From an uncultured Candidatus Saccharibacteria bacterium (GTDB lineage: Bacteria > Patescibacteriota > Minisyncoccia > Phycocordibacterales > JBBTRF01): a DNA stretch of 64,000 nucleotides. This document shows, piece after piece, positions 1 through 64,000 of the stretch. The stretch spans positions 70,303-134,302 of the forward strand of contig CAZRTH010000001.1 of NCBI GenBank assembly GCA_964602975.1, in the 5' to 3' direction. The notes under the pieces were generated by a model. It was not told the DNA's origin. It saw only the letters and a list, made by a program, of their open reading frames with translations, and did no database searches. The first letter of the stretch is position 1, and every line of letters begins with the position of its first letter. Both the position numbers and the translations under genes were made by a program.

Positions 1-279
1 AAGGCGGCGGCGCAAAAGAGTAACCTACGGAAGATGACCTCCTGTTCACAAGGAAGGTCCTAACAACTATCTTTTGTCAAACAACTGCCGGTCTGGTGGA
101 CGCGGGCTACTGAGCCCTGCAGACCACCTTCGCCGTAATTACTTACAAGAGTATCATAGCATACCTACAGGTTTTGTCAAGCAGATGGCGATTTTATGGG
201 ACAAGGCAACAAAAAACGCCTATTTAAAGGCGTTTTTTGTCATTTATCTCACATTCCGACTACCTCTACACTGCCCTAT

Positions 280-1623
280 CTACTGACTCAACAAATTATC
301 AATGCGATTCATATCGCGTGGGAAAGTGGTCGCCTCTTTGACGTTTGGAAGCTCGAGCATGCGAGCGGTAAAGCGCTCGAGGCCAGTGGAAGAACCGCCG
401 TGGGGTGGCATGCCGTACTTGAAGGCTTGGAGATAGAATGAAAACTTCTCCGGATTGAGGCCACGTTCCTTCATGCGAGCGACGAGGGCTTCGTAATTGT
501 GGATGCGTTGCGCCCCGCTGTTGATCTCGAGTCCGCGGAAGAGCAAGTCGAAGCCGCGAGAGAGTGGCGCTTCGCTTGGCTCCTCGTACGTATAGAAGGC
601 ACGCTTCTTTGTCGGGAATCGGGTGATGAATACAAAGTCTGAACCGAGGTGCTTCTTCGCGTACTCGCAGATCTGTCGCTCGTCCTCCGGCCCCATATCA
701 TTGGTGTCCTCAATTGCGCGGTTATACTCCTTGGCGACAAGGTCCTGCGCCTCTTTCAAGGTGAACACAGGGATCTTTGCCGGAATCAATGGCGCAGTGG
801 TGCCAAAACGAGCAAATATATCGGCATGGTCGGCGCTGACTGCCTTCACGGTGTCGCGGATCGTAGTTTCGAGCACGCGCATCGGCTCTCGTTCATCGCG
901 AATGAAGCCCATCTCAAAGTCGAGGCAGGTCGCTTCGCTCAAATGCCGAGTAGTCGCGCTCTTCTCTGCGCGGAAGATCTTTGCCACGGTAAACGCCTTT
1001 TCGAAAGGACCTACCATGATCTGCTTGTAGAACTGCGGGCTGGTCGCCAGGTATGCAGTCTTGTCTTTGAAGTATTCAACTTTGAATGCTGCCGCACCAC
1101 CTTCTGCGTCGCCGCCCACAAGTGCCGGAGAAATGAATTCAGTGAAGCCCTGAGACGCGAGTGAGTCACGATACGCGCGAAGGATCGACGCCTGCATGGT
1201 GAAAATGTCACGCGACCGCTGGGTACGGAGAGTGAATGGGAGGTGGTCAAGATGAGTGTCGAGATTGGTCTCGGCCCCCAAAGCAAAAGGCACCTCCTTG
1301 GCCTCGGAGAGTACGGTGATGTTCAAAATCTCCAGCTCGATGTCGCCGTTCTGCTTGTCCTTCTGCACATTCTTCTCCGGACGAGGATTGACCTTGCCGG
1401 TGACCTCCACCACCCATTCAGGTCGAAGGGTGCTGCCGACAGCATGTGCGTCTTTGGCGCCGGGGAGAATGACGCCTTGCACTTTGCCGCTCACATCACG
1501 GAAATCAAAGAAAATGAGCTTGCCCTGATCGCGGCGGATATCCACCCAGCCGGAAATACTCACCTCCTGCCCCTTTTTGCCCGCGAGGTCGCGGATATAC
1601 GTTCGTTCCATAGGCGAAATCAT
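280..1623 (-). CDS. aspS: class IIb aminoacyl-tRNA synthetase, short archaeal/eukaryotic-type aspartate--tRNA ligase (Asn specificity not excluded)
   Basis: 447 aa; N-terminal OB anticodon-binding region, motif 2 KIFRAEKSATTRHLSE..DFEM, motif 3 GMPPHGGSSTGLERF; no bacterial GAD insertion. Confidence 0.75.
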   Translation of the reverse strand: MISPMERTYIRDLAGKKGQEVSISGWVDIRRDQGKLIFFDFRDVSGKVQGVILPGAKDAHAVGSTLRPEWVVEVTGKVNPRPEKNVQKDKQNGDIELEILNITVLSEAKEVPFALGAETNLDTHLDHLPFTLRTQRSRDIFTMQASILRAYRDSLASQGFTEFISPALVGGDAEGGAAAFKVEYFKDKTAYLATSPQFYKQIMVGPFEKAFTVAKIFRAEKSATTRHLSEATCLDFEMGFIRDEREPMRVLETTIRDTVKAVSADHADIFARFGTTAPLIPAKIPVFTLKEAQDLVAKEYNRAIEDTNDMGPEDERQICEYAKKHLGSDFVFITRFPTKKRAFYTYEEPSEAPLSRGFDLLFRGLEINSGAQRIHNYEALVARMKERGLNPEKFSFYLQAFKYGMPPHGGSSTGLERFTARMLELPNVKEATTFPRDMNRIDNLLSQ

Positions 1624-1797
1624 AGCATAAACAGGCGATATCGAAGATATTGACCGACTCTCGAAAAGATGATAATTTCAGCACAAACAACAGAAGGGTT
1701 CTTTGACACAGTAGTCGCAAAAGAGTGTTTTCGCCATTCGGAAACAGCTCGTGTCTGAGACCTCGCCTCCACCTGACAGCACAAACCTACTCGTTTT

Positions 1798-2499
1798 ATG
1801 ACATCCTCACCCTCTGCCCCGGCCAGTAGTCACACCCTCACCACCAGCATTACCCCAGATGTGTTGATGGGCGCCTTCGCCCAAATCCTGCTGATTCAGC
1901 CTGGCCACAGCGCGCCCGGCGGGAACAGAATCAGTAATTGCGGTCGCGAGCAAGCCCAGTGGATCGGAGAAAACGCACTCATTGATGCGAATCTCATCTT
2001 CGTCTCGAACGACCAGATCGCGCATCAGACGGTCGGCGAGATCATGATTACCACTCAACACGAGGAATGTGCGCAGTGCTATGTCGGCGAATTGGAAGCC
2101 TTGGTGACGCCGAAACACCCTCTGCATGCCACGTTGGGCTGTCTTGAGAGGGTGCCTCTCGTGAACCCCACTCGTCCCAGTCGTGGCCTTTTCAGCTATG
2201 CAGAAGCGCCGATCTTGAAGCGCTGGGCTTTGGACACCCTCGAGGCGATGATGCGGAAGAGTGGTGATCAGTATGACATCTGGGCCATCGTCGCAACAAG
2301 TCACTTTGTCAGTGTCCAAATGTTGGCCTGGATGATCAACGAGATCCTCGGTGACCGCAACCCCAATTATGCCGAGAACAAATCTCTCGTCGAGCTGATT
2401 ATCCTCAAGCACGGCGAATGCTTCCGGCTGGAATTCCTTGCTGACGCTGAACCGTATAGCATGAGGATTGTTCTGCTGACGCCGCCTGGTGCACGGTAA
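1798..2499 (+). CDS. hypothetical protein (233 aa)
   Basis: Longest ORF in gap; this frame has GC-rich third codon positions whereas overlapping minus ORF 1807-2412 does not; TTGACC-17-TAATTT promoter-like hexamers ~1650-1678 upstream; hairpin+T-run terminator ~2538-2580 downstream. Confidence 0.4.
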   Translation: MTSSPSAPASSHTLTTSITPDVLMGAFAQILLIQPGHSAPGGNRISNCGREQAQWIGENALIDANLIFVSNDQIAHQTVGEIMITTQHEECAQCYVGELEALVTPKHPLHATLGCLERVPLVNPTRPSRGLFSYAEAPILKRWALDTLEAMMRKSGDQYDIWAIVATSHFVSVQMLAWMINEILGDRNPNYAENKSLVELIILKHGECFRLEFLADAEPYSMRIVLLTPPGAR

Positions 2500-2537
2500 C
2501 TTGGTTGCTCAACCATACGCCTCACAGCGCCCCTACC

Positions 2538-2580
2538 CTCGACCCGCGTTCATTCGCAGGTCGAGCGGTTTTTTATTTTA
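2538..2580 (+). terminator. rho-independent terminator candidate (CTCGACC..14 nt..GGTCGAG then TTTTTTATTTT)
   Basis: 7-bp GC-rich stem followed by T-run, immediately after stop of 1798-2499 ORF. Confidence 0.5.
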
Positions 2581-2598
2581 GAACTTTTTGTTTTGTCG

Positions 2599-4350
2599 CT
2601 ACGCCACGATCATCTGCCCCTCCTTTTCGACGAGGTTTTTGTATTGCTCGCAGGTGGCGAGGAGTACGGCATGACTGCCGATGCCGGCCACTCGGCCCTT
2701 CTCCATCACGATGATCTTGTCGGCGTGGCGGATGGTCGAAAGTCGATGAGCAATGATGATGCCAGTGCGGCCCTTCATCGCATCGCGCATTGCCTGCTGG
2801 ATGTAGGCGTCGTTGATGGTGTCGAGACTGTTGGTCGCTTCGTCCAAAATGAGCAGCCGCGGATCCTTGAGCAACGCTCGCGCGATTGCCACACGCTGAC
2901 GCTCGCCGCCGGAGAGCTTCACGCCGTTTTCGCCGATCTTGGTGTCGAAGCCGTCGGGCAAGCGGTCGAAGAATGAGCTGATCTTTGAAAGCTCGGCGAT
3001 CTCCTTCAGACGCTCCTCAGTGACCTTGCTTTGGTCCTTGATGCCGAACAGAAGATTGTATCGCAAGGTGTCATCCCAAAGACGCACCTGCTGCTCGACA
3101 TAGCCGATGGAAGAGCGGAAGGATTGCAGGTCCACCTGCTTCAGATCGGTACCGTCCACGGTGATCTCGCCCGACACAGGGTCGAAGCCACGAAGCAACA
3201 AGCTGACAATGGTCGACTTCCCTGCTCCGGAATGGCCCACGATGGCCACCACTTCGCCAGAGTTGATCGAGAAAGAAACGTCATGCAGAGCATTCACCTC
3301 TGTCTTTGCTTCCGGATATGAGAAAGAAACATTCTTGAACTCCACATCACCCTTCATCGGATGAAATGTCACGCCGTTTGCGGGCGATACAATGCTTGGC
3401 TTGAGGTCGATGATCTTGAAATAGCGAAACACGTCTACGGATTGCACGATCATACGACGAAATATCCTAGCCATCTGATCCGACTGACCAAATACCATCC
3501 GTGCCCACGCAATGGTTGCCATAAGTGCGCCGGCGGTGAGCGAGCCTTGTAGCACCAAGTACGCGCCAGCCGAGATCACTGCCAAGTTGCCGAGTCGACT
3601 TATGGTATCTCTTGAGAGTCCAATGCTCATGTGATACTTTAACCACATCTTTTCGCCAAATGTGGTAACTTTTTGATATTCCGTATTCAATCTCGAAATG
3701 GTTTCCTCTTCGTGTCCCGAGAGCATCACTAGGGGCAGTGAGCGCAATACTTCAGAGTATTGTTGGCCTACAATATCATCAATCTTCCGCCATTCTCGGA
3801 TGCGTGAGGCCATGCGAATGTTTGCAGGTATCGAGATCGATAGGGAGAGGGCAACGGTGCCTAATACTATGAAGCCTAGCGTGTGGTTGCTAGTAAAGAG
3901 GAAGCCGAAGGCAAAAACGATTGTCGTGAGACCGGGTAAAATATCATACATTGATGCCTGCGCGACGTTGGATACCGCATTCGCTCCCTGAGTCGCTACT
4001 TTTTGACGGAACCCAGAGTTTTGTCCGGTGATTTGCCCGAGGGAGAGTGATGCTGCTTTTTTCACCGTATTCATATCGATAACCTGACTAATGCGGAAGA
4101 TGAATCTCTGATTTTCAACATTGGTGTGGATGTAGTCGAGTATCAAGTCACCAAGCATGGTGAAGCCTAGGATCATCACCAGATGCCAGACATTTTCTGC
4201 CACAGGATGAAAGAAAGCGTCCACCAGTTTTCCCCAATAGTAGGGCTGGACGAGCTCAAAGGCCTTTCTCGCGAAGACAAGAAAAATGAGGATACCGAAG
4301 GTACCCCAGAATGGACGCAGTAGCGTCAATATTTTTTTGAACATCTCCAC
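2599..4350 (-). CDS. ABC transporter ATP-binding/permease fusion protein (MsbA-like exporter)
   Basis: 583 aa; N-terminal 6-TM region, Walker A GHSGAGKST, signature LSGGERQRVAIARAL, Walker B LLILDEAT. Confidence 0.9.
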   Translation of the reverse strand: MEMFKKILTLLRPFWGTFGILIFLVFARKAFELVQPYYWGKLVDAFFHPVAENVWHLVMILGFTMLGDLILDYIHTNVENQRFIFRISQVIDMNTVKKAASLSLGQITGQNSGFRQKVATQGANAVSNVAQASMYDILPGLTTIVFAFGFLFTSNHTLGFIVLGTVALSLSISIPANIRMASRIREWRKIDDIVGQQYSEVLRSLPLVMLSGHEEETISRLNTEYQKVTTFGEKMWLKYHMSIGLSRDTISRLGNLAVISAGAYLVLQGSLTAGALMATIAWARMVFGQSDQMARIFRRMIVQSVDVFRYFKIIDLKPSIVSPANGVTFHPMKGDVEFKNVSFSYPEAKTEVNALHDVSFSINSGEVVAIVGHSGAGKSTIVSLLLRGFDPVSGEITVDGTDLKQVDLQSFRSSIGYVEQQVRLWDDTLRYNLLFGIKDQSKVTEERLKEIAELSKISSFFDRLPDGFDTKIGENGVKLSGGERQRVAIARALLKDPRLLILDEATNSLDTINDAYIQQAMRDAMKGRTGIIIAHRLSTIRHADKIIVMEKGRVAGIGSHAVLLATCEQYKNLVEKEGQMIVA

Positions 4351-4395
4351 ATAGTATCAGAGACGAAAGATACTTGTCTACAATGTCTGCATATT

Positions 4396-5370
4396 TTAGA
4401 ACACCAACCCTGTTTTCTTCCGCACCTCTTCCATCTTGGCCTCAGCGCGTACACGAGCCTTTTTGCCGCCTTCGGCGAGGATCTTGAGGACACGGCTGCG
4501 ATCTTTCGCCAGTTCGGCTCGGCGTTCACGAAGAGGTGTCACGAAGGCGATGAGGTCCGCCAACAAAGCTTCTTTGAGATCTTTGTACTTCCCTGCCTTC
4601 TCGGTGTAGAGGGCGTCGAGATACGCCTTGTCGCGGAATAGCTCGTGGATAGCGCGGACATTCACCGGCACACCGCCTGAAGAGTCGGTGACGATAGACA
4701 TCACCAGCTTGCGGAGCTCTTCATCGGTCGAAAAGAGCGGGATGTGGTTGCTGTAGCTTTTGCTCATCTTTTGACCGTCGATACCAGGCACGGTTTTGAC
4801 GTCTTCTAGAATAAGCGGCTCGGGTAATTTGAATGTCTCGCCAAAGATGCGGTTGAATTTCTCCGCAGTATCGCGGGCATATTCGACGTGTTGCTTCTGG
4901 TCCTGCCCCACCGGCACCACAGCGGCGTTGGCGATGAGAATATCCGCCGCCATCAGGATCGGGTAGTCAAAAAGACCGACATTGATCTCCTTGTTCTTGG
5001 CCTCCGCGTCCTTGAAAGCATGTGCACGCATCAGATACGGCATGGTGGTGAGGCAGTTGAAGATCCAGCCAAGCTCAGTGACCTGAGGAGTGTCGGACTG
5101 TTTGAAGAGCGTCACCTTTTTTGGATCGATGCCGATGGCCAAATAGTCGAGCACGAGATCGTATGTCGCTTGGGAAAGCTCCGCCGCATTTTGCACAGTG
5201 GTGAGGGCGTGCAGGTCGGCAATGAAAATATGCGCGTCGTGCGTTTCTTGCAGATCGACATACTGCTTCATGGCGCCGAAATAGTTTCCAATATGCGGTC
5301 GGCCGGTGGGCTTCACGCCGGACAATAAAATAGGCCGATCGGCCGGAAGCGATTTCTTGAAGATACTCAT
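4396..5370 (-). CDS. trpS: tryptophan--tRNA ligase
   Basis: 324 aa; class I HIGH motif GRPHIGNYFG near N-terminus, KMSKS present. Confidence 0.9.
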   Translation of the reverse strand: MSIFKKSLPADRPILLSGVKPTGRPHIGNYFGAMKQYVDLQETHDAHIFIADLHALTTVQNAAELSQATYDLVLDYLAIGIDPKKVTLFKQSDTPQVTELGWIFNCLTTMPYLMRAHAFKDAEAKNKEINVGLFDYPILMAADILIANAAVVPVGQDQKQHVEYARDTAEKFNRIFGETFKLPEPLILEDVKTVPGIDGQKMSKSYSNHIPLFSTDEELRKLVMSIVTDSSGGVPVNVRAIHELFRDKAYLDALYTEKAGKYKDLKEALLADLIAFVTPLRERRAELAKDRSRVLKILAEGGKKARVRAEAKMEEVRKKTGLVF

Positions 5371-5376
5371 GTGTCG

Positions 5377-5405
5377 ATTATAGCAAAAAGGCCGACAGAC
5401 CGGAA
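5377..5405 (-). promoter_or_regulatory. sigma70-type promoter with extended -10 abutting trpS start codon (leaderless arrangement)
   Basis: minus strand reads TTCCGG-17-TGcTATAAT-cgacac-ATG; -10 ends 6 nt before ATG, no SD. Confidence 0.45.
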
Positions 5406-5425
5406 ATCGAAACTGCAGCGCCCCC

Positions 5426-7081
5426 TTACTTCCCCTGCGCCGCCTCTAGCTGAATATGGAAGGTCGAACCCTTACCTTCGCCAGGTGATTCCACCCAGAC
5501 CCTGCCTCCCTGATGCCCTTCCACCATCTGCTTCACGACATACAAGCCGAGACCGGTACCGGAAACGTTGGTCGAGATGCCATTCTTGGCACGGCTAAAT
5601 TTTGCGAACAACTTCTCGATGTTTTCCGCGGAGATACCGACGCCAGTGTCTTTCACGGAAATATCGATACAGTTGCTAGAGTTTCCCTGTCCACTCGCGC
5701 CTATTGGTGTCACTCGTGTTCCTCGCGTTACCTTCACGGACACTGAACCCTTCGGTGTGTACTTGATCGAATTATCGACAATATTGGTGATCGCCTGCTT
5801 TATCTTCCCCAGGTCGATCCGCGTCATGAATTTTTCAGTGCGATCGAAATCCGCGGTCAAAGTGATGCCTCGCTTCTCCGCGTTTGGCTTCAATTCATCG
5901 CAGACTTGCGAGACGATCGCCCCGACATCGGAGACGACAAAGTCGTACTTCATTTGACCCTGCTCGATACGGGAGATGTTGAGGAAGTCGTCCACCATGA
6001 TCGCCATGCTGCTGCTGGATTGCAGGATGATGTCGACAACCTCTCGGAGCTCTTTCGAAAGCGGGCCGAAATTGCCTTCCATTATCAGAGAGGAGTATCC
6101 TTTGATCGCGGTGATAGGCGCGCGGATCTGATGCGACGCGATAGACAAGAACTCGGACTTCAGCTGGTCGAGCTCTTTGAGGCGATCGTTTGCTTTGGCG
6201 AGGTCTTTGGCAAGCGATTCGATGCGCTCGCGGGTGGAGACTTCTTTAATAACGCTACGAATTAGCAGTGTTCCGAAGACAACTACAACAAGTAGGACGA
6301 AGATGTTGATAATCTGGTCGAGGTTATTGGTAGAAAGAAATACTTTTACCAATAGTACTATCCATAGCGAGAAAGTGATGATTTGAGTCGCAACAACCTT
6401 CATATCAAAAAGATGGTGACGTGTTATAGCGTAACCGATAGAGAAAACCATAATGACGGTGAACACTGGCCCTAACCAGATGTATTGGTAATTACCAACA
6501 AATGGGAGGAATAGATTAAATACCATTCCTAAAAGAAAGGCGAGGGATGTTCCACCGATAATAAAATTGAGTTGCAGACGTTCCTCATAAGACTTAAATA
6601 ACCTGTATTTCTTAAAGAAGATGTAATATGAAATTGACACATACATCAAAAAATACATTGAGTATGCGAAATAATGGTTGTAATCGAGTAATGCATTCTT
6701 TCCCCACTCGGCCTGCTCGATAGCTACTACGAGAAAATGACTATCGTACAGGAAAACTCCGACAAGCAAGAAAATTGGCAACAAGATCAGGAGATTCCTA
6801 AAACTAAACCTAAAATTATTTTCTAAAAATGCGATTGCGAAGTAGAGAAAAAAGGCTGGAATCGCTGCAGCAGCAATGTAGTACACATTAGCTGTAAACA
6901 GGGATCTGGAGAGGTTATGGTCTAGGATAAAAACGGCTAGGCCGAGTGCCCATACGGCTACCGAGAAGACAAACGCAGAATAAATGACGTTTGTAGCTGT
7001 CTTCTTTCCAAAGAAAACGAAAAGGGAGAGAATTGTGTTAATACCGGCCGTAATAAACAGAAGCGATGATTGAAAACCCAT
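5426..7081 (-). CDS. sensor histidine kinase with multi-pass (approx 8 TM) N-terminal membrane domain
   Basis: 551 aa; long hydrophobic N-terminal half, coiled coil, H-box SIASHQIRAPITAIKGY, HATPase_c G-boxes (GTGLGLYVVKQMVEGHQGGRVWVES). Confidence 0.85.
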   Translation of the reverse strand: MGFQSSLLFITAGINTILSLFVFFGKKTATNVIYSAFVFSVAVWALGLAVFILDHNLSRSLFTANVYYIAAAAIPAFFLYFAIAFLENNFRFSFRNLLILLPIFLLVGVFLYDSHFLVVAIEQAEWGKNALLDYNHYFAYSMYFLMYVSISYYIFFKKYRLFKSYEERLQLNFIIGGTSLAFLLGMVFNLFLPFVGNYQYIWLGPVFTVIMVFSIGYAITRHHLFDMKVVATQIITFSLWIVLLVKVFLSTNNLDQIINIFVLLVVVVFGTLLIRSVIKEVSTRERIESLAKDLAKANDRLKELDQLKSEFLSIASHQIRAPITAIKGYSSLIMEGNFGPLSKELREVVDIILQSSSSMAIMVDDFLNISRIEQGQMKYDFVVSDVGAIVSQVCDELKPNAEKRGITLTADFDRTEKFMTRIDLGKIKQAITNIVDNSIKYTPKGSVSVKVTRGTRVTPIGASGQGNSSNCIDISVKDTGVGISAENIEKLFAKFSRAKNGISTNVSGTGLGLYVVKQMVEGHQGGRVWVESPGEGKGSTFHIQLEAAQGK

Positions 7082-7092
7082 TTGTCGTGTTA

Positions 7093-7995
7093 TTATTTTT
7101 CCGCCACAATCACCGTATGTACCTTGAGTGGTTCGTATAATACTAACATTTTTTCCTTTTGAAATCCTGCCTTATGTAGAAGCTCAGCGAGCTCTTCGGC
7201 TCTACGATAAATCATTGGCCAACCGATAGCGTTGGTGACAAACTTCATTTCTTTGTTGTGCACGATATTCGCCGTAATGAGCGAGCCATTAGGTTTGAGA
7301 GATTCGTGAATTGAACGAAGTGTTTCAATTGTTTTTTCGTCATCAAAATAATCTAGTAGACCGACCATCTCTACTACGTTATATTCCTCTTTTGGCGACA
7401 CGGTTTTGAAAAAATTACCGACGGTATCGTTTAGCCATCGAAACTTCTGGTCATTACCGAAAAATTCCTTAACCATCGCCTGACTATACCTCAGGGCCTC
7501 AGGATTTTTATCTAAAAAAACGGCCAACACTGGAACGGTTCCGACTGCACCAGCATCTTTAAGAGATTCAATTACTGCTCGGGCCGATCCGGAAGCAATG
7601 CTGAGTATCGAAATTTCCTCCTTTTTGACAACTAACTCCAAAAACACCTCCTTGAGCTCGCGTTTAACCAAGCGAAGGCGATTTCTAACCCCACGGGAAT
7701 TATTGCTATGAAACCAGATATGATGGGACACTTTCTGGAATAGATTTTTTGACTTGTGTGGGTGACCATTCTGATAGAGAACTTCAAGTGCCTGATGAGT
7801 AGTCGCATTCTTAATTACCTCATCGGCTGCTTCATGACTTTTCTTTATAGCATTACGAAATTTGGGTGGAATGTTATTAAGCGCAGGAATAAGAAAGAGA
7901 TTCGCGAAGGACTTGAAGAGACTATTTTTCTCGTAACCTAAGGTGTTGTCTCGGTCGGTTTTTGTTGAGGTGATTCGGTGGTTATTTTGATTCAT
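7093..7995 (-). CDS. class I SAM-dependent methyltransferase
   Basis: 300 aa; Rossmann motif I ILSIASGSARAV, acidic motif II LLDYFDD, motif LKPNGSLI; 11 nt downstream of histidine kinase on same strand. Confidence 0.7.
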   Translation of the reverse strand: MNQNNHRITSTKTDRDNTLGYEKNSLFKSFANLFLIPALNNIPPKFRNAIKKSHEAADEVIKNATTHQALEVLYQNGHPHKSKNLFQKVSHHIWFHSNNSRGVRNRLRLVKRELKEVFLELVVKKEEISILSIASGSARAVIESLKDAGAVGTVPVLAVFLDKNPEALRYSQAMVKEFFGNDQKFRWLNDTVGNFFKTVSPKEEYNVVEMVGLLDYFDDEKTIETLRSIHESLKPNGSLITANIVHNKEMKFVTNAIGWPMIYRRAEELAELLHKAGFQKEKMLVLYEPLKVHTVIVAEK

Positions 7996-8115
7996 TGCGA
8001 TGTCTAGTATAACAAAATTAAGCCCAAATTACCTGCTCTACAAGGACCTCGGGTTACGTCCATTGTTTTTGTATCAACAGCAGCACTTTTTGCCTGCAGC
8101 ATTGAAGATCCGAGC

Positions 8116-8304
8116 TTGATACGAATGGCTCGCGCGTTGTTCGACGCGGTGGTACACGGCGGAAAAGTTCAGAAGATCGCCTTGAAGACGTTTGAACAGG
8201 GTACAAAGCAGGCGAAGCAGATGGAATCTGGCAAGAAAAATGAGAAGGCAGTCACCGAAAAGGTACTCGCCGATGTGCACAAGCGTTTTTGGGACGTGGA
8301 GTAG
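8116..8304 (+). CDS. small hypothetical protein (62 aa, K/E-rich)
   Basis: ORF with GC-rich third positions in gap between methyltransferase and acyltransferase genes; no SD; weak call. Confidence 0.25.
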   Translation: MIRMARALFDAVVHGGKVQKIALKTFEQGTKQAKQMESGKKNEKAVTEKVLADVHKRFWDVE

Positions 8305-8325
8305 AGACTTGCTCCGTCTAGCCGC

Positions 8326-9057
8326 CTATCCAAGCAACTCCTTCACTCGCACCATCACCTTCCCTGCTCCGTTATGAAAATCGTCCACCGACGGCTGAGG
8401 TGCCAGTTGTCCTGCTCCGATGATTTCTTTTACTCGCATAGGAGTTCCGAAATGAATCGTCACTTTTCGACGTCGCAGGAAAAAATCTCGAGCGGTGAGG
8501 AGCGTCAAACCCTTTATCGCCACCGGAACCACCGGCGTCTGGGTGGCATGCGCAAGAAAAGCCACTCCTCCATGAGCGGTTCCTAACGCGCCGCTCGTCG
8601 TACGTCTTCCCTCAGGAAAAATACAGACGCAGCGGCCTTTTTGCAAGAGCGCGGTGAAATTTTGCAACGCATAGGCGTAGTCGTGATGGCCGGAATACAC
8701 CGGGTAGGCGCCGACCAAGTTGAATATGCGGCCGCCATAGATGTGCTTGCGCCAGCCGGAGGAGTCGTAAAAGTCTTTTTTCTGAGAGACAAAGTACATC
8801 GGAGACCAACGCCACCAAAATGGCAGGCCGACGCGCACTAGGGGGCCGTCCCATTCGCTCGAGTGGTTTGGAGCAAAGATCAGGGCCGAGGTCTCTCCTC
8901 GTGCCTTCTGAGCCTTTTGGAAGGCCACCAATTCCTCCACTCCCTCGTATTTGAGACTACAGAACAGCTTGAATACCGACAGAGCGAACAGGAAGATCAG
9001 GGATTGCAGGAGGATTGGAATGACGGAAAAGAATCGTTTTTTCACGGTGCTTGGCAT
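8326..9057 (-). CDS. plsC: lysophospholipid (1-acyl-sn-glycerol-3-phosphate) acyltransferase family protein
   Basis: 243 aa; N-terminal TM, acyltransferase motif I NHSSEWD (HX4D) and motif III FPEGRRT. Confidence 0.8.
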   Translation of the reverse strand: MPSTVKKRFFSVIPILLQSLIFLFALSVFKLFCSLKYEGVEELVAFQKAQKARGETSALIFAPNHSSEWDGPLVRVGLPFWWRWSPMYFVSQKKDFYDSSGWRKHIYGGRIFNLVGAYPVYSGHHDYAYALQNFTALLQKGRCVCIFPEGRRTTSGALGTAHGGVAFLAHATQTPVVPVAIKGLTLLTARDFFLRRRKVTIHFGTPMRVKEIIGAGQLAPQPSVDDFHNGAGKVMVRVKELLG

Positions 9058-9082
9058 TATACCACCTCTTGGGAGAGCCTGT

Positions 9083-12000
9083 TTAGAACTCGTCTAGGTC
9101 GGGATTGGTTCGGACGGTCACGGTGATCTCTGATACAGCCTTTGGCGTGCCTGTCGCTCGGCTCACACCCTTTGAGAAGACCTTGAGAGCATATCGGTAG
9201 GTGCCCTCAGTGTTGAATGGGCCAACTTTGATCGTGTTGCCGCTGATCGCCGTGCTGTATAGTTGCTGGGAGAGTACGTCGCTCGTTCCGCCGGTGCCGG
9301 ACTGACTAATGAAGTAGAAGTCATCAGCATTACCGCCGGAAATGCTGTATCGTAGTGCCGCGGCTCTGCCTTTTTGGGTGGTGATCGATGATTTATACAC
9401 GCTTGGGCTGGAAGGTGCCGCAGCCGAAGTGTTTGCGATGGAGACAGCGCCGAATTCTAGGTCGGAAGCGACCATCTCTGACGGTACCGCAGGACAGCTA
9501 ATGAGCTGCGAGCTATTCACCGCCACCGAGGAGTCCGCTACCGACACTGTTGGGAATTGACCGACCATCGCGCCGTCTATTTTGAATGAATCGGTTGGGG
9601 TCGAGACACCGGTATGGGTGACTGTGCTAGCGCCGCTTGGTGTCCAGTTGAATCGGAACGGCTGGTTGCCCTTGAAACTCCCTGTGATGTCTGCCGTCCA
9701 TGTCCAGCCATCGGGACTTGTCGATTTGGTTGGTGGATTGCAAGTGAGGCCGAGGATGCTCGAGGTCTCGCATACGCCGATACAGGAGGCGCCACCGCCC
9801 GGAGGAGGCGTATAAGTGGTTCCGCCACCGCCACCAACTGGCAGAATAGTGACAGTCGCACTCATCGTCTTCTGCTGCGCTCCGGAAGTGACAGTCATCG
9901 TACCGGTCTTGGTGCCGGCGCTTGCATAAGAAGTTGTGGTTCGATCGGCCGTGCCGGAGACGTCGCTTGACCAAGAGTAGGCATAGGTACCGGTACCGCC
10001 CGAAACAGTGACCGTCCACGTGATGGCATCGTTCACATATGCTGTTGCTGGGCTGCCAGTGACCGCCGCTTGGAGCTCTGGCGGTGGCGGAGCGGTGACG
10101 GTGGCGTTTGGACAAGTGACCGAGAGTGTCTGGTTGCCTGAATAAATGGTCACGCTCGCAGTCTTGGTGCCTGGAGTGCTGTATACGATCGGTGCGGTTC
10201 TGCTTCCGCCATTCAGGCCGTCGCTTCCGGTCCATGAATAGGTGTAAGTGCCATCGCCGCCGGAAGGATTCGTGCTCCAAGTAGCGATCTCATCGACTTG
10301 CGCGCCGACCGGTGCCGTACAGCTTGCGGTGATCGCTGGAACAGGTGGCGGAGGTGTAGGTGGCGTGAGGATATTGGCCGTGGATGAGACAGTAATAGTC
10401 TGGCCCGCAGAGACCACCTGTACACTTGCGCTCTTTTGGCCGGCGGATGAATATGCAACCGTCGCGCTCTGAGTGAAGCCTGCGAGGCTCTGACTACCGC
10501 TCCATGAATAAGAGTAGGTACCATCGCCACCCTGAGGCACTGCTGCCCAAGTGATCGGCTCGCCAACATATGCGGTAGATGGATTTGCCACGATATCTAC
10601 ATTCAAAGCTGGCGGGGTGACCGGCGCTGGGGCGACGGAAATATCTGGACATGTCTTGACGAGGGACTGCTCGCCGGAGAATATCGTAACAGTGGCTCCC
10701 TTGGTACCCGCCGTAGGATAATTGATAGAAGTTTCGGTGCCTCCGCCATTCAAACCGTCTGTGCCGGTCCATGAATAGGTGTAGGTGCTGTCGCCGCCTG
10801 AAGCCGACACGGACCATGTCGATATTTGCAAAGCAATAGGGTTTGTCGGAACCGTACAAGTAGCGGTGATCGGTGCTGGGGGCTCTGGCGGAGGAGGCGG
10901 TACAATTGCAGGCTGGATCACCGCCTGAGCACTGACCGTTTTGAGTAATCCGCCGGAAATAACCTCCACAGTAGCGGTCATTGTTCCGGCTGTTTGGTAT
11001 GAAATTGTCGCGCTCGGGGTGAAGCCGGCAAGACTCTGGCTGCCGCTCCAAGAGTATTCATATGAGCCATCTCCTCCTTCAGGCACAGCGGACCAAGTGA
11101 TCGGCTCTCCCACGCGGGCAGATGGCGGACTCGCGACAACGACCACTTCAAGAGGTGGCAAAGGCGGCGTGCCGACACTGATGTTTGTACAAGGCACGAC
11201 AAGCGTCCTGCCGCCCGACGATATCGCGACGCTGGCAAACTTGATACCCGCAACGCTGTACACTTTCGGTGCCGATGTTCCGCTACTTGCGAGAGAGTCC
11301 GATCCAGACCAGGAATACGTAAAGGTACCTGTTCCTCCGGAAGCCGTAGCACTCCATGTGGCGACTTGGCCTGTGATGGCACCCGTCGGAGAGATACACG
11401 AGCCGGCAATATCAGGAAGTTCAGGATCAGGATTCGAAGGGACTGGCACGTCAAACTGGACCCAGCCAAGCACGTCTGAACCCCAGGCATATCCGGCATA
11501 TCGGCTGTCGCTGTTCAGCTGCACGCCGTAGTTGCCGCTTGCTGTAATACCGCTCAGGCTGACCCATCCGCCCCAGCCACCTCGTGGGTCAGGGTTGGTT
11601 GCAGTATAGGTTGTTCCTGCGGCGTCGGAACATGTCGAAGGGCTCGAGGCTGCTCCACAAGCACGTACCCAGCCGGAAAGTCGGCCGGTGGAAGCATCGA
11701 CTCGGGCGTTCTGGCGCACCGTTCCGGGCGCCACTGTACTCGATGGCATTGAGTCGGTCGCGAGACCGCCGAATTTGATCCAACCGATATTCGCAGCCCA
11801 AACATAGCCGGTGAGATTTCCGTAAATATCTCGGTTCACGCCGTATTCGCCGCTAGGAGCCGCTTCGTTGTTGCTGCTAAAGCTGAGCCAGCCGACAGTC
11901 GATGACCAAGCCCAGCCTGCCAGTGCTGTGGGGATAGCGAAGGTCGAGCCAGGAGTGCTGTAGCCGTTGGTATCAACAGGAGTTGGATTAACTTCTTCAG

Positions 12001-15000
12001 AAGTCGGAGCTGGTGAAGCCGTGGCCTCGACGGGTGTTTGGGTGGTCTGAGCTGCCGGATCGGTCACCGAGAAGCTGAAGGTTACGGATGTCAGAGGAGT
12101 GCCTGCATCGTACATGAGTACGGTTAACCCCGCGTTATTGAAAAGTGGCGTGGCGCTAGTGGTGTCGATACGGAGAGTGGCAGTACAAGACGGGCTCGGA
12201 GTACAAGGTGCGTTCATGAACGAATACGTCGTGCCCGCAGGCATCGTGCTCCCCATCGTAAAGGTGACCGGCTTCCCCGCTCCGGTGCTCGTTTTTTGCA
12301 CAGCGATTGAAACATATGCAGGAGAACCTCTTGGTACGGTTACCGGACTGTTGGTGGTAGCTGAAATGGTGAATGATTCCGCTCCGTTGGCCGGAGCAGA
12401 GGCGACATGGAAATTGAAGAGAAGATCGGTGCTATTGGCGTTGCCTGCAGTATCGCTACAACGAACATAGTAGCTACGGTAGCTGCCGTTTGTCAGGCCG
12501 GTGAGCGTCGCAGAATGAGTTTTGCCGCCATTGCTCGCAGTGAGGGTCGAGGTCATAGCCGAGTATGGCGTACCGGATGGATTGGTGTAGGTTGTAGCGT
12601 ACTTGCAAGTAGCCGATTCATCAGTATCCAAAGAGATGAAGGTACTCGTTGTGCCGGCAGGAAGCTCGGTGAAGCTCGATGGTGGTAGCGGCGGCGTCAC
12701 TCGGGTGCGTACTGGCGGCATTCTGTCTACGCCAGCCAGAACCGTCACTTTCGCCACTTCGTACGCAAGAGTGGTTGGCCCCGTTCCCGCAGGCAGGTTT
12801 GTTAGATTGGTGAGAGAAAAACGATCTGGACCGTCATAAAAACCAGTCATCAGACGGTACTCTCCTGGCGGCAGAGTGTTGGTAGGAGTTTTAAAGGTAA
12901 ATGTTTCGGATCGATCACCGCCGGACCACGTTGAAGGATATTGTGAGAACGTCAGGTTCGGATAGCCCATGTCGTTGGACCCAATGACGAGAGAGTTGTC
13001 GGCATTGACGAGAAAACTGAACTGGTTCCAATTCTTCTCGGTCGGACCGCCACGATAATGGTAGGTGACAGTGAATATTTCCCCCTGTCTTGTAGTGATA
13101 GTAGCGGGTGTTGCCGGCAAAATGCTCACAGCCGTGACTTGGCGAGTCGGGCCCGAAGTCGGGCAAGCACCGAGTGCGCAGCCGCCGCTTGCAGGAGGAA
13201 CAACGGCTACCGTCACGTTTCCGCCGGTATTCGTGAGGTTCGCTTTTGCCAGAGCACCCTGGCTGGCATTGTAGTAGCTACCGCTACCGCTCGATTGCAG
13301 CCTCACCGCTCGGACCATGTAGCGTGAAAGTCCCGAAGAGACAGAAGGGTCAGTGAAGGTTGTCGCAGTGATCGGACTAGTCGTGAGACGAGCGAAAGCG
13401 CCATTTCCTAGAGCCCGATACACGTGATATCCGACAATACCGACATCAGGAGAAGCTGTCCAGCTTACATTGACTGAATTTACGCCGCCAGAGCTGAGCA
13501 CGATGCTTGTCGGAGGCAGAACAGTATGGAGGTGGAGCGTCGGATCACCCATGAGCGCTGCTGCCGACGCACGTTTGGTTCCACTGGCAGTCCATTTATA
13601 GAGAGGCGCATACGACTGTGCGGGATCGATGTTTTGTGACAATCGAGTGCTGTCTCCAAGCGTTTCACCGAGGCCCATGCGATAAAACTTCCAATTATAA
13701 AAACCTACCCAAGCGCTGCTCAAACCGTATGCCTGGTCGGCAATAAAAGAGCGCATGAGGTTATCGGAAAAATCCCAATCTCCAAAATAGCTGCCGAACA
13801 TCTGATTGAAAATGCCGGGGCTTTTGCCACTTGCTACGATATCATTGGTAGCGATTCCATTGTAAATACCAGCAGGATAGCCAGGGCCAGCGAAGCGAGT
13901 CCACAGGTTTCCATTTCCATCACCAAGAGAAGAACTAGAGAAGAAGCCGTTCTGTCCGAAAAAGGCGACGAAGTCCTTCCATGTGTCCTGCTCGTGCAAG
14001 AAAGCGAACAGATCGGAAGTGTAGCCAACACCTACTGTCGACATGCCTCCGACCCTAAAGAGATGGTCTTTGTTCAAATATTGGCGCAGAAGATCTTTCT
14101 CGTTCTTTGGCAAGAAAGCGGTCATGTTCGCGAAGTCGACTCGGCCAACTGCCAGCTCCACCTTTGAAGGAATCGTGTTCTGGTCGAATTTCCCGTCTCC
14201 CGGAAAATTGGCGGTTCTGGTGGGGATCGTCGGACAGACAAGTTCGACTGGGCATCGTGACGCACTAGATTGCGTATCGGTCCATGTTCCGTCTATGTCT
14301 CCATAGAAAACATCTGCCGGCCAAGCGCCATTATGATCATCGTGCCCGTCCGACGCCGCGAATCCTGAGTATGGCACCGGTACGTGGCCGAACAGGAACA
14401 CATGCGATGTTACTGCCGGATCCTCGAGATATTTTTGAGCAATGAGATTTCGTACAAGCGAAGGCGTGTCCGCCCTAGATACATCAAGCCGCACGACCGT
14501 CCAACCATCGCCCTCGAGGTCATCCTTCAGACGGTCCAACTCGAAAGAAAGGTCCGACGCGTATGTATTGTCCACTACCAAGACCACTCGGCCGCGACTA
14601 TCCACCAAAGGCGCTTTGTTGCCGGCCAGCACATAGGCTTCGTCGGTTCCCCCGCCATTGATCGTTTTGACCACGCGATACTCAAATACCGAACCGGGAC
14701 CGGCTGATGTGTCCAGATAGGTCAGGGGCGTTGGTCCAGAAATAGTACCGATGATCGAACCCCACGAGTCTGCGTTCTTTGCCTTTCGATATATATCGTA
14801 TTTTTGCGCGTTTGGATCGGCACTCCACTGCAGGAGGATGCCGGACGGACTTTCGTTCGCAGAAGCGCTCAACAGAACAGTGCTTGGCAGCACAGCATCA
14901 CCTGCGTTTGCCGTAGACGGTATGAAATATCCAGAGAGAAGCAGAAGACCGGCCACCACGACAGAACCAAAGAATGCCTTTGTTCTTTGAGCGGTTGGTA

Positions 15001-15004
15001 TCAT
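9083..15004 (-). CDS. giant secreted/cell-surface protein (1973 aa) with FN3-like modules, about seven alternating PKD-like repeats, Trp-rich GW..GW[IL].F repeats
   Basis: Signal peptide MIPTAQRTKAFFGSVVVAGLLLLSGYFIPSTANA; FN3-like segments; repeated ...TWS..ASGGDGTYTYSWTGTDGL... (PKD-like YxYxWxxxDG) alternating with ...PITWAAVPQGGDGTYSYSWSGSQSLAGFT...; GWAWSSTVGWLSF / GYVWAANIGWIKF / GYAWGSDVLGWVQF motifs. Confidence 0.85.
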   Translation of the reverse strand: MIPTAQRTKAFFGSVVVAGLLLLSGYFIPSTANAGDAVLPSTVLLSASANESPSGILLQWSADPNAQKYDIYRKAKNADSWGSIIGTISGPTPLTYLDTSAGPGSVFEYRVVKTINGGGTDEAYVLAGNKAPLVDSRGRVVLVVDNTYASDLSFELDRLKDDLEGDGWTVVRLDVSRADTPSLVRNLIAQKYLEDPAVTSHVFLFGHVPVPYSGFAASDGHDDHNGAWPADVFYGDIDGTWTDTQSSASRCPVELVCPTIPTRTANFPGDGKFDQNTIPSKVELAVGRVDFANMTAFLPKNEKDLLRQYLNKDHLFRVGGMSTVGVGYTSDLFAFLHEQDTWKDFVAFFGQNGFFSSSSLGDGNGNLWTRFAGPGYPAGIYNGIATNDIVASGKSPGIFNQMFGSYFGDWDFSDNLMRSFIADQAYGLSSAWVGFYNWKFYRMGLGETLGDSTRLSQNIDPAQSYAPLYKWTASGTKRASAAALMGDPTLHLHTVLPPTSIVLSSGGVNSVNVSWTASPDVGIVGYHVYRALGNGAFARLTTSPITATTFTDPSVSSGLSRYMVRAVRLQSSGSGSYYNASQGALAKANLTNTGGNVTVAVVPPASGGCALGACPTSGPTRQVTAVSILPATPATITTRQGEIFTVTYHYRGGPTEKNWNQFSFLVNADNSLVIGSNDMGYPNLTFSQYPSTWSGGDRSETFTFKTPTNTLPPGEYRLMTGFYDGPDRFSLTNLTNLPAGTGPTTLAYEVAKVTVLAGVDRMPPVRTRVTPPLPPSSFTELPAGTTSTFISLDTDESATCKYATTYTNPSGTPYSAMTSTLTASNGGKTHSATLTGLTNGSYRSYYVRCSDTAGNANSTDLLFNFHVASAPANGAESFTISATTNSPVTVPRGSPAYVSIAVQKTSTGAGKPVTFTMGSTMPAGTTYSFMNAPCTPSPSCTATLRIDTTSATPLFNNAGLTVLMYDAGTPLTSVTFSFSVTDPAAQTTQTPVEATASPAPTSEEVNPTPVDTNGYSTPGSTFAIPTALAGWAWSSTVGWLSFSSNNEAAPSGEYGVNRDIYGNLTGYVWAANIGWIKFGGLATDSMPSSTVAPGTVRQNARVDASTGRLSGWVRACGAASSPSTCSDAAGTTYTATNPDPRGGWGGWVSLSGITASGNYGVQLNSDSRYAGYAWGSDVLGWVQFDVPVPSNPDPELPDIAGSCISPTGAITGQVATWSATASGGTGTFTYSWSGSDSLASSGTSAPKVYSVAGIKFASVAISSGGRTLVVPCTNISVGTPPLPPLEVVVVASPPSARVGEPITWSAVPEGGDGSYEYSWSGSQSLAGFTPSATISYQTAGTMTATVEVISGGLLKTVSAQAVIQPAIVPPPPPEPPAPITATCTVPTNPIALQISTWSVSASGGDSTYTYSWTGTDGLNGGGTETSINYPTAGTKGATVTIFSGEQSLVKTCPDISVAPAPVTPPALNVDIVANPSTAYVGEPITWAAVPQGGDGTYSYSWSGSQSLAGFTQSATVAYSSAGQKSASVQVVSAGQTITVSSTANILTPPTPPPPVPAITASCTAPVGAQVDEIATWSTNPSGGDGTYTYSWTGSDGLNGGSRTAPIVYSTPGTKTASVTIYSGNQTLSVTCPNATVTAPPPPELQAAVTGSPATAYVNDAITWTVTVSGGTGTYAYSWSSDVSGTADRTTTSYASAGTKTGTMTVTSGAQQKTMSATVTILPVGGGGGTTYTPPPGGGASCIGVCETSSILGLTCNPPTKSTSPDGWTWTADITGSFKGNQPFRFNWTPSGASTVTHTGVSTPTDSFKIDGAMVGQFPTVSVADSSVAVNSSQLISCPAVPSEMVASDLEFGAVSIANTSAAAPSSPSVYKSSITTQKGRAAALRYSISGGNADDFYFISQSGTGGTSDVLSQQLYSTAISGNTIKVGPFNTEGTYRYALKVFSKGVSRATGTPKAVSEITVTVRTNPDLDEF
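9790..11650 (-). repeat. in-frame tandem DNA repeats (~267-bp period) encoding the PKD-like modules of the giant protein
   Basis: recurring blocks such as ccatgaatag gtgtaagtgccatcgccgcc at ~10236, ~10503, ~10770, ~11050; two alternating repeat subtypes. Confidence 0.8.
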
Positions 15005-15122
15005 TGCGTGTGAATTACGAGTAACATGTGAGGCGCGCCAAAATCCTCTTAAGAATACCTCACTCGACGCACTCTGACAACGAAAAACCGCTGTTGATAA
15101 CCTCTTGGTACTATAAGCGATA

Positions 15123-16301
15123 CTACAACCCCTCTTTTTTCAACTCTTCGATCGCCTTTTTGGCGGCGCGAGAAAGGTGCTTCGGCATGTCGACGGAAAT
15201 TTTCACAAAAAGATCTCCTCGGCGATTTTTGCTGCTGCCAACTTGCACGCCGCGACCCTTCACTCGCAACTGTTCACCGTGGTGAATGCCAGCAGGGATA
15301 CTGAGCTGGATCGTGCCGTCCAAAGTGGCAAGCGGTAGCTCACAACCAAGCAACGCATCGGAAAGTTTGATGGACAAAGTGGTATGCAAATCGTCTCCGT
15401 CGCGCTGGAAAAGCGGATGAGGAACGATGTGGATCTTCACATACAGGTCGCCAGCTGAGCCTGCGCCCGAGCCGCTCGAGGCGCCCGAGACAGCCTCGCC
15501 CTTCCCCGCCATTCGGAGCATTTCGCCGTCATTGATACCGGCAGGAATAGTAACCTCCAGCGTTTCTTGCTTTTCGTGCACGCCTGCACCGCGGCACACT
15601 CGACATTTTTCCTTCGGGATCGTGCCCTTTCCGACACAGGTCGGGCAGGTTTGGACCGTGTTGATGTTGCCAAGGAAGGATCGACGAGTCTCCTGCACTT
15701 TTCCTCGACCGTTACAAGTCGAGCACGTGTCGAGCTTGGTTCCCGGTTCGCCTCCGCTCCCTTTGCAATGATCACACTGGGCCGTTCGACTAAAACGGAG
15801 CTCTCGTTTAGTACCGAAAATGGCATCCTTGAATGGAATCTCGATGTCGATGGACATATCACGGCCTTTCTGCTTTCGTCCACGTGATCCGGCGCTGGAG
15901 CCACCTGAACCTCCTGAACCGCCACCAAAAATGTCTCCAAATAGATCGCTGATATCAAATTCTACATTTTGGCCACCGGTTCCACCGCCGCGAGCGAAGC
16001 CGCCAAAGCCTTGTCCACCGAAGCCCTGAGTGAACTGCGAAAAATCGAAGCCGTCAAAGCCGCCAGCTCCGCCGCCATTACCAGAGAAGCCCGGCTCAGC
16101 CGAGCCAAATCGGTCATACTGCGCGCGCTTCGTGTCGTCCGACAACACTGAATACGCCTCGTTCGCCTCTTTGAAACGTGCTTCGTTGCCACCTTTCTTG
16201 TCAGGATGATGCTCGTGCGCGAGCTTTCGGAACGCCTGTTTGATCTCGTCTTTCGTGGCGTTCTTCTCGACCCCGAGTGTTTTGTAGTAGTCTTTACTCA
16301 T
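15123..16301 (-). CDS. dnaJ: molecular chaperone DnaJ
   Basis: J-domain MSKDYYKTLGV...HPDK, G/F-rich linker, four CxxCxGxG zinc-finger repeats; start set at MSKDYY (ORF track extends 16 codons upstream to 16349). Confidence 0.95.
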   Translation of the reverse strand: MSKDYYKTLGVEKNATKDEIKQAFRKLAHEHHPDKKGGNEARFKEANEAYSVLSDDTKRAQYDRFGSAEPGFSGNGGGAGGFDGFDFSQFTQGFGGQGFGGFARGGGTGGQNVEFDISDLFGDIFGGGSGGSGGSSAGSRGRKQKGRDMSIDIEIPFKDAIFGTKRELRFSRTAQCDHCKGSGGEPGTKLDTCSTCNGRGKVQETRRSFLGNINTVQTCPTCVGKGTIPKEKCRVCRGAGVHEKQETLEVTIPAGINDGEMLRMAGKGEAVSGASSGSGAGSAGDLYVKIHIVPHPLFQRDGDDLHTTLSIKLSDALLGCELPLATLDGTIQLSIPAGIHHGEQLRVKGRGVQVGSSKNRRGDLFVKISVDMPKHLSRAAKKAIEELKKEGL

Positions 16302-16402
16302 TTTGTTTTGAAGGTTTTGTTTTTGGAATTTTATCCTCTTTTCCTCCATTCTCCCCGCGACGACTTTCGTAAATTACGCAAGTAGGTCACGGGGAATAGG
16401 AG

Positions 16403-16485
16403 GAGGGGTGTCTGGAGGACTTTTTCGACTACCCGCGGATTTTGCATACTTTTTTCATACTTTCGTATGACAAATCCGATGGTAC
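16403..16485. promoter_or_regulatory. copy 1 of a conserved ~85-bp palindromic element (dnaK-dnaJ intergenic)
   Basis: gaggggtgt..gacttttt..TACCCGCGGATTTTGCATAC-15 nt-GTATGACAAATCCGatGGTAC; near-identical copy at 62453-62537. Confidence 0.6.
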
Positions 16486-16532
16486 TCGATTTCACTGCGC
16501 CACCCCCGCTGGTCACAGAGTACAGAGTGTGG

Positions 16533-18473
16533 TTATTTCTTCTGACCACCCTGGCCATTCTGACCGTCCTTCCCGCCTTCCTTGAACTCTGCATCACGTA
16601 CCGGGCCGTCACCTTTTGGAGCTTCGCCGTTTGCTCCGGCACCCGCTGCGCCGCCCGCACCCGCGCCTGTATTGGCCTTGCTCATCGCCTCGCCGACTTT
16701 CGAGAGCTCGGTTGAGAGAGCTTCGGTCGCGCTCTTGATCTTTGCGAGATCAGTGCCGTCCTTCACCTGCTTGAGGTCAGCGATCTTGTCCTCGACGCCC
16801 TTGCGGACATCAGCGGGTACTTTGTCGCCAGCATCTTTCAATGCCTTCTCGCTGGTGTAGATCATTTGCTCAGCGATATTCTTGGCCTCGACAGCTTCGC
16901 GCTTTTTCTGGTCTTCAGCGGTGTGCATTTCTGCGTCCTTCTGCATCTTCGCCACCTCTTCTTTCGAAAGACCTGAGCTTGCGGTGATCTTGATCGAATT
17001 ACTCTTGCCGGTGGTCTTGTCCTTGGCGGTCACGTTCAAGATACCGTTCGCATCAATGTCAAAAGAAACTTCCACTTGCGGCATGCCGCGAGGTGCTGGT
17101 GGAATACCATCGAGGATGAATCGGCCAAGAGACTTGTTGTCCGTCGCCATGGCTCGCTCACCCTGCACGATGTGGATCTCCACCGAAGTTTGATTATCTG
17201 CTGCGGTCGAGAATACTTGCGACTTCTGTGTCGGGATGGTAGTGTTCTTCTCGATGAGCTTGGTTGCCACACCGCCCATGGTCTCGATACCAAATGAAAG
17301 CGGAATCACATCGAGCAAGAGCACGTCCTTCACATCTCCAGCGAGAATACCTCCTTGGATCGCGGCGCCAATCGCTACCACTTCGTCTGGATTCACACCC
17401 ATATGAAGCTCCTTGCCAAAGAATGCCTTCACCGCCGCCTGCATTGCAGGCATTCGGGTCTGACCTCCCACCATCACCACTTCGTTGATGTCGGCCACCT
17501 TAAATGGTGACGCTTCCATCGCGCGCTTGGTGATCGCCATTGCGCGGTCGATGAATTCTCGTGTTAGGTCTTCGAGGGTCGAACGGGTCATGGTCTTCAC
17601 GAGATGTTTCGGACCGTCGCTGCCGGATGAGATGAACGGAATGTTGATCTCAGTCTGCACTGCGGTCGAGAGCTCGATCTTGGCCTTTTCTGCGGCCTCG
17701 TCGAGGCGTTGCACGGCAAGAGGATCCTTCATGAGGTCGATGCCGTTCTCCTTTTTGAAATCGTCCGCAAGCCATTTGATGATCTTCTGGTCGATATCTT
17801 TTCCTCCAAGATGTGCGTCACCGTCGGTAGACTTCACTTCCACAAGGTCGGCGCCCACTTCGAGCACAGAGATGTCAAAAGTACCGCCTCCGAAGTCGAA
17901 GACGACGATCTTTTCATCCTTCTTTTTGTTGAAGCCGTATGCGAGTGCGGCCGCGGTCGGCTCGTTGATGATGCGCATCACTTCGAGACCGGCAATCTTG
18001 CCGGCATCCTTGGTTGCCTGTCGCTGTGCGTCGTTGAAATATGCGGGGACAGTGATGACAGCTTGAGTGACCTTCTCGCCGAGGCGCGCTTCCGCGTCGG
18101 TCTTGAGCTTGGTGAGGATCATGGCTGAGATCTCCTCCGGTCGGAGCCATTTGTCGGCCATTTTCACCTCGACGCCGCCATTTGCAGACTTCTGCACCTC
18201 GAAAGGCACAGAGGCTTTGTCTTTCTGCACCGCATCTTCATCGAAGGTGTGTCCGATGAAGCGCTTGATCTGGAATACGGTGTTCTTTGGGTTGGTCACG
18301 GCCTGTCGTCGCGCGAGGAGGCCGACGAGTCGGTCACCGGTCTTTGATTGAGCGACGATGGATGGCGTGGTGCGCGCACCTTCTGCGTTTTCAAGAATTT
18401 TTGGCGAGCCCGCTTCCATCACCGCGACTGCTGAGTTGGTTGTACCTAGGTCAATTCCAATTATTTTGGACAT
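16533..18473 (-). CDS. dnaK: molecular chaperone DnaK (Hsp70)
   Basis: 646 aa; N-terminus [18 protein letters not shown], full Hsp70 ATPase and substrate-binding domains, G/A-rich C-terminal tail. Confidence 0.97.
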
Positions 18474-18501
18474 GTGTAATGTGCGTTAAAAACTTAGTAA
18501 A

Positions 18502-18519
18502 GGATTTTTCAAAAAATCC
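18502..18519. promoter_or_regulatory. perfect palindrome GGATTTTT-ca-AAAAATCC between upstream gene stop and dnaK start
   Basis: 8-bp inverted repeat arms 29-46 nt upstream of dnaK ATG; candidate operator or weak AU-rich terminator hairpin. Confidence 0.3.
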
Positions 18520-18525
18520 GAAAGT

Positions 18526-18888
18526 TTACAACGCAAAAGATGGTGCTCGGGTTGGTTGACTCTTGAGAATGGCTTTGGTGGCGAGATGCGGATAGACGAC
18601 AGACTCGAGCTGGATGGATTGGATAAATTCAAAAACGGCTCGGGTAATTGGTGCTGGGAGAGCCTGGATGGTAGCGGCACTTACCACCTCGGAGGCAAAG
18701 GCTTCAGCGGCCCCGATCGGAGTAGCTGAGAGGAGTTTAACGCGAATCTGCCCTTGGTACTCAGCGACCAAGAAACGAGCACGAACATAGCCTCCAGCCC
18801 TTGTTTTAAGGACTTTTTCAACGATATTTTGCTGTGGAGCGAGGGTCAGCATTGGAATGTTATTATAGCAGAAATACGGAGGAGTCAA
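18526..18888 (-). CDS. hypothetical protein (120 aa) immediately upstream of dnaK
   Basis: ORF abutting dnaK; no recognised motifs. Confidence 0.45.
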   Translation of the reverse strand: MTPPYFCYNNIPMLTLAPQQNIVEKVLKTRAGGYVRARFLVAEYQGQIRVKLLSATPIGAAEAFASEVVSAATIQALPAPITRAVFEFIQSIQLESVVYPHLATKAILKSQPTRAPSFAL

Positions 18889-18904
18889 GGTTTTTTAATT
18901 GCGT

Positions 18905-18933
18905 TTGACAGCTAATACTATTAATGCTATAAT
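18905..18933 (+). promoter_or_regulatory. consensus sigma70 promoter TTGACA-17-TATAAT
   Basis: exact consensus hexamers with 17-nt spacer ~50 nt upstream of 18986 ORF; followed by 7-bp inverted repeat ACAAGCG..CGCTTGT (18949-18973) in the leader. Confidence 0.6.
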
Positions 18934-18985
18934 TTAACTCGATTTTGAACAAGCGTCTCAAACAACCGCTTGTCTGAAAGGCACC

Positions 18986-19552
18986 TTGAGTATAGAGAAC
19001 TTGCTGGTCGTCGCCAGCATCCTGACCGCTTTCGTCACCTACGTGTTCCTGATTAAAGGTCTGCTTGGGCAGGGTGTCGAGCAAAGTTTCGCCACCTGGT
19101 TTTTGTGGGCGATGCTCGACCTTATCGCCGCTCTGAGCATGATGTTCAAGGGCGGCAACTACCAGCTCGCCCTTTTCTACACATTCTTCGGGACGTTCAT
19201 CTCCGGCCTTCTGCTCTACAAGAAGCAATTCAGCTGGACACGGCTGGAAACGACAGTGACCGGCTTGGTGATAGCCTGCATCGTGATCTGGGCCACAAGT
19301 GGCGACCGTGCCGCAACCATTGCAAGCACTACTGCCATGGCCATTGCCACAGCACCACAGCTCGTCGCTGCTTGGAAAAAGCCGATGACCGCCGGAAGTC
19401 CCTTCATCTGGGGAGGCTATACCGTCGCCAACATCTTCTCGTTCTTCGGAGGCAAAGCCTGGACAGTGGAAGAACGCTTCTATCCGGGAGTCTGCGTTGT
19501 CCTCTGTGTGTGGCTAACCGTCCTCACTAGATCCCAGCTTCGGCGGGCATGA
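18986..19552 (+). CDS. hypothetical polytopic membrane protein (188 aa, 5-6 TM, TTG start)
   Basis: hydrophobic helices throughout; consensus promoter upstream. Confidence 0.6.
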   Translation: MSIENLLVVASILTAFVTYVFLIKGLLGQGVEQSFATWFLWAMLDLIAALSMMFKGGNYQLALFYTFFGTFISGLLLYKKQFSWTRLETTVTGLVIACIVIWATSGDRAATIASTTAMAIATAPQLVAAWKKPMTAGSPFIWGGYTVANIFSFFGGKAWTVEERFYPGVCVVLCVWLTVLTRSQLRRA

Positions 19553-19621
19553 CGCCAAACACAACTCGCAAACCGCGCCCTTCACTGGACGCGGTCTTCT
19601 TTTTTAAAAAACTACTGCGCC

Positions 19622-20239
19622 TTATTTCTTCACCTCCCCTACCTTCACCTTTGGCGGGCGGACGACGCGATCGCCGAGTTTGTAGCCTTTGTTGATGACT
19701 GCGACGATTTTTCCATCCAACGACTTGCCGTCAGGGCCATTCGCGGCAGCACCGGAAAGCTCCACCATCTCAATAGCCTCCTGCTCGAGTGGGCTGTAGT
19801 CGGCGCCGAGTGGATTAAGCTCAACAAGACCGTTCTTTTGCAAAATACCGAGGATCTGCGACTGAATATGCTCAACGCCCATGCGCCAATTCTTGTCCAC
19901 CTTCTCCCAGGCTCCTTTGTTGGATCGTGCCATGTCGAAACTGTCGAGCACAGGCAGCAAGTCGAGGATGAGATCCTCGTTCGCGTATTTCACCAGCTCC
20001 TTCTGTCGTTCCTCGTCGCGCTTCCGGGCGTTCACCATATCTGCCTTTGTACGCTGCCAGCCGGTGAGATAGTCGAGCTTCTCGGCCTCGCACTTCTTCA
20101 GTTTGTCGCGAAGATCTTTAAGCTTGGCTTGGGCGCCTTTCTCGATCCCCTCTTCATTGGTGTCGACAATATCGTCAGTATTTTTGTCATTCATTGCGCT
20201 GGTCATTATACTTTTCAACCACGCACTTTGCAACGCCAT
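19622..20239 (-). CDS. grpE: nucleotide exchange factor GrpE
   Basis: GrpE signature ...DYLTGWQRTKADMVNARKR...LLPVLDSFDMA...; true start possibly Met16 (20194) because TTGCAA-17-TATAAT lies at 20233-20205 inside the first 15 codons. Confidence 0.9.
   Translation of the reverse strand: MALQSAWLKSIMTSAMNDKNTDDIVDTNEEGIEKGAQAKLKDLRDKLKKCEAEKLDYLTGWQRTKADMVNARKRDEERQKELVKYANEDLILDLLPVLDSFDMARSNKGAWEKVDKNWRMGVEHIQSQILGILQKNGLVELNPLGADYSPLEQEAIEMVELSGAAANGPDGKSLDGKIVAVINKGYKLGDRVVRPPKVKVGEVKK
20205..20233 (-). promoter_or_regulatory. sigma70-type promoter TTGCAA-17-TATAAT, 10 nt upstream of an in-frame ATG of grpE
   Basis: near-consensus hexamers on minus strand; would give a (near) leaderless grpE transcript. 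Confidence 0.45.
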
Positions 20240-20288
20240 ATGAAGTGCTACAATATACAGGCACGTCGGTTTTCGAGATTTAAAGGAT

Positions 20289-20939
20289 ATGAAACCCTAT
20301 CATTTAAGCACTCGATTCTATATTATCTTCACCCTGGTGATGCTCGTGCCTGCAGTACTCGTGGCTGAGTATCTTCAGGAGGTCATCTTGGCGCCATTGT
20401 TCGACGTGCTGTTCACCAATCTGATCTTCGACTGGCGACTCATCGAAGCTCCGGTCGCGGCGAGCGTCATCGCCCTTTCTTTTTGGGTGTATGAAGTGTT
20501 TCTGTGGAGATTTCCGCCATTCAAACAACTCCATCCGTGCCCAGACGTAAACGGTCGGTATGAGGGAATTTATATAAGAAACAAGGATCAGGACCCAAAA
20601 AAAGAAAATGACATTGTCTTTGAGATCGAGCACACATTGAGGCACATTTCCGTGGTTTGTTACAGCGAGAAGCGAACCTCACACAGCCTGGTGGCGACCA
20701 TCGGCCAAAATGGGTTCGGTCACTGGTGGGTGTTGATGATCTATCAAAATATGGCGAATGAACACTTTGTCCATCACGGGACGCCGCACACTCATGGCGA
20801 ACGAGGCGTCGCTTTTATCGAGATCAGCAAAAAAGGCAAGGCATTGCACGGCACCTACTTCACCAACCCACAAGACACCGGCGTATATGGAACTTTCCAA
20901 GTGAAATTCAAGGGCGACAAGAAATTCTACGCGCTTTGA
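20289..20939 (+). CDS. hypothetical membrane protein: two N-terminal TM helices plus ~130-aa beta-rich, His-rich C-terminal domain
   Basis: 216 aa; TM1 ~res 10-30 (FYIIFTLVMLVPAVLVAEYL), TM2 ~res 55-76; C-terminal GHWWVLMIYQN...FVHHGTPHTHGERGVAFIEI...GTFQVKFKG. Confidence 0.55.
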   Translation: MKPYHLSTRFYIIFTLVMLVPAVLVAEYLQEVILAPLFDVLFTNLIFDWRLIEAPVAASVIALSFWVYEVFLWRFPPFKQLHPCPDVNGRYEGIYIRNKDQDPKKENDIVFEIEHTLRHISVVCYSEKRTSHSLVATIGQNGFGHWWVLMIYQNMANEHFVHHGTPHTHGERGVAFIEISKKGKALHGTYFTNPQDTGVYGTFQVKFKGDKKFYAL

Positions 20940-21057
20940 TCGGAAGTTTTAGCTAAAGGATATCCACAGGGCAAGAACGCTTTTTGTTGACGGCGCCTTT
21001 CAACGGCGTACCATTATATGTAGCAGTCCTCTGAAACAATCAACCAGCTTCAGAACT

Positions 21058-21981
21058 ATGTATATTCCCGACTACTTCCTTCCGATCAACAAGAGCGGCG
21101 CCATTCGGCTGCTCCTGCTTGGCCAGCGAGACAGGACGCCCGCAGTCATCCGTGCGTTCAATGAACGATACGTTTGGAGAGATCTGCCGGACGACGTGCA
21201 ACGAATGCATTTGGCCTGCAGCCGCTGGCACACCGCACAAACAGTATGCGTCGGCGAGTCGGCTACAGTGCTCCGCTTCCTCTGGTGGCACATGAACGAT
21301 ACCGGCATCCACAAAGGCTTGGAACGAGCCGGCACTTTGGTAAGCAGACGGGTGACCTTGAAACCGGAGATGCTGGGATGGCCGCTCGAGCAACTGATCG
21401 ACCCGGCTCACGTGCCTGAGCGCACCAGCCAGCTCGCAAGCGCCGCGATCCTGCATCACCCTGACCGACACCCTCGGCTGAAAGGAGTGCGTTTCCATAT
21501 CGACGCCACCTACGAAGCGCTCGATGATTGGAATGGCGGATACACTGATCCGGCAAAAGTTCCCGCGGTCGGGATCGACCCAACGATCAAACGACAAGCC
21601 GAAACCTTCTTGGCAATGCTACGAGGCGAGGCATCGTCCTATGAGCCCCAGCAGGTGGAAGACTTCCCGTTCTCATTCCTCGTCCGCGGGACGCCGACGA
21701 TCGCCGAAGCCGCCGAACGCTGGCCGAATTTGGCCGACCATGAGAGCAATCGCCTGAAAGCAGTCACGAATGCCTGCGAAGAATGGCGGGTGTCCAGAAC
21801 GATCAGTAGTTACGACCATCGGATCGTTCAGGCTACCGCCATGTATGCCATGATCCAGGGCTATTCGCCCCAAAGGCTCAAAGAATCCGTCGAGCACCCT
21901 GAAGTGGTTGCCAAGAGCTGGCCCCAGTTCTGGCGCTTTCTCCAGTTCGCCCACGGCCAAGTAGCCCAACGGCAGAGCTGA
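21058..21981 (+). CDS. hypothetical protein (307 aa) in locally GC-elevated segment
   Basis: longest ORF; antisense ORFs look spurious; no recognised motif; hairpin GCAGGC-tcac-GCCTGC at ~22013-22028 downstream. Confidence 0.45.
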   Translation: MYIPDYFLPINKSGAIRLLLLGQRDRTPAVIRAFNERYVWRDLPDDVQRMHLACSRWHTAQTVCVGESATVLRFLWWHMNDTGIHKGLERAGTLVSRRVTLKPEMLGWPLEQLIDPAHVPERTSQLASAAILHHPDRHPRLKGVRFHIDATYEALDDWNGGYTDPAKVPAVGIDPTIKRQAETFLAMLRGEASSYEPQQVEDFPFSFLVRGTPTIAEAAERWPNLADHESNRLKAVTNACEEWRVSRTISSYDHRIVQATAMYAMIQGYSPQRLKESVEHPEVVAKSWPQFWRFLQFAHGQVAQRQS

Positions 21982-22051
21982 GACACTCAAGTTGCACATC
22001 ATCAACACATCGCCGCAGGCTCACGCCTGCGGCTTTCTTACCTCGTTTTTT

Positions 22052-22321
22052 CTATCCCATCGACTTTTTTCCCGCTCCCGCACCTATCAACAACAACTTT
22101 TCTCTTCGGGACATTTTCTTGATCTCCCATTCCCTTTTCAATCCGCGACTCAACGTCCGAAGCTTTTCCGAATACACTAGACTCACCGGCCTGCGCGATT
22201 TTGTATATCTCGCGCCCGTCTTTAGATCATTGTGCACCCGCACTCGCCTCTCTACATCATTCGTCGAGCCGGTGTACAAGGTCCCATCGCGACATTTCAA
22301 TATATACACATAATACACCAA
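22052..22321 (-). CDS. GIY-YIG nuclease family protein (short, ~89 aa)
   Basis: VYYVYILKCRDGTLYTGSTNDVERRVRVHN... GIY-YIG core; start likely TTG/GTG at ~22321-22316 just after TATACT -10 (22336-22331); ORF track extends to 22402. Confidence 0.7.
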   Translation of the reverse strand: MVYYVYILKCRDGTLYTGSTNDVERRVRVHNDLKTGARYTKSRRPVSLVYSEKLRTLSRGLKREWEIKKMSRREKLLLIGAGAGKKSMG

Positions 22322-22567
22322 GGTAGTCACAGTATAGCAAAATAAAAAAAGCGCCAAGGGCGGAAACCGTCCCCCCTTGGCACCTGAGACACAATCTCTC
22401 ATTGATAGGCAGGCATCTCTACCGCGCTACCAACCAGCTGTCCTTAAAAGAGCTCACCTTGGCGCTGGCTGCGCCACATTGCTCGGGCCCAACTGGCCAA
22501 AATCATCCTAACAAACCTGAAGCGCACGCACAAGCCATCCAGCTTGGAGCCTGCAGCGAAATGTGCA

Positions 22568-22677
22568 GGAAAGACGAAACAGCATTCTGAGGGAACTGCG
22601 GAGGCCGACGGGCCGAGCCGGAGCAAAATTTCAGCAGAAATTTATGCGTATCCCGAAGAATGCTGTTTCGTCTTTCC
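22568..22677. repeat. perfect 21-bp inverted repeat (GGAAAGACGAAACAGCATTCT ... AGAATGCTGTTTCGTCTTTCC) with 68-nt loop, 10 nt downstream of rpsI stop
   Basis: arms 22568-22588 and 22657-22677 are exact reverse complements. Confidence 0.8.
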
Positions 22678-22686
22678 CTACTTATT

Positions 22687-23097
22687 TTATCGCTTGCTCC
22701 ACGCTGGAGACTTTCGTGCCTTCTTCAAACCGAACTTCCTTCGCTCCTTTGCTCGAGGATCTCGCTTCAAAAAGCCTTCCTTCTTTAGGGACTTTCGGAG
22801 CTCGATGTCGTGTACGATCAACGCTCGGGCGATGCCATGTCGAAGCGCCTCGGCCTGAGAGTGGATGCCGCCACCGGAGAGCATCGCAGTCACCTTGAAC
22901 TTCTCCGCGGTCTTCGCTAGAGCATCCATAGCGATCTGCTGCAATTCAGCTGTCGGGAAATAGGTATTCAAATCCTTCTCATTCAATGTGAACGAGGTCT
23001 TGCTCGCAGGAGTGATGCGGACGCTCGCGATGGAGGTCTTGCGTCGGCCAATGCCCTGGGTGTACTTTTTGTCTGATGCGGTAGTGTTTGATGTCAT
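22687..23097 (-). CDS. rpsI: 30S ribosomal protein S9
   Basis: 136 aa; C-terminus ...KARKSPAWSKR typical of S9. Confidence 0.93.
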   Translation of the reverse strand: MTSNTTASDKKYTQGIGRRKTSIASVRITPASKTSFTLNEKDLNTYFPTAELQQIAMDALAKTAEKFKVTAMLSGGGIHSQAEALRHGIARALIVHDIELRKSLKKEGFLKRDPRAKERRKFGLKKARKSPAWSKR

Positions 23098-23118
23098 GGG
23101 AGGTTATACAATATCGGA

Positions 23119-23466
23119 TTACTCGCTGATGGTCAAACGCTTCATCATTCCTGGACGGAGGCGGTTGTTTGGGATCATGCCATGGATCGCAAGGCGGAAC
23201 AGCTCGCTGTATCCCTTCTTTGCCACAATATCCACCATGTTTGGAGTCTTCAAACCGCCTGGAAAGCCGCTATATCGAGCGTAGGTGGTCTGCTTCATCT
23301 TGTTGGTACCGATAGAGGCCTTTGAGGCGTTTACGATCTCTACAGAGACATCGGTCGGTGCGGCATTGCGAACAAAAGAAGTGAGATTTTTGCCCATGAG
23401 GAGAGATGCGGCTTTTGTGGCCACTCGTCCCAGCTTCTGGTCTTTTGCATCGATCGTGTGTTTCAT
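23119..23466 (-). CDS. rplM: 50S ribosomal protein L13
   Basis: 115 aa; MKHTIDAKDQKLGRVATKAASLLMGK L13 N-terminus. Confidence 0.93.
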   Translation of the reverse strand: MKHTIDAKDQKLGRVATKAASLLMGKNLTSFVRNAAPTDVSVEIVNASKASIGTNKMKQTTYARYSGFPGGLKTPNMVDIVAKKGYSELFRLAIHGMIPNNRLRPGMMKRLTISE

Positions 23467-23487
23467 GGAAGTGTGATAAAGGGTTGA

Positions 23488-23841
23488 TTATTTTACAAAC
23501 TGGATGACCGCCATTCGAGCAGAGTCGCTCTTTCGTGCCGGGAGCTTGATCACTCGGGTGTATCCGCCGTTTCGAGTCTTGAACGAAGGGCCGATCTCGG
23601 TGAAGAGCTTCTTCACTGCAGATGCAGAGCCGATTCGAGCCATCACCAATCGTCGGTTGAACACGGTGTCGGTCTTTGCACGTGTCACCATCGGCTCGAT
23701 GAATGGTCGGATCTCCTTTGCCTTCGCCTCTGTGGTCATGATCTGGCCATGATTCACCAACGCGAGAGCAAGCGACTTGAGCAAGGCGCTGCGCTGCCCT
23801 GTTTCTCGTCCGAATACTCGATTTTTATTATGGTGTCTCAT
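23488..23841 (-). CDS. rplQ: 50S ribosomal protein L17
   Basis: 117 aa; MRHHNKNRVFGRETGQRSALLKSLA. Confidence 0.93.
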   Translation of the reverse strand: MRHHNKNRVFGRETGQRSALLKSLALALVNHGQIMTTEAKAKEIRPFIEPMVTRAKTDTVFNRRLVMARIGSASAVKKLFTEIGPSFKTRNGGYTRVIKLPARKSDSARMAVIQFVK

Positions 23842-23850
23842 GGGCGAAGA

Positions 23851-24831
23851 TTATTTTAATGAAATGCCGTATTTATTCAAGAACTTCTTGATCTCCTGCA
23901 CGCCCTTGCTGCCAAGTCCGTCGATATCAAGAATATCCTCCTCCTTCTTTCGGACCAATCCTCCGAGGGTTCGGATGTTGGCGCTCGTGAGAGCATTGAG
24001 CGTTCGAGGTGACAGATCGAGAGTCTCGATTCGAGTCTTCAAAAGCTCTGGATCGATCTCTTTCTTTGAGGCCTTGTCGGAAGCTTCGTCTGCCTCGGCT
24101 GCCTTCATTGCCTTTTCCTCGGCTGGGACGATCTCCTCTTCCTTGAAGCCAACGATCGCCTTGAGCTGCTCGATCATGGTGACGATCGACTGCTCGAGAG
24201 CGGCGTGAGGAGTGATGGTGCCGTCAGTCTCAATGAAAAGCTTGATTCGGTTGAAGTCAGTACGATTGCCGACTCGCATGTTCTCTACTTCGTAGTTTGC
24301 GCGCTTGATCGGGGTGAAAATAGCGTCGAGAGCGATAGCGCCAATATCAACGCGCTCTTTCTGGATGATCTCCTTTGGCACGTAGCCAAGACCCTTCTGC
24401 GCGGTGAGCTCGATCTCCAAAGTGGTGTTCTTGTCGGTGACTGAAGCAATATGCTGATCCTTGTTGATGATGACAACCTGACCCGGAGCGTCGATATCGG
24501 CGCCGGTGGCATTCTTCACGCCCTTCACTCGGAGGTTAAGAGTCTGAGGCTCGTCGGTGAGGAGCTGGATGCGGAGCTTCTTGAGATTCAAAAGGATAGT
24601 GATCACGTCCTCCTTGACGCCTTCGATGGTTGAGAATTCATGTGACACGCCGGTGATCTTCACCGATGTCACCGCTGCGCCAGGGAGAGACGACAAAATG
24701 ATGCGTCGAAGAGAGTTGCCGAGAGTGTGGCCGTATCCTGGATAGAGTCCGTCGATCTCGTAGATGCCAACAGAACCATCTTCTTTGATGATGCGAGGCT
24801 TTGATGGGAGCACGATATTCTGATCAGTCAT
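23851..24831 (-). CDS. rpoA: DNA-directed RNA polymerase subunit alpha
   Basis: N-terminal domain (IEIDGLYPGYGHTLGNSLRRIILSSLPG) and C-terminal domain (LDLSPRTLNALTSANIRTLGGL); start set at MTDQNIV (ORF track runs 54 codons further upstream into rpsD). Confidence 0.93.
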   Translation of the reverse strand: MTDQNIVLPSKPRIIKEDGSVGIYEIDGLYPGYGHTLGNSLRRIILSSLPGAAVTSVKITGVSHEFSTIEGVKEDVITILLNLKKLRIQLLTDEPQTLNLRVKGVKNATGADIDAPGQVVIINKDQHIASVTDKNTTLEIELTAQKGLGYVPKEIIQKERVDIGAIALDAIFTPIKRANYEVENMRVGNRTDFNRIKLFIETDGTITPHAALEQSIVTMIEQLKAIVGFKEEEIVPAEEKAMKAAEADEASDKASKKEIDPELLKTRIETLDLSPRTLNALTSANIRTLGGLVRKKEEDILDIDGLGSKGVQEIKKFLNKYGISLK

Positions 24832-24862
24832 GTGATTGTTGTTATATAAAAATGATTGATAA

Positions 24863-25477
24863 TTATCGCTTGTAGAACTCCAGGATCGCGCCAATATCGA
24901 AAGGCGTCTCACCGGCAACAAACTTCGGCATTCCAACGATCTCGGCTCGTTTCTTCTCCGACTCGCTCTTGATCCAATTGACCGAGGGCGCATTCTTCAT
25001 CTTTTCGCTCGCCTGCTCGAACAGTTTTTTCTTCTGGCTGCCGTCGCGGAGAGTGAGCGCATCCTTCTCGGATACGGTGTATGAAGGAATGGTGCACTTC
25101 ACGCCGTTCACGAGGATGTGGCCGTGAGAGACCATCTGTCGAGCGAGGAGACGAGAGTTGGCCAAGCCAAGACGATACACGACGTTGTCGAGACGAGTTT
25201 CGAGAGCACGGAAGAGCGCCTCGTCTGGGTGGAGCTTGGTCTGAGCGATGGCCTTTCGGACATAGTTTCGAAACTGCTTCTCCATGACGCCGTAAGTGAA
25301 ACGCGCGCGCTGTTTCTCGATGAGCTGAGCGCCGAACTCGCTCTTTGGGCGAGGCTTTTTGCCATCCTTGCCGCCATTTCGGCGAGCTACAGACGCGGCA
25401 AACTTTGGCGTCTGTGTCTTATCGAAAACAGAAGCTCCTAGTCGTCGTGCAATCTTGTACTTTGGACCAATTTTCAT
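24863..25477 (-). CDS. rpsD: 30S ribosomal protein S4
   Basis: 204 aa; MKIGPKYKIARRLGASVF... S4 N-terminus, S4 RNA-binding domain. Confidence 0.93.
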   Translation of the reverse strand: MKIGPKYKIARRLGASVFDKTQTPKFAASVARRNGGKDGKKPRPKSEFGAQLIEKQRARFTYGVMEKQFRNYVRKAIAQTKLHPDEALFRALETRLDNVVYRLGLANSRLLARQMVSHGHILVNGVKCTIPSYTVSEKDALTLRDGSQKKKLFEQASEKMKNAPSVNWIKSESEKKRAEIVGMPKFVAGETPFDIGAILEFYKR

Positions 25478-25498
25478 GTGAGTACGATGATTATATTA

Positions 25499-25963
25499 TT
25501 AAACGCGTCGTGGTTTCTTTGGCTTCGGACCGTTGTGAGGCACCGGAGTCACGTCTTTAATAGAGGTGATGGTGAAGCCTTTTGATACAAATCCTCGAAC
25601 GGCTGATTCACGACCTGAACCGACGCCCTTCACGATCACTGCGATCTCCTTGAGGCCGAGAGGTGCTGCCTTTGCGGCCAAGGTCTCTCCCACTTTTGCC
25701 GCAGCAAAAGGAGTGCCCTTCTTTGCACCCTTGAAACCGAGAGCTCCGGCTGATGACCAAAATACCGCATTTCCCTTTGGATCAGCAAAAACCACCTTAG
25801 TGTTGTTGTAGGTGGACTGCACGTACAAGATACCGCTGTCGAGCTTGAGCTTCGAGGCCTTCGAAGGCGCAGCGACTACCGCCTTCTCCGCTGGAGCGGC
25901 GGCTTTGCCTCCTTTCGGGGACAAGTCGGTCTTTTTTACTTCGGTGTTCTTTGGGGTTGCCAT
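25499..25963 (-). CDS. rpsK: 30S ribosomal protein S11 (with ~45-aa basic N-terminal extension)
   Basis: C-terminal ...KGVGSGRESAVRGFVSKGFTITSIKDVTPVPHNGPKPKKPRRV. Confidence 0.93.
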   Translation of the reverse strand: MATPKNTEVKKTDLSPKGGKAAAPAEKAVVAAPSKASKLKLDSGILYVQSTYNNTKVVFADPKGNAVFWSSAGALGFKGAKKGTPFAAAKVGETLAAKAAPLGLKEIAVIVKGVGSGRESAVRGFVSKGFTITSIKDVTPVPHNGPKPKKPRRV

Positions 25964-25984
25964 AAAATGTATAAATGATTGGGA

Positions 25985-26365
25985 TTACTTCTTCTCAACT
26001 GCCTTTCGTCCGGAACCCATGGTCTTTCGGACATTGCCTCGGACAGTTCGAGAGTTGGTCTTGGTGCGCTGACCGTGCACTGGGAGGCGGCGGAGGTGTC
26101 GGATGCCTCGGTATGCCTTGATATCCTTCAATCGCTTCACGTTGCCTGCCACTTCTCGCTTGAGATCTCCTTCGATCTTGTAATCCTCGATCATTTTTCG
26201 GATCTCATTCTCTTCGTCGACGGTCAGATCCTTTGCCTTCTTGCCAAAATTTACATTGGCTCGGGTCAGGATAGTCTGAGCAAGCGGACGGCCGATTCCG
26301 TAGACCGCTGTGAGGGCGATCTCGATCCGCTTCTCGTCTGGAATGGTGATACCTGAAATACGCAT
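25985..26365 (-). CDS. rpsM: 30S ribosomal protein S13
   Basis: 126 aa; MRISGITIPDEKRIEIALTAVYGIG. Confidence 0.93.
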   Translation of the reverse strand: MRISGITIPDEKRIEIALTAVYGIGRPLAQTILTRANVNFGKKAKDLTVDEENEIRKMIEDYKIEGDLKREVAGNVKRLKDIKAYRGIRHLRRLPVHGQRTKTNSRTVRGNVRKTMGSGRKAVEKK

Positions 26366-26392
26366 GGGATACAGTATGGTTTAAATAAATAA

Positions 26393-26509
26393 TTAGCCTT
26401 GGCGCTGCTTGTGGCGCGGGTTGGATGCACACACCACATACACATAGCCCTTTCGTCGGACGGTCTTGCACTGAGCGCACACTTTTTTTACGGATGCTTT
26501 TACTCTCAT
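26393..26509 (-). CDS. rpmJ: 50S ribosomal protein L36 (38 aa; below the ORF-track length cutoff)
   Basis: hand translation [38 protein letters not shown] with C-x2-C-x12-C-x4-H zinc ribbon; lies between infA and rpsM as expected. Confidence 0.9.
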
Positions 26510-26515
26510 TGGTGT

Positions 26516-26731
26516 TTACAATCGTTTAGTAATACGCCCTTTGCCGCCATACGGGTCGATTTCTACTTTCACCTTATCGCCAATCAATACTCGGATATGA
26601 TTCATCCGCATTTTGCCTGCAAGGTACGCCATTATTTCTGTTTCCTGGCCTTCGAGCCTGACCTTAAACAAGGTGTTAGGAAGCGCCTCCGTGACGACTC
26701 CTAAAACGCCTGTATCTGGTTTCTTCTCCAT
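26516..26731 (-). CDS. infA: translation initiation factor IF-1
   Basis: 71 aa; ...[46 protein letters not shown]. Confidence 0.93.
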
Positions 26732-26805
26732 ATATAAATCCTGTAAAAACAGTGAATAGCATCATAACAAAAATAGGCCATAAAAGTCAAGCACCAGCCT
26801 GTGGA

Positions 26806-28050
26806 CTAGCCTTTTTGTTCGATGATCTGGATGCGGTCGACGTCATCTGGGAAGGTAGTTCGCCAAAAAGGACGGACCACTGCCTTGATCGGGGTGACTT
26901 CGCTAAAACCCGCCATGATCCCCTTGAATGAATCGGTTTTTTGGGATACCAGCGCCTCTTTGATCTTTGCAGTGTCGTAGAGCCAAACGAGACTAGCGGT
27001 ACCAGAGACACTGAGCTTGATCGGATCGCGATCAAAGACGCCCACCGACATGTTCTGCGGAACGACTTCGAGACCTTCGACCGTTTTGAGGTCCACTGGT
27101 TTTTCGTCGTATCCATTGAGCGATTTTGTGGCGATCGCTTTGGCAAGCATCTTTCGATCCAACATGAGACCGGTGAGGATCACCTTTTGGGTCAGCACCA
27201 CTGTATCAGTGTCTTTGTTTTGATTCGGCAACTGCTCCACACTAAACAATGTTGCTCTATCGAAAAATGCATACCCCTCGGGTGTCTGCGCTCGAGCGGA
27301 GGCGATGAGGCGTGTTTTGAGGTCAGCGATCATTGTGTCGCGTGCAGTCTTTTCATCAGCCACCTTCACCACTCGTACCACACCTTTGCTGCCGCCGGTC
27401 ATCGCGATTTTCGAGCGTGCATAGATATTTTTGTACTTTTCCGGAGTTGATTTGAAACCTGGGATAGTGAAGTCGGTGAGGCCTATGTTGTATTCCGGAC
27501 CAGCGACGTCAGCGTAAACTGTCACTTCGATACTGCCCGGTACGGTTCCCTTCTTTCCTGGAATAGTGACTGGCTCAGAAATTCGATAGATGAGACCTTC
27601 AGGAGTCTGAAATCGGGTGTTGCGGATGAGTCGCTGGGTGGCGGTGGTGTCGTTGTTGTAGATGACGATCTGTCCGGAGGCCTTCTTTTCCTCCATTCGG
27701 GTGCCTTGAGCAATGACTTCTTTTTGGGATTGGTCGGACAAGGTCACGAGCTGGTATGTAATATCCGTGCCCTTGGCTGTTTTACCGGCGAGCAGCGTAA
27801 TATTGACAGGCGTCTTCTGAGTGAGCGGATCAAGAGTGATCGTGGCTCCGGTAAAGAGCGAGGACACAACGAAAAATAGGACGGCGAGGCAGGCGACTAC
27901 CAGCGTCCAAAGGATACTGCGGCGAATCTTCAGCTGAGGGTCGCTGCCGGCATCACCAGAGCGATCTGATCGACCGCGCATTGAAGCCGGAATGATCCGT
28001 ATACTACGGCGCTCCGAAGGGCGCACATCATTGATAATAGGCCTCGACAT
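26806..28050 (-). CDS. hypothetical bitopic membrane protein (414 aa; Arg-rich cytoplasmic N-terminus, one TM, large extracytoplasmic domain)
   Basis: TM ~res 46-66 (ILWTLVVACLAVLFFVVSSLF); no recognised motifs. Confidence 0.6.
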   Translation of the reverse strand: MSRPIINDVRPSERRSIRIIPASMRGRSDRSGDAGSDPQLKIRRSILWTLVVACLAVLFFVVSSLFTGATITLDPLTQKTPVNITLLAGKTAKGTDITYQLVTLSDQSQKEVIAQGTRMEEKKASGQIVIYNNDTTATQRLIRNTRFQTPEGLIYRISEPVTIPGKKGTVPGSIEVTVYADVAGPEYNIGLTDFTIPGFKSTPEKYKNIYARSKIAMTGGSKGVVRVVKVADEKTARDTMIADLKTRLIASARAQTPEGYAFFDRATLFSVEQLPNQNKDTDTVVLTQKVILTGLMLDRKMLAKAIATKSLNGYDEKPVDLKTVEGLEVVPQNMSVGVFDRDPIKLSVSGTASLVWLYDTAKIKEALVSQKTDSFKGIMAGFSEVTPIKAVVRPFWRTTFPDDVDRIQIIEQKG

Positions 28051-28079
28051 GCCGGTAGTATATCAAAGATTTCGCAATA

Positions 28080-29372
28080 CTATTGCTTTAGCTTGTTGAT
28101 AAACAGGACGGTGAGTAGCAAATTTACGGAGTGTACCTCAGGTGCATTCATTTGGTAGTGGGTGTTGAGGAAATTGCAATCGAGTGCCAACACCGAAAAA
28201 GGCGTGCCGTCAGAAGCTCCGTGTCCGAGCGAGTGATCGGAGATGAGTGTCGCAAAAAATGGCTGAAGGCGATCTTCAGCCGCCACCATCACAGTGCCAG
28301 GCACGAAGCATTCTTCAGAAAGGAGGGCGATCGAACCGGACACGGATGCTTGCCAATCTTTTGAAGCTTTTTTGAGTACTGGCTCAACTCGTTTTTTAGT
28401 CTCATCGGAAAGTGAATCAAGGCCGTGCATGCCAAGGACCGAGAGAGCTGTCTCTGGCGAGATCCCGGCTTCTTTTTCTAGCGCCCGTACAAAATGCTGG
28501 CTGCCCATCGGCACCGTGATCGTCTGCATCGCCACACCCTTCTTCACAATAGTGAAATCCGACACCTCGCCGTCCACGTCCACCAGCAAAAAATGCCGTG
28601 GAACCGACGCCACATCTCGAACTACGGAAAAAGTGACCATCGGGAAGGTGTGAAAATTGATAGTGGATCGACGGAAAATAGGCTGAACCACCTCTCGGAT
28701 CTGTGCGAGCAATTCCGAACCGACCACGCTGAAGTAGAGAGCGACTTCGAGCTCCTTCATTTTTTTGCCCTTTGGCCGCGAGGTTTCGTAGCCGTTCAGA
28801 GACAAAGAGACGACGTGACTTTCCACCAATTCCAGCTGCTCATGAAAACGCTCGCCGTATTCGCTGGCAGCAAAAGCATCGGCAAAAGCATTCGCTTCCT
28901 TTTTCACCAATTCATCAAGCGCCTTTTCAGAAAATAGTTCCGGAGTGTCCTTCACCTCACGGACGATCTTTGTCTGCGACAAAAACCACGGCGAAGCGAG
29001 CGTACAGTGGATCTCCCCGACCGCATCACTGCGCAATCCTCCCAGCGGAGTGAAGGTGAGATGTTGCAAACCTTCTTTTTCGAGGCGATCAACCACTTTT
29101 TTCAGCACTGTGATCGCAGCCGCTGCCATGTCCTTCCCAGGCTTGGCAGTACGATGTAGGGGAAATGTTTCTTCGCAAGAAAAGAGGATTTTCGGAACGC
29201 GGCATGTCGCGCCGGCTGTTGCCGTATTAGCCAATGTCCCCAATGCGTCGGACGCAGGCTTGGTCTCAGAACAATCGCGAATAGCGAGACCGCCAGACAC
29301 TCGCTCACCTTCAATGTGAAGAAGGATGACGGGTACTTTATCTGAATGCATGCCAAACGAGAGCCGGCTCAT
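28080..29372 (-). CDS. actin-fold (ASKHA) ATPase-like protein, FtsA/PilM-like (tentative)
   Basis: 430 aa; phosphate-1-like VILLHIEGERVSGGLAI near N-terminus and phosphate-2-like LLVDVDGEVSDFTIVKKG mid-protein; hydrophobic/basic C-terminal tail LLLTVLFINKLKQ. Confidence 0.5.
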   Translation of the reverse strand: MSRLSFGMHSDKVPVILLHIEGERVSGGLAIRDCSETKPASDALGTLANTATAGATCRVPKILFSCEETFPLHRTAKPGKDMAAAAITVLKKVVDRLEKEGLQHLTFTPLGGLRSDAVGEIHCTLASPWFLSQTKIVREVKDTPELFSEKALDELVKKEANAFADAFAASEYGERFHEQLELVESHVVSLSLNGYETSRPKGKKMKELEVALYFSVVGSELLAQIREVVQPIFRRSTINFHTFPMVTFSVVRDVASVPRHFLLVDVDGEVSDFTIVKKGVAMQTITVPMGSQHFVRALEKEAGISPETALSVLGMHGLDSLSDETKKRVEPVLKKASKDWQASVSGSIALLSEECFVPGTVMVAAEDRLQPFFATLISDHSLGHGASDGTPFSVLALDCNFLNTHYQMNAPEVHSVNLLLTVLFINKLKQ

Positions 29373-29411
29373 GGGAATATTGTATCACGAATCAGAGGCG
29401 AGCTAGCAAGA

Positions 29412-30080
29412 TCAGATCGTCCAGTTGTCCTTTGCAATCGCGCGGAGCAAAAATACTCCGTCGACCTCATCGAAGACGAGATACATCGTGGTCCAATCCA
29501 TTCCCTCGTACTGCGGGTTAAAGCCGGAATAGTGGAAAGCAACCAATTCCCGAGAACCCTTGTCAGTAAGAAGGCTGTTCTGGCTATTCCCGCTGCCCAA
29601 GGTCTTGTTCACTGCAGTGTCCGGAGCTGCCAGATAGTCGGCAGTGTTGATATATTTTTTCAAATAGTCGGCAACGGTCATATTGATCTCGTCACCCTTC
29701 CCATCAGTGTAACCGAAAAAGTGGAGCGTTTTGTCTGTGGTAATTTCCGAAACATTTTCTTTGGAGAGCGTGCTGCTCGCTAGGTTTAGATTCGGCACAT
29801 GGCGCAGAGAGAGACCATCGGGACTCACAAGCGTTTCAAGTTTGGCAAAGTCGGAAGAAGCGAGCGCTTCCAGCACCTTCTTCGACGCCGCAAAGAGACG
29901 AGCCTCTTTTTGTAGCTGCGCCTGCTGCTGCCGCTCGAGGGTCTGGCCAATTTGTTGGCCCTGATTTTGGCCGTTATTAGTAGAACCTTTTCGGCTCTGG
30001 ACAAACAGGTATCCGCTGAGCGCGATCGACGCGAAGAGAATGACGGCCACAAAGATACGAACGGCATATGAAGTCTTCAT
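29412..30080 (-). CDS. hypothetical bitopic membrane protein (~222 aa from MKTSYAV; ORF track extends to 30203)
   Basis: N-terminal TM (VRIFVAVILFASIALSGYLFV), Q-rich linker, globular C-terminal domain; TATAAT at 30092-30087 six nt before this ATG. Confidence 0.55.
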   Translation of the reverse strand: MKTSYAVRIFVAVILFASIALSGYLFVQSRKGSTNNGQNQGQQIGQTLERQQQAQLQKEARLFAASKKVLEALASSDFAKLETLVSPDGLSLRHVPNLNLASSTLSKENVSEITTDKTLHFFGYTDGKGDEINMTVADYLKKYINTADYLAAPDTAVNKTLGSGNSQNSLLTDKGSRELVAFHYSGFNPQYEGMDWTTMYLVFDEVDGVFLLRAIAKDNWTI

Positions 30081-30177
30081 GGAGTAATTATATACTTTTC
30101 TAGACAAAATAAGGAGAAGACGTATACTAAAAATGGATCCGTAATAAAACAACCGCTCACCAACGTAGATCAGAACT

Positions 30178-30624
30178 ATGAAAACTTGTTCCAAAAACGT
30201 CATCGACGAGCAACTCGAAGGACTGCTCGGTCATACAAATCCGACCTTTCTCTCGCAGCACGAATCAACCGTGGTCTCGTTCGAGAAATTGGTCTTACCC
30301 AAGCAGATCGAGGTCATGCAACTCATGGCCGAGCATATTCAGGCTCCCAATAGCGAGGTGACGCCGGAGTTGCTCGACAGGCTGATCCAAAAGTTAAATG
30401 TCGGTCGAGTAGAAGTCGCGGCAGTGCTTCCATTACTTCGACCGTTGCCGCACGAGACAAAACAGGCCGTAGCTGCAACCAACGCTGTCATCGCCATCGT
30501 CATTGAATCTGACTGTGAACTTCGTGCCATCCGCGAGTTTCAAAGGCAACAAGAGGAGCATCAGTATGCTCAACCAACGCCGGCCAGATCTCGTTACGAT
30601 CCGAAAATGCGCCGACTGCCGTAA
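30178..30624 (+). CDS. hypothetical protein (148 aa)
   Basis: ORF with coding-like codon bias; terminator hairpin downstream. Confidence 0.4.
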   Translation: MKTCSKNVIDEQLEGLLGHTNPTFLSQHESTVVSFEKLVLPKQIEVMQLMAEHIQAPNSEVTPELLDRLIQKLNVGRVEVAAVLPLLRPLPHETKQAVAATNAVIAIVIESDCELRAIREFQRQQEEHQYAQPTPARSRYDPKMRRLP

Positions 30625-30665
30625 CTCCTAGCACCTTATAAAAAATATCTTCGGAACAGATCGAG

Positions 30666-30690
30666 CCACCCTAACCCGGTGGTCTTTTTA
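30666..30690 (+). terminator. rho-independent terminator candidate CCACC-ctaaccc-GGTGG-TCTTTTTATT between convergent genes
   Basis: 5-bp GC stem plus T-run after stop of 30178-30624; alaS ends 27 nt away on other strand. Confidence 0.45.
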
Positions 30691-30716
30691 TTATAAAAAT
30701 TTAGCGAAAAAGAATG

Positions 30717-32600
30717 CTAGCCCAGCACCGCCTTGATGCGTCGCACGCCGGCAGATACCGCCTCTTCTTTGGTGATCTTGAATTTCCAAACTCCGGCCGG
30801 ACCGGCGAGCTCCTTGGTGTTCTTCACGTGAGGGCCACCACAGAATTCTTTTGAGTAGGCGGTGCGCACAGCGTCGGCGACAGAAGCCGCACCGGTACCG
30901 TCTGCCTCACCACCAATATAATAGACGGTCACCTTGTCGCCGTATTTGTCGCCAAAGAAATGCAGCGCACCCAGTTTTTCCGCTTCAGCCTTCGGGAGTT
31001 CAGCGACCTGCATCGGCAGCGCTGCCGCGATCTTTTCATTCACGATCGCCTCCACGCGCTTTTTCTCATCATCGGTCATCTTGGCACCGTGAGCAAAGTC
31101 AAAGCGAAGACGTTCAGCGGTGATGTTGCTTCCCTTCTGCTGCACCTGCGTGCCGAGCACATCTCGCAACGCCTGATGGAGCAGGTGCGTGGCGGTGTGA
31201 TATTTCACTGACATCTCATCGGTGTCGGCGAGACCACCCTTGAACTTCTGCGCTGCGCCAGCACGAGAAAGCTCTTGATGGGCTTTCATTTTTGCTTCAA
31301 ATTCTGCGATATCTACTTTTTTGCCAGATTCCTTGGCCAACTCAACCGTCAATTCTAGAGGAAAACCGTATGATGAAAAAAGTGTGAAGGCATCGGTACC
31401 CTTTTCAAATTCCTTCAGACCGTTTTTGAGCGTCTCGCGAAACTTACTTTCCTCTTTGTCGATCTCTTTCTTGATATGTTCCGCTTTCTCGAGAAGATTT
31501 CCGTACACTGGACCAAACTTTTCGATCACCGCACCGGCGATCCAGAAAAGCGAGCCAGGCTTCATGCCGAGCAAGTCGGCAAAGCGCACTACTCGCCTGA
31601 GCAAGCGGCGCAGAATATATCCTTGATCAGTGTTCGAAGGCAGAACACCATCGCTGATGAGAAATACTGCTGTGCGAAGGTGATCCGCGACAATTCTTTT
31701 TGCTCGCATATTATCTGCCGTCGAGAATTCATCGATCTTCCCCATGATCGTATCAAAGAGATCCGTATCAAAAACACTCTGCACTTTCGGGTTCTCCAAT
31801 CGCTGCAGCACCATACAGAGGCGCTCGAGGCCGGCGCCGGTATCAACATTCTTCTGCGCGAGCTTGCCGACGATCTTGCCCTCGCGTTTCTCAAACTCCA
31901 TGAACACATCGTTCCAGATCTCCACCACCTGTTGCTTCTCATCGGCCTCGTTGTATTGCTCGATGGTCAGATCGCCGAGACCTTTTTCGGTCACGTCATA
32001 GAACATCTCAGAGCACGGGCCGGTCGGGCCGGTCCAGCCGTCGCGCGTCTCGCCGCTCGCGGTCTTCTTCACTGCGGGCCACCAGTTGGAATCAGCGCCT
32101 TTGAAATAGATGCGATGCTCAGGCATGCCCACTTTCTTCCAGATCTCAAATGCCTCAGTGTCGCGCGGCACACCCGCCTTCTCATCGCCTTCAAACACGG
32201 TCACATAGAGACGGGCCGGATCGAGACCGAGTCCCTCTGTCTTGCTTGTGAGGAATTCGTAGCTCCACTTGATCGCGTCCTCCTTGAAATATCCGCCGAC
32301 TGACTCATCTCCGAGCGACCAGTTGCCGAGCATTTCAAAGAAGGTGCAGTGAGTGCTATCGCCGACCTCGTCGATGTCGATGGTGCGCACGCATTTCTGC
32401 GAGTCGGCTAGGCGCACACCGGATGGATGTTTGCCGCCCATTAGGTACGGCACAAGCGGCTGCATGCCCGCGGTGTTGAAGAGCGTTGTGTTGGTCGCAC
32501 TTGTCTCACTATTTGCGAGCAACGAATACGACGGGATGATGACATGACCCCTCTTCTCGAAGAATCTGAGGAATCGGCTACGAATGTCGTGAGATTTCAT
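30717..32600 (-). CDS. alaS: alanine--tRNA ligase, truncated form lacking C-Ala domain
   Basis: 627 aa; catalytic N-terminus ...FFEKRGH..., editing domain HTATHLLHQALR...CGGPHV; ends right after editing domain. Confidence 0.9.
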   Translation of the reverse strand: MKSHDIRSRFLRFFEKRGHVIIPSYSLLANSETSATNTTLFNTAGMQPLVPYLMGGKHPSGVRLADSQKCVRTIDIDEVGDSTHCTFFEMLGNWSLGDESVGGYFKEDAIKWSYEFLTSKTEGLGLDPARLYVTVFEGDEKAGVPRDTEAFEIWKKVGMPEHRIYFKGADSNWWPAVKKTASGETRDGWTGPTGPCSEMFYDVTEKGLGDLTIEQYNEADEKQQVVEIWNDVFMEFEKREGKIVGKLAQKNVDTGAGLERLCMVLQRLENPKVQSVFDTDLFDTIMGKIDEFSTADNMRAKRIVADHLRTAVFLISDGVLPSNTDQGYILRRLLRRVVRFADLLGMKPGSLFWIAGAVIEKFGPVYGNLLEKAEHIKKEIDKEESKFRETLKNGLKEFEKGTDAFTLFSSYGFPLELTVELAKESGKKVDIAEFEAKMKAHQELSRAGAAQKFKGGLADTDEMSVKYHTATHLLHQALRDVLGTQVQQKGSNITAERLRFDFAHGAKMTDDEKKRVEAIVNEKIAAALPMQVAELPKAEAEKLGALHFFGDKYGDKVTVYYIGGEADGTGAASVADAVRTAYSKEFCGGPHVKNTKELAGPAGVWKFKITKEEAVSAGVRRIKAVLG

Positions 32601-32702
32601 TGTTTTGCAGTTTTACGCGTTTTCTCGACAGGCGTATGCCCGCGAGCGTTCAGTCGCACCATAGTAGCAAAAAAGCCGAAAATCGGCCATTTTGGGAGGG
32701 TA

Positions 32703-32732
32703 TTGACACTGTGGCTATATTTGGTGTATAAT
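32703..32732 (+). promoter_or_regulatory. sigma70 promoter TTGACA-18-TATAAT
   Basis: consensus hexamers ~48 nt upstream of 32780 ORF. Confidence 0.55.
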
Positions 32733-32779
32733 ACTGGTTAGAAAGGCGGGCTGACAAACAACAGCTCGAACAGTTACAG

Positions 32780-33253
32780 ATGAATACTCCGACTCCAAAC
32801 CCGACCCAGCGCAAAAAAGGCATCTTTATCTCTCCGGCAGAGATAGTCCTCCTGTTGGCTGTGATCGGCCTCGTTTACCTGATCGGAAACGCCCTAGTGG
32901 GACAGCTCATGGATTCCGCGAAGCGGAACGTCTATGCCGAGCCCCTCTACCGCGACGGCATCACGCCAGCGGCGAACTCAGATGACGGCTTCACCGGCGA
33001 GATCATCAAGTTGGTAACGCCGACGAAAAGCAAGGTCGTAATGCTCGGCATACGGCAGTCCGTGCAACCCGACAGTGAGACCAACATCAACGTCAGAAAT
33101 GCGGTTTTCTTCGCCATCGGCGACGATACGATGCAGGTCGGCGACAAGGTCCACGTCAAAAAGTATTGGCACGTGCCACACAACCAAGGCGCTCAGAGCT
33201 ACAGCCTCTGGATGGCCATGAGGATCGGCGGCGAAATCACAAACAAGCGTTGA
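32780..33253 (+). CDS. hypothetical small exported/anchored protein with pilin-like N-terminus
   Basis: 157 aa; QRKKG|IFISPAEIVLLLAVIGLVYLI resembles a divergent class III (prepilin-type) signal; own promoter and terminator. Confidence 0.5.
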   Translation: MNTPTPNPTQRKKGIFISPAEIVLLLAVIGLVYLIGNALVGQLMDSAKRNVYAEPLYRDGITPAANSDDGFTGEIIKLVTPTKSKVVMLGIRQSVQPDSETNINVRNAVFFAIGDDTMQVGDKVHVKKYWHVPHNQGAQSYSLWMAMRIGGEITNKR

Positions 33254-33323
33254 TGCTGTCACTACCGACACCAACATCAACCGGAGTTACGCTGACTACC
33301 TCCTCAAAAAATTGTCAGGCAAA

Positions 33324-33347
33324 CCGCAGAGAACCTGTGGTTTTTTT
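33324..33347 (+). terminator. rho-independent terminator CCGCAG-agaac-CTGTGG-TTTTTTT
   Basis: 6-bp stem (one G-U) plus 7 T after 32780-33253. Confidence 0.5.
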
Positions 33348-33434
33348 GTTATATTTCCAGCTTTCATCCGTCTCACTCATTTGCACAGGGCAGTGTAGAA
33401 TGATCCATATATATTATTTTTTAATATTACATTT

Positions 33435-33857
33435 ATGAAAAATTTAAACCCCTATCTACGATTCAATGACGGTAAGTGTCGCGAAGCGATGACCTTTTAC
33501 AAAGACTGTCTTGGAGGAGAGCTCACCTTCCAAACGATCGGCGAATCCCCCATGGCCAAGGAGATGCCTGCCGACAAGGGCGGACTCATCATGCACGCAG
33601 GACTCAAGAACGGCCCGATCGAGTTCTTTGCTTCCGATATGATGCGAGACAAAGCGACGGTCGGCGACAACATCGCCATGGCGATCAATGTCACGGACGA
33701 AAAAGAGGCGCGAAAGATCTTCGAAAATCTATCCCGAGGAGGCGAAGTGTTCATGCCGCTCGAGAAGGCATTCTGGGGAGCACTGTTCGGAGTCGTGACA
33801 GACAAATACGGGATCGAGTGGATGGTCAACTGCGGCCTTCCGATTGATCAGAAATAA
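33435..33857 (+). CDS. VOC-family (glyoxalase/bleomycin-resistance fold, PhnB-like) protein
   Basis: 140 aa; paired beta-alpha-beta-beta-beta modules typical of PhnB/YjdN-like proteins. Confidence 0.7.
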   Translation: MKNLNPYLRFNDGKCREAMTFYKDCLGGELTFQTIGESPMAKEMPADKGGLIMHAGLKNGPIEFFASDMMRDKATVGDNIAMAINVTDEKEARKIFENLSRGGEVFMPLEKAFWGALFGVVTDKYGIEWMVNCGLPIDQK

Positions 33858-33881
33858 ATAAGACCCAGCGTTCGCTCGCGA

Positions 33882-35693
33882 TTACTTTATCATCCCCGCA
33901 CCTTTCGCGAGCTTCTCGAGGCGTACGATGTCTTCCTCGATGGCGCGAATGCCGTCGGCAAAGAATTCCGGCTTAGTGACATCGATGCCGATATCCTTGA
34001 AAATATCCTCCGGTGACTTGCTGCCACCGGCACTCAAAAACTGCTCGATCTTCTTCAGGTAGCTCTTGTCCGCCTTGTATCGCTGATACAGTGCGCGCGA
34101 GATCAGGAACCCATAGGCATACGAATACACGTAGAAGAATCGGCGAATATGTCCCCAGGTGACAAAGAAGTAGCCGTCATTTTCCACGAGCTTCATCACC
34201 GGACCGAGGTAGGCTCCCATGTGGACGTTGAGCACCTCGGCGATCTCCTTGCGAGTGAGCGAACCTTTCTCGCGAATAGCGCCGTGCAATGCGAGTTCAA
34301 AGTTGAAACAAGCGATCTGTCGGAAGACCGTGGACATGGCATCATTGATGCGATCATGAAGTGCGAAGATCTTCTCCTTCTCGGACAATTTCTCGAAGAT
34401 CTCCTCGAAAACGAAGTTTTCAAACAACGTGCTTGCGGTCTCCGCGACAGAATAGGAATACCCCTGGTACAACACTGGCTGTGCATCACTGAGCTCGCTG
34501 TGAAATGCGTGCCCCATCTCGTGTCCGAAGGTCATCACCGAGTCGAGCGTGTCGGAGTGGTTGAGTAGCACGAAGGTCGGATTGTTCACCGATGAAGAGC
34601 AGAACGCCCCGCCCTCCTTCCCCTTTTTCGGAAACGCGTCGATCTGTCCGCTCTGCAAATACTTCTTCAGGATCTGCGGGTACTTGGCGTCGACTTTGCC
34701 AAAGGAGGTCATGAGGATGTCCACCGATTCGCCAAACGGCACCTTGCGAGAGATCTTGCCGAGATCGGCACCGCGATCGGCATACTCGAGCGTCTTGAGC
34801 TTGAGGAGTTTCGCCTTCAAAGCATAGAAGCGATGTGCCACCGGGAAATATCTCGTGACCGTGTTCACCAGATTCTCCACTGTCTGCGGATCATTCTGAT
34901 ATCCAAGCACTGTGCCGGCATACGGCTTGGCGAAACCGCGGAGCTCGTCGTTGATCTTCTTGTCGGTGTAGATGGCGTTGATCTCGGCTTCAGAAAAGTA
35001 GCTGATCTCTTTCAACTTGGCAGTGATGATACTCCAGAGCTTGCGGCGGAGTGTGACAGGCAGACTGGCCACCTTGTTGAGCGCCTCGGCAAGGGGCATC
35101 TCCTTTCCTTGGAATCGCACGGTCTGCACATTGAGCAACTTCTCCTGACCATCGGTCCAGAGCGAGTGTGCTGGCAATGACTTCAAGCTCATGATCTTCT
35201 CCTCGGCTTCGGAGAGATTGTACTTGGCGGTATCGAATATCTGCTTCAAGAAATAGCGGAAATGCGCGAGTTGCTTGCTCGCAAGAAATTCTTTCTGCTT
35301 TGCAGATTCGATCTTGGCCAGACGAAGACAGAAGAACAAGATAGTGTTCCCCGCTTTCGTGAGTCGGCTGATGAGTAGGTTGAGCTTGGCATCAGCCACT
35401 GCGTCCTCGCTGTTGAGATATTTGCTGTATGAAAAATACAAGCCCGGGCGATACGAGTCCGCTTGCTCGCTGAGCTTCTCCCAGTCGGTGAGCGCTTCGA
35501 AGAGTACCGCTTCGTTCGTGAGATAGTCGTTGCGAGCAGAATACTTTTTCGCGAAAACGGCATAGGCGGCCTCGAGAGCCTTGGTATCCGCCTCGATGCG
35601 TGGGTCCTCGTGAGACGAATAGAGGAGGCCGAGATTCCACTCAGTTTTGAATGCGGGCGACTCTTTCTTTGCGGGTTTCTTTGCGGATTTCAT
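33882..35693 (-). CDS. pepF: oligoendopeptidase F (M3B family)
   Basis: 603 aa; zinc motif HEMGHAFH and downstream E; overall M3 architecture. Confidence 0.9.
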   Translation of the reverse strand: MKSAKKPAKKESPAFKTEWNLGLLYSSHEDPRIEADTKALEAAYAVFAKKYSARNDYLTNEAVLFEALTDWEKLSEQADSYRPGLYFSYSKYLNSEDAVADAKLNLLISRLTKAGNTILFFCLRLAKIESAKQKEFLASKQLAHFRYFLKQIFDTAKYNLSEAEEKIMSLKSLPAHSLWTDGQEKLLNVQTVRFQGKEMPLAEALNKVASLPVTLRRKLWSIITAKLKEISYFSEAEINAIYTDKKINDELRGFAKPYAGTVLGYQNDPQTVENLVNTVTRYFPVAHRFYALKAKLLKLKTLEYADRGADLGKISRKVPFGESVDILMTSFGKVDAKYPQILKKYLQSGQIDAFPKKGKEGGAFCSSSVNNPTFVLLNHSDTLDSVMTFGHEMGHAFHSELSDAQPVLYQGYSYSVAETASTLFENFVFEEIFEKLSEKEKIFALHDRINDAMSTVFRQIACFNFELALHGAIREKGSLTRKEIAEVLNVHMGAYLGPVMKLVENDGYFFVTWGHIRRFFYVYSYAYGFLISRALYQRYKADKSYLKKIEQFLSAGGSKSPEDIFKDIGIDVTKPEFFADGIRAIEEDIVRLEKLAKGAGMIK

Positions 35694-35742
35694 GCCCTAC
35701 ACTATACGCCAAAGATGCCCAAAAACAAATTATTGAAGAAAG

Positions 35743-36579
35743 TTAGCACAACGTCGCCAACTCCTCCTTCACTTCGCTGATCTTGCCGGTCGAAAGTCCC
35801 ATTGAGCTCAATATGGAGGTGTCAGCACTGAGCGATTTACACAACACAATACCCCTCTTGAACAATTCCTGGCGATGACTGTCGGTGAGAGAGTTGATGC
35901 AGGTGAGCGGATGAAGACCGCTTTCTTCGATCCATTGTTCGAGATTGCCTTTTTCTGGGTAGTTCCAACCGATCATTTTCAGGCCGGCACAGCGACCGTA
36001 GTCGATGGCGGTTTGGGTGAATTTTGTGTTGGTGATCAAACAGCCCTCGCCGAAGGCGCGCTTCTTGCCGCCGTAGTTGAACAACTGCGAACGCAAGTCA
36101 TCGAAGCGCGCCTTCACGTACAAGGCCACTTTCAGATCGGTCTTGAAGCCCAGTTCATTGTGAAATTTCAGCTCACAAAGAACAAGCTGAGCATCGTTAT
36201 ATGCCACCACATCCACTTCATGCGGGACGCAGGCGCCCTGCACTGTTTGATCGGTGAGCGCTTGATACCCTTTGGCACGAAACACCTCGGCGATGAACTT
36301 CTCAAAAGGAAAGCCGGTGGGTCCGAGACCGATGAGGGCGCGGCGAAGAGAATACTTCGCCGCCACCGGCTTTTGATGTTCGCGGAGCAGATTGAAAGCG
36401 TGTCGATAGATATCGCTGGTCGTGATACCAGGCACTATTTCTCGCTCGACGTGCTCGACGATCCTCGCGATCACGGCATCGCTAGTACCGACTCGCTTGA
36501 GCGAATACGCCAATTTCTCGGGACGGAAAGACTCGCTGGTGCCATCCGCCTTCAGAATATTGATCTGCTGAGAAGACAT
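35743..36579 (-). CDS. ATP-cone domain fused to Mrr-like (PD-D/ExK) restriction-endonuclease domain
   Basis: 278 aa; N-terminal ATP-cone-like ~90 aa (ILKADGTSESFRPEKLAYSL...), C-terminal ...GFPFEKFIAEVFRAKGY...VDVVAY..LCELKFH. Confidence 0.6.
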   Translation of the reverse strand: MSSQQINILKADGTSESFRPEKLAYSLKRVGTSDAVIARIVEHVEREIVPGITTSDIYRHAFNLLREHQKPVAAKYSLRRALIGLGPTGFPFEKFIAEVFRAKGYQALTDQTVQGACVPHEVDVVAYNDAQLVLCELKFHNELGFKTDLKVALYVKARFDDLRSQLFNYGGKKRAFGEGCLITNTKFTQTAIDYGRCAGLKMIGWNYPEKGNLEQWIEESGLHPLTCINSLTDSHRQELFKRGIVLCKSLSADTSILSSMGLSTGKISEVKEELATLC

Positions 36580-36596
36580 TCTCCCTATTCCTCAGA

Positions 36597-37073
36597 CTAG
36601 CCCTTAATGTTGATATTGAAGCTGTTGAGATCCTGATTTGCCGGCACTTCAAACAAATTCAAGCGGAGCTTCTTGCCATTCAATGTTCCTGAAATAACGA
36701 TCTGAGGCATTGCTTCAAACGAGACCTTGAACGGCTTCGATGTCACGACTTGCGCACACATATCGGCAGTGGACACAGAGGTGAACACGAGCGTGTAGGC
36801 AGTGGTGCTGTTGGCATCTTTTGAGTAACCACTGGTCAAATTGTGACAAGGAGTTGGAAGATCGATCTCGCCAACGTAGACATGGCGGCCGTCTTTAAAT
36901 TGATGCTTGACGTTCACCATTTGCACGTAGTCATCCTGTGTTGTCGGAGGAGTGTTCGTATCTGTCGTCTTAGGCGCATTTGGAGTAGCAAGCCAATAAA
37001 TGCCGAGGGCGAGGAGAACGATAACAACGACGCCAACGATCCAGGCTGTCATTGAATTTTTATTTGATTCCAT
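36597..37073 (-). CDS. hypothetical small membrane-anchored/secreted protein (158 aa)
   Basis: N-terminal TM/signal AWIVGVVVIVLLALGIYWLA then T/P-rich linker. Confidence 0.5.
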   Translation of the reverse strand: MESNKNSMTAWIVGVVVIVLLALGIYWLATPNAPKTTDTNTPPTTQDDYVQMVNVKHQFKDGRHVYVGEIDLPTPCHNLTSGYSKDANSTTAYTLVFTSVSTADMCAQVVTSKPFKVSFEAMPQIVISGTLNGKKLRLNLFEVPANQDLNSFNINIKG

Positions 37074-37111
37074 ATGCGTTTGAAAATAGTGTTGAGTGGA
37101 TAATACCCCTA

Positions 37112-38239
37112 TTATACTGCCAATTCCACAATCCCGCCACCGAGACAGACGCCGTCGCGATAGAGCACCACCGACTGCCCTGCCGAAGCAGCAAATTGCG
37201 GATGTGAAAAATGGAGCTGATACAGGCCATCTTTCCTAGGCACTGAGGAAATAGTGCAGCGATCCAGCGGTTGGCGGTAGCGAATTCGAGCCTCACACTC
37301 AGCACCATTTTGCGGCACCTGTCCAGTCCAGCTGACTTGGCCGATAGTGATGACTGTTGCACTTAGTGCGGATGAATTATGCACAGATGAGCCGGTTTCT
37401 GCTTGCGGCCGCTCGGAAACAGTGATGGTATTTGCCTCAATATCCCTTGCAGACACATACAAAGGTGAGTTGGAGTCGGTCTTCGTCGTGAGAGTGAATC
37501 CGTGTCTTTGGCCGATCGTGAAGAAAGTAGCGCCATCGTGTGTTCCGATCACCGACCCAGCTTCACTCAACACTTTCCCTTCTCGCAGCGGAATATAATG
37601 CGCGAGAAAGTCTTTCATGTCGACCTTTCCAATAAAGCAAAGTCCTTGACTGTCTTTTTTCTCGGCGGTCGGTAGGCGAAACCGCTTGGCGAGCTTGCGC
37701 ACCATCGGCTTGGTGAGATGTCCGACGGGAAACAGAATTTTTGAAAGCTGTTCCTGCTTGAGTGTCCACAAAAAATAGGTTTGATCCTTTTCAACGTCCG
37801 CTGACTCGCGCAATTCATACAGACCACTGTTCGAACTACTGCCCGAATCGCTGGCAGGACCTAACATGTTTTGCGCATAGTGCCCGGTGGCGACACAATC
37901 GGCCCCCATCTCCAGAGCTTTTTTCAGAAAGGCGCCGAATTTGATCTGCTTGTTGCACATTACATCCGGATTTGGGGTGCGGCCGGAGCGATATTCGGCG
38001 ATCATATAGTCGACGACGCCTTGTTTGTACTCTTTTTCTAGATCGATAGTGATGAACGGAATATTGATCGCCGCGGCCGCACGCATCGCATCGAGCCGCT
38101 CCTCTTTCCAGTTGCACGGCAAAAAATCTGGCTGCCACACCTTCAAAAAAACTCCGGTCACCTGATGTCCCGCTTTCTTGAGCAACGCCGCGGAGACCGA
38201 GCTATCCACCCCGCCGGACATGCCGACAAAAACTTTCAT
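37112..38239 (-). CDS. mnmA: tRNA 2-thiouridine(34) synthase
   Basis: 375 aa; PP-loop GMSGGVDSSV, catalytic cysteines, MnmA architecture. Confidence 0.9.
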   Translation of the reverse strand: MKVFVGMSGGVDSSVSAALLKKAGHQVTGVFLKVWQPDFLPCNWKEERLDAMRAAAAINIPFITIDLEKEYKQGVVDYMIAEYRSGRTPNPDVMCNKQIKFGAFLKKALEMGADCVATGHYAQNMLGPASDSGSSSNSGLYELRESADVEKDQTYFLWTLKQEQLSKILFPVGHLTKPMVRKLAKRFRLPTAEKKDSQGLCFIGKVDMKDFLAHYIPLREGKVLSEAGSVIGTHDGATFFTIGQRHGFTLTTKTDSNSPLYVSARDIEANTITVSERPQAETGSSVHNSSALSATVITIGQVSWTGQVPQNGAECEARIRYRQPLDRCTISSVPRKDGLYQLHFSHPQFAASAGQSVVLYRDGVCLGGGIVELAV

Positions 38240-38264
38240 GAGATGAATGTAGCATTAAAATTCA

Positions 38265-39260
38265 TTATTGCAAAAACTGCGCCTTGTTCGACAGATGTTC
38301 CTCAAAAGTCCGGCCGTAGTGCATCACGCCCTTCTTGTCGGTGAGGAAGTAGAGATATGGCGTGGAGATCGGGCTGATAGTGGCGTTTATAGAGTCGAGA
38401 CCAGGATTGGTGATCGGCGTTGGCGGCAGGCCTTTGTACAAATAGCTGTTGTACGGCGAATCGATCTTCAAATCTTCCGATGTGAGGGTATCAGTCGTCT
38501 TGCCATTGATATATAAGAATGAGGAGTCAACTTGTAGAGGCATACCGAGAGAAATGCGTTTCCATAAGATACCCGCAATAGTGCGGCGAGTCACGGTGGT
38601 GCGGCCCTCCTCCTCGACGATCGATGCCATTTTCACTACGTCTGAGAGCGGCTTGCCGAACGAATCCAGTGCGGGCCGGATACTCGCGATCTTTTGATCA
38701 AAATTGACACGCATTACTTCCCGCATGTTTTCCGGAGTCACGTTCGGCAAGAAACGATACGTATCGGGAAACAGGTACCCCTCGGATGTAGACGCGATGG
38801 TCAGAAACCTTGCAACATCAAAATTCGGCAACTCCTTCTTGGCGATCACCCCGATCTGTTTTACGCTCGAACCTTCAGGGATCGTCAGCTGTTTATATTC
38901 AATGCCGAAAGCGCCTCTCGAAATGCGCGAAAGAAGTTCGAGCGACGAAAGCGGCGTCCTAAAAAAATACTGCCCTGCCAGCACGCTGCGTTGATTGCCA
39001 GAAATGTAGGCAGACAGAGTAAAGAAGGAAGCCGATCGGATGAAACGTGCGGATTCAAGCTGTTGCGAAAGCTGGCGCAGCGAAACGCCCTCCTCGACCG
39101 AGAAAAAAGAAGCAGCCGGAAAGCCTTCGGGCGGTCGGATGAACAGAGTCCAGAGAATGCTCCACGCGACAAGACAGACGCAGACCGTGATGCCGAAAGC
39201 GGTCGAGAGTGCCTGAAATGGCGATCGAATACTGTCCGGAGAAGCGTCTGAAGTATCCAT
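38265..39260 (-). CDS. mltG: endolytic murein transglycosylase MltG (YceG-like)
   Basis: 331 aa; N-terminal TM, YceG domain with ...LQVDSSFLY...SPYNSYLYKGLPPTPITNPGLDSI. Confidence 0.85.
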   Translation of the reverse strand: MDTSDASPDSIRSPFQALSTAFGITVCVCLVAWSILWTLFIRPPEGFPAASFFSVEEGVSLRQLSQQLESARFIRSASFFTLSAYISGNQRSVLAGQYFFRTPLSSLELLSRISRGAFGIEYKQLTIPEGSSVKQIGVIAKKELPNFDVARFLTIASTSEGYLFPDTYRFLPNVTPENMREVMRVNFDQKIASIRPALDSFGKPLSDVVKMASIVEEEGRTTVTRRTIAGILWKRISLGMPLQVDSSFLYINGKTTDTLTSEDLKIDSPYNSYLYKGLPPTPITNPGLDSINATISPISTPYLYFLTDKKGVMHYGRTFEEHLSNKAQFLQ

Positions 39261-39296
39261 GGGAAATAATGAAAATTGGCGGAATTAAAAACGCAA

Positions 39297-40577
39297 TTAA
39301 ATTGGAAGATTGCTTGGCGCTTCGGAACGTCGAGATTCGATACGATCCAAAGAAGGCGTGGTAGCGGTCGCTCCAGGAAGGTGGAAGATGGTGGCGAGCG
39401 ATTCGGCAGTCATGATAAAAGGCTTTGATTTCCAAAATCGGTATGGATAGGTGAAGAACGAGCGGTGCTTGTAGGCATCGAGAAACATTTTCTCGTAGTG
39501 AGTGCGACGCATTCGGGCGAAGTCCTGCCATGGGTAGTCGAAATCAGTAAAGAAACCGAGCCCAAGGTTGTTGATGTAATTGTAATTGCCGCCGTACTGA
39601 CGAAATGCGCCGATCAAACCCGGCACGCGCACCGGCAGCTTGTTCGCCTCTTTAGTGGCAATATAGAGACCGCGAATGCACGTATCAAACGGCAGCTGAT
39701 GCATATTTTTTTCGATGGCCGCAATGGCATCGGTCTGACCCTTAGTGTAATCCGGGAAACTCCTGGTCTTCTTGCCGTCTTTGTCCTTCACCTCCGGAGT
39801 CGCGGCGTCTTTAATATTTTTGATCTCACCTTCGCAGGCCTTGATCCAATCATCCTTCTTCTTCAAATGTCCTTCAGGTAAACCGAGCTTCTTGTGTGCC
39901 TGGATGAGGATCTGGAACCATGCCTGCTCCCCATTTTGAAGCGAGCCCATCCATTCAAGCAGCGAATTTATCGGATCTATCTTAAACTCCTCTTTTTCAG
40001 AAGCCTTGTCCAAGCCGAAATCCACATAACTCTTAATTTGATACATGTCTTGCGGCTTGCCCGTCTTCTTGTCCTTTCTCGAGTGCACGAAATATGTTCC
40101 CCACATCGGCATCTCTTCCGGATGAGTGAAGACCTGGTCGCTATAATCCGGAACCTCCTCGATCACGATGCCGGGATAATACGCGTACAGCTGTGCCTCG
40201 ATGAGATCCTTGTACTTCGTGTGCGTCCAGATATAGAAATGTACTTTGCCACCAATAGAGGCCATTTCCAACGAGAACCAATTTCGTATCTTGCCGTTGA
40301 CATAGGTGTCGATCCAACTTGCCGAGCCTTTTTGCCAAATAGATGCCAGAAAAATCTCCATCGCCAGCGGCGACTTGGTGACTTCCTTCGGCAATCGAAT
40401 CTCCAGTAGAGTGCCACCTTGTTTTTCCACAAATTCGCTACGGACGTAGTAGAACCAAGTGTGTGCGAATACGAATCCGCAAAAGAACGGCAGCCAGATC
40501 GGATAGAGGGAAAGAAAAGTAGAGACGCTTTGATAGATCAGGTTGCTAAAGTCGGCTGCGAGAACAGATTCCATCAC
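39297..40577 (-). CDS. hypothetical membrane protein (426 aa; 2 N-terminal TM helices, large soluble domain)
   Basis: no recognised motifs; 65 nt downstream of the sigma-r4/HARE-HTH gene on same strand. Confidence 0.55.
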   Translation of the reverse strand: MMESVLAADFSNLIYQSVSTFLSLYPIWLPFFCGFVFAHTWFYYVRSEFVEKQGGTLLEIRLPKEVTKSPLAMEIFLASIWQKGSASWIDTYVNGKIRNWFSLEMASIGGKVHFYIWTHTKYKDLIEAQLYAYYPGIVIEEVPDYSDQVFTHPEEMPMWGTYFVHSRKDKKTGKPQDMYQIKSYVDFGLDKASEKEEFKIDPINSLLEWMGSLQNGEQAWFQILIQAHKKLGLPEGHLKKKDDWIKACEGEIKNIKDAATPEVKDKDGKKTRSFPDYTKGQTDAIAAIEKNMHQLPFDTCIRGLYIATKEANKLPVRVPGLIGAFRQYGGNYNYINNLGLGFFTDFDYPWQDFARMRRTHYEKMFLDAYKHRSFFTYPYRFWKSKPFIMTAESLATIFHLPGATATTPSLDRIESRRSEAPSNLPI

Positions 40578-40642
40578 TCAATGATACAAAAAAAGACCGC
40601 CCCACTCAAGGGACAGTCTTTTTTGCTCGTTCAGAGTCTTGC

Positions 40643-41752
40643 TTACGCCTTCACTGCCGGAGAGAAGCTCACGACTACCGAATACTTCCCCTCCTTGTCT
40701 TTCTTGAAATGCTTCGGATTTTGAAGGTTGACCATGATAGTGTTCTCTTTCACATATCGCTCTTTGAGTACCTTCTCGACGATCTCGCTCTTGTTGAGCG
40801 GACCACTCTTTTCGATGATCTTTTTGATCACATCCTTCACAACGCCACTCATATAGCCCCATTCAGCGAGTGCGTAGAGACCGCGACCGACAAGCACGAA
40901 GCGTGAGTCCTTGATGAGCTCGTTGTGGCAAGTAGCGACATGAGCCTTGATGTTGAAGATCTTTTCGATGTTCTTTGCGACCTGAGTGAAGTGGATCGGC
41001 GAACCGTGCTTTCGGATAACGAGAAACGCGTAGTCTCGCATGCCCTTCGTCTTGATATTTGGAGAATCAGCCAAGCCCCACTCACCGAGCGGATTTTGCG
41101 CGATCTTCTTTGAAAGCTTAAGCCATCGGCGAACTACTTCTTCATTCTTGTATTTCTCAGACACATCCTTGAGATGCTCGAGGAACTTGTTGACCATCTC
41201 TGATTCAGAGAGCAGGTCGTCATTCGAGATATTCTTGTACAGCTTGTGGAGAGAGCCTTCTACCTGCTTTGCGAGCTCTTCATTTACATGCCATCGGTGA
41301 TTGAAATGTTCGTCTTCTTTCTGGCGCTTGAAGATGTCACCGAGAACAAGAAGAAAATTGAGATGGTTTTGGAGAGACGCGTCTTTTGAAATATGGGAAA
41401 GGAGGTCATCTTCTACCACAACCCCACCGAGAGAGTGGAGCACTTGCTCGAGGTCGGCAAAAGCGGTCTTTTCTTTTCCATACACATCAGACTTGCGGAT
41501 ATTGGCGATAGCGTAATTTTCGATCTGTCGGACTCGCTCTCGGGTGATGCCGTATTTCTTGCCGATCGCTTCGAGCGTAAGGCGCTTTGCTTCCTTGCCA
41601 AGACCATAACGAGCAACGATCACTTCCTGAGCGCGGTCAGGTAGCACGGCGATCAGCCGCTTGGTCACTTGTTTTGGTTTGAAGCTAATAGTGCTCATAT
41701 TTTTCTTTATTGGTGATTGAACCAAATTATCATTGATAGTCATAATAGTCAA
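40643..41752 (-). CDS. DNA-binding protein with N-terminal sigma-70 region-4-like HTH and C-terminal HARE-HTH-like domain
   Basis: 369 aa; res ~30-90 LIAVLPDRAQEVIVARYGLGKEAKRLTLEAIGKKYGITRERVRQIENYAIANIRK (sigma70 r4); res ~225-290 ...FLVIRKHGSPIHFTQVAKNIEK...SRFVLVGRGLYALAEWGY (HARE-HTH). Confidence 0.6.
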   Translation of the reverse strand: MTIMTINDNLVQSPIKKNMSTISFKPKQVTKRLIAVLPDRAQEVIVARYGLGKEAKRLTLEAIGKKYGITRERVRQIENYAIANIRKSDVYGKEKTAFADLEQVLHSLGGVVVEDDLLSHISKDASLQNHLNFLLVLGDIFKRQKEDEHFNHRWHVNEELAKQVEGSLHKLYKNISNDDLLSESEMVNKFLEHLKDVSEKYKNEEVVRRWLKLSKKIAQNPLGEWGLADSPNIKTKGMRDYAFLVIRKHGSPIHFTQVAKNIEKIFNIKAHVATCHNELIKDSRFVLVGRGLYALAEWGYMSGVVKDVIKKIIEKSGPLNKSEIVEKVLKERYVKENTIMVNLQNPKHFKKDKEGKYSVVVSFSPAVKA

Positions 41753-41794
41753 GCTTTGTCAAAAAGTCAAGCGGGAGGCGGGTTTTTGTGGTAT

Positions 41795-44764
41795 TTATCC
41801 CGCCACGACCACGCTCACCAACTTCCCTTTTACGACGATAACTTTCTTCACTGGCTTGCCTGCGATCCACTTCTGCACTTCCAGCAAGGCCAGGGCAAGC
41901 TTCTCCAAGTCAGCATCCGTCGCGTCGCTCGGCGCGGCAAATTCCGCTCGCACCTTGCCATTCACCTGCACGCCGATCTTACGGCTGGCTTCGCGGATTT
42001 TCGCCTCGTCGCAGACCGGCCAGGCGGATAGATGGATACTTGTTTTGTTGCCAAGCTGTGCCCAAAGTTCTTCTGACATATGAGGTGCAAAAGGTGCGAG
42101 CAGTTTCAAGAACGTTTCATATTGTTCCCGGGACACGCCGGCAGCTTGCTCGTCCAGCGCATTGAGCAAGATCATCATTGTGCTGATCGCGGTGTTGAAT
42201 TTCATTTCCGCGATGTCCGCCCCAACTTTTTTAACAGTCTTGTGTAGCAAGGACTCCAATTCACTAGTCGGGACAGCGACAGAAGTGGAAGCGGGGGCGG
42301 AAGTGGCGGTCACCTTCCCTGCCAGTTTCCACACGCGCTCCAAGAAGCGACGTGAGCCGATCATGCTGTTGGTGTTCCACGCGATCTGTTGATCGAACGG
42401 ACCCATGAACATTTCATATACACGCAAAGTGTCGGCACCATACGTAGCAATGATCTCGTCCGGATTCACGACATTCCCCCAACGCTTCGACATCTTTCTG
42501 CCATCTTCGGCCATGATGAGTCCGACATGCTGGAGCTTTTTAAATGGCTCGGTGGTTGAGACGACACGAATGTCGTAGAGGAATTTGTGCCAGAAGCGAG
42601 CGTAGATCAGGTGGCGTGTCGCGTGCTCTGCCCCACCGACATAGAGATCAACCGGTGCCCAATACTGCTCCGCTCGAGGATCGACAAGCGCCTTTTTGTT
42701 GCGCGCGTCCATGTATCGCAAGTAGTACCAGCTTGAACCCGCCCATTGCGGCATGGTGTTGGTCTCGCGACGAGACTTGCCACGACACTTCGGACACTTG
42801 GTGTTCACCCACTTTTCGATCGCAGCCAAAGGCGACTCACCAGTGCCAGTTGGCTCGTATGACTTCACCTTCGGGAGTTTCACTGGCAGGTCTTTTTCGG
42901 GAACAGGTACAACCCCGCACTTCTCGCAATGCACCACAGGGATCGGCTCGCCCCAATATCGCTGACGTGAGAACACCCAATCGCGGAGGCGGTAGGTTGT
43001 TTTCTTGGTGGCAAGATTCTTCGACTCGAGATAAGCAATGATCTCATTTCGCACGCCGCGCGCGTTTTTACCGGCAAATTCTTTCGGCTCGGACAGAATA
43101 CCTGTTTGAGCATCGGCAAAACATATTTCCTGTTTACGCACCTTTTCAGCAAGCGCTTCGTCCTTCGGATACAAAACTGTCTTGAGTGTGATCCCGTATT
43201 TCTTGGCGAAAGCAAAGTCGCGCGGGTCGTGCGCAGAACACTTCACGATACCGGTACCGTAGTCGGCCAAAGCAAAGCTCGCAACCCAGATCGGCAGATC
43301 GCCATTTCCAAGCGGATCGACGATGTAGCGGCCAGTAAAAATACCTTCAGATTCTTTTTCTTCAGCAAATCCCTGCTGCGCGCGCTTTGCAACCAAGCCA
43401 GCAGAGAAGTCGAGAACCTTCTGTTTGTCCTTTGTTCCCTCGAGCAAGGTTGACAGAAACGGATGATCCGGAGCGATGACGACAAATGTGTCGGCATAGC
43501 ACGCCTCGAAGTGTGCGGAGAATGTCTGGATGGTGAGGCTTGTATCTTTCACAGGTGCAGTGAAGATCATGCCGTCGCTCTTACCGATCCAATTCCGCTG
43601 AAGCTCTTTAATAGAGGTCGGCCAATCGAGCGCGGGCCGTCCAGCCTTCGCCTTGCCGATGAAAACATCCCAGAGATAATTCATGTCCGGACGATTCAAA
43701 AAACCGGCAACCTCCGCACGCGGCAGCCAGACCACTTCGTGAAGTGCCTTCTCCTTTTCATCAGCATCTTTCCACGCGTCATCCACGAGCTCGAGATACA
43801 CGCCGGTGAAATGCGCGAAGCGATTCACTTTTTTGATCGCCTGATAAAATTGGGAGTCGATCTGACCGAATTCGCGGACAAACCGGACATTCTGATAGCC
43901 AGTCTCCTCTTGCACTTCGCGCATCGCCGCCTCAGCGAGTTGTTCGCCTTTTTCTACGCCGCCAACTACAAGACCATGCCAATCATTACTCTTCCAACGC
44001 AGACACAAATACTTGTCTTCAGACCAATGCTTCACGACGCACACGACGGCATTTCGCTCCTCTAGCGGCAGGCCGGGGCGCACTGCGTCGGGGCCAGAAT
44101 CACGGATCATGAGGGGCTTTTCTGTCGCATCCAGATCAGCCAGCAGTCGCTCGGCATAATCAGTGATCTTCAAGACCCACTGACGGATGGGCTTTTTCTC
44201 CACGACGCTACCACAGCGTTCGCACTTGCCATCCTCGAGATCCTCGTTGGCAAGACCGGTCTTGCAGGAAGGACACCAGTTGATCGGCTCGTGCGATTGA
44301 TACGCTAGACCTTTCTCGAGCAATTTCAGGAAGATCCATTGCGTCCACTTGTAGTAGGCGGGGTCGGTGGTGTTGATCTCTCGCGACCTGTCATAGTCGA
44401 AGCCGAACATCTCGAGCTGCTCCTTGTAGCGCTGAACGTTCTTCTCCACAGCGATCGCCGGATTGGTCTTCATCTTGATCGCGTAGTTTTCTGCTGGAAG
44501 GCCGAAAGCGTCAAAACCCATCGGGTGCAGCACCGAATGACCTTGCATGCGCTTCATACGCGACACAACATCGGTAGCGATGTAGCCCTTCGGGTGACCG
44601 ACATGGAGACCTTCACCGGATGGATACGGGAACATGTCGAGGACGTAGAAGGCGTCTTTCTTCGCATCCTCCTTGGTCGCGTAGATCTTTTTCTTCGCCC
44701 ACTGCTTCTGCCACTTGTTCTCTATCTTCGAGTGATCGTATGCGGGCAGTTTCTGCGATTTCAT
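41795..44764 (-). CDS. leuS: leucine--tRNA ligase with an inserted Nudix hydrolase domain
   Basis: 989 aa; HIGH-type motif PYPSGEGLHVGHP, ZN-1 CPSCKTG..CERCG, CP1 editing domain, KMSKS region; Nudix box GGVEKGEQLAEAAMREVQEETGY at res ~268-290. Confidence 0.95.
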   Translation of the reverse strand: MKSQKLPAYDHSKIENKWQKQWAKKKIYATKEDAKKDAFYVLDMFPYPSGEGLHVGHPKGYIATDVVSRMKRMQGHSVLHPMGFDAFGLPAENYAIKMKTNPAIAVEKNVQRYKEQLEMFGFDYDRSREINTTDPAYYKWTQWIFLKLLEKGLAYQSHEPINWCPSCKTGLANEDLEDGKCERCGSVVEKKPIRQWVLKITDYAERLLADLDATEKPLMIRDSGPDAVRPGLPLEERNAVVCVVKHWSEDKYLCLRWKSNDWHGLVVGGVEKGEQLAEAAMREVQEETGYQNVRFVREFGQIDSQFYQAIKKVNRFAHFTGVYLELVDDAWKDADEKEKALHEVVWLPRAEVAGFLNRPDMNYLWDVFIGKAKAGRPALDWPTSIKELQRNWIGKSDGMIFTAPVKDTSLTIQTFSAHFEACYADTFVVIAPDHPFLSTLLEGTKDKQKVLDFSAGLVAKRAQQGFAEEKESEGIFTGRYIVDPLGNGDLPIWVASFALADYGTGIVKCSAHDPRDFAFAKKYGITLKTVLYPKDEALAEKVRKQEICFADAQTGILSEPKEFAGKNARGVRNEIIAYLESKNLATKKTTYRLRDWVFSRQRYWGEPIPVVHCEKCGVVPVPEKDLPVKLPKVKSYEPTGTGESPLAAIEKWVNTKCPKCRGKSRRETNTMPQWAGSSWYYLRYMDARNKKALVDPRAEQYWAPVDLYVGGAEHATRHLIYARFWHKFLYDIRVVSTTEPFKKLQHVGLIMAEDGRKMSKRWGNVVNPDEIIATYGADTLRVYEMFMGPFDQQIAWNTNSMIGSRRFLERVWKLAGKVTATSAPASTSVAVPTSELESLLHKTVKKVGADIAEMKFNTAISTMMILLNALDEQAAGVSREQYETFLKLLAPFAPHMSEELWAQLGNKTSIHLSAWPVCDEAKIREASRKIGVQVNGKVRAEFAAPSDATDADLEKLALALLEVQKWIAGKPVKKVIVVKGKLVSVVVAG

Positions 44765-44906
44765 AGTGCAGTAAACTATACAACAAAATGGCCAAATGAA
44801 AAAGTTGCTGCCTTCTCACAGATAAATTGACCACATTCTTTGATAGGTATACTCTTATCTGTAGCAACGAAACCCCGACAACCGCAACACTTCACCGAAT
44901 TGCACG

Positions 44907-45509
44907 ATGAAAATTTTCAGCGATCATCCGAACGCGCTCGAATTGGTTGAGTATTTCGAGCGGTGGCTCGCAGTCGTCCCTCCCCATTGGAGAGAGATCC
45001 TTGGAAAGGTCCACATCCACCTCACGTCAATGCGACTCGATGAAATGCCGGTGACACGCGAAGCTGCCACTGCAGAACAAGCTGCTCTTGCCGAGCAAAT
45101 GAAAAAGGCTGGCACGTGGAAGCCTGATATGGACGTCATGTGCTGCCGTGCGAGCAAGAGAGGAAGCGATGGACATCACGTGATCTATCAGATGATTCAG
45201 GAAGAAGATGTAAACGAAGATACGCTGAGCCATATCGCTACTGAAGTATTGACCTGCATCGGCAAAGTAGCGTTCTCCATCGTCAATACTCGAGCGAAAG
45301 TGCTTGTCGAGCAAGACCCTCAGGTCACTCGGTGGCACGGTTCTCTGAGTGAAACGGCTCGACGTGATCTCTTTGGAGTGTTCTTTATGCTCGTCTGTTT
45401 TCCGAAGCTACCAACCGGACGGCATCACCGAAAGAGAATGAGGTTGGTTCACCGTGTGGATCAAATCGTGCGCGAGACTGTTGAGTGCGAACTGTCCTTT
45501 GCGGAGTAA
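44907..45509 (+). CDS. hypothetical protein (200 aa)
   Basis: ORF with TTGACC-15-TATACT promoter-like hexamers ~44827-44853 upstream; no motifs. Confidence 0.45.
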   Translation: MKIFSDHPNALELVEYFERWLAVVPPHWREILGKVHIHLTSMRLDEMPVTREAATAEQAALAEQMKKAGTWKPDMDVMCCRASKRGSDGHHVIYQMIQEEDVNEDTLSHIATEVLTCIGKVAFSIVNTRAKVLVEQDPQVTRWHGSLSETARRDLFGVFFMLVCFPKLPTGRHHRKRMRLVHRVDQIVRETVECELSFAE

Positions 45510-45575
45510 TGCGGATTTTTCAGCAAACCGAAACCGTTTGACGGGAGTAGGTTTTTTTATCGCAAAAAAAGAAAA

Positions 45576-45600
45576 GCCGGCGCCATGGAATGGCGCCGGC
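45576..45600 (-). terminator. terminator hairpin GCCGGCGCCAT-gga-ATGGCGCCGGC with flanking A/T tracts
   Basis: 11-bp perfect stem; on minus strand followed by TTTTCTTTTTTT; lies between convergent genes. Confidence 0.55.
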
Positions 45601-45634
45601 TGAGGAAACGTTACGGCAATCCGACAAGCAGAGA

Positions 45635-46018
45635 TCAGTCGGCTTTTGGCTCATCTGGCTTGCGAACGCCAAGCTTCTGAAGCACGAAGTTCAAATGAGC
45701 CATATCAGCAGCTCTCGCCGCGAGGACTGGGCGAACAAAGAGTCGCCACCAGGTGATCGCCGTGACCAGAAAAACGGAAGCGAGAGCCGCGATCTGTCGC
45801 GCCGTTGAGTGGTCACCTGTCCCAAAACACGCGACACCGAGGGCGAGCAGGAGGGCCAGGAGAGCAAGGATGATGCTGAGCATGAAACGACAGAGCGCCT
45901 CAAACGGACCGGGCTGCCGCGGCTTGGATGGCAATTCAGGATTCATACGTGTGAAGAACAGGGGTTGACCGAAGATTACGTTAAAAACTGACCGACCAGC
46001 AGTATAACCCAGATGCAA
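45635..46018 (-). CDS. hypothetical small membrane protein (start possibly internal Met at ~45946)
   Basis: two hydrophobic helices (LSIILALLALLLALGVACF; IAALASVFLVTAITWW). Confidence 0.45.
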   Translation of the reverse strand: MHLGYTAGRSVFNVIFGQPLFFTRMNPELPSKPRQPGPFEALCRFMLSIILALLALLLALGVACFGTGDHSTARQIAALASVFLVTAITWWRLFVRPVLAARAADMAHLNFVLQKLGVRKPDEPKAD

Positions 46019-46047
46019 CCTTTTGTCGACCCCCTCAATCCACCTAA

Positions 46048-47157
46048 TTAACCAACCTTAAATTCCAAAACGTCACCATCCTGCACGATGTATTCCTTCC
46101 CTTCTGTACGGAGCAGGCCTTTCTCTCGAGCGGCAGCAAAAGATCCTGCTTCAAGCAATGTGTCCCAATGGATCACCTCGGCCTTCACGAATCGGTCTTT
46201 GAAGTCGTTGTGGATAGCGGTGCCAGCGATAGGCGCGGTCGAACCCTTGCGGATCGTCCAAGCCCGAGTCTCTTTTTCGCCAGTGGTGAAGTAGGTCATG
46301 AGACCAAGCAAGTCGTAGCTCGATCGGATGAGATTGTCGATGCCGTCATCTTTGCCGCCTAGCTCTTTGCGGAACATTTCCTTCTCTTCACCCTTCATAT
46401 CTTTGAGCTCGTGCTCCACGCCGGCATCTACGATCACGTACTGCGCTTTTTGTTCAGTGAGGTACGCAAGTAGCGCGGCAAAGCGAGGCTCCTTTCCGCC
46501 ATCGATCTCATCGAGATTTTTTCCGCCCGCTTTTTTATTCAAACAATAGAGGATCGGCTTCATGGTGAGCAGGTGCATTCCTTTGGCAAAAGGGAGTTCT
46601 TCGTCTTTGAACGCCAAAGAGTTCGCGAGCTTGCCCTGATCGAGCGTTGCTTTGATCCGCTCGAGCACCGCCGCTTCAGCTACCGCAGCCTTGTCGCCGC
46701 GCTTCACATCACGCACTAGGTTCACCAGACGCTTCTTCACGGTCTCCTGATCGGCCATGATGAGCTCGAGATTGATCGTCTCGATGTCGCCCTTCGGATC
46801 TACCTTGCCGTGCACGTGGATCACTTTGTCATCTTCGAAAATACGCACCACTTCGAGGATGGCATCGGTCTCGCGAATGTTGGTGAGAAACTTGTTGCCC
46901 AAGCCCTCACCCTCGGAGGCACCTTTCACAAGCCCCGCGATATCGACAAACTCCACGATCGCCGGAACAGTCTTCTGAGTCTTAGAAAAATCCGACAGCT
47001 TCCAGAGACGCTCGTCAGGAACGGCCACCACACCCACTGAAGGATCAATAGTGCAGAAAGGATAATTTTCAGCCGGTACCGACTTCAGTGTCAGCGCGTT
47101 GAACAACGTCGATTTGCCGACATTCGGGAGGCCTACGATGCCTATAGAAAGAGACAT
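46048..47157 (-). CDS. ychF: ribosome-binding ATPase YchF (Obg-family GTPase fold)
   Basis: 369 aa; [24 protein letters not shown]4 motif, C-terminal TGS domain ...[12 protein letters not shown]. Confidence 0.92.
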
Positions 47158-47163
47158 CGGCTA

Positions 47164-47192
47164 TTTATATCAGGATTTTGTCAAAATACCAA
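47164..47192 (-). promoter_or_regulatory. promoter TTGGTA-17-TATAAA ending 6 nt before ychF ATG (leaderless arrangement)
   Basis: minus strand: TTGGTAttttgacaaaatcctgaTATAAAtagccgATG. Confidence 0.4.
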
Positions 47193-47213
47193 GGAAACGT
47201 TCGCTTAATAATA

Positions 47214-47242
47214 TTGACATTTTCGCACAAACGGTGTATAGT
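47214..47242 (+). promoter_or_regulatory. sigma70 promoter TTGACA-17-TATAGT
   Basis: ~50 nt upstream of ATG 47292, which is preceded by GAAAGG. Confidence 0.55.
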
Positions 47243-47291
47243 AGTGTCTGATTTTCGCCGCTTGACAACACTTTATACGAAAGGCTTCCCC

Positions 47292-48521
47292 ATGCTCACA
47301 CTCGCACTTAGTCACACCTTGCAGCAGAGTCAGTCGCTCAGCATCGAACTCGGTTTGTCGCAGAGCCTCGCCCAAACAGTCGGCCTGACTCGCCCACCAG
47401 GCTCACCCGGAAATCCGGAAGAGATCCTCGCACGAATCCTAGCAAACATCGTTGCGTCGATCACAAATGCCCGCATACAAGAAGCGGTCAGCGGATTGAC
47501 GAGCGATCCAAGTTTCGTCAAAGGTCTGCTCTTGCACAAAGAGGAATTGGCTGTCTTGAGAGAGGGTCGGATCGAACAGTTCGCGGCAGATCATCTCTAC
47601 ACAAATAGCACGCGTGACGGAAAGTTCGTCCACGCTGTCGGATCTGATGGCAAACCCGTGCTCGACCCGCCCCAGACGACCGGCATCCTCTTCAGAAGAG
47701 CACTACTCGAACCGGAAAATTTCGGCCAAGAAGTGGAGCTTCTCGCTGAACGATTGCGACAGATCGCCTCTCGCGTTCATTCGGTGGCTGAACTCAAGGA
47801 AATGACGGCAGCGAAGAACATTGCTGCTCAGGTCCGGCCACTCTTCGAAAACTTCTGTGCGATCCTAGAGCTCGTCTTCGCCAAGAAGACTGAAGACATG
47901 ATGACCGTGGCTCAATTTCTACGAGATGCCGTCATCTTAGAGAAGCTTGACCTCATCATGTCTGAACGGCTCCTGAAACGCTTCCTCAAGCGCTTTCGAC
48001 GAGTCGGTCCGCGAGCGGTTGCCCGAGATTTCGAGGAATCAATGCTCAACACCGTGGCTGAGTATACACTCATCAGTATGGGTGTGATCTCTCCGGACAT
48101 CTTTGCCCTGCAAAGGAGTGACACTGACTCGGAAGCATACGACGGTGCGTGCACAGAGTTGAGCAAGGTCGGAATCGACCTAAGCCAGGTGCTCGCCCAC
48201 TACCAGATCCAACCTGCAGGTAGGATCTTCTGGCACCGCTACTCCACCACCAAGGTGAAGCCGAGTGATCGTTCCGAGCAAATCGTCCGCGATTTCATCA
48301 TTCGGACGGTCCGCCAAGACCGCCAGGCAGTCTTGGCGGCAGTCAACCACACCGAACTCTTCGCAGGCTTCAAGGCCGCGAAAGCCAAGTATGGGGTTGA
48401 CGAAGAATTCGATGACGAAATCATCGGACAACTCACCGATCAACTCGGCAGTGACAGTTTCCAGCTCCAATACCTCGCGTTGCTGAGAAGGTGGTATCCT
48501 CAGCTCGAGAAACTCCTGTGA
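47292..48521 (+). CDS. hypothetical protein (~410 aa from MLTLALSH; ORF track starts at TTG 47178)
   Basis: ATG with GAAAGG 7 nt upstream and strong promoter; no recognised motifs. Confidence 0.5.
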   Translation: MLTLALSHTLQQSQSLSIELGLSQSLAQTVGLTRPPGSPGNPEEILARILANIVASITNARIQEAVSGLTSDPSFVKGLLLHKEELAVLREGRIEQFAADHLYTNSTRDGKFVHAVGSDGKPVLDPPQTTGILFRRALLEPENFGQEVELLAERLRQIASRVHSVAELKEMTAAKNIAAQVRPLFENFCAILELVFAKKTEDMMTVAQFLRDAVILEKLDLIMSERLLKRFLKRFRRVGPRAVARDFEESMLNTVAEYTLISMGVISPDIFALQRSDTDSEAYDGACTELSKVGIDLSQVLAHYQIQPAGRIFWHRYSTTKVKPSDRSEQIVRDFIIRTVRQDRQAVLAAVNHTELFAGFKAAKAKYGVDEEFDDEIIGQLTDQLGSDSFQLQYLALLRRWYPQLEKLL

Positions 48522-48603
48522 CACCTGTCATACGGTCAAGAAAGACCGCGAGCCGCCCATGGCAACATGGGCGGCTCTTTTCATTTTCTTCCTTCTGTTT
48601 CTT

Positions 48604-48834
48604 CTACTGCCGCGACATCAACTTCTGGATCTCCGCTTGGTGCAGTCGCATGACTTCCATCGAGGCGAGCGTTTTGTCTTTTCCGGCCTTCACTTTTGCA
48701 TCCACTTCTTTGGCGATCTTTTCAAAAAAGGCAGGCTGCTTTGTAACAACCGCGATGATCTGCTCCCGCTGCTGTGCTGGCAAAGCCTTGAGCTGCTTCT
48801 CCAACATCTTCTTCATGAAAAATTCTTTGATCAT
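48604..48834 (-). CDS. small hypothetical protein (~76 aa)
   Basis: K/E-rich ORF immediately downstream of zwf; track ORF extends into zwf. Confidence 0.3.
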   Translation of the reverse strand: MIKEFFMKKMLEKQLKALPAQQREQIIAVVTKQPAFFEKIAKEVDAKVKAGKDKTLASMEVMRLHQAEIQKLMSRQ

Positions 48835-48878
48835 TTTGGTGGTGTTTGATGTGTTTGAAAATTCTGTGTTGACCCATT

Positions 48879-50261
48879 TTACTCCAACTTCTCGCCAAAG
48901 TGAAGCGGCTTTGAGCCTTTCGGATATGTCGCCAATGGAAGCGATTTCCACACCCTGCGGACCGCGTCGACATGCTTCCAGCTTGCCTCGATTTCACCTC
49001 TCTCCACGAAACCCGCTTGCTCGCCGTGCAAGGCATCGTGATAGACCTTTTCGTATCCATCTGGTGACGCATGAGTGTGACCAAGATGCTCCTGAATCTG
49101 TTTCCACGAGAGTGCATCGGTCTTGCCACCAATATGAAATACCACTCGAGGAGCTGGCTGGAGGCAAAATTCCATGCGGTCGTCATTTTTGAAATATACC
49201 ACCGCTTCAGTGACCGAGGCATCTAGCGCCTTGCCTGCTGAGAGGATAAAGCTCACCCCTTTCCAGCGTGCAAGCTTCACGTGCGCTTCATACGAGAAAA
49301 AAGTTTCTGTTTGCGAACCGGTTTCGATCCCCTCTTCAGCCTCATACCCCTCATACTGCCCTCGGATGAGGCGAGGAAGTTTTCGGGAAAGTTTCGGGAG
49401 TGCCAGCTTCGAAAGCACCCGCTGGCGCTCCTTTCGAAAGGCCTTGGCATCTGGAGTGGCCGGCTTTTCCATGGCGATGAGGGCGAGCATCTGCAACAAA
49501 TGATTCTGTCCAACATCGCGCAAAGCTCCGACGTGGTCATAGAAGGTGCCGCGACCTTGAATATCAATCTTCTCAAAGAGGTGGAGCTCGATGTGGTCGA
49601 TGAAGTTCCTGTTCCATACATCTCTCAGCTTCGGCTCGGTGAAGTGCATTGTGAGCAGATCCCAAAGCGGCATCTTCATGAGATAGTGGTCGACGCGAAA
49701 GATCTGCTCTTCCTTGAAGATACGCGCGAGGAGAGCATTGATCTTCTTGGCGCTTTTAGCATCGATACCGATCGGCTTTTCGAGCAACACACGAGTCTTC
49801 CCTGGCCCATCGACACAGGAGATTTGCAGGCCTGATCGATCCATATTCTCGAGTACTGATTGATAGAAAAAAGGAGAAAGCGAGAGATGGAACAGTTTGT
49901 GGCTGCAGCGACCGAAAGCCGCGTCGATCTTTTCTAATACCGGCAGAAGGCCTTGATACGCTGTCAATTCGTCGAAGTAGCCTTGGTGATATCGAATGTG
50001 CGAAAGAAATCGGCGCAGTTTTTCCTGCACCTCATCGTGGTTTACCTCGTTGCTAGCAATTGCGGCAACACACCATTTTTCCACCAAGTCGGCGAAGGCT
50101 TGATCAGTGAAGGTGCGGCGAGCGAAACCGACGATGCAAAATGAATCATCCCGCAAATATCCATGTAGAAAAAGCCGGAACAGTGACGGGAAGAGTTTCT
50201 TCTCGGCGAGGTCGCCAGTGGCGCCAAATATAATAATGGTGACGGGAGCGTTGTGTTCCAT
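48879..50261 (-). CDS. zwf: glucose-6-phosphate 1-dehydrogenase
   Basis: 460 aa; NADP-binding IIFGATGDLAEKKLFPSL, G6PD active-site region RVDHYLMK. Confidence 0.9.
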   Translation of the reverse strand: MEHNAPVTIIIFGATGDLAEKKLFPSLFRLFLHGYLRDDSFCIVGFARRTFTDQAFADLVEKWCVAAIASNEVNHDEVQEKLRRFLSHIRYHQGYFDELTAYQGLLPVLEKIDAAFGRCSHKLFHLSLSPFFYQSVLENMDRSGLQISCVDGPGKTRVLLEKPIGIDAKSAKKINALLARIFKEEQIFRVDHYLMKMPLWDLLTMHFTEPKLRDVWNRNFIDHIELHLFEKIDIQGRGTFYDHVGALRDVGQNHLLQMLALIAMEKPATPDAKAFRKERQRVLSKLALPKLSRKLPRLIRGQYEGYEAEEGIETGSQTETFFSYEAHVKLARWKGVSFILSAGKALDASVTEAVVYFKNDDRMEFCLQPAPRVVFHIGGKTDALSWKQIQEHLGHTHASPDGYEKVYHDALHGEQAGFVERGEIEASWKHVDAVRRVWKSLPLATYPKGSKPLHFGEKLE

Positions 50262-50267
50262 GTCGGT

Positions 50268-50762
50268 CTAAAAAGCGGAAAAGAAAATGACGATAGCGGC
50301 GAGAGCGAGCTGGCTGGCGACGCCGATGATATGTTTCCCTTCGAGCCGGCGCGAGGTGTGAATCCAACGATGAAATGCCTGCAAGTGAGCGACCGGTTCT
50401 TTTGGGTACTTACTATACACGAATTGAAGAAGGTCGGGAAGGATGGCGGAGAGGGCGCCGACAAGCCAGATCCAAGAGCTGAATTGAGTGAGATCACCGT
50501 GGAGGAAGAAGGTGGCGGCGACGGCCAGGCCGAGGAGGCCGTCGCCGCCGATTCGCAATAGATCGAGGAGAAATAGCCGGTCAAAAACCAATTTTGAGGG
50601 CGTGTCCGGATTCGCCGATGCGGACAGGATACGATAATCCCAATGTGGCAGCGCGTCTAGCAAAAAATGGCTGGCGAAGGCGGAAATACCACCCAAGATC
50701 GGGTGGTTCGGAAGCGCGGCCGCGACGGCCGCGCCGACAACAGTGTGAGTAGCGAGGGTCAT
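50268..50762 (-). CDS. membrane-bound metal-dependent hydrolase-like protein (YdjM/DUF457 family, tentative)
   Basis: 164 aa, 4 TM, His/Asp-rich short loops (HFLLDALPHWD). Confidence 0.5.
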   Translation of the reverse strand: MTLATHTVVGAAVAAALPNHPILGGISAFASHFLLDALPHWDYRILSASANPDTPSKLVFDRLFLLDLLRIGGDGLLGLAVAATFFLHGDLTQFSSWIWLVGALSAILPDLLQFVYSKYPKEPVAHLQAFHRWIHTSRRLEGKHIIGVASQLALAAIVIFFSAF

Positions 50763-51232
50763 TTAAGATCAGGGTCCGGATCAGGCGTAAGTTCGTTGCG
50801 ACGTTCCGCATAGCCGCGAACCGACTTCACACTGAAGTAGAAAGCGGCAAGAAAACAGAGCGCGATCAAATGATCGGTATAGAACAGGAAATGTCGAACG
50901 CCGTCCATCATGCCATATTTCGAGTAGCCCAAGATCGAGTGAAATCCAAAAATGATGAGTCCGAGCAGCGAAATAAGGCTATCAAATATCAGGATCCATC
51001 GAGAATGCGGATTGGTATAACCCGCAGCAAAAGTGACGGCTACGATCGCCAACACCGAATACGCTACCGGAACAGCGGTCTCCGCCTTGAAGAACGGCAG
51101 TGTCGCCAGCATCACGAACGCGATGATAAAGAAGAAACGACGAATCGTGTGTCCAAAATAGTGAGGAACGGCATCTCGGTGCGGAGTGCCGAGCGTCCAC
51201 TTTTTTTCATCGTATGTTTCGTATTCAACCAT
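50759..51232 (-). CDS. hypothetical polytopic membrane protein (157 aa)
   Basis: 4-nt overlap with downstream gene suggests operon with response regulator. Confidence 0.5.
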   Translation of the reverse strand: MVEYETYDEKKWTLGTPHRDAVPHYFGHTIRRFFFIIAFVMLATLPFFKAETAVPVAYSVLAIVAVTFAAGYTNPHSRWILIFDSLISLLGLIIFGFHSILGYSKYGMMDGVRHFLFYTDHLIALCFLAAFYFSVKSVRGYAERRNELTPDPDPDLK

Positions 51233-51253
51233 GGGATTGCAATGATATATCGA

Positions 51254-51643
51254 TCACACACCAAGCACCTTGCCCACCTCCTCCATGATCTCGTCCGGAG
51301 TCAATAGCGCCTTGACCAAAAATTTCTTCGCGCCAAGCTCGGCGCCTTTCTCGATATCGCTCTTTTGGTTGAGATTGGAGAGGAGAATGACGGGGATCGC
51401 CTTAGTATCCGGATTGGATTTCACCTGTTTGAGGATGTCGAAGCCGTTGAGGCCCGGCAATAAAACATCGAGTACGATCAGGTGCGGCTTTTCGGTCTGC
51501 AATAACGAAAAGACTTCCTCGCTATTTTTCGCATGTAAGAGCGTCGGTTCATATTTCACCAGCTTCTTGGCCATCAAGTCGCTCAAAAACAGATCATCCT
51601 CCACCCACAAGATCTTCTTCCCGACGAGCGCTTTTTCTTTCAT
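51254..51643 (-). CDS. single-domain response regulator (receiver only, CheY-like)
   Basis: 129 aa; KKILWVEDD..., phospho-acceptor in LIVLDVLLPGLNG, conserved K near C-terminus. Confidence 0.85.
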   Translation of the reverse strand: MKEKALVGKKILWVEDDLFLSDLMAKKLVKYEPTLLHAKNSEEVFSLLQTEKPHLIVLDVLLPGLNGFDILKQVKSNPDTKAIPVILLSNLNQKSDIEKGAELGAKKFLVKALLTPDEIMEEVGKVLGV

Positions 51644-51655
51644 ATAGCTATTGTA

Positions 51656-52909
51656 TTACTTCTTTAATGGTAATTCAACCGTAAAGGTCGTTCCCGCATT
51701 CTCGCGCGTGACAAAGGAGATCTTGCCGCCATGATCCTCGACAATGCGCTTCACAATAAAGAGGCCGAGGCCGGTGCCGCCATTTTCAGCCTTGATCGCA
51801 TTTCGCGCTCGGAAAAATCGATGGAACACCTGCCCGACCTGCTCTTCAGGAATGCCGATCCCTTGATCGGCAATATTCACTCGCAATATCTGCCCAGCGA
51901 TCTCCGTAGTGATCGCCACAGTGTTGCCGGCCCTGCTGTATTTGATCGAGTTGTCGATCAAGTTTTGCAAAGCGGAATGTAAACGCTCCGCATCGGCCTG
52001 TATTGGCGGAAGCTGATGATGGTCATAGGTCAACGTGATCTCCCTTTTCTTGGCAAAGGCGGCGAGTTCATCTATTGCGTCCTGAATAACCTCGTCGATC
52101 CGTACCGAACTGAACGAATAGTGCAACTGCCCTGCCTCAACGCTGTTTGCATCCAACAGATCCCCCACCAACTTGATCATGTGATCGTTGGTCTCCGCCG
52201 TCTTCTTTATATACTGCTTCTGCTCGTCGGTGAGCGGCCCAATATCACCGGAGAGTAACAGACTGAGGGTCCATTTGATCGCCGACAGCGGGGTACGAAG
52301 CTGATGAGCCACCACGGAAATGAAATCAGACTTTGCTTGATCGAGCCCTTTCAGCTCATTGTTCGCCTGCTGCAACGATTCGCCCTGTGCTTTCAAGACT
52401 CTCTCGGTCTTGACTTTCTCGTCGAGCAATTTCTGCAGACTTTCGGTTCTTTGCGCCACCCGAAACTCGAGTTCGTCATTCATTTTCTCAAGCTCCCAAG
52501 TTTGGTCTTTGACTCGACGAGCAAGGTCAGCTTTTGAGAGCAAGCGCAGACGTTCTTCTTCCAAATATCCATTCGGCAACAACGCCACCACGCTTGCCAT
52601 TCCCTGCCCGTCTGGATGCAATTTCTCGAGATCGGTGAAGATACGAAGCAGATGCTGGGTCACTTTTTTGCGGCCAATACTATCCTCGAGTTGGTCCACT
52701 AATGCACGGACAAAGATGCCAACATGTTGTTCGTGCGGTGCGCCGAGACCGCAGGTGACGCGACCCTTGCGATCCACCGAGAGATCGTCTTCAGTATAAA
52801 AACGAGAGAGCACTTCCGACACTCGGCGCGCCCCGATCTGGTTCGCGGCAAGAGCGACCACCGCATCGCCAAACTCGTGGGCTAGGCGAGGAGGAATGTC
52901 TGAGTTCAT
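51656..52909 (-). CDS. cytoplasmic sensor histidine kinase
   Basis: 417 aa; no TM; coiled-coil, H-box ISVVAHQLRTPLSAIKW, HATPase_c GGTGLGLFIVKRIVEDHGGKI. Confidence 0.85.
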   Translation of the reverse strand: MNSDIPPRLAHEFGDAVVALAANQIGARRVSEVLSRFYTEDDLSVDRKGRVTCGLGAPHEQHVGIFVRALVDQLEDSIGRKKVTQHLLRIFTDLEKLHPDGQGMASVVALLPNGYLEEERLRLLSKADLARRVKDQTWELEKMNDELEFRVAQRTESLQKLLDEKVKTERVLKAQGESLQQANNELKGLDQAKSDFISVVAHQLRTPLSAIKWTLSLLLSGDIGPLTDEQKQYIKKTAETNDHMIKLVGDLLDANSVEAGQLHYSFSSVRIDEVIQDAIDELAAFAKKREITLTYDHHQLPPIQADAERLHSALQNLIDNSIKYSRAGNTVAITTEIAGQILRVNIADQGIGIPEEQVGQVFHRFFRARNAIKAENGGTGLGLFIVKRIVEDHGGKISFVTRENAGTTFTVELPLKK

Positions 52910-52918
52910 AATTCAAAA

Positions 52919-53812
52919 TTATACCACAGCCGTTTTGGCGCACGCTAGGCAGAACGCATCGCCATTGGCCTCGGAACAGCCGGCGCAGATGATGAGATGG
53001 TCGTGGCATGCGAGATTTTTGCAATTCACATAGCGCTCCGAAGGCGCCTCGCATCGGCCGCAACGGCCGATCACTTTGTGCGCCTTCGGATCATCGAAAT
53101 GCATCACTATGCGTCCGTCGAAGACATAGAGAGCGCCTTCAAAATCTTTTCCCGGAAACTTTTCCATGTATGAAACAATGCCGCCATCGAGCTGATATAC
53201 ATCCTTGAAACCCTTTTTGAGCAAATATCCCGAGGCTTTTTCACAACGCACGCCACCAGTGCAGACAGTCAGTACTGGTTTCTCCTTGAGACTAGCGATC
53301 TCTTCAGCCACTTTTGGCAGATCTCGAAAATTGCTCATTTTTGGAATATGAGCGCCTTTGAAATGTCCGACAGAATGCTCGTAGTTGTTGCGCATGTCGA
53401 CGATGGAAAAATCCTTTCCTTGTTCAAACCACTGGCGCAATGTTTCCGGAGAAAGGTGCGGTGCGGTGAGCTCAACAGGGTTCACATCGCCGGTCTTTGG
53501 ATCGAGATCGTCCAAGTGCGCGCTCACTATCTCCTTTCGCGCCTTCACGGAGAGACGCGGAAAGGCAGTGCCGTCGGGAGTACCCGTGCTTCGCTTCCAA
53601 TGGATGTCAGCGAAGCGCGGATCCTTCTTCATTTCGGCCACATAGGCTTCAGCGTCCTCAACAAGGCCCTCCACGGTACCATTGATCCCCTCTTCAGCCA
53701 CGATGATCCGACCCTTCAGACCCAATTTCTCACAAAGCTCCCTCTGCGCCGTCATGAAGATCTTTGGCTCAGCAATATGAACGTATTTGTAATAGAGAAG
53801 AATAGCGTACAT
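52919..53812 (-). CDS. trhO: rhodanese-domain tRNA uridine(34) hydroxylase TrhO/YceA family
   Basis: ...KGRIIVAEEGINGT..., rhodanese active-site CTGGVRCE, C-terminal Cys cluster; start set at MYAILLYYKYV (ORF track extends 67 codons upstream). Confidence 0.8.
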   Translation of the reverse strand: MYAILLYYKYVHIAEPKIFMTAQRELCEKLGLKGRIIVAEEGINGTVEGLVEDAEAYVAEMKKDPRFADIHWKRSTGTPDGTAFPRLSVKARKEIVSAHLDDLDPKTGDVNPVELTAPHLSPETLRQWFEQGKDFSIVDMRNNYEHSVGHFKGAHIPKMSNFRDLPKVAEEIASLKEKPVLTVCTGGVRCEKASGYLLKKGFKDVYQLDGGIVSYMEKFPGKDFEGALYVFDGRIVMHFDDPKAHKVIGRCGRCEAPSERYVNCKNLACHDHLIICAGCSEANGDAFCLACAKTAVV

Positions 53813-53949
53813 GAAAAATGCAAAAATATCTCGAAAGTAACCTCTATTGTATATCACGCAGCGCACAAAAAGAAAACGCCCGTCGCATCGAAATGCGAAG
53901 AGCGCGTGAAATGACCGACGAATAACGACGGATGACGAAGGACAGACGC

Positions 53950-54669
53950 TCACCCAACAACAGCTCCAGTGCCGGCGGCGGCGGGGCGGACCTGCCATCT
54001 CGGCTGATGCCAAGGGCGTTTCTCGGCGGGAGTTGCGGCGAGCCGAGTGCGAAAATTGATCGCCCGCTGCAATGCCTGAAAGGTCGCAGCGAGGCGCTCG
54101 TCACCATCCACATCGTTGGAGATGGAAGCATCGCACTCATGGATGCACTTGAGCTCGGTCTCTGCCGTGGCCAGACGAGTCTCGAGTTCAGCAGGGTCGA
54201 TCGGCTTCCCTTTTGCGGCGGCGCGAGCGATAAGGCGTCGGCGAATGGTCGGCAGGCTGGCGTAAATGAACACCGACAGCAGAGCGTTTCGCACCAATTC
54301 TTCACGGTGGGCTTTGATCTGGCGCAGGCCCTGAATGTCGATCGCCAGGATCACGTTCTTGCCAGTGGCTAAACTACTGAGCACTGACTCCTTTGGTGTG
54401 CCGTAAAGATTGCCGTGCACAGTAGCGTGCTCGAGGAAGAAACCCTCCCTTTCTCGGCGAAGAAAAAGTTCGCGCGTGACGAAGAAGTAGTCGATTCCGT
54501 CTTTTTCACCCGGCCGCGGGTCGCGTGTGGTGAGGGTGACCTTACGTTGACCGTGTCCGGCCTGAACCATCATCTCAGCGAGCGTCGTCTTGCCGGCAGC
54601 AGTCGGAGCGACGAGGACTTTCAATTTTCCACTCTGGTGCAGATGTGAAGCGGTGCTGAAGCTTGCCAT
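53950..54669 (-). CDS. gmk: guanylate kinase
   Basis: 239 aa; P-loop APTAAGKTTL, ...RDPRPGEKDGIDYFFV... GMP-binding region. Confidence 0.9.
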   Translation of the reverse strand: MASFSTASHLHQSGKLKVLVAPTAAGKTTLAEMMVQAGHGQRKVTLTTRDPRPGEKDGIDYFFVTRELFLRREREGFFLEHATVHGNLYGTPKESVLSSLATGKNVILAIDIQGLRQIKAHREELVRNALLSVFIYASLPTIRRRLIARAAAKGKPIDPAELETRLATAETELKCIHECDASISNDVDGDERLAATFQALQRAINFRTRLAATPAEKRPWHQPRWQVRPAAAGTGAVVG

Positions 54670-54803
54670 AAGGAGACTTTCATTCCGTCAATTTGGATCT
54701 CAAAGAACCCGCCCCCGACATCCGGAGGTAAATGTTTTATACAGTAAAAAACGCGCCAGGGCAAGCGGTTGACGAAAGAGTGAAAGACACACAAAATGGA
54801 TAC

Positions 54804-55481
54804 ATGCATACGTTCGAAGTCGAAGTTAAGGCCCTTTTAGGAACAAATGAAGCAGCTGAGGAACTCATCAAAGGCATGCGCGCTTCAGATCCCGAGTTCA
54901 AAGAGCTTGGGAGACATCGCCAACTCAACCATTATTTTATCGGAAATGACCTCGCGTCACTTTCTCAAAAACTCAGTGGCCATGGAGAACCTTCAAAAAA
55001 CAGTTTGCTGAAAGATCTTGTTCCTCGTGCGCACAATTGTTCGGTGCGTACACGGCTGGCAGACAAGGACGCGATTTTGGTGATCAAAGCATCGGTTGAT
55101 GACACCAGTAGCGCGAACGGCACAGCCCGCATGGAAATTGAGGCTAAGACTCCAAACTTAAGCCTAGAGCAGCTCGATCAGTTGGTACTTGCGTCGGGGT
55201 TTGCCTATCAGGCCAAATGGTCTCGCGAGAGAAGAGAATTTTTGTACCGTGGACTGAATGTCAGTATTGATAAAAATGCCGGTTACGGTTTCCTCGCTGA
55301 ATTCGAGATGATAGTAAATGATCCCACAAAGATCGATTCAGCAAAAGACCTTCTGCGATCCACTCTGAAAGAACTAGCAATATCAGAGCTGCCGCAAGAT
55401 CGGCTCGAGCGAATGTTTGCCCACTACAACAAGAATTGGCAGACATATTACGGTACCGAGAAGACTTTTATTGTTGACTAG
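54804..55481 (+). CDS. CYTH-domain (triphosphate tunnel metalloenzyme/CyaB-like) protein
   Basis: starts MHTFEVEVKAL (ExExK), later ARMEIEAKT and GFLAEFEMIV acidic strands; ORF track begins 24 codons upstream. Confidence 0.6.
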   Translation: MHTFEVEVKALLGTNEAAEELIKGMRASDPEFKELGRHRQLNHYFIGNDLASLSQKLSGHGEPSKNSLLKDLVPRAHNCSVRTRLADKDAILVIKASVDDTSSANGTARMEIEAKTPNLSLEQLDQLVLASGFAYQAKWSRERREFLYRGLNVSIDKNAGYGFLAEFEMIVNDPTKIDSAKDLLRSTLKELAISELPQDRLERMFAHYNKNWQTYYGTEKTFIVD

Positions 55482-55491
55482 GAATCATCGA

Positions 55492-55974
55492 TTACAACTT
55501 TTTCACCTCCCTCAACTCCTGCTTCAAGATCTTCGCGGAATATTCGGCATTGGAGGGTCGGTCGAAAAGAAATTTGCCTCGGAACTTTTGTCCGGCGAGG
55601 AAAAACGGAAACCAGTGGATATCGTCAGACCACATTTGTTCAAAAGGGATATGGTCGACATGGAACCATTGCGGCTTCATTTCTTCGGTCTCGATCGGTT
55701 CGCCTCTGAATTCTGTGACGCGAAAAATATGGACCTCGAGTACGGCCGGATCGCTCTCAAACGAAAACTCGAGTATCCCCTGCTTCTCCATTTTCACCGC
55801 CTCAATTCCAACTTCCTCTTTTAGCTCGCGCGTCGCGGCTTGCTCAAGTGTCTCTCCCTTCTCAATTTTTCCACCAAAACCATTCCATCGTCCCACGCCA
55901 AAACGCCGCTTTTTCATGCCAAGAAGCACTTTTGGATGCTGATAGATCATGCAAAGCGTGAGCGGGATCTTCAT
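55492..55974 (-). CDS. Nudix hydrolase (MutT-like)
   Basis: 160 aa; Nudix box GGKIEKGETLEQAATRELKEEVG. Confidence 0.85.
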   Translation of the reverse strand: MKIPLTLCMIYQHPKVLLGMKKRRFGVGRWNGFGGKIEKGETLEQAATRELKEEVGIEAVKMEKQGILEFSFESDPAVLEVHIFRVTEFRGEPIETEEMKPQWFHVDHIPFEQMWSDDIHWFPFFLAGQKFRGKFLFDRPSNAEYSAKILKQELREVKKL

Positions 55975-55998
55975 GTCTTTTATTCTATCAGAGCGACG

Positions 55999-56021
55999 AA
56001 AAATCCGCTCGTGCGGATTTT
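55999..56021 (-). terminator. rho-independent terminator after tRNA-Ala (AAAATCCGC-acga-GCGGATTTTT)
   Basis: 9-bp stem then U-run on minus strand, directly 3' of the tRNA. Confidence 0.6.
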
Positions 56022-56025
56022 GTTG

Positions 56026-56098
56026 TGGACCCTACAGGACTCGAACCTGCCACCCCCTCATTGCAAATGAGGTGCTCTACCAGATGAGCTAAGGGCCC
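56026..56098 (-). tRNA. tRNA-Ala (anticodon UGC)
   Basis: hand-folded cloverleaf: GGGCCCT/AGGGTCC acceptor with G3:U70 Ala identity pair, D-loop ATCTGGTA, anticodon loop TTTGCAA, T-loop TTCGAGT, discriminator A; CCA not encoded. Confidence 0.88.
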
Positions 56099-56218
56099 GT
56101 CTTTCCGACCGTCGCATCATACCAAAAAGAACCTAAAAAAACAACGGGGTAGACACTAAAGTAATATTCACAGAAATCATGTACAAAAAGCTAATAAAGT
56201 TGTATGGTGGAGACATAA

Positions 56219-57187
56219 ATGAAATCAATTAATAAAGTTTTTTTCAGCATTATTAGTTTATCAATATTTGCACTTCTGCTTTCTCTTACAAACACGGCAG
56301 ACGCTTATGTCTCTGTTAAAGGTTATTATAAAAGTAACGGTACTTACGTTTCTCCACACGTTCGAAGTAACCCAAATGGACTAAAGTCTGATAACTACAG
56401 TTACACTCCGAGTCAAGGCGCATACAATAAGACATACGGAACAAGAGGTGCGGAATGGGATACCCCGACCTATATAACAGATCCAAGTTACTACCAAGGA
56501 AAGTCTTTATACGAGTCTGGAAATAGTAATTCTGGAACCTACTATCAATACCCGACGACTCCGACTTGCCCGATAAATTCGTACTACGATGGTGTATCTT
56601 CTTGTAAGTGTAATTATGGTTATATTGTAAGTGGAGGTAGTTGTGTTAATGCTAATAATTATTGCTCGAGTCAGCTTGGGGTAATGTCCCAATACAACAG
56701 TTTATCCAATAAGTGTGAGTGTATGAGTGGCTACGAGCAAAGTGGTTCAACTTGTGTTTATAAGATTCGAGACTACTCAAATTCCTCTGGATATTCGAGT
56801 ATGCCCTCTTACAACTGCCCATTAAATTCGCACACATCACCAACTGAGCCAACGAAGTGTGATTGTGATTCCGGATATCAAGTTAATTCAAGCAAGACGG
56901 CCTGCGTTCTCCTAAACAATAATGTGAATAATCAAGCTTGCATCAACTCATATGGCGCCCATAGTAATTGGGATGGTACAAAAACGCCTACAGGTTTAAT
57001 AAATTGCGTCTGTCAGGCAGGGTATACTTGGAATAATTCAAAGAGTGCCTGCGTTGCAATCATACCTCAACCACAATATCAAAATGACGAACTCATTGGA
57101 AAAAATTATTACTTAAATAATCGTACCTGTGTAGGTCTTTCTGATAATCAATACTCATACTGTATTAGCTACGCATACAACCACTAA
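56219..57187 (+). CDS. secreted cysteine-repeat protein (322 aa) encoded in AT-rich DNA
   Basis: signal peptide MKSINKVFFSIISLSIFALLLSLTNTADA; four C-x-C-x2-G-Y-x(4-7)-C-V modules; canonical SD GGTGGAG 6 nt upstream of ATG, unlike neighbouring genes; N/S/Y-rich. Confidence 0.6.
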   Translation: MKSINKVFFSIISLSIFALLLSLTNTADAYVSVKGYYKSNGTYVSPHVRSNPNGLKSDNYSYTPSQGAYNKTYGTRGAEWDTPTYITDPSYYQGKSLYESGNSNSGTYYQYPTTPTCPINSYYDGVSSCKCNYGYIVSGGSCVNANNYCSSQLGVMSQYNSLSNKCECMSGYEQSGSTCVYKIRDYSNSSGYSSMPSYNCPLNSHTSPTEPTKCDCDSGYQVNSSKTACVLLNNNVNNQACINSYGAHSNWDGTKTPTGLINCVCQAGYTWNNSKSACVAIIPQPQYQNDELIGKNYYLNNRTCVGLSDNQYSYCISYAYNH

Positions 57188-57191
57188 CCCA

Positions 57192-57223
57192 CTCCCCCTC
57201 GCCAATTCTACCAAACGTTCAAC
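57192..57223. repeat. 32-bp direct repeat copy A: fragment duplicating the 3' end of ddl
   Basis: CTCCCCCTCGCCAATTCTACCAAACGTTCAAC vs 58389-58420 CTCCCCCTCGCCAATTCCACCAAATGCTCAAC (29/32). Confidence 0.8.
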
Positions 57224-57491
57224 TGCAATAAAATCCGAAAGCGAATAATACTTCGTTCCAAGCGAACAATCTACCTTGCGTGCAATACTCTGGATCATTA
57301 TGATTTTAGCGGAGTAAAATTGCCTAGGAAAATCTCCTCCTTATCTTCTCTTCTGTCGCTTGAAAAACTCAACCTGCCTCAAACGCTTCACTGCAGCCTC
57401 CCGACTTTTATACGGTCCGCCTAGATTTTTTCCCGTCTTTGATAAAACAAGATACCCATTTTTGCGTTTTCTGATCATGTGCTTGATCTAT

Positions 57492-57896
57492 TTATTTTCT
57501 GCGTCGCGCTCCCTGCGCCTTGCGAATATTCCGCTTTCGAGCCCGCTTCTGAGCTCTCGTTGGCTTCTCGCTCTCGGGAACATTTCTCCGTGGCCTAGCT
57601 GCAAATACATCGCCCTTTCTGTGTACGATCGGACCTCGGACCTGTTTCAATACCGTCTTGGCCTTGGGATCATCGATCACCAATTTCCCCCGAGTATCAA
57701 CATGTGCTTTCTTTTTTTCCACGAGCCAAGTGACCGTATCCCAGCTACCGCTCCTACGCTTCCCCGCAATACGCTCGAGCCCGTCGCGCTCTCCGACATC
57801 TTGCGTCCTAAAAGTCACGAATTCGCTCTTCGGCCTGATCTCGATCCGATAGAATCGCCCTTTGCCACCGGTACCCGGTTTCTTTCTTGTTGCCAT
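57492..57896 (-). CDS. hypothetical small basic protein (134 aa), co-oriented 5 nt downstream of hsp20
   Basis: K/R-rich termini, central GSWDTVTWLVEKKKAHVDTRGKLVIDD; no known motif. Confidence 0.5.
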   Translation of the reverse strand: MATRKKPGTGGKGRFYRIEIRPKSEFVTFRTQDVGERDGLERIAGKRRSGSWDTVTWLVEKKKAHVDTRGKLVIDDPKAKTVLKQVRGPIVHRKGDVFAARPRRNVPESEKPTRAQKRARKRNIRKAQGARRRK

Positions 57897-57901
57897 AGGT
57901 A

Positions 57902-58306
57902 TTATTTTTTAGTTTTAACCTTACCTCTTTTCTCACCTTCGACCTTCGGGAGAGTGATAGTGAGCACGCCATCTTTGCAAGTCGCCTTCACCTGGTCTTC
58001 TTTGACACGATCCGGTAGTGTGAATTCCCGTCGAAATTCGCCGAAGAATCGCTCATATCGATACGGCCTCGTGCTTTTGTCGGTCTCCACTTCTCGCTCG
58101 GACTTGCCGCTGATCGTCATCCAATTGTCCTGAACATCAATATTGATATCTTCAGGGTTGATGCCCGGCACATTGGCTACAACTTTTACTTCCGTATCGG
58201 TTTCGCTCACGTCGACTCGCGGAACATCGTCTTCAAATTCATCCAAAAAGATCTCCCGCTCTGGTTTGACGATTGCTCTGATGCTTTTTTTCTTTTCTTT
58301 TTTCAT
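57902..58306 (-). CDS. Hsp20/alpha-crystallin family small heat-shock protein
   Basis: 134 aa; alpha-crystallin domain ...FRREFTLPDRVKEDQVKATCKDGVLTITLPK... Confidence 0.85.
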   Translation of the reverse strand: MKKEKKKSIRAIVKPEREIFLDEFEDDVPRVDVSETDTEVKVVANVPGINPEDINIDVQDNWMTISGKSEREVETDKSTRPYRYERFFGEFRREFTLPDRVKEDQVKATCKDGVLTITLPKVEGEKRGKVKTKK

Positions 58307-58329
58307 GTTGTTTTTTGATTAGTGAAATA

Positions 58330-58353
58330 TAAAAAATGAGGATACATATCCTC
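58330..58353 (-). terminator. rho-independent terminator after ddl (GAGGAT-atgt-ATCCTC then U-run)
   Basis: 16-bp palindrome GAGGATACATATCCTC followed on minus strand by ATTTTTTATATTT. Confidence 0.5.
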
Positions 58354-58384
58354 TGCTTTAGACGATTTGAATTGTAGATACTTA

Positions 58385-59416
58385 CTACCTCCCCCTCGCC
58401 AATTCCACCAAATGCTCAACAAGCTCGGTCAAACCGGAACCCACCGCCCGCATTGCCTTTGGGAACAGTGAATGTTCAGTGAGGCCAGGCAAAGTGTTCA
58501 CCTCCAAGAAATACACTCCGCGGCGCGGATGCACGATAAAATCCGATCGAGAATAGTGCTTCAATCCGAGCGAGCGATGCACCTCGCGCGCCATACGCTG
58601 GATCTCGGCGCTTTCAGTCGGGGTAAAATTACCTGGGCAAATTTCTTCACTCGCACCACCATATTTCGCTTCATAATCAAAAAGTGGCGAGCCGGCTTGT
58701 TTGCGGATCTCCACCGGTGGCAATGCGTAGTGTTTCTCCCCGCGAAAATGGTCAACCACTCCGCACGTCGCCTCTTTGCCTGCAATATATTCCTCGATCA
58801 GCACTGTATCGCCATGCTCGAAAGCCGAATGAATCGCCTTCTCCAATTCCTTCAGAGTACCGACGACAGAGACACCGATCGACGAACCGGCACTCGCCGG
58901 CTTCACCACTGCCGGATGAGGGAAACTCCTAAACACTTCGGCAGCTTTTTTTGCAACATTCTTCACCTCTTCTTTTCGCAAGACCAGATGCACCGCCGTC
59001 TTTATCTTCCCCGCGCCACTCGATCCACCACCTTGCGCTGCATGATGTGCCAAGTGCTTTTTAGTGAGCACTTTGTTCATCGCGACAGCCGAAGCCAGCG
59101 CGCCAGAGCCGGTGTACGCCGCTTTGTACGCATCCAAAAGAGTCTGGATCTTGCCATCCTCACCAAAACTGCCGTGAAGCGCGTTGAAGAGAACATCAAC
59201 ATGCTTCATGATCTGCTCCGGTTTTTTCTCCACGCCGTCAAAATGCCATTTGCCGTCACGCGTGATGAGAACATCGTGCACGCGATATTTAGAAGTCGGC
59301 AGATGTTTGATCACTGTGCCACCTGTTTGGAGCGAAACAGGATATTCAGAAGAAGTGCCGCCGCGCACCACGCCGACACGAATCTTTGAAGCCGTTTTGT
59401 GCGAGCCTGCCGTCAT
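58385..59416 (-). CDS. ddl: D-alanine--D-alanine ligase
   Basis: 343 aa; ATP-grasp fold, C-terminal ...SRSDFIVHPRRGVYFLEVNTLPGLTEHSLFP... Confidence 0.9.
   Translation of the reverse strand: MTAGSHKTASKIRVGVVRGGTSSEYPVSLQTGGTVIKHLPTSKYRVHDVLITRDGKWHFDGVEKKPEQIMKHVDVLFNALHGSFGEDGKIQTLLDAYKAAYTGSGALASAVAMNKVLTKKHLAHHAAQGGGSSGAGKIKTAVHLVLRKEEVKNVAKKAAEVFRSFPHPAVVKPASAGSSIGVSVVGTLKELEKAIHSAFEHGDTVLIEEYIAGKEATCGVVDHFRGEKHYALPPVEIRKQAGSPLFDYEAKYGGASEEICPGNFTPTESAEIQRMAREVHRSLGLKHYSRSDFIVHPRRGVYFLEVNTLPGLTEHSLFPKAMRAVGSGLTELVEHLVELARGR
58389..58420. repeat. 32-bp direct repeat copy B (authentic 3' end of ddl)
   Basis: see copy A at 57192-57223. Confidence 0.8.
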
Positions 59417-59452
59417 GTAAATAGTATATCACGGGCGTTTCGCGCCCGTCGC

Positions 59453-60763
59453 CTATCGCAATCGCCCGCGTAGCGTCCGATGATATTTGATCGCGAAACG
59501 GTGGGCCTCGCTATTGAGCAGCAGGATCTCTTTCCCAAATTTCCTTGCCAATACTTGATGCTGCGGTGCGGCCAAGATCCGTTCCGGTTTGTGCTTGTCA
59601 TTTTTCACCACCGCCACAACGGCAATATCGAAACCTGCCGCTTTCAATGTTTTTTCAGCAGCGCGTTTCTGTGCAGTCGAACCATCCACAACAATGAGAT
59701 TCGGAAAAGTCCATTCGGAATGCGTAAGTCTGCGCGACAGGATCTCTTGGAGCGAAGCGATGTCATTCACATCCGTCGAACGGCCGACCTCGGCACGCTT
59801 CACTTTGAACATACGATATTCGGACTTTCGGAGCTGCCGATCTTCGAGCACCGTCATCACGCCGACCGTATTTTTGCCGGACAGGTGCGCCACGTCGTAT
59901 GCCTCGATGCGAAACAACGCTTCGGGCGATTTCGGGCCACCATTCACAGTGACGCCCGTATCTTTTGCCATCGATACATCATCCTGTTCCTTTATCAGTC
60001 CAATATCCTGAATGTGATTGAGTGCAAAGATCGTCCTTTTCACTTCATTGGCCTCCTCAAAACGCCGCTCTTTGGCAAGCGCTCGCATGTCTTTTTCGAG
60101 CTCGCGAATGAGAATACCTTTTTTGCCTTCGAGAAACAGTTTCAATCGCGCGATCGTCTTTTTGTATTCGGTCGAGGATACTTCACCAGTGCACACTCCC
60201 GGACAGAGGCCGAGCTGTCGATTGAAACACGGCCGACAGGCTGAACCATCGCACGGTGTGCATCGATCGCGGAACGGAAAGATCTTCCGCACGATCTTCA
60301 ATCCGTCACGCAAGATGCTCCCATTCGAATACGGACCAAGCACGGCTTGGAAACGCGTCGTAGAACTTTCGACATCTTTGTTGCGCATAATGAGCACGCG
60401 CGGAAATGCCTCGTCGGTGATGACAATGCAATTGAAGCTTTTATCGGATTTTTCTTTCGTGTTGTACCGAGGTTGATGTTGCTTGATGAGATTGGCTTCC
60501 AAAATGATCGCTTCGAGTACGGAGTCGGTCTGGACGAAATCAACCTTCTCGGCGTGAAAGATCATGTCGACCACCAGCGGCCCTCGGGTGTGGATAATGT
60601 CATCGTTGAAATAGCTACGGACGCGGTCGGAGAGCGAAGTGGCACGGCCAATATAGAGGATTTCTTGGCCATTTTCCTTGTTTTTTGCTGTTTTTTGGCC
60701 AATGAAAAAATAGACGCCTGGGGCGTCGGGCAAGATCTTCCAGGGCTCTCCTTGACTCGTCAT
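59453..60763 (-). CDS. uvrC: excinuclease ABC subunit C, short form lacking C-terminal (HhH)2 domain
   Basis: 436 aa; GIY-YIG (GVYFFIGQ...ILYIGRATSLSDRVRSYF), Cys cluster, UVR domain, RNase H-like endonuclease domain (EAYDVAHL...). Confidence 0.85.
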   Translation of the reverse strand: MTSQGEPWKILPDAPGVYFFIGQKTAKNKENGQEILYIGRATSLSDRVRSYFNDDIIHTRGPLVVDMIFHAEKVDFVQTDSVLEAIILEANLIKQHQPRYNTKEKSDKSFNCIVITDEAFPRVLIMRNKDVESSTTRFQAVLGPYSNGSILRDGLKIVRKIFPFRDRCTPCDGSACRPCFNRQLGLCPGVCTGEVSSTEYKKTIARLKLFLEGKKGILIRELEKDMRALAKERRFEEANEVKRTIFALNHIQDIGLIKEQDDVSMAKDTGVTVNGGPKSPEALFRIEAYDVAHLSGKNTVGVMTVLEDRQLRKSEYRMFKVKRAEVGRSTDVNDIASLQEILSRRLTHSEWTFPNLIVVDGSTAQKRAAEKTLKAAGFDIAVVAVVKNDKHKPERILAAPQHQVLARKFGKEILLLNSEAHRFAIKYHRTLRGRLR

Positions 60764-60869
60764 CGCTTCTATAGTACTATATTATCCAGCTAAATCAACC
60801 GCTCGCGTAGCTTTTCCTTCATCGGACAAGCCGCGTAGCACAACCGCAACGTCCGCGCACATTACGAAT

Positions 60870-61118
60870 ATGAAAAACGCACTCTGGTTCAGTCTCTGGC
60901 TCGCCGTCGCCGTCTTCGCATACTTCGTCGGCCAACCGCTCGTCACCTTCGTGATCGCCATCCTGGCGGCAACCGAGATCTACGCGCAGTTCAAGCTGCG
61001 GCCGTCAGCTTCGACTGGCAACGCGAACAATGGCAGTAGCAGTGGCAGCAGCATCTCAAAGGCGCTCGCCTCAAACGGACACGGAAGCCGTCGCCATGAT
61101 TGGATGCTCCTGCTCTGA
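60870..61118 (+). CDS. hypothetical small membrane protein (82 aa)
   Basis: two hydrophobic helices then S/G/N-rich tail; GC-rich hairpin plus T-run terminator at ~61135-61170. Confidence 0.4.
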   Translation: MKNALWFSLWLAVAVFAYFVGQPLVTFVIAILAATEIYAQFKLRPSASTGNANNGSSSGSSISKALASNGHGSRRHDWMLLL

Positions 61119-61134
61119 GCCACCACTCTCCCCA

Positions 61135-61170
61135 CCCCGCACCTGCACAGGTCGCGGGGGTTCTTTTTTA
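61135..61170 (+). terminator. rho-independent terminator (CCCCGCACCTG..CAGGTcGCGGGG then TTCTTTTTTATTT)
   Basis: long GC-rich stem followed by T-run after 60870-61118. Confidence 0.5.
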
Positions 61171-61398
61171 TTTCGACAAGCGAGGATCGCATGAGAATGT
61201 TTCATTCTCATGACGTCCGAGCGCAGTCGTCACAAAGGGTACAAAACCCCTCGGCTTTGCCGAGGACCCTTTGGGTCCAGGGCTTGCCCTGGGGTTTAAT
61301 ACCCTTTATTTCAAAAATTGAAAACAGCAAAAAAGAAAACGCCTCCGGCCGAAACCGGAAGCGCTTGAACGAATACCAATCGAACACGTATCAGCCGC

Positions 61399-62379
61399 TC
61401 ACTCAGCGTCAGCTTCCAGCCGACGCTGCAACACACGATCTGGATCCGGAATCCCCTTTTGAACATCCCACGCGAGATCGCTCAGCTCCATCAGCTTGAT
61501 GAAGACGTAGCTCGCATCGAAGTAGGGGTGATCCAAGCCGTGCAGTGACGAATTCGGGAAGGCGTGATGATAGTTGTGCCAACCTTCGCCGAGCGCGAGG
61601 ATGCCGACCAACCAACTGTTCTGCGAACGGTCGCTCGTGCTCACCTCGTGACTCCCCCAGAGATGGCAATAGCTATTCACCATCGAGGTGACATGTTGGT
61701 GGATGAAGAGACGAATCGCGCCGCCCCAGAGGAAGCCGAGTAACGCCCCCTTCCACGTGCCTTCGTGCAAAAAGCCGAGGCCCGCGGGAATGAGGAGCCC
61801 GATCGTGATCCAGAGAGCGATATGTCGATCGACAAAGGACACGATCGGATCGACAGTGAGGCGCCTGAAAGCAGCGTTCTGCGGGATCGGGATTCCCTTC
61901 AGCATCCAGCCGAATTGGGCGTGCCAGAAACCCTTCCATAGATTGAGAAAGGACACTTTGGTGAACTTTCCATCGTCGTCGAGACAATACTTCCAGGGCG
62001 AATGCGGGTCGCCGGCTTCGTCGCTGTGAACATGATGATGTTGATGCAACGAGCACCAAGTGACGATCTGCCCTTGGGCAGCCATGGCGCCGGTGATGGC
62101 ACCAAAATACTTCATCACAGGCATCACTTCAAACGAAGCGTGGGTGAAGAATCGGTGATACCAGACGGTGGTGCCAAAACCGGCCACAATGTAGCAGCCA
62201 ATGAAGAGCCCGACGTAGAACCAGTCGAAGCTGCCGTGATAGACCTGAAAGGCGATCGCGCCCAGCAAGCCGAGGAACGGCAGCAGCCAGAAGACAATGA
62301 TCGTCGCCTTGTCGGCGCTGTTGTAAACGAGCGGAGCATGCGCGTGCGAAGACGCGCCAGGTGAGGGGTGAGTGTTCAT
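61399..62379 (-). CDS. membrane fatty-acid desaturase (acyl-lipid/acyl-CoA Delta9-type)
   Basis: 326 aa; His boxes HRFFTH, HHHVHSD(E), HNYHHAFP; 4 TM. Confidence 0.85.
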   Translation of the reverse strand: MNTHPSPGASSHAHAPLVYNSADKATIIVFWLLPFLGLLGAIAFQVYHGSFDWFYVGLFIGCYIVAGFGTTVWYHRFFTHASFEVMPVMKYFGAITGAMAAQGQIVTWCSLHQHHHVHSDEAGDPHSPWKYCLDDDGKFTKVSFLNLWKGFWHAQFGWMLKGIPIPQNAAFRRLTVDPIVSFVDRHIALWITIGLLIPAGLGFLHEGTWKGALLGFLWGGAIRLFIHQHVTSMVNSYCHLWGSHEVSTSDRSQNSWLVGILALGEGWHNYHHAFPNSSLHGLDHPYFDASYVFIKLMELSDLAWDVQKGIPDPDRVLQRRLEADAE

Positions 62380-62452
62380 AATAGGTTGGGAAAGGGCGAA
62401 ACCGGTGTCGATTATAACATGCGAAAGTGGATATTTTCACAACGCTCGAAAA

Positions 62453-62537
62453 AGAGGGGTGTGTCCGCCGACTTTTTTGAGTACCCGCGGATTTGTCATA
62501 CGAAAGTATGAGGAAAGTATGACAAATCCGCGGGTAC
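62453..62537. promoter_or_regulatory. copy 2 of conserved palindromic element; perfect 21-bp inverted repeat GTACCCGCGGATTTGTCATAC-15 nt-GTATGACAAATCCGCGGGTAC
   Basis: arms 62481-62501 and 62517-62537 exact reverse complements; left flank gaggggtgt..gacttttttgag matches copy 1; sits between divergent desaturase (start 62379) and promoter TTGACG-16-TAGCAT (62568-62595) of 62635 ORF. Confidence 0.65.
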
Positions 62538-62634
62538 GTAAAAATGCCCGCCAGTACCTCTAGACAGTTGACGAAAATCTCAAAAGTTGTAGCATTATCA
62601 ATAGTCAGTCAACCCTTTACCTGTGGAGGTCAGC

Positions 62635-62934
62635 ATGAAGTTCTTCAAATGGATTCTCTCGGCTATTCGCTACCTGTGGAGCGGCATCAAGGTCTTCGGA
62701 GGTGTCGGCATCTGGCTCGCGATTGTCGCAGTGGTGTGCATAATCTTTGGCTGCATCACGAGCGGAGTAACCGCCGTTCTCGCACTTCTCCTTCCCCACC
62801 TCGTGCCGCTCAGCGCAACGCTCCTCGTCGCCAAATGGACAGCCATCGTCGTTGCCGTTGCCTGCGCGCTCGTCACTGCGTATGCCGCGTGGGTCAATGA
62901 TGACTCGGAGGATCAGGCCGAGCCGCAAAGGTGA
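62635..62934 (+). CDS. hypothetical small membrane protein (~99 aa, 3 TM)
   Basis: ATG preceded by GGAGG (5-nt spacing) and TTGACG-16-TAGCAT promoter; track ORF starts at GTG 62623. Confidence 0.5.
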   Translation: MKFFKWILSAIRYLWSGIKVFGGVGIWLAIVAVVCIIFGCITSGVTAVLALLLPHLVPLSATLLVAKWTAIVVAVACALVTAYAAWVNDDSEDQAEPQR

Positions 62935-62974
62935 GTCGCAATCGCTCCCGCCAATGAAGTCACTCAGACAAACT

Positions 62975-63006
62975 AAAAACGGCACCCGCGCAGGGATGCC
63001 GTTTTT
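62975..63006. terminator. bidirectional rho-independent terminator AAAAACGGCA-12 nt loop-TGCCGTTTTT
   Basis: 6-bp stem with A-run upstream and T-run downstream between convergent 62635-62934 and uvrA. Confidence 0.55.
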
Positions 63007-63033
63007 CATTTGCTCGAATTTACCCCTTTGCAC

Positions 63034-64000
63034 CTATTTCTCCAACATCTTCTTCAAATACTTGCCGGTATATGACTTGGCATTGTTCGCGACCTCTTCG
63101 GGAGTGCCCTTGGCCACAAGCTTTCCGCCACCGGAACCGCCTTCAGGGCCAATGTCGATGACGTAGTCGGAAGATTTGATGATATCCAAATTGTGTTCGA
63201 TCACCATCACGGTATTCCCCTTTTGCACAAGTTTTTGGAGGATCTCGATGAGCTTCTTCACATCCTCATAATGGAGGCCGATCGATGGCTCGTCGAGCAA
63301 ATAGATCGTCTTCTGCATGTGCGGTCGGTACAACTCAGAAGAGATCTTCACACGTTGCGCTTCCCCGCCAGAAAGCGTGGTGGCTGATTGACCAAGTTGC
63401 AAGTAGCCGAGGCCTACTTCTTGCAACGTTTCAAGACGATCAGCGATGGATGGAATGTCGTGGAAAAATTCAAGTGCTTCGTCGATGGTCATGGTGAGTA
63501 CGTCGTAGATCGACTTCTTTTTGTATTTCACTTCGAGGGTTTCTTTCATGAAGCGCTTGCCGTTACAGACATCGCAAGGGACGTAGACGGTCGGAAGGAA
63601 GTGCATTTCCACGGCGATCTCGCCGTTGCCTTGGCAGACTTCGCAGCGGCCGCCTTTGACGTTGAAGGAAAAGCGGTTGGCCTTCCAGCCGCGAGCACGG
63701 GCTTCCGTGCTCGCGGCGAAAAGGTCGCGGATGAAAGTGAAAGCGCCGGTGTACGTCGCTGGATTCGAACGCGGAGTACGGCCTATCGGCGACTGGTCGA
63801 TCAAAATAGTGCGGCCGATATATTCAGTACCAGTGAACGACGAACAATTGTATGTTTCGTTGCTGCGGTATTTGCGCTCAAAACGCGCCTGCAGATTTTT
63901 GTGGATCACCTCGTACATGAGCGACGACTTTCCGGAGCCAGACACGCCGGTCACTGCCACGAGTCGGCTGAGCGGCACGTCGACATCCATCTGTTTGATA
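63034..64000 (-). CDS. uvrA: excinuclease ABC subunit A, C-terminal part (gene continues beyond window end)
   Basis: second ABC ATPase module: Walker A GVSGSGKSSL, signature LSGGEAQRVKISSEL, Walker B IYLLDEPSIGLH, C-terminal ...GGSGGGKLVAKGTPEEV. Confidence 0.9.
   Translation of the reverse strand, partial: IKQMDVDVPLSRLVAVTGVSGSGKSSLMYEVIHKNLQARFERKYRSNETYNCSSFTGTEYIGRTILIDQSPIGRTPRSNPATYTGAFTFIRDLFAASTEARARGWKANRFSFNVKGGRCEVCQGNGEIAVEMHFLPTVYVPCDVCNGKRFMKETLEVKYKKKSIYDVLTMTIDEALEFFHDIPSIADRLETLQEVGLGYLQLGQSATTLSGGEAQRVKISSELYRPHMQKTIYLLDEPSIGLHYEDVKKLIEILQKLVQKGNTVMVIEHNLDIIKSSDYVIDIGPEGGSGGGKLVAKGTPEEVANNAKSYTGKYLKKMLEK

Follow-up and report, generated by a model that had tools for sequence, protein, structure and literature searches.

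The 322-codon open reading frame beside the tRNA-Ala(UGC) gene in the window analysed here (a single stretch of 64,000 nucleotides) is probably an accessory gene of the Patescibacteria (Paceibacteria/Parcubacteria type) that encodes an exported EGF/TNFR-like array, has been at its site for a long time and did not arrive by means of an integrase. For the window this outcome is mostly corrective: a previous sequence-only reading had proposed a recent horizontal acquisition at a tRNA gene, and the evidence below points to an old accessory resident rather than to a fresh tRNA-integrated island.

The gene (56219-57187, plus strand, stop codon included) has 286 homologs at E ≤ 1e-3 in sequence searches, with E-values down to 1e-169, and the Cys region of the protein, searched alone, matched 645 clusters (50% identity). 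Comparison with the ortholog in the related genome L001 (GCA_964355935.1) gave a dN of 0.106, a dS of ~1.7 and a dN/dS ratio of ~0.06. As judged from this conservation, the ORF is a real, functional gene under strong purifying selection. The notion that an AT-rich spacer holds here nothing but a fortuitous open frame, or a pseudogene in decay, can be given practically no credence: its sole asset is the lack of a match to any curated family or named function, and the composition lends it no support, since AT-rich DNA contains more chance stop codons. It is refuted by the Cys and motif columns that are conserved across hundreds of homologs and by the dN/dS ratio, and the confident structure prediction speaks against it as well.

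The product would consist of a Sec-type signal peptide, an N-terminal motif, a low-complexity linker, four disulfide-rich modules and a two-helix tail with a Cys pair. The signal peptide postulated before remains a putative one, recognized by inspection in residues 1-29 (56219-56305, plus strand, as for all parts of the gene): lysines at positions 2 and 6 precede a hydrophobic stretch (residues 7-23) and A27-D28-A29, after which cleavage is predicted, ahead of Y30. This arrangement conforms to the Sec/SPase I pattern, its hydrophobic segment and [AS]-x-A before a YVxVxGY motif are conserved in an alignment of 58 homologs, and residues 5-21 are modelled as a helix. The adjoining Tyr/Asn/Gly-rich motif (residues 30-99, 56306-56515) reads YVxVxGYYxxNGTYVxPHxRSxPNG..DNYSY... 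and harbours the invariant and near-invariant alignment columns; model confidence is low there. The four C-x-C-x2-G-Y-x(4-7)-C-V repeats described previously were recovered at residues 129-143, 166-180, 214-230 and 263-279, each with a predicted beta-hairpin. They lie within Cys module 1 (residues 117-143, 56567-56647), module 2 (149-180, 56663-56758), module 3 (200-230, 56816-56908) and module 4 (241-279, 56939-57055), of which the first and third are of the type CPxNS...CxCxxGY...CV. Each module has four Cys, spaced C-x(11-21)-C-x-C-x(10-12)-C, in a protein with 18 Cys altogether, and pLDDT values in the predicted structure are 85-97 over the modules as a whole (78-94 in module 1, ~94 in module 2). 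The C-terminal tail (residues 280-322, 57056-57184) contains Cys304 and Cys315 and two predicted helices (pLDDT 90-97), and its motif YYLxNxTCxGLSxxQYxxCISYAYNH is conserved in a subset of the homologs.

The proposed resemblance of these modules to EGF domains finds support in the predicted fold and in weak profile matches. The best Pfam matches are to EGF models: cEGF (PF12662) scored 24.6 bits against a gathering cut-off of 26.6, its best stretch being residues 165-180 in module 2, and EGF_3 (PF12947) scored 14.7 against 28.5, so that both are below threshold; a profile search gave weak similarity to the Eph-receptor Cys-rich region over module 3, and residues 262-286 in the region of module 4 weakly match DUF5874 and RANK_CRD_2. 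A Foldseek search of the PDB returned Pvs25 and Pfs25, each with four EGF domains, as best matches (E 1.7e-5) and next NELL2 EGF, LRP2 and TNFR CRDs; the flexible linkage of small modules in the model accounts for the low TM-scores (0.15-0.24). Like the tandem EGF surface proteins of Plasmodium (Pvs25/Pfs25, four EGF domains), the predicted protein is a secreted chain of disulfide-rich beta-hairpin modules, and it matches the signature of the EGF C-terminal sub-domain, C-x-C-x2-G-[YF]...C, four times. By contrast, an EGF domain possesses six Cys (C1-C3, C2-C4, C5-C6) and the modules here four each, and tandem EGF proteins are eukaryotic whereas this family is bacterial (Patescibacteria). Transfer of EGF domains from a eukaryote to a bacterium was considered and rejected, as no eukaryotic sequence homologs were retrieved. 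A second likeness is to the A/B-type Cys modules of TNFR and Eph receptors: the protein alternates CPxNS...CxCxxGY...C with C...G..S.Y.S...CxCxxGY...C, the EphA2 Cys-rich region gave a weak, marginal profile match (E 6.5e-4), and TNFR1, CD40 and 4-1BB are among the Foldseek matches. Unlike for these receptors, there is no ligand-binding context for the window's protein, and the Pfam scores of RANK_CRD_2 and TNFR_nem are far below threshold.

The protein belongs to a large family that has no Pfam or NCBIfam model; it had no match in NCBIfam, and literature searches on the motif and on secreted CPR proteins of an EGF-like or cysteine-rich kind returned nothing specific to the family. In a full-length alignment with 57 homologs the protein shares the invariant and near-invariant columns and shows the family pattern of a signal peptide, a YVxVxGYYRxNGTYV...P[ND]G..[DN]NYS motif and then repeated CxCxxGY...C modules. 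Named homologs, of this protein as well as of the neighbouring ddl product, are all from Patescibacteria, Paceibacterota or Parcubacteria. The uncurated patescibacterial relatives (annotated as 'hypothetical', some as 'SH3 domain-containing' or 'peptidoglycan-binding domain-containing') align over their full length with 35-81% identity, and a subset of them has the same C-terminal tail. Most differ from the window's protein in having five modules rather than four, the one between modules 1 and 2 being missing here, and ~20% of the matches listed (19 PG_binding_1 and 5 SH3_3 fusions among 120) differ in carrying a PG_binding_1 (PF01471) or SH3_3 (PF08239) domain in the position of the tail. Family members also match the TIL, cEGF, EGF_3 and MSP1-EGF models, and some exceed the threshold of the EGF-like models (E down to 6.9e-10).

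The N-terminal motif has a wider distribution than the family. Residues 30-99 have counterparts in many phyla, often as stand-alone proteins of 70-100 residues, and the sole match in PHROGs is between this motif and phrog_29674 (function unknown). Small secreted proteins of the phrog_29674 type, from Campylobacter, Acinetobacter, Methylophilaceae, Coxiellaceae and phage contigs, bear the same module right after the signal peptide (GYYRxNGTYVxPHYRSxPDG..NNYS..GNxNPYTG), but lack the EGF-like modules or have other C-terminal regions instead. All 125 relatives on viral contigs match only residues ~1-120; the absence of the Cys-repeat part from these contigs gives no support to a phage as the vehicle.

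On the basis of this architecture, we infer that export is followed by oxidative folding beyond the membrane and that the protein would then function, at the surface of the cell envelope or within it, as a rigid array that binds or acts as a spacer and has no enzymatic activity. Enrichment of MdbA-like oxidoreductase and VKOR for extracellular disulfides is on record for CPR genomes (10.1101/335083); a scan of the ORFs of the 64-kb window disclosed no obvious thioredoxin-like CxxC oxidoreductase. Although PG-binding, SH3, anchor and TM domains are all missing from the window's protein, the paralogs with peptidoglycan-binding or SH3 domains at the position of the tail suggest an association with the cell wall or with the surface of a partner cell, and a cell-envelope or adhesive role may be surmised by analogy, from the predicted fold and the domain partners of the paralogs. 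Alternatively, the product could have no structural or adhesive part in the envelope and be a secreted effector, for example a TIL-like protease inhibitor or a ligand that affects the host cell of an episymbiont in the manner of a toxin. Inhibitors and toxins are typically built from small disulfide-rich modules, no anchor domain is present, and 19 of 58 family members weakly match TIL and three FXa_inhibition. Yet these matches are weak and common to several EGF models, thus reflecting Cys spacing rather than a specific family, the fusions in paralogs bring in wall-binding and not enzymatic or toxin domains, and no immunity or secretion-system genes adjoin the gene, so we regard an effector as improbable. 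Patescibacteria depend on other cells and very few of their surface proteins have an assigned role, and a part for the family in envelope biology or host contact is a reasonable conjecture. A bolder and rather doubtful extension would be that EGF/TNFR-like disulfide modules were invented or adapted specifically in the Patescibacteria, as the surface by which ultra-small episymbionts touch their host cells or walls, and that the family has spread, as promoter-carrying single-gene cassettes and without integrase, into the neighbourhood of ddl and tRNA-Ala(UGC). Members of the family adjoin this pair of genes in three separate lineages, to one or the other side of the tRNA.

The compositional mismatch that had drawn attention to the gene is strong. 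GC content in the region is 0.34-0.41 compared to about 0.52 for the window, and the gene, with a GC3 of 0.339 where the others average 0.61 (z -3.5 to -4.4), ranks lowest of ~60 genes. After correction for amino acids, the observed GC3 of 0.336 still contrasts with an expected 0.587 (z -3.9), and no other gene of the window deviates as much in tetranucleotides (0.63 versus 0.31 ± 0.06). The AT-richness is therefore real and not an amino-acid effect. As for the residues said to be enriched, the 322-residue protein is indeed rich in S (48), N (36) and Y (36), but not in K, with only 15. Low GC3 is partly a family-wide trait, since at 20 of 22 loci the family gene is below its local mean, among them every one of the 11 in AT-rich genomes; the deviation is small in the AT-rich hosts and reaches -0.25 GC3 units for the window's gene. 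Moreover, GC3 is 0.34 and 0.36 in the window and L001 lineages despite saturated synonymous divergence. We consider that the AT-rich codon usage is probably a mixture of family-intrinsic bias and an old lateral origin from a lower-GC lineage of the Patescibacteria.

The translational signal proved less distinctive. The upstream region of the gene (56146-56218, plus strand) includes a conserved AAAGTTGTATGGT element with a -10-like TATGGT at 56203-56208, and L001 shares the 25 nt that precede the ATG, apart from the Shine-Dalgarno (SD) positions. The SD-like GGTGGAG (56206-56212, 6 nt ahead of the ATG, duplex energy -6.4 kcal/mol) overlaps this TATGGT and is replaced by GGTTGAT in the L001 ortholog, with the flanking bases conserved. 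The gene had been singled out as the only one with a textbook SD, but at least five other genes of the window have SD-like sites of equal or greater strength, among them the stronger ones at 54732 (GGAGG, -10.1 kcal/mol) and 8326 (GAGGTGG, -8.8 kcal/mol). Being neither unique in the window nor retained in L001, the SD is poorly supported as a hallmark of foreign DNA. A -10 box is located 5-13 nt before the start in 16 of 61 genes of the window, and this proximity suggests leaderless mRNAs. A strict promoter scan of 55900-57500 gave promoter-like sites only at chance level.

The gene does lie immediately beside the native tRNA-Ala(UGC) gene, as previously stated. The latter (56025-56098, minus strand, anticodon TGC, 100% identical in L001) is divergent from the ORF and separated from it by a 120-nt spacer. 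In this spacer, a conserved tRNA-Ala promoter block with a TGGTATGAT extended -10 (56099-56145, minus strand) has one mismatch to L001. This block forms the left edge of what would be a ~1.04-kb single-gene segment (56146-57187) with its own upstream region, placed between the stop codon of ddl and the tRNA promoter. Apart from the ORF the segment holds no gene, and the neighbours are NUDIX, CYTH and Hsp20 genes. The terminator ascribed to the tRNA gene is a weak case, as a terminator-like hairpin with a U-run follows the tRNA (56000-56021, minus strand, 9 bp, -12.6 kcal/mol, z -2.4) but a strict terminator scan of 55900-57500 found none. Signatures of integration were likewise sought: there is no integrase in the segment or its neighbours, no att-like or tRNA-derived repeats were found around the gene or around an AT-rich island in L001, and an internal 15-mer shared between Cys modules is the sole direct repeat within 55400-57500. 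Like tRNA-associated genomic islands, the gene adjoins a tRNA, deviates in composition and is patchy among relatives; unlike them, the segment is a single gene on the 5' (promoter) side of the tRNA rather than the 3' side, without integrase or tRNA-derived direct repeats, and the idea of tRNA-targeted integration finds no support on these grounds.

To place the gene in time, we compared 15-21 kb of each of four close relatives, so that an absence holds at the locus and copies may be present in other parts of those genomes. In L001, tRNA-Ala, promoter block, Cys-repeat gene and ddl occur in the identical arrangement, and the ortholog has 81% amino-acid identity, compared to 57-88% for the flanking genes. 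The proportion of synonymous differences (pS) is 0.67 for the gene versus 0.64-0.75 for the flanks, including ddl and uvrC. Because synonymous sites are saturated, the gene was already at the site before the lineages of the window and L001 parted, and the acquisition was hence not recent as had been supposed. The three other relatives lack it at the ddl/tRNA-Ala site: in L089 (ERZ4222710 NODE_1) the ddl stop codon is followed by 10 nt and then the tRNA promoter block, in L090 (GCA_974945995.1) the promoter block is also present but a different gene and a tRNA-Ala(GGC) occupy the site, and in L091 (a contig) neither tRNA nor gene is found there. With composition deviant and synteny not universal, a foreign origin stays plausible. 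The interval from the end of ddl to the promoter of tRNA-Ala(UGC) differs in each of the five related genomes examined, and L001 has the extra AT-rich island on the 3' side of the same tRNA. The absence from three relatives points to an old accessory gene in a plasticity zone, a hypervariable locus for which the gene is a useful marker.

Of the competing histories, a purely vertical one deserves the most weight and is nonetheless the less likely account: the gene would be ancestral at ddl/tRNA-Ala and lost in L089, L090 and L091, with a low GC3 that is intrinsic, selected or expression-linked. The family-wide tendency to low GC3 (20 of 22 loci, all 11 of AT-rich genomes) fits with it, as do the values kept in two lineages beyond synonymous saturation, the frequency of deletions in streamlined genomes, and the occurrence of family members beside ddl and tRNA-Ala(UGC) in three well separated lineages (window and L001; L006; L021), which in the distant L006 and L021 could reflect ancient synteny rather than acquisition. 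However, simple conserved synteny fails for L006 and L021, where the gene is found 3' of the tRNA and in the opposite orientation; the 10 nt left in the empty site of L089 would require a near-exact loss; the GC3 shift, small in AT-rich hosts, is -0.25 units here; and the closest non-orthologous relatives reside in unrelated contexts on contigs of 36-47% GC. Divergence is about equal among the window, L001, L089 and L090, and ddl, uvrC, uvrA and desaturase give conflicting or star-like signals. Owing to this near-equal divergence and these mosaic histories, a gain in the ancestor of the window and L001 and an ancestral presence followed by loss fit alike.

A recent acquisition by integration at tRNA-Ala, with the donor's SD and codon usage retained, appears very improbable. 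It would account for the strong compositional and codon deviation, for an SD-like GGTGGAG where most genes of the genome have none and for the lack of the gene in three relatives, and the AT-rich island by the same tRNA in L001 indicates that the locus does take up DNA. It conflicts with the ortholog at the identical site in L001, whose dS of ~1.7 equals that of the flanks, with the location of the gene on the 5' side of the tRNA, beyond the promoter, with the failure to find an integrase or att-like repeats, with an SD that is neither conserved nor unique, and with the confinement of viral matches to the N-terminal part. We therefore favour an old accessory gene that was not delivered by an integrase.

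The right-hand border of the gene has a younger history. As noted before, the ORF ends where a ddl fragment begins: a decayed 3' remnant of ddl (57188-57340, minus strand) starts at the stop codon of the gene, in the place taken by intact ddl in L001. The intact ddl of the window (D-Ala-D-Ala ligase, 58385-59416, minus strand), the ancestral convergent neighbour, lies beyond a block (57341-58384, minus strand) with a 45-residue ORF (57341-57478), a 134-residue ORF (57492-57896) and an Hsp20 gene (57902-58306; Pfam match 1.4e-24). This block is absent between the Cys-repeat gene and ddl in L001 and, by that comparison, is the more recent insertion at the locus; it would have displaced ddl and left the 3' remnant behind. 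The remnant, traceable from 57183/57188 to ~57340, matches the 3' end of intact ddl at 77-83% identity and with a 111-nt deletion, is nearer to the window's own ddl (74-91%) than to that of L001 (70-81%), and has accumulated 17 GC-to-AT and 8 AT-to-GC substitutions.

The gene for the cysteine-repeat protein (ORF 56219-57187, +, 322 aa; the Cys gene) stands apart from the rest of the window in composition, and the AT-richness and the compositional mismatch claimed in the sequence-only reading were borne out by GC, GC3 and tetranucleotide usage alike. GC content of the region is 0.34-0.41 versus ~0.52 for the window, GC3 of the gene is 0.339 versus a mean of 0.61 (sd 0.06-0.08) over ~60 other ORFs and the lowest of all, and the 1-kb tetranucleotide deviation is maximal at 56251 (0.63 versus 0.31 ± 0.06). 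When an expected GC3 was computed from the amino-acid composition of the product and the codon usage of the window's other genes, the observed value (0.336) remained below expectation (0.587; z -3.9), and the anomaly therefore does not merely reflect an N/S/Y-rich composition. The most deviant genes after the Cys gene encode a methyltransferase (7093-7995, -; GC3 0.42) and a CYTH-domain protein (54732-55481, +; GC3 0.46). The former lies with part of a 7TM histidine kinase gene (5426-7081, -) in a second AT-rich stretch (5426-7995, -), whose tetranucleotide deviation is the second-highest of the window. The CYTH gene, preceded by the window's strongest Shine-Dalgarno (SD) sequence (GGAGG), has no counterpart in the 21-kb locus L001 of GCA_964355935.1, where an HD-domain gene is found between gmk and the NUDIX gene, and makes a stronger case for later acquisition than the Cys gene does.

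The acquisition of the Cys gene had been proposed to be recent, a view that an ortholog at the same site argues against. This ortholog (P0002, 81% identical) was recovered from contigs of Hainich groundwater as well as from GCA_964355935.1 (L001-L004). At L001 the gene is preceded, as in the window, by tRNA-Ala (100% identical), the 47-nt tRNA promoter block and the upstream element, and its stop codon lies 1 nt from that of the convergent D-Ala-D-Ala ligase gene (ddl), with uvrC next. Global identities of the flanking proteins between the window and L001 are 57% for gmk, 62% for NUDIX, 79% for uvrC, 81% for the desaturase and 88% for ddl (first-pass tblastn: uvrC 75%, desaturase 82%, ddl 87%). 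Nei-Gojobori estimates for the Cys gene and its L001 ortholog (pS 0.67, dS 1.7, dN 0.106) pair a low dN with a dS like that of the flanks (1.4-1.6 for ddl and uvrC); strong purifying selection has therefore acted on the gene while it diverged alongside its neighbours up to saturation of synonymous sites. Its acquisition is not recent.

The ORF indeed ends (57187) where a ddl 3' fragment begins, as the sequence-only reading had noticed. This fragment (57188 to ~57340; 77-83% identical to the ddl 3' end, with a 111-nt internal deletion and the stop codon lost) resembles the ddl of the window more closely than that of L001, and sits exactly where L001 has its intact ddl. Together with a block comprising a 45-aa ORF (57341-57478), a 134-aa basic ORF without a family match (57492-57896) and an Hsp20 gene (57902-58306), it comes between the Cys gene and the intact ddl (57188-58384). 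As the block is missing at the L001 site, it is the younger insertion at the locus, one that duplicated the ddl end, and the Cys gene preceded it.

We then weighed how the gene reached this position. The tRNA-Ala(TGC) gene (56025-56098, -; ARAGORN), the sole tRNA found in the whole window, is divergent from the Cys gene across a 120-nt spacer, which places the latter on the promoter side of the tRNA, not on the 3' side that integrases use. The segment 56146-57187 (~1.04 kb) holds the Cys gene as its only gene, with no tRNA-derived or other direct repeats flanking it, and the suggestion of tRNA-targeted integration was therefore abandoned. What the sequence-only reading observed is largely right and its interpretation right in part: the gene is foreign-looking and accessory, but its acquisition is neither tRNA-integrase mediated nor marked by a unique SD. 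The accessory character emerged from relatives, where ddl homologs placed the window in Patescibacteria/Paceibacterota and yielded three further genomes. L089 (ddl 84%) lacks the Cys gene, its ddl stop lying 10 nt from the conserved promoter block of tRNA-Ala, with the tRNA next; L090 (ddl 81%) carries a 188-aa membrane protein gene and tRNA-Ala(GGC) between ddl and tRNA-Ala(UGC); and L091 (ddl 73%) has a NUDIX gene next to ddl and no tRNA. The Cys gene thus occupies the ddl/tRNA-Ala site in two of five genomes, so it is not universally syntenic, and because the site differs in every genome, we regard it as a plasticity zone. On the 3' side of tRNA-Ala, L089 and L090 run into DUF2238 and the window runs directly into NUDIX. 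L001 has a 4.8-kb island of 32-40% GC there (L001:5010-9800), between the tRNA-Ala 3' end and DUF2238, encoding an AAA_15/AAA_21 ATPase, DUF6804 and several hypotheticals, around which neither an integrase nor att repeats were seen.

The Cys gene may have been gained once or lost one or more times, both readings being compatible with gene groupings that conflict: divergence among the window, L001, L089 and L090 is about equal, the desaturase pairs the window with L001, ddl puts L001 together with L089 and L090, and uvrC supports no grouping. The fatty-acid desaturase (61399-62379, - in the window) comes in two types, one shared by the window and L001 (81% identical) and the other by L089, L090 and L091 (86% among themselves; 62-66% across types), and neither ddl nor uvrA divides the genomes in this way, which points to a mosaic or recombinant history in this clade. 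Two distant, AT-rich genomes (L006, 60% identity; L021, ~40%) likewise have a family member next to ddl and tRNA-Ala(UGC), in their case 3' of the tRNA and on the same strand, and the close members at L007, L008, L092 and L093 have unrelated gene contexts. A DUF6804 gene within ~4 kb of a family gene in three genomes (L001:6204-6512, L006:10329-10607, L092:5111-5422) hints at a recurring accessory neighbourhood.

The low GC3 of the gene is found in both lineages (0.34 in the window, 0.36 in L001; flanking genes 0.57-0.63), and family genes lie under the local mean in 20 of 22 loci, including all 11 with a local mean below 0.45; the loci are not independent of each other and the comparison is descriptive only, yet it shows the deviation to be in part a property that goes with the family. 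The gaps are widest in higher-GC genomes (window -4.4 sd, L013 -2.4, L007 -2.35, L027 -2.2, L038 -2.0), and the rest of the deviation is consistent with an ancient transfer out of a lineage of lower GC, incompletely ameliorated since. Substitutions in the decayed ddl fragment (17 GC->AT versus 8 AT->GC) indicate that neutral DNA of this genome itself drifts toward AT, which also allows weak selection on codons as the cause.

The SD had been held to be unique, a claim that did not survive comparison with other genes. GGTGGAG (56206-56212, +) lies 6 nt ahead of the ATG with a duplex energy of -6.4 kcal/mol, which the sites at 54732 (GGAGG, -10.1 kcal/mol), 8326 (GAGGTGG, -8.8), 35743, 15123 and 62617 match or exceed; most window genes lack an SD, only ~6 having SD-like sites. 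Conservation between the window and L001 extends over the 25 nt leading up to the ATG, except exactly at the SD positions (GGTGGAGAC -> GGTTGATAT), with AAAGTTGTATGGT upstream being identical. A strong TATAAT-like -10 hexamer lies 5-13 nt before the start codon of 16 of 61 genes (for example upstream of 55974, 59416, 5370, 52909 and 29372) versus 1.1 ± 1.0 at random positions, suggesting that many mRNAs of this genome are leaderless or nearly so. The GGAG of the Cys gene overlaps or follows a -10-like TATGGT and may lie outside the transcript altogether.

The product contains 48 Ser, 36 Asn, 36 Tyr and 18 Cys, and the four modules claimed for it were located as matches to C-x-C-x2-G-Y-x(4-7)-C-[VI] at residues 129-143, 166-180, 214-230 and 263-279, each preceded by one further Cys to give four-Cys modules. 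The claimed signal peptide likewise held on inspection, with K2 and K6, a hydrophobic stretch and A-D-A ahead of Y30 looking like a Sec signal, a layout kept across the homolog alignment. In an AlphaFold2 model built on a 58-sequence alignment, pLDDT is 85-97 across the Cys modules and tail and <50 for residues 27-111. The closest PDB structures (Foldseek E 1.7e-5 to 4.5e-4) are Pvs25 and Pfs25, with four tandem EGF domains, followed by NELL2 EGF, LRP2 and TNFR-family CRDs, with low TM-scores, which a flexible string of small modules would be expected to give; PDB sequences searched by profile gave a marginal match to the Eph-receptor Cys-rich region (E 6.5e-4). These matches support the description as EGF/TNFR-like disulfide modules, as a resemblance, whereas strict EGF membership fell away: the sole Pfam match, cEGF, is sub-threshold (24.6 versus 26.6 bits), and the number of Cys per module differs from EGF domains proper.

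A search of a 5.8-billion-protein collection returned 286 matches at E<=1e-3, all unnamed or 'hypothetical', and the few source names are all patescibacterial (Paceibacterota, Magasanikbacteria, Staskawiczbacteria, Taylorbacteria). The Cys-repeat part (residues 112-322) recovered the same family, retrieved no eukaryotic matches, and alone matched 645 50%-identity clusters at E<=1e-3 and 300 at E<=1e-10. In the alignment, members share a signal peptide, a YVxVxGYYRxNGTYVxP.xRSxP[ND]G..[DN]NYS motif, a linker, 4-6 Cys modules (one present in most homologs being absent from our product) and a variable end, either the conserved YYLxNxTCxGLSGxQYxxCISYAYNH tail of our product or a wall-binding domain. 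Pfam hits across 58 members are TIL (19), cEGF (15), EGF_3 (14), MSP1-EGF (4), PG_binding_1 (5) and SH3_3 (5); among 120 homologs listed, about one fifth end in peptidoglycan-binding or SH3 domains (PG_binding_1 in 19, SH3_3 in 5). NCBIfam gave zero matches to the product and a literature search found no paper on such a secreted Cys-repeat family, which is uncurated; within this little-known family the Cys gene is of moderate interest and not categorically new.

The N-terminal motif alone is far more widespread, occurring in Pseudomonas, Massilia, Paenibacillus, Acinetobacter and Campylobacter, often as stand-alone secreted proteins of 70-100 aa, and on 125 viral contigs (IMG/VR; L094-L173), and it matches phrog_29674. 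Directly after the signal peptide, GYYRxNGTYVxPHYRSxPDG..NNYS..GNxNPYTG is found in many phyla and (pro)phages (L033, L047, L064, L074, L088); Pfam and NCBIfam hold no model of the GYYRxNGTYVxPHYRSxPDG module, and a literature search returned no paper on it. In proteobacterial proteins of Pseudomonas (L055) and Massilia (L058) the same N-terminal motif is combined with a different tandem two-Cys repeat, AKLDYFGxxWEC.RGY......C, and it thus pairs with various Cys-hairpin arrays.

The Cys gene is conserved and constrained, its product bears by inspection a predicted secretion signal, and its Cys modules are confidently predicted and EGF/TNFR-like in look. The product would be exported via the Sec pathway, its disulfides would form extracellularly, and it may act as a non-enzymatic binding or spacer protein on the envelope. 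MdbA-like oxidoreductase and VKOR are reportedly enriched in CPR genomes (10.1101/335083), and no such disulfide oxidoreductase was seen within the 64-kb window. Elsewhere in the window, a protein of 1973 aa (9083-15004, -) begins with a signal-peptide-like segment, contains 20 Cys, matches SprB-repeat and fn3 weakly and has an unusually high GC2 (0.58); it is probably a giant surface protein.

Follow-up and report, generated by a model that had tools for sequence, protein, structure and literature searches.

Decayed elements such as the CIMEs of the streptococcal ICE literature are flanked by att sites, and their repeats are short, well conserved and still recognised by related ICEs. Campbell-type single crossover, on the other side, yields an A-insert-A′ structure with a duplication in direct orientation, in which the gene stays intact only if the incoming fragment includes its 3′ end. 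The e14 element in E. coli icd leaves behind a 163-bp pseudo-icd′ fragment (PMC6379469), and displacement of 3′ ends is also described for T6SS effector-immunity, Rhs and CDI loci, where it was proposed to proceed via homology-facilitated illegitimate recombination (HFIR; PMC5361080).

The locus analysed here lies in a 64-kb stretch of DNA (the window) from an uncultured Patescibacteria genome, in which the 3′ end of ddl is repeated at the far side of a small islet. Like e14 (and phage 21) in icd, it comprises an intact housekeeping gene, an insert next to it and a same-orientation 3′-end duplicate at the far side (PMC6379469). Unlike the islet, e14 has an integrase, defined attL/attR sites and the ability to excise, whereas the window lacks an integrase as well as room for an att arm, and shows a longer duplication (~273 bp), a heavily decayed distal copy and 1 kb of non-phage cargo. 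The locus likewise resembles the displacement seen in T6SS, Rhs and CDI loci, in which incoming DNA is anchored on a conserved upstream gene and the old 3′ region is pushed downstream as an ‘orphan’ (PMC5361080). In those loci, however, the incoming piece brings a different 3′ end and thereby diversifies the toxin, while in the window the 3′ end is native-like with no mosaic signal, the gene encodes a core cell-wall enzyme and the event is apparently a one-off. With CIMEs the locus shares a small, integrase-free cargo held between direct repeats of a housekeeping gene 3′ end, but here a decayed pseudogene takes the place of the att repeats, and none of the genomes examined showed a related ICE or an integrase at ddl. 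Finally, the A-insert-A′ structure is that of Campbell-type integration, a likeness read from the architecture only, with no circular intermediate or donor observed.

The original prediction rested on a 32-bp repeat of the ddl 3′ end (57192-57223 and 58389-58420), and this repeat is confirmed as real and non-random: 29 of the 32 positions are identical, and no such match arose in 100 shuffles. The 64-kb window holds no copy with up to three mismatches beyond these two, so there the 32-mer is not a dispersed (REP/MITE-like) repeat. The extent of the duplication had nevertheless been understated, since the similarity exceeds the 32-mer and falls into two blocks that make up a 158-bp remnant: a terminal block of 41 nt (57183-57223 against 58380-58420, 83% identity) and an inner block of 113 nt (57228-57340 against 58536-58649, 73%, blastn E 9e-18 against live ddl), the latter being also 75% identical to ddl of one of the closest genomes, L001. 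The offsets of the blocks (1197 and 1308) differ by 111 bp; the blocks are collinear, with an internal deletion of 111 bp in the far copy that is bridged by 4 nt (57224-57227). At the protein level, the far copy corresponds to Ddl residues ~257-298 and 333-343 with a frameshift between them, and tblastn of the inner block recovered 18/38 identities over Ddl residues 261-298, together with EEIFLGNFTP in another frame. The 32-mer forms the 3′-terminal part of the duplicated segment; it is what ends a ~273-bp ddl duplication with a decayed distal copy, and no discrete attL/attR core. From the proposed choice between an attL/attR signature and a duplicative rearrangement, an insertion at the ddl 3′ end thus survives, and a duplicative or recombination footprint fits best, while the discrete att core does not hold. 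An extra upstream ddl fragment considered at about 57390-57413 (‘KSGGCSEAF’ resembling ‘KYGGASEEI’) was rejected; it had no nucleotide-level support, and the region is s45 coding sequence. The features of the locus are collected in Table 1.

Table 1. Features of the ddl locus, in window coordinates.
Feature	Position	Strand	Remarks
tRNA-Ala(UGC) and conserved upstream spacer	56025..56145 (tRNA 56025-56098)	-	Ancestral downstream anchor of ddl; ARAGORN, Rfam
322-aa Cys-rich protein	56219..57187	+	N-terminal hydrophobic stretch; native convergent neighbour of ddl; stop abuts former ddl stop
ddl remnant, terminal block	57183..57223	-	Codons 333-343, mutated stop, native downstream flank; holds 32-mer 57192-57223
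ddl remnant, inner block	57228..57340	-	Ddl codons ~257-297; 1-nt deletion/frameshift near 57310; starts directly after s45 stop
s45, 45-aa basic protein	57341..57478	-	Third cassette gene; ORF; 13 nt after p134 stop
p134, very basic conserved 134-aa protein	57492..57896	-	Second cassette gene; starts 5 nt after hsp20 stop
hsp20, small heat-shock protein, 134 aa	57902..58306	-	First cassette gene; PF00011 1.4e-24, residues 33-131
ddl-hsp20 spacer, 78 bp	58307..58384	-	Terminator-like hairpin 58338-58353, GAGGATATGTATCCTC then T-run; left insertion junction within ~10 nt of ddl stop
Proximal functional copy of duplicated segment, ~273 bp	58380..58652	-	ddl codons ~257-343, stop codon, ~5 nt past stop; limits set by similarity to remnant
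ddl, D-alanine--D-alanine ligase, 343 aa, full-length	58385..59416	-	PF07478 1.8e-47 (residues 141-338), PF01820 2e-23

Judged from its sequence, the stretch 57183-57340 (158 bp) represents a pseudogene of the final ~89 ddl codons. Besides the internal deletion, it carries a 1-nt frameshift and has lost its stop codon. At about 10, 11.5 and 10 per ~53 sites, substitutions on the remnant branch are spread flat over the codon positions, against differences of 2/5/20 in the live genes, and its private changes comprise 20 GC>AT vs 3 AT>GC, whereas those of the live genes are balanced. This even spread, along with the GC>AT bias, indicates that the remnant decays neutrally; it also deviates at 22/162 columns where all five live ddl genes agree. 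Its identity with the live copy amounts to 72%; L001 scores 73.5% and each of the remaining relatives 65-66%. With the five live genes nearly equidistant (differing by 0.42-0.50 at third positions) and a tally of shared derived sites of 2 vs 1 vs 1 over only 162 comparable sites, phylogenetic dating and placing of the remnant was abandoned, the resolution being too low to tell sister copies from a foreign origin. A role of the remnant as a terminator or structured RNA was also rejected (folding z +0.64 and +0.28, terminator-like site absent within the remnant), and the repeat is without present function. Correct annotation is where most of the value of the analysis lies: 57183-57340 is to be labelled as a fragment of a ddl pseudogene, with the 47-aa ORF called there struck from the gene list.

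The live gene, in turn, is full-length. The window Ddl is 81-87% identical to Ddl of the four closest genomes, with an amino acid identity of 0.90-0.93 in its 3′ part and 0.84-0.88 in its 5′ part; the corresponding third-position differences are 0.43-0.49 vs 0.45-0.50. The 3′ part is no more distant from the relatives than the 5′ part, so the live 3′ end does not come from a distant donor. At the protein level, the N and C parts of the live Ddl are equally similar to the four relatives, which would be compatible with a donor from the same or a sister population.

Comparison with related genomes bore out an insertion next to the ddl 3′ end. In L163, L166, L001 and L167, the closest four genomes found, the order uvrA..uvrC-ddl is kept and the cassette is lacking; the remnant lies where ddl natively meets the convergent gene. 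The 322-aa protein (gene GC about 39-41%) is 81% identical to the product of a 319-aa gene that abuts ddl in L163-L165, and the junction of the remnant with the 322-aa gene is orthologous to the ddl/319-aa junction of L163, the closest genome, with an alignable flank. Thus, the remnant marks the original ddl end, and the cassette is a lineage-specific insertion. Further downstream, the spacer upstream of tRNA-Ala is identical to that of L001 at 25/25 positions; in 13 Paceibacteria loci, this tRNA follows ddl in the same orientation at a distance of 20-130 bp, and the tRNA was the only known RNA family detected in 55800-58700. Neither hsp20 nor p134 occurred within ~6 kb of ddl at any of the 80 reference ddl loci. 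Another genome, L028, bears a bare 49-nt ddl remnant, second and independent, that ends at the same codons (…GATTTTAT) as the inner block of the window, and this shared breakpoint hints at some site preference.

Only hsp20 and a 134-aa gene had been predicted between the two copies of the repeat; s45 was missed, and the islet contains three genes. The window hsp20 possesses the alpha-crystallin domain of the HSP20 family; its best homologues are 77% identical and ~170 aa long, the window copy being ~36 residues shorter in the N-terminal region. Searches for a function of p134 returned no Pfam, NCBIfam or PHROG match, either for the window protein or for any of its 617 homologues; 25 columns are invariant in an alignment of 41 sequences. 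An AF2 model of p134 (mean pLDDT 70) gave no fold match, with a best PDB Foldseek E-value of 0.25, and nothing is on record in public assemblies for its exact window sequence. Homologues of s45 adjoin p134 on the same strand at six loci (HMM E 1e-27 to 1e-32), and the 45-aa s45 gene is to be added to the annotation. Relative to these homologues, s45 has three extra C-terminal residues, suggestive of a breakpoint within or at its coding end, and this speaks against site-specific integration. The unit recurs as hsp20-p134 in L081 and as hsp20-p134 with a 39-aa ORF on a 2,503-bp JGI contig of sample 3300071358; this contig carries the best homologue of each of the two proteins and has a truncated 178-aa gene upstream of hsp20. 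Elsewhere, the cassette occupies unrelated loci without ddl fragments. The tightly spaced hsp20-p134-s45 genes (~1.04 kb) probably form one operon, which plausibly adds a small heat-shock chaperone and two uncharacterised basic proteins to the stress response. On the ddl side of the cassette, the similarity to the native flank ends about 5 nt past the ddl stop codon, and the hairpin in the spacer folds at -10.1 kcal/mol (z = -0.9, not significant).

Collectively, the locus is best read as an ordinary scar of recombination rather than a site where a mobile element is active, and we favour, as the probable explanation, an old lineage-specific insertion scar left by a homology-assisted or illegitimate duplicative event at the ddl 3′ end. 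An intact upstream gene, a same-orientation 3′ fragment right after the insert and relatives without the insert make up the pattern of 3′-end displacement (HFIR or Campbell type). The ancestor would have carried uvrC-ddl, with ddl head-to-head with the convergent 322-aa gene, followed by tRNA-Ala. A stress cassette of ~1.04 kb would then have been inserted, with the last ~273 bp of ddl duplicated on both sides. The upstream copy would have retained its in-frame fusion to the ddl body and served as the working gene end, while the downstream copy, at the original site against the 322-aa gene, would have lost its function and undergone neutral decay (AT-biased substitutions, frameshift, 111-bp deletion and stop loss), the 32-mer being the best-preserved stretch of this decaying copy. 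The terminal 32 nt are better preserved than the inner block, marginally so (Fisher p = 0.055); this difference is left without explanation by the favoured reading and counts against it, as does the breakpoint shared with L028. By analogy with the displaced 3′ ends of T6SS/Rhs loci (PMC5361080), we infer that recombination using the ddl 3′ end as a homology anchor would be the most likely mechanism. Site-specific attP x attB recombination is less likely than such homology-anchored recombination. A possible route would be the single-crossover (Campbell-type) integration of circular DNA carrying the cassette beside a ddl 3′ fragment that would stem from this lineage or a very near relative of it. 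The outcome would not differ for a comparable duplicative event, whether homology-facilitated or illegitimate. Passage through a circular intermediate is hypothetical, since no donor or intermediate with a ddl fragment beside hsp20, and no donor arranged ddl-hsp20, was found among 80 ddl loci, 82 p134 loci, L173 and L081.

Alternatively, the islet could be the relic, e14/icd-like or CIME-like, of an integrative element that acted site-specifically and has since decayed. Its integrase would have targeted the 3′ part of ddl, a surrogate 3′ end carried in by the element would have kept the gene intact, and the native end would have been displaced to the far side (attR), with the integrase and the rest of the element deleted later and the cassette left. 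Such an origin appears unlikely, even though an intact gene followed by cargo and a displaced same-orientation 3′ fragment is the architecture described for e14 in icd (PMC6379469), the relatives lack the cassette, the ddl remnant of L028 has the same end codons and the gap from ddl to tRNA-Ala varies among genomes. The absence of an integrase stated in the original prediction held for the ORFs scanned across the window: Pfam scans found no integrase, resolvase, transposase or recombinase domain in the 37 ORFs, this inspection covering 64 kb of the genome, in which four ORFs of 414-447 aa were without a Pfam match, and the islet itself consists of hsp20, p134 and s45 only. Where an integrative element would place a core repeat at the 5′ edge together with an element arm, the 5′ edge of the duplication (57340) directly adjoins the stop codon of s45; the gap of 0 bp between that stop and ddl-derived sequence leaves no room for an element or attP arm. 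Moreover, it is the 3′-terminal block of the duplication that is best preserved, whereas a crossover core is expected at the 5′ edge, and the live ddl 3′ end shows no foreign signal. No related elements occupied the same site in the 80 reference loci and the four closest genomes, and related cargo was found at none of the ~130 other ddl loci examined. The p134 family had no match in phage, plasmid and viral-contig collections, and its link to mobile elements was dropped.

Template-switch repair can yield duplications with inserted filler DNA. A purely internal rearrangement, in which slippage or template switching would have produced a tandem duplication of the ddl 3′ end and the cassette would have been copied or moved from the same genome into the junction with no horizontal transfer, is in our view rather improbable. 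The GC content of hsp20 and p134 (49-56%), which matches the surrounding genome, and the native-like 3′ end of live ddl are in keeping with it, but the window contains no second copy of the cassette genes, and the scenario takes more steps than a single insertion. Furthermore, the best p134 and hsp20 homologues in a collection of 5.8 billion proteins, including those of the relatives’ MAGs, reach only 77-78% identity; as the Ddl orthologues reach 81-87%, close relatives seem to be without an orthologous cassette.

Very improbable, in turn, is the notion that insertions in Paceibacteria recur, with a preference for sequence, in the 3′ part of ddl around the conserved ...SRSDFI... codons, through a hitherto unrecognised system of recombination with the integrase absent or acting in trans, such that hsp20-p134-s45 would be a small mobile stress cassette and the remnants in the window and in L028 its footprints. 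Chance similarity or an assembly artefact is effectively refuted: although the source is a metagenome assembly and two Logan contigs break at 57895, inside the islet, the shuffles and the blastn E-value of the inner block speak against chance, misassembly of a single-copy gene cannot produce a diverged (73%), frameshifted and AT-shifted remnant, and a second assembler recovered both junctions at 100% identity (Logan contigs L171, window 57896-60362, and L172, 56054-57894), which argues against misassembly although the reads were possibly the same ones.

Our findings reveal no new kind of mobile element. We herein describe, as a probable insertion scar at the ddl 3′ end, a clean and datable instance of a Patescibacteria lineage with a reduced genome gaining genes; the native junction is still visible, and the scar illustrates how a housekeeping gene can outlast an insertion into its 3′ end. 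In addition, the islet associates hsp20 with p134 (>600 homologues) and s45, two basic proteins that are conserved but uncharacterised and may be considered candidates for a role in stress.

The original prediction of a 32-bp pair at 57192-57223 and 58389-58420 was confirmed, with an identity of 29/32 and with the 3′ end of a full-length ddl at the second copy; only these two copies occur across the window when up to 3 mismatches are allowed, and no match was found in 100 dinucleotide-preserving shuffles. Repeat finding and blastn revealed that the repeat is bigger than first described and comprises two collinear blocks, whose offsets differ (1197 vs 1308 bp), and the distal copy thus lacks 111 bp (37 codons) of ddl between them. 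Translation of this copy yields EEIFLGNFTP in one frame and PRQFYSAKIIMIQSIARKVDCSLGTKYYSLSDFIAVERLVELARGS in another; combined, both frames cover Ddl residues ~257-298 and 333-343, and the stop codon is mutated. The distal copy is a ddl 3′ pseudogene, with 158 bases surviving of the ~273 bp that were duplicated (58380-58652), and this remnant starts at 57340, directly past the stop codon of s45 (57341-57343). A 47-aa ORF (57155-57298, minus strand), called as a gene in the public annotation of the Logan contig L172, is almost certainly not a gene, being a remnant frame that continues into the 322-aa gene antisense. Two Logan contigs (run SRR8931233), identical (100%) to window 57896-60362 and 56054-57894, jointly span the junctions of ddl with hsp20 and of the remnant with s45 and the 322-aa gene. 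Their ends lie one base apart and meet at 57895, in the 5 nt that separate hsp20 from p134.

Coordinates of the ddl locus and of other features in the window
Feature	Position	Strand	Description
tRNA-Ala(UGC)	56025-56098		2.3 kb past ddl
322-aa protein gene	56219-57187	+	Cys-rich, Asn/Ser/Tyr-rich; N-terminal hydrophobic stretch; cEGF-like repeats
Terminal block	57183-57223 ~ 58380-58420	-	41 nt, 83% identity
Inner block	57228-57340 ~ 58536-58649	-	113 nt, 73% identity, E 9e-18 (blastn)
s45	57341-57478	-	unannotated 45-aa basic ORF; start 13 nt past p134 stop; MIRKRKNGYLVLSKTGKNLGGPYKSREAAVKRLRQVEFFKRQKRR
p134	57492-57896	-	134-aa basic protein; start 5 nt past hsp20 stop
hsp20	57902-58306	-	PF00011, 1.4e-24
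Live ddl	58385-59416	-	full-length; Pfam Dala_Dala_lig_C 1.8e-47, Dala_Dala_lig_N 2e-23
ORF	9083-15004	-	one 1,973-aa ORF
dnaJ	15123-16349		
grpE	19622-20239		
Cap15-type gene	20289-20939	+	216 aa; cyclic-dinucleotide receptor domain (PF18153, 2.8e-12)
ORF without Pfam match	26806-28050		
ORF without Pfam match	28080-29372		
Mrr-like protein gene	35743-36579	-	278 aa; ATP-cone domain fused to Mrr-like nuclease domain
ORF without Pfam match	39297-40577		
Sigma-70 region-4 protein gene	40643-41752	-	369 aa; with HARE-HTH domain
ORF without Pfam match	47178-48521		

The window genome belongs to the Patescibacteria and is Paceibacteria-like, and uvrC-ddl synteny is found at 33 loci among reference genomes. 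The uvrC-ddl-tRNA-Ala(UGC) linkage is conserved widely in Paceibacteria (ddl loci L001-L045). In 13 loci the tRNA lies 20-130 bp past ddl and on its strand, and in others it is displaced by 0.3-2.4 kb, hence the ddl-tRNA gap is variable; the genes inserted in it differ, and at times the tRNA is inverted. The tRNA-proximal spacer of the window is identical to that of L001 (25/25). Searching a large protein collection with Ddl returned, besides the Ddl of the window itself, relatives of graded similarity. In L163-L165 (87% Ddl identity), uvrA..uvrC-ddl is followed by a convergent 319-aa gene ending 1 bp from the ddl end; L166 (85%) and L167/L168 (81%) have another convergent gene after ddl, and in L001 (84%) tRNA-Ala follows directly. 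None of these genomes carries hsp20, p134 or s45 next to ddl, and within ~6 kb of ddl they are likewise absent from all 80 reference loci. The 319-aa protein, found at the same position in L163-L165, is an orthologue (81% identity) of the window's 322-aa protein, and the remnant/322-aa junction aligns base for base with the ddl-end/319-aa-end junction of L163 (…TAGTGGTTGTATGCGTAGC…TATTGATTATCAGAAAGACC…). Hence, the remnant marks the original site of the ddl 3′ end, everything from there to the live ddl stop being inserted DNA. With the remnant at the native ddl end and the cassette absent in relatives, the insertion with a recombination footprint, one of the readings originally offered, is borne out. 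The 322-aa protein is probably secreted; its gene has a GC content of ~39-41%, as compared with ~52% in the surroundings, and its N-terminus gives a weak PHROG match (phrog_29674, 1.8e-6).

A three-way alignment of the remnant, the live copy and the L001 ddl showed that changes on the remnant branch are spread over codon positions 1/2/3 (about 10, 11.5 and 10), whereas the two live genes differ mainly at the third (2, 5 and 20). The private changes of the remnant comprise 20 GC>AT, 3 AT>GC and 7 composition-neutral ones, a bias not shared by the live branches (9/8 and 3/7); over shared columns its GC is 0.42 vs 0.51-0.55 in live genes, and at 22 of 162 columns it deviates where five live genes all agree. 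These are the marks of prolonged neutral decay, and neither those of an att site under selection nor those of a piece lately acquired from a functional foreign ddl. In the live ddl, comparison of codons 255-343 (protein identity 90-93%, third-position differences 0.43-0.49) with the rest of the gene (84-88% and 0.45-0.50) against four relatives gave no sign of a mosaic gene, so a distant donor did not supply the functional 3′ end along with the cargo. Identity of the remnant is 72% with the live copy, 73.5% with L001 and 65-66% with the remaining three relatives, and the derived states that it shares (2, 1 and 1) are too few for placement; since the window genome and its four relatives form a near-star radiation, finer dating is not possible.

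The inserted DNA had been thought to hold only hsp20 and the 134-aa gene, but it contains three genes, including s45. The hsp20 product has 134 aa, as compared with 165-174 aa in its closest homologues; ~36 residues of the N-terminal region are absent, including the ...W-x-E-P-F... stretch, and the extreme N-terminus (MKKEKKK) is kept. The well-conserved p134 family (617 matches; 25 invariant columns across 41 sequences) comprises over 600 homologues at 55-78% identity, in a long form of ~168 aa, with a NIKKAQ motif repeated at its two ends, and a short form of ~134 aa, to which the window copy belongs. No p134 match was found in Pfam, NCBIfam or PHROG, nor any PDB fold match for its AF2 model, which is of moderate confidence (mean pLDDT 70). 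The s45 ORF is a genuine gene: with a small HMM made from it and five homologues, copies were detected directly adjoining p134 on the same strand at six metagenomic loci (L134, L150, L151, L159, L140 and L132; E 1e-27 to 1e-32). These homologues are ~48 aa long (MIRKLKSGKYRLYSRK...REVQYFKR). The s45 product has no Pfam or NCBIfam match and only a weak PHROG one (phrog_3684, E 0.006).

The best homologues of hsp20 (77%) and p134 (78%) both lie on a 2,503-bp JGI contig (apparently one contig) in the order hsp20 (170 aa), p134 (168 aa), 39-aa ORF, and p134 directly follows hsp20 in the compared locus L081 as well, indicating that the cassette moves, or is maintained, as a unit. Among 65 loci with sufficient upstream sequence, hsp20 directly precedes p134 in only 2, and p134 contexts are generally varied: it follows msrA-msrB in L170, is flanked by a purM-like and an OTCase gene in L169, and in L089 is situated 1.6 kb past ddl, yet beyond tRNA-Ala. 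Its position after hsp20 (L081, JGI contig) and msrA-msrB suggests a stress-related role. No ddl fragment was found beside the cassette in other loci, and the p134 family is absent from phage, plasmid and viral-contig collections. Since the protein collection includes MAGs of close relatives and the top p134/hsp20 identity there is ≤78%, orthologous cassettes seem to be absent from these genomes, which favours acquisition over internal relocation.

The locus has the architecture A-cargo-A′, where A runs on from the native body of ddl, and A′ runs into its native downstream neighbour. The simplest route that we infer would be one homologous crossover, in which the ddl 3′ end of the chromosome recombined with a circular DNA that carried the cassette beside a ddl 3′ fragment from the same or a sister population. 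An equivalent homology-facilitated or illegitimate event would have the same outcome; for T6SS and Rhs loci, such a process was put forward to account for displaced 3′ ends (PMC5361080). The main rival is site-specific recombination of the e14/icd type, with the integrase since lost, which reaches the same picture and in e14/icd leaves a 163-bp pseudo-icd′ (PMC6379469). It needs the complete loss of the integrase and both att arms, and gains slight support from an independent scar in the distant Paceibacteria genome L028 (L028 4650-4941). There, a 49-nt ddl fragment (4893-4941; 86% identical to its own ddl), located 243 nt past ddl, with a truncated histidine-phosphatase C-terminus before it on the opposite strand, loses similarity at the same codons as the window's inner block (…GATTTTATT; ...GATTTTAT). 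Scanning all loci at high sensitivity revealed no other fragment of this kind.

The suggestion that the 32-bp repeat is the att repeat of a decayed integrative element is not supported. Of 37 window ORFs, none showed an integrase, resolvase or transposase domain; Pfam assigned nothing at E ≤ 0.001 to four ORFs of 414-447 aa, which could conceivably include recombinases of unfamiliar type. No spacer separates s45 from ddl-derived sequence, and s45 ends three residues beyond its homologues, as if the breakpoint lay at or inside its coding end. The best-conserved block is at the 3′ end of the duplicated segment, whereas a crossover core is expected at the 5′ edge; its excess conservation is marginal (mismatches 3/32 vs 30/113 in the inner block, Fisher p = 0.055), and among the live genes, too, the terminal block is slightly better conserved (0.85 vs 0.82). 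Folding of the remnant, on either strand, is no better than that of shuffled sequence, and the tRNA is the sole Rfam match.

Elsewhere in the window, the Cap15-type gene adjoins grpE, and this reduced genome might thus encode a CBASS-like effector. The domain combinations of the Mrr-like and the sigma-70 region-4 proteins are unusual.

The window locus is a new case of a scar type already known, in which an insertion has left the 3′ end of a gene displaced, here in a poorly studied phylum. Its by-products are an unannotated 45-aa gene and the association of hsp20 with two conserved, function-unassigned proteins.
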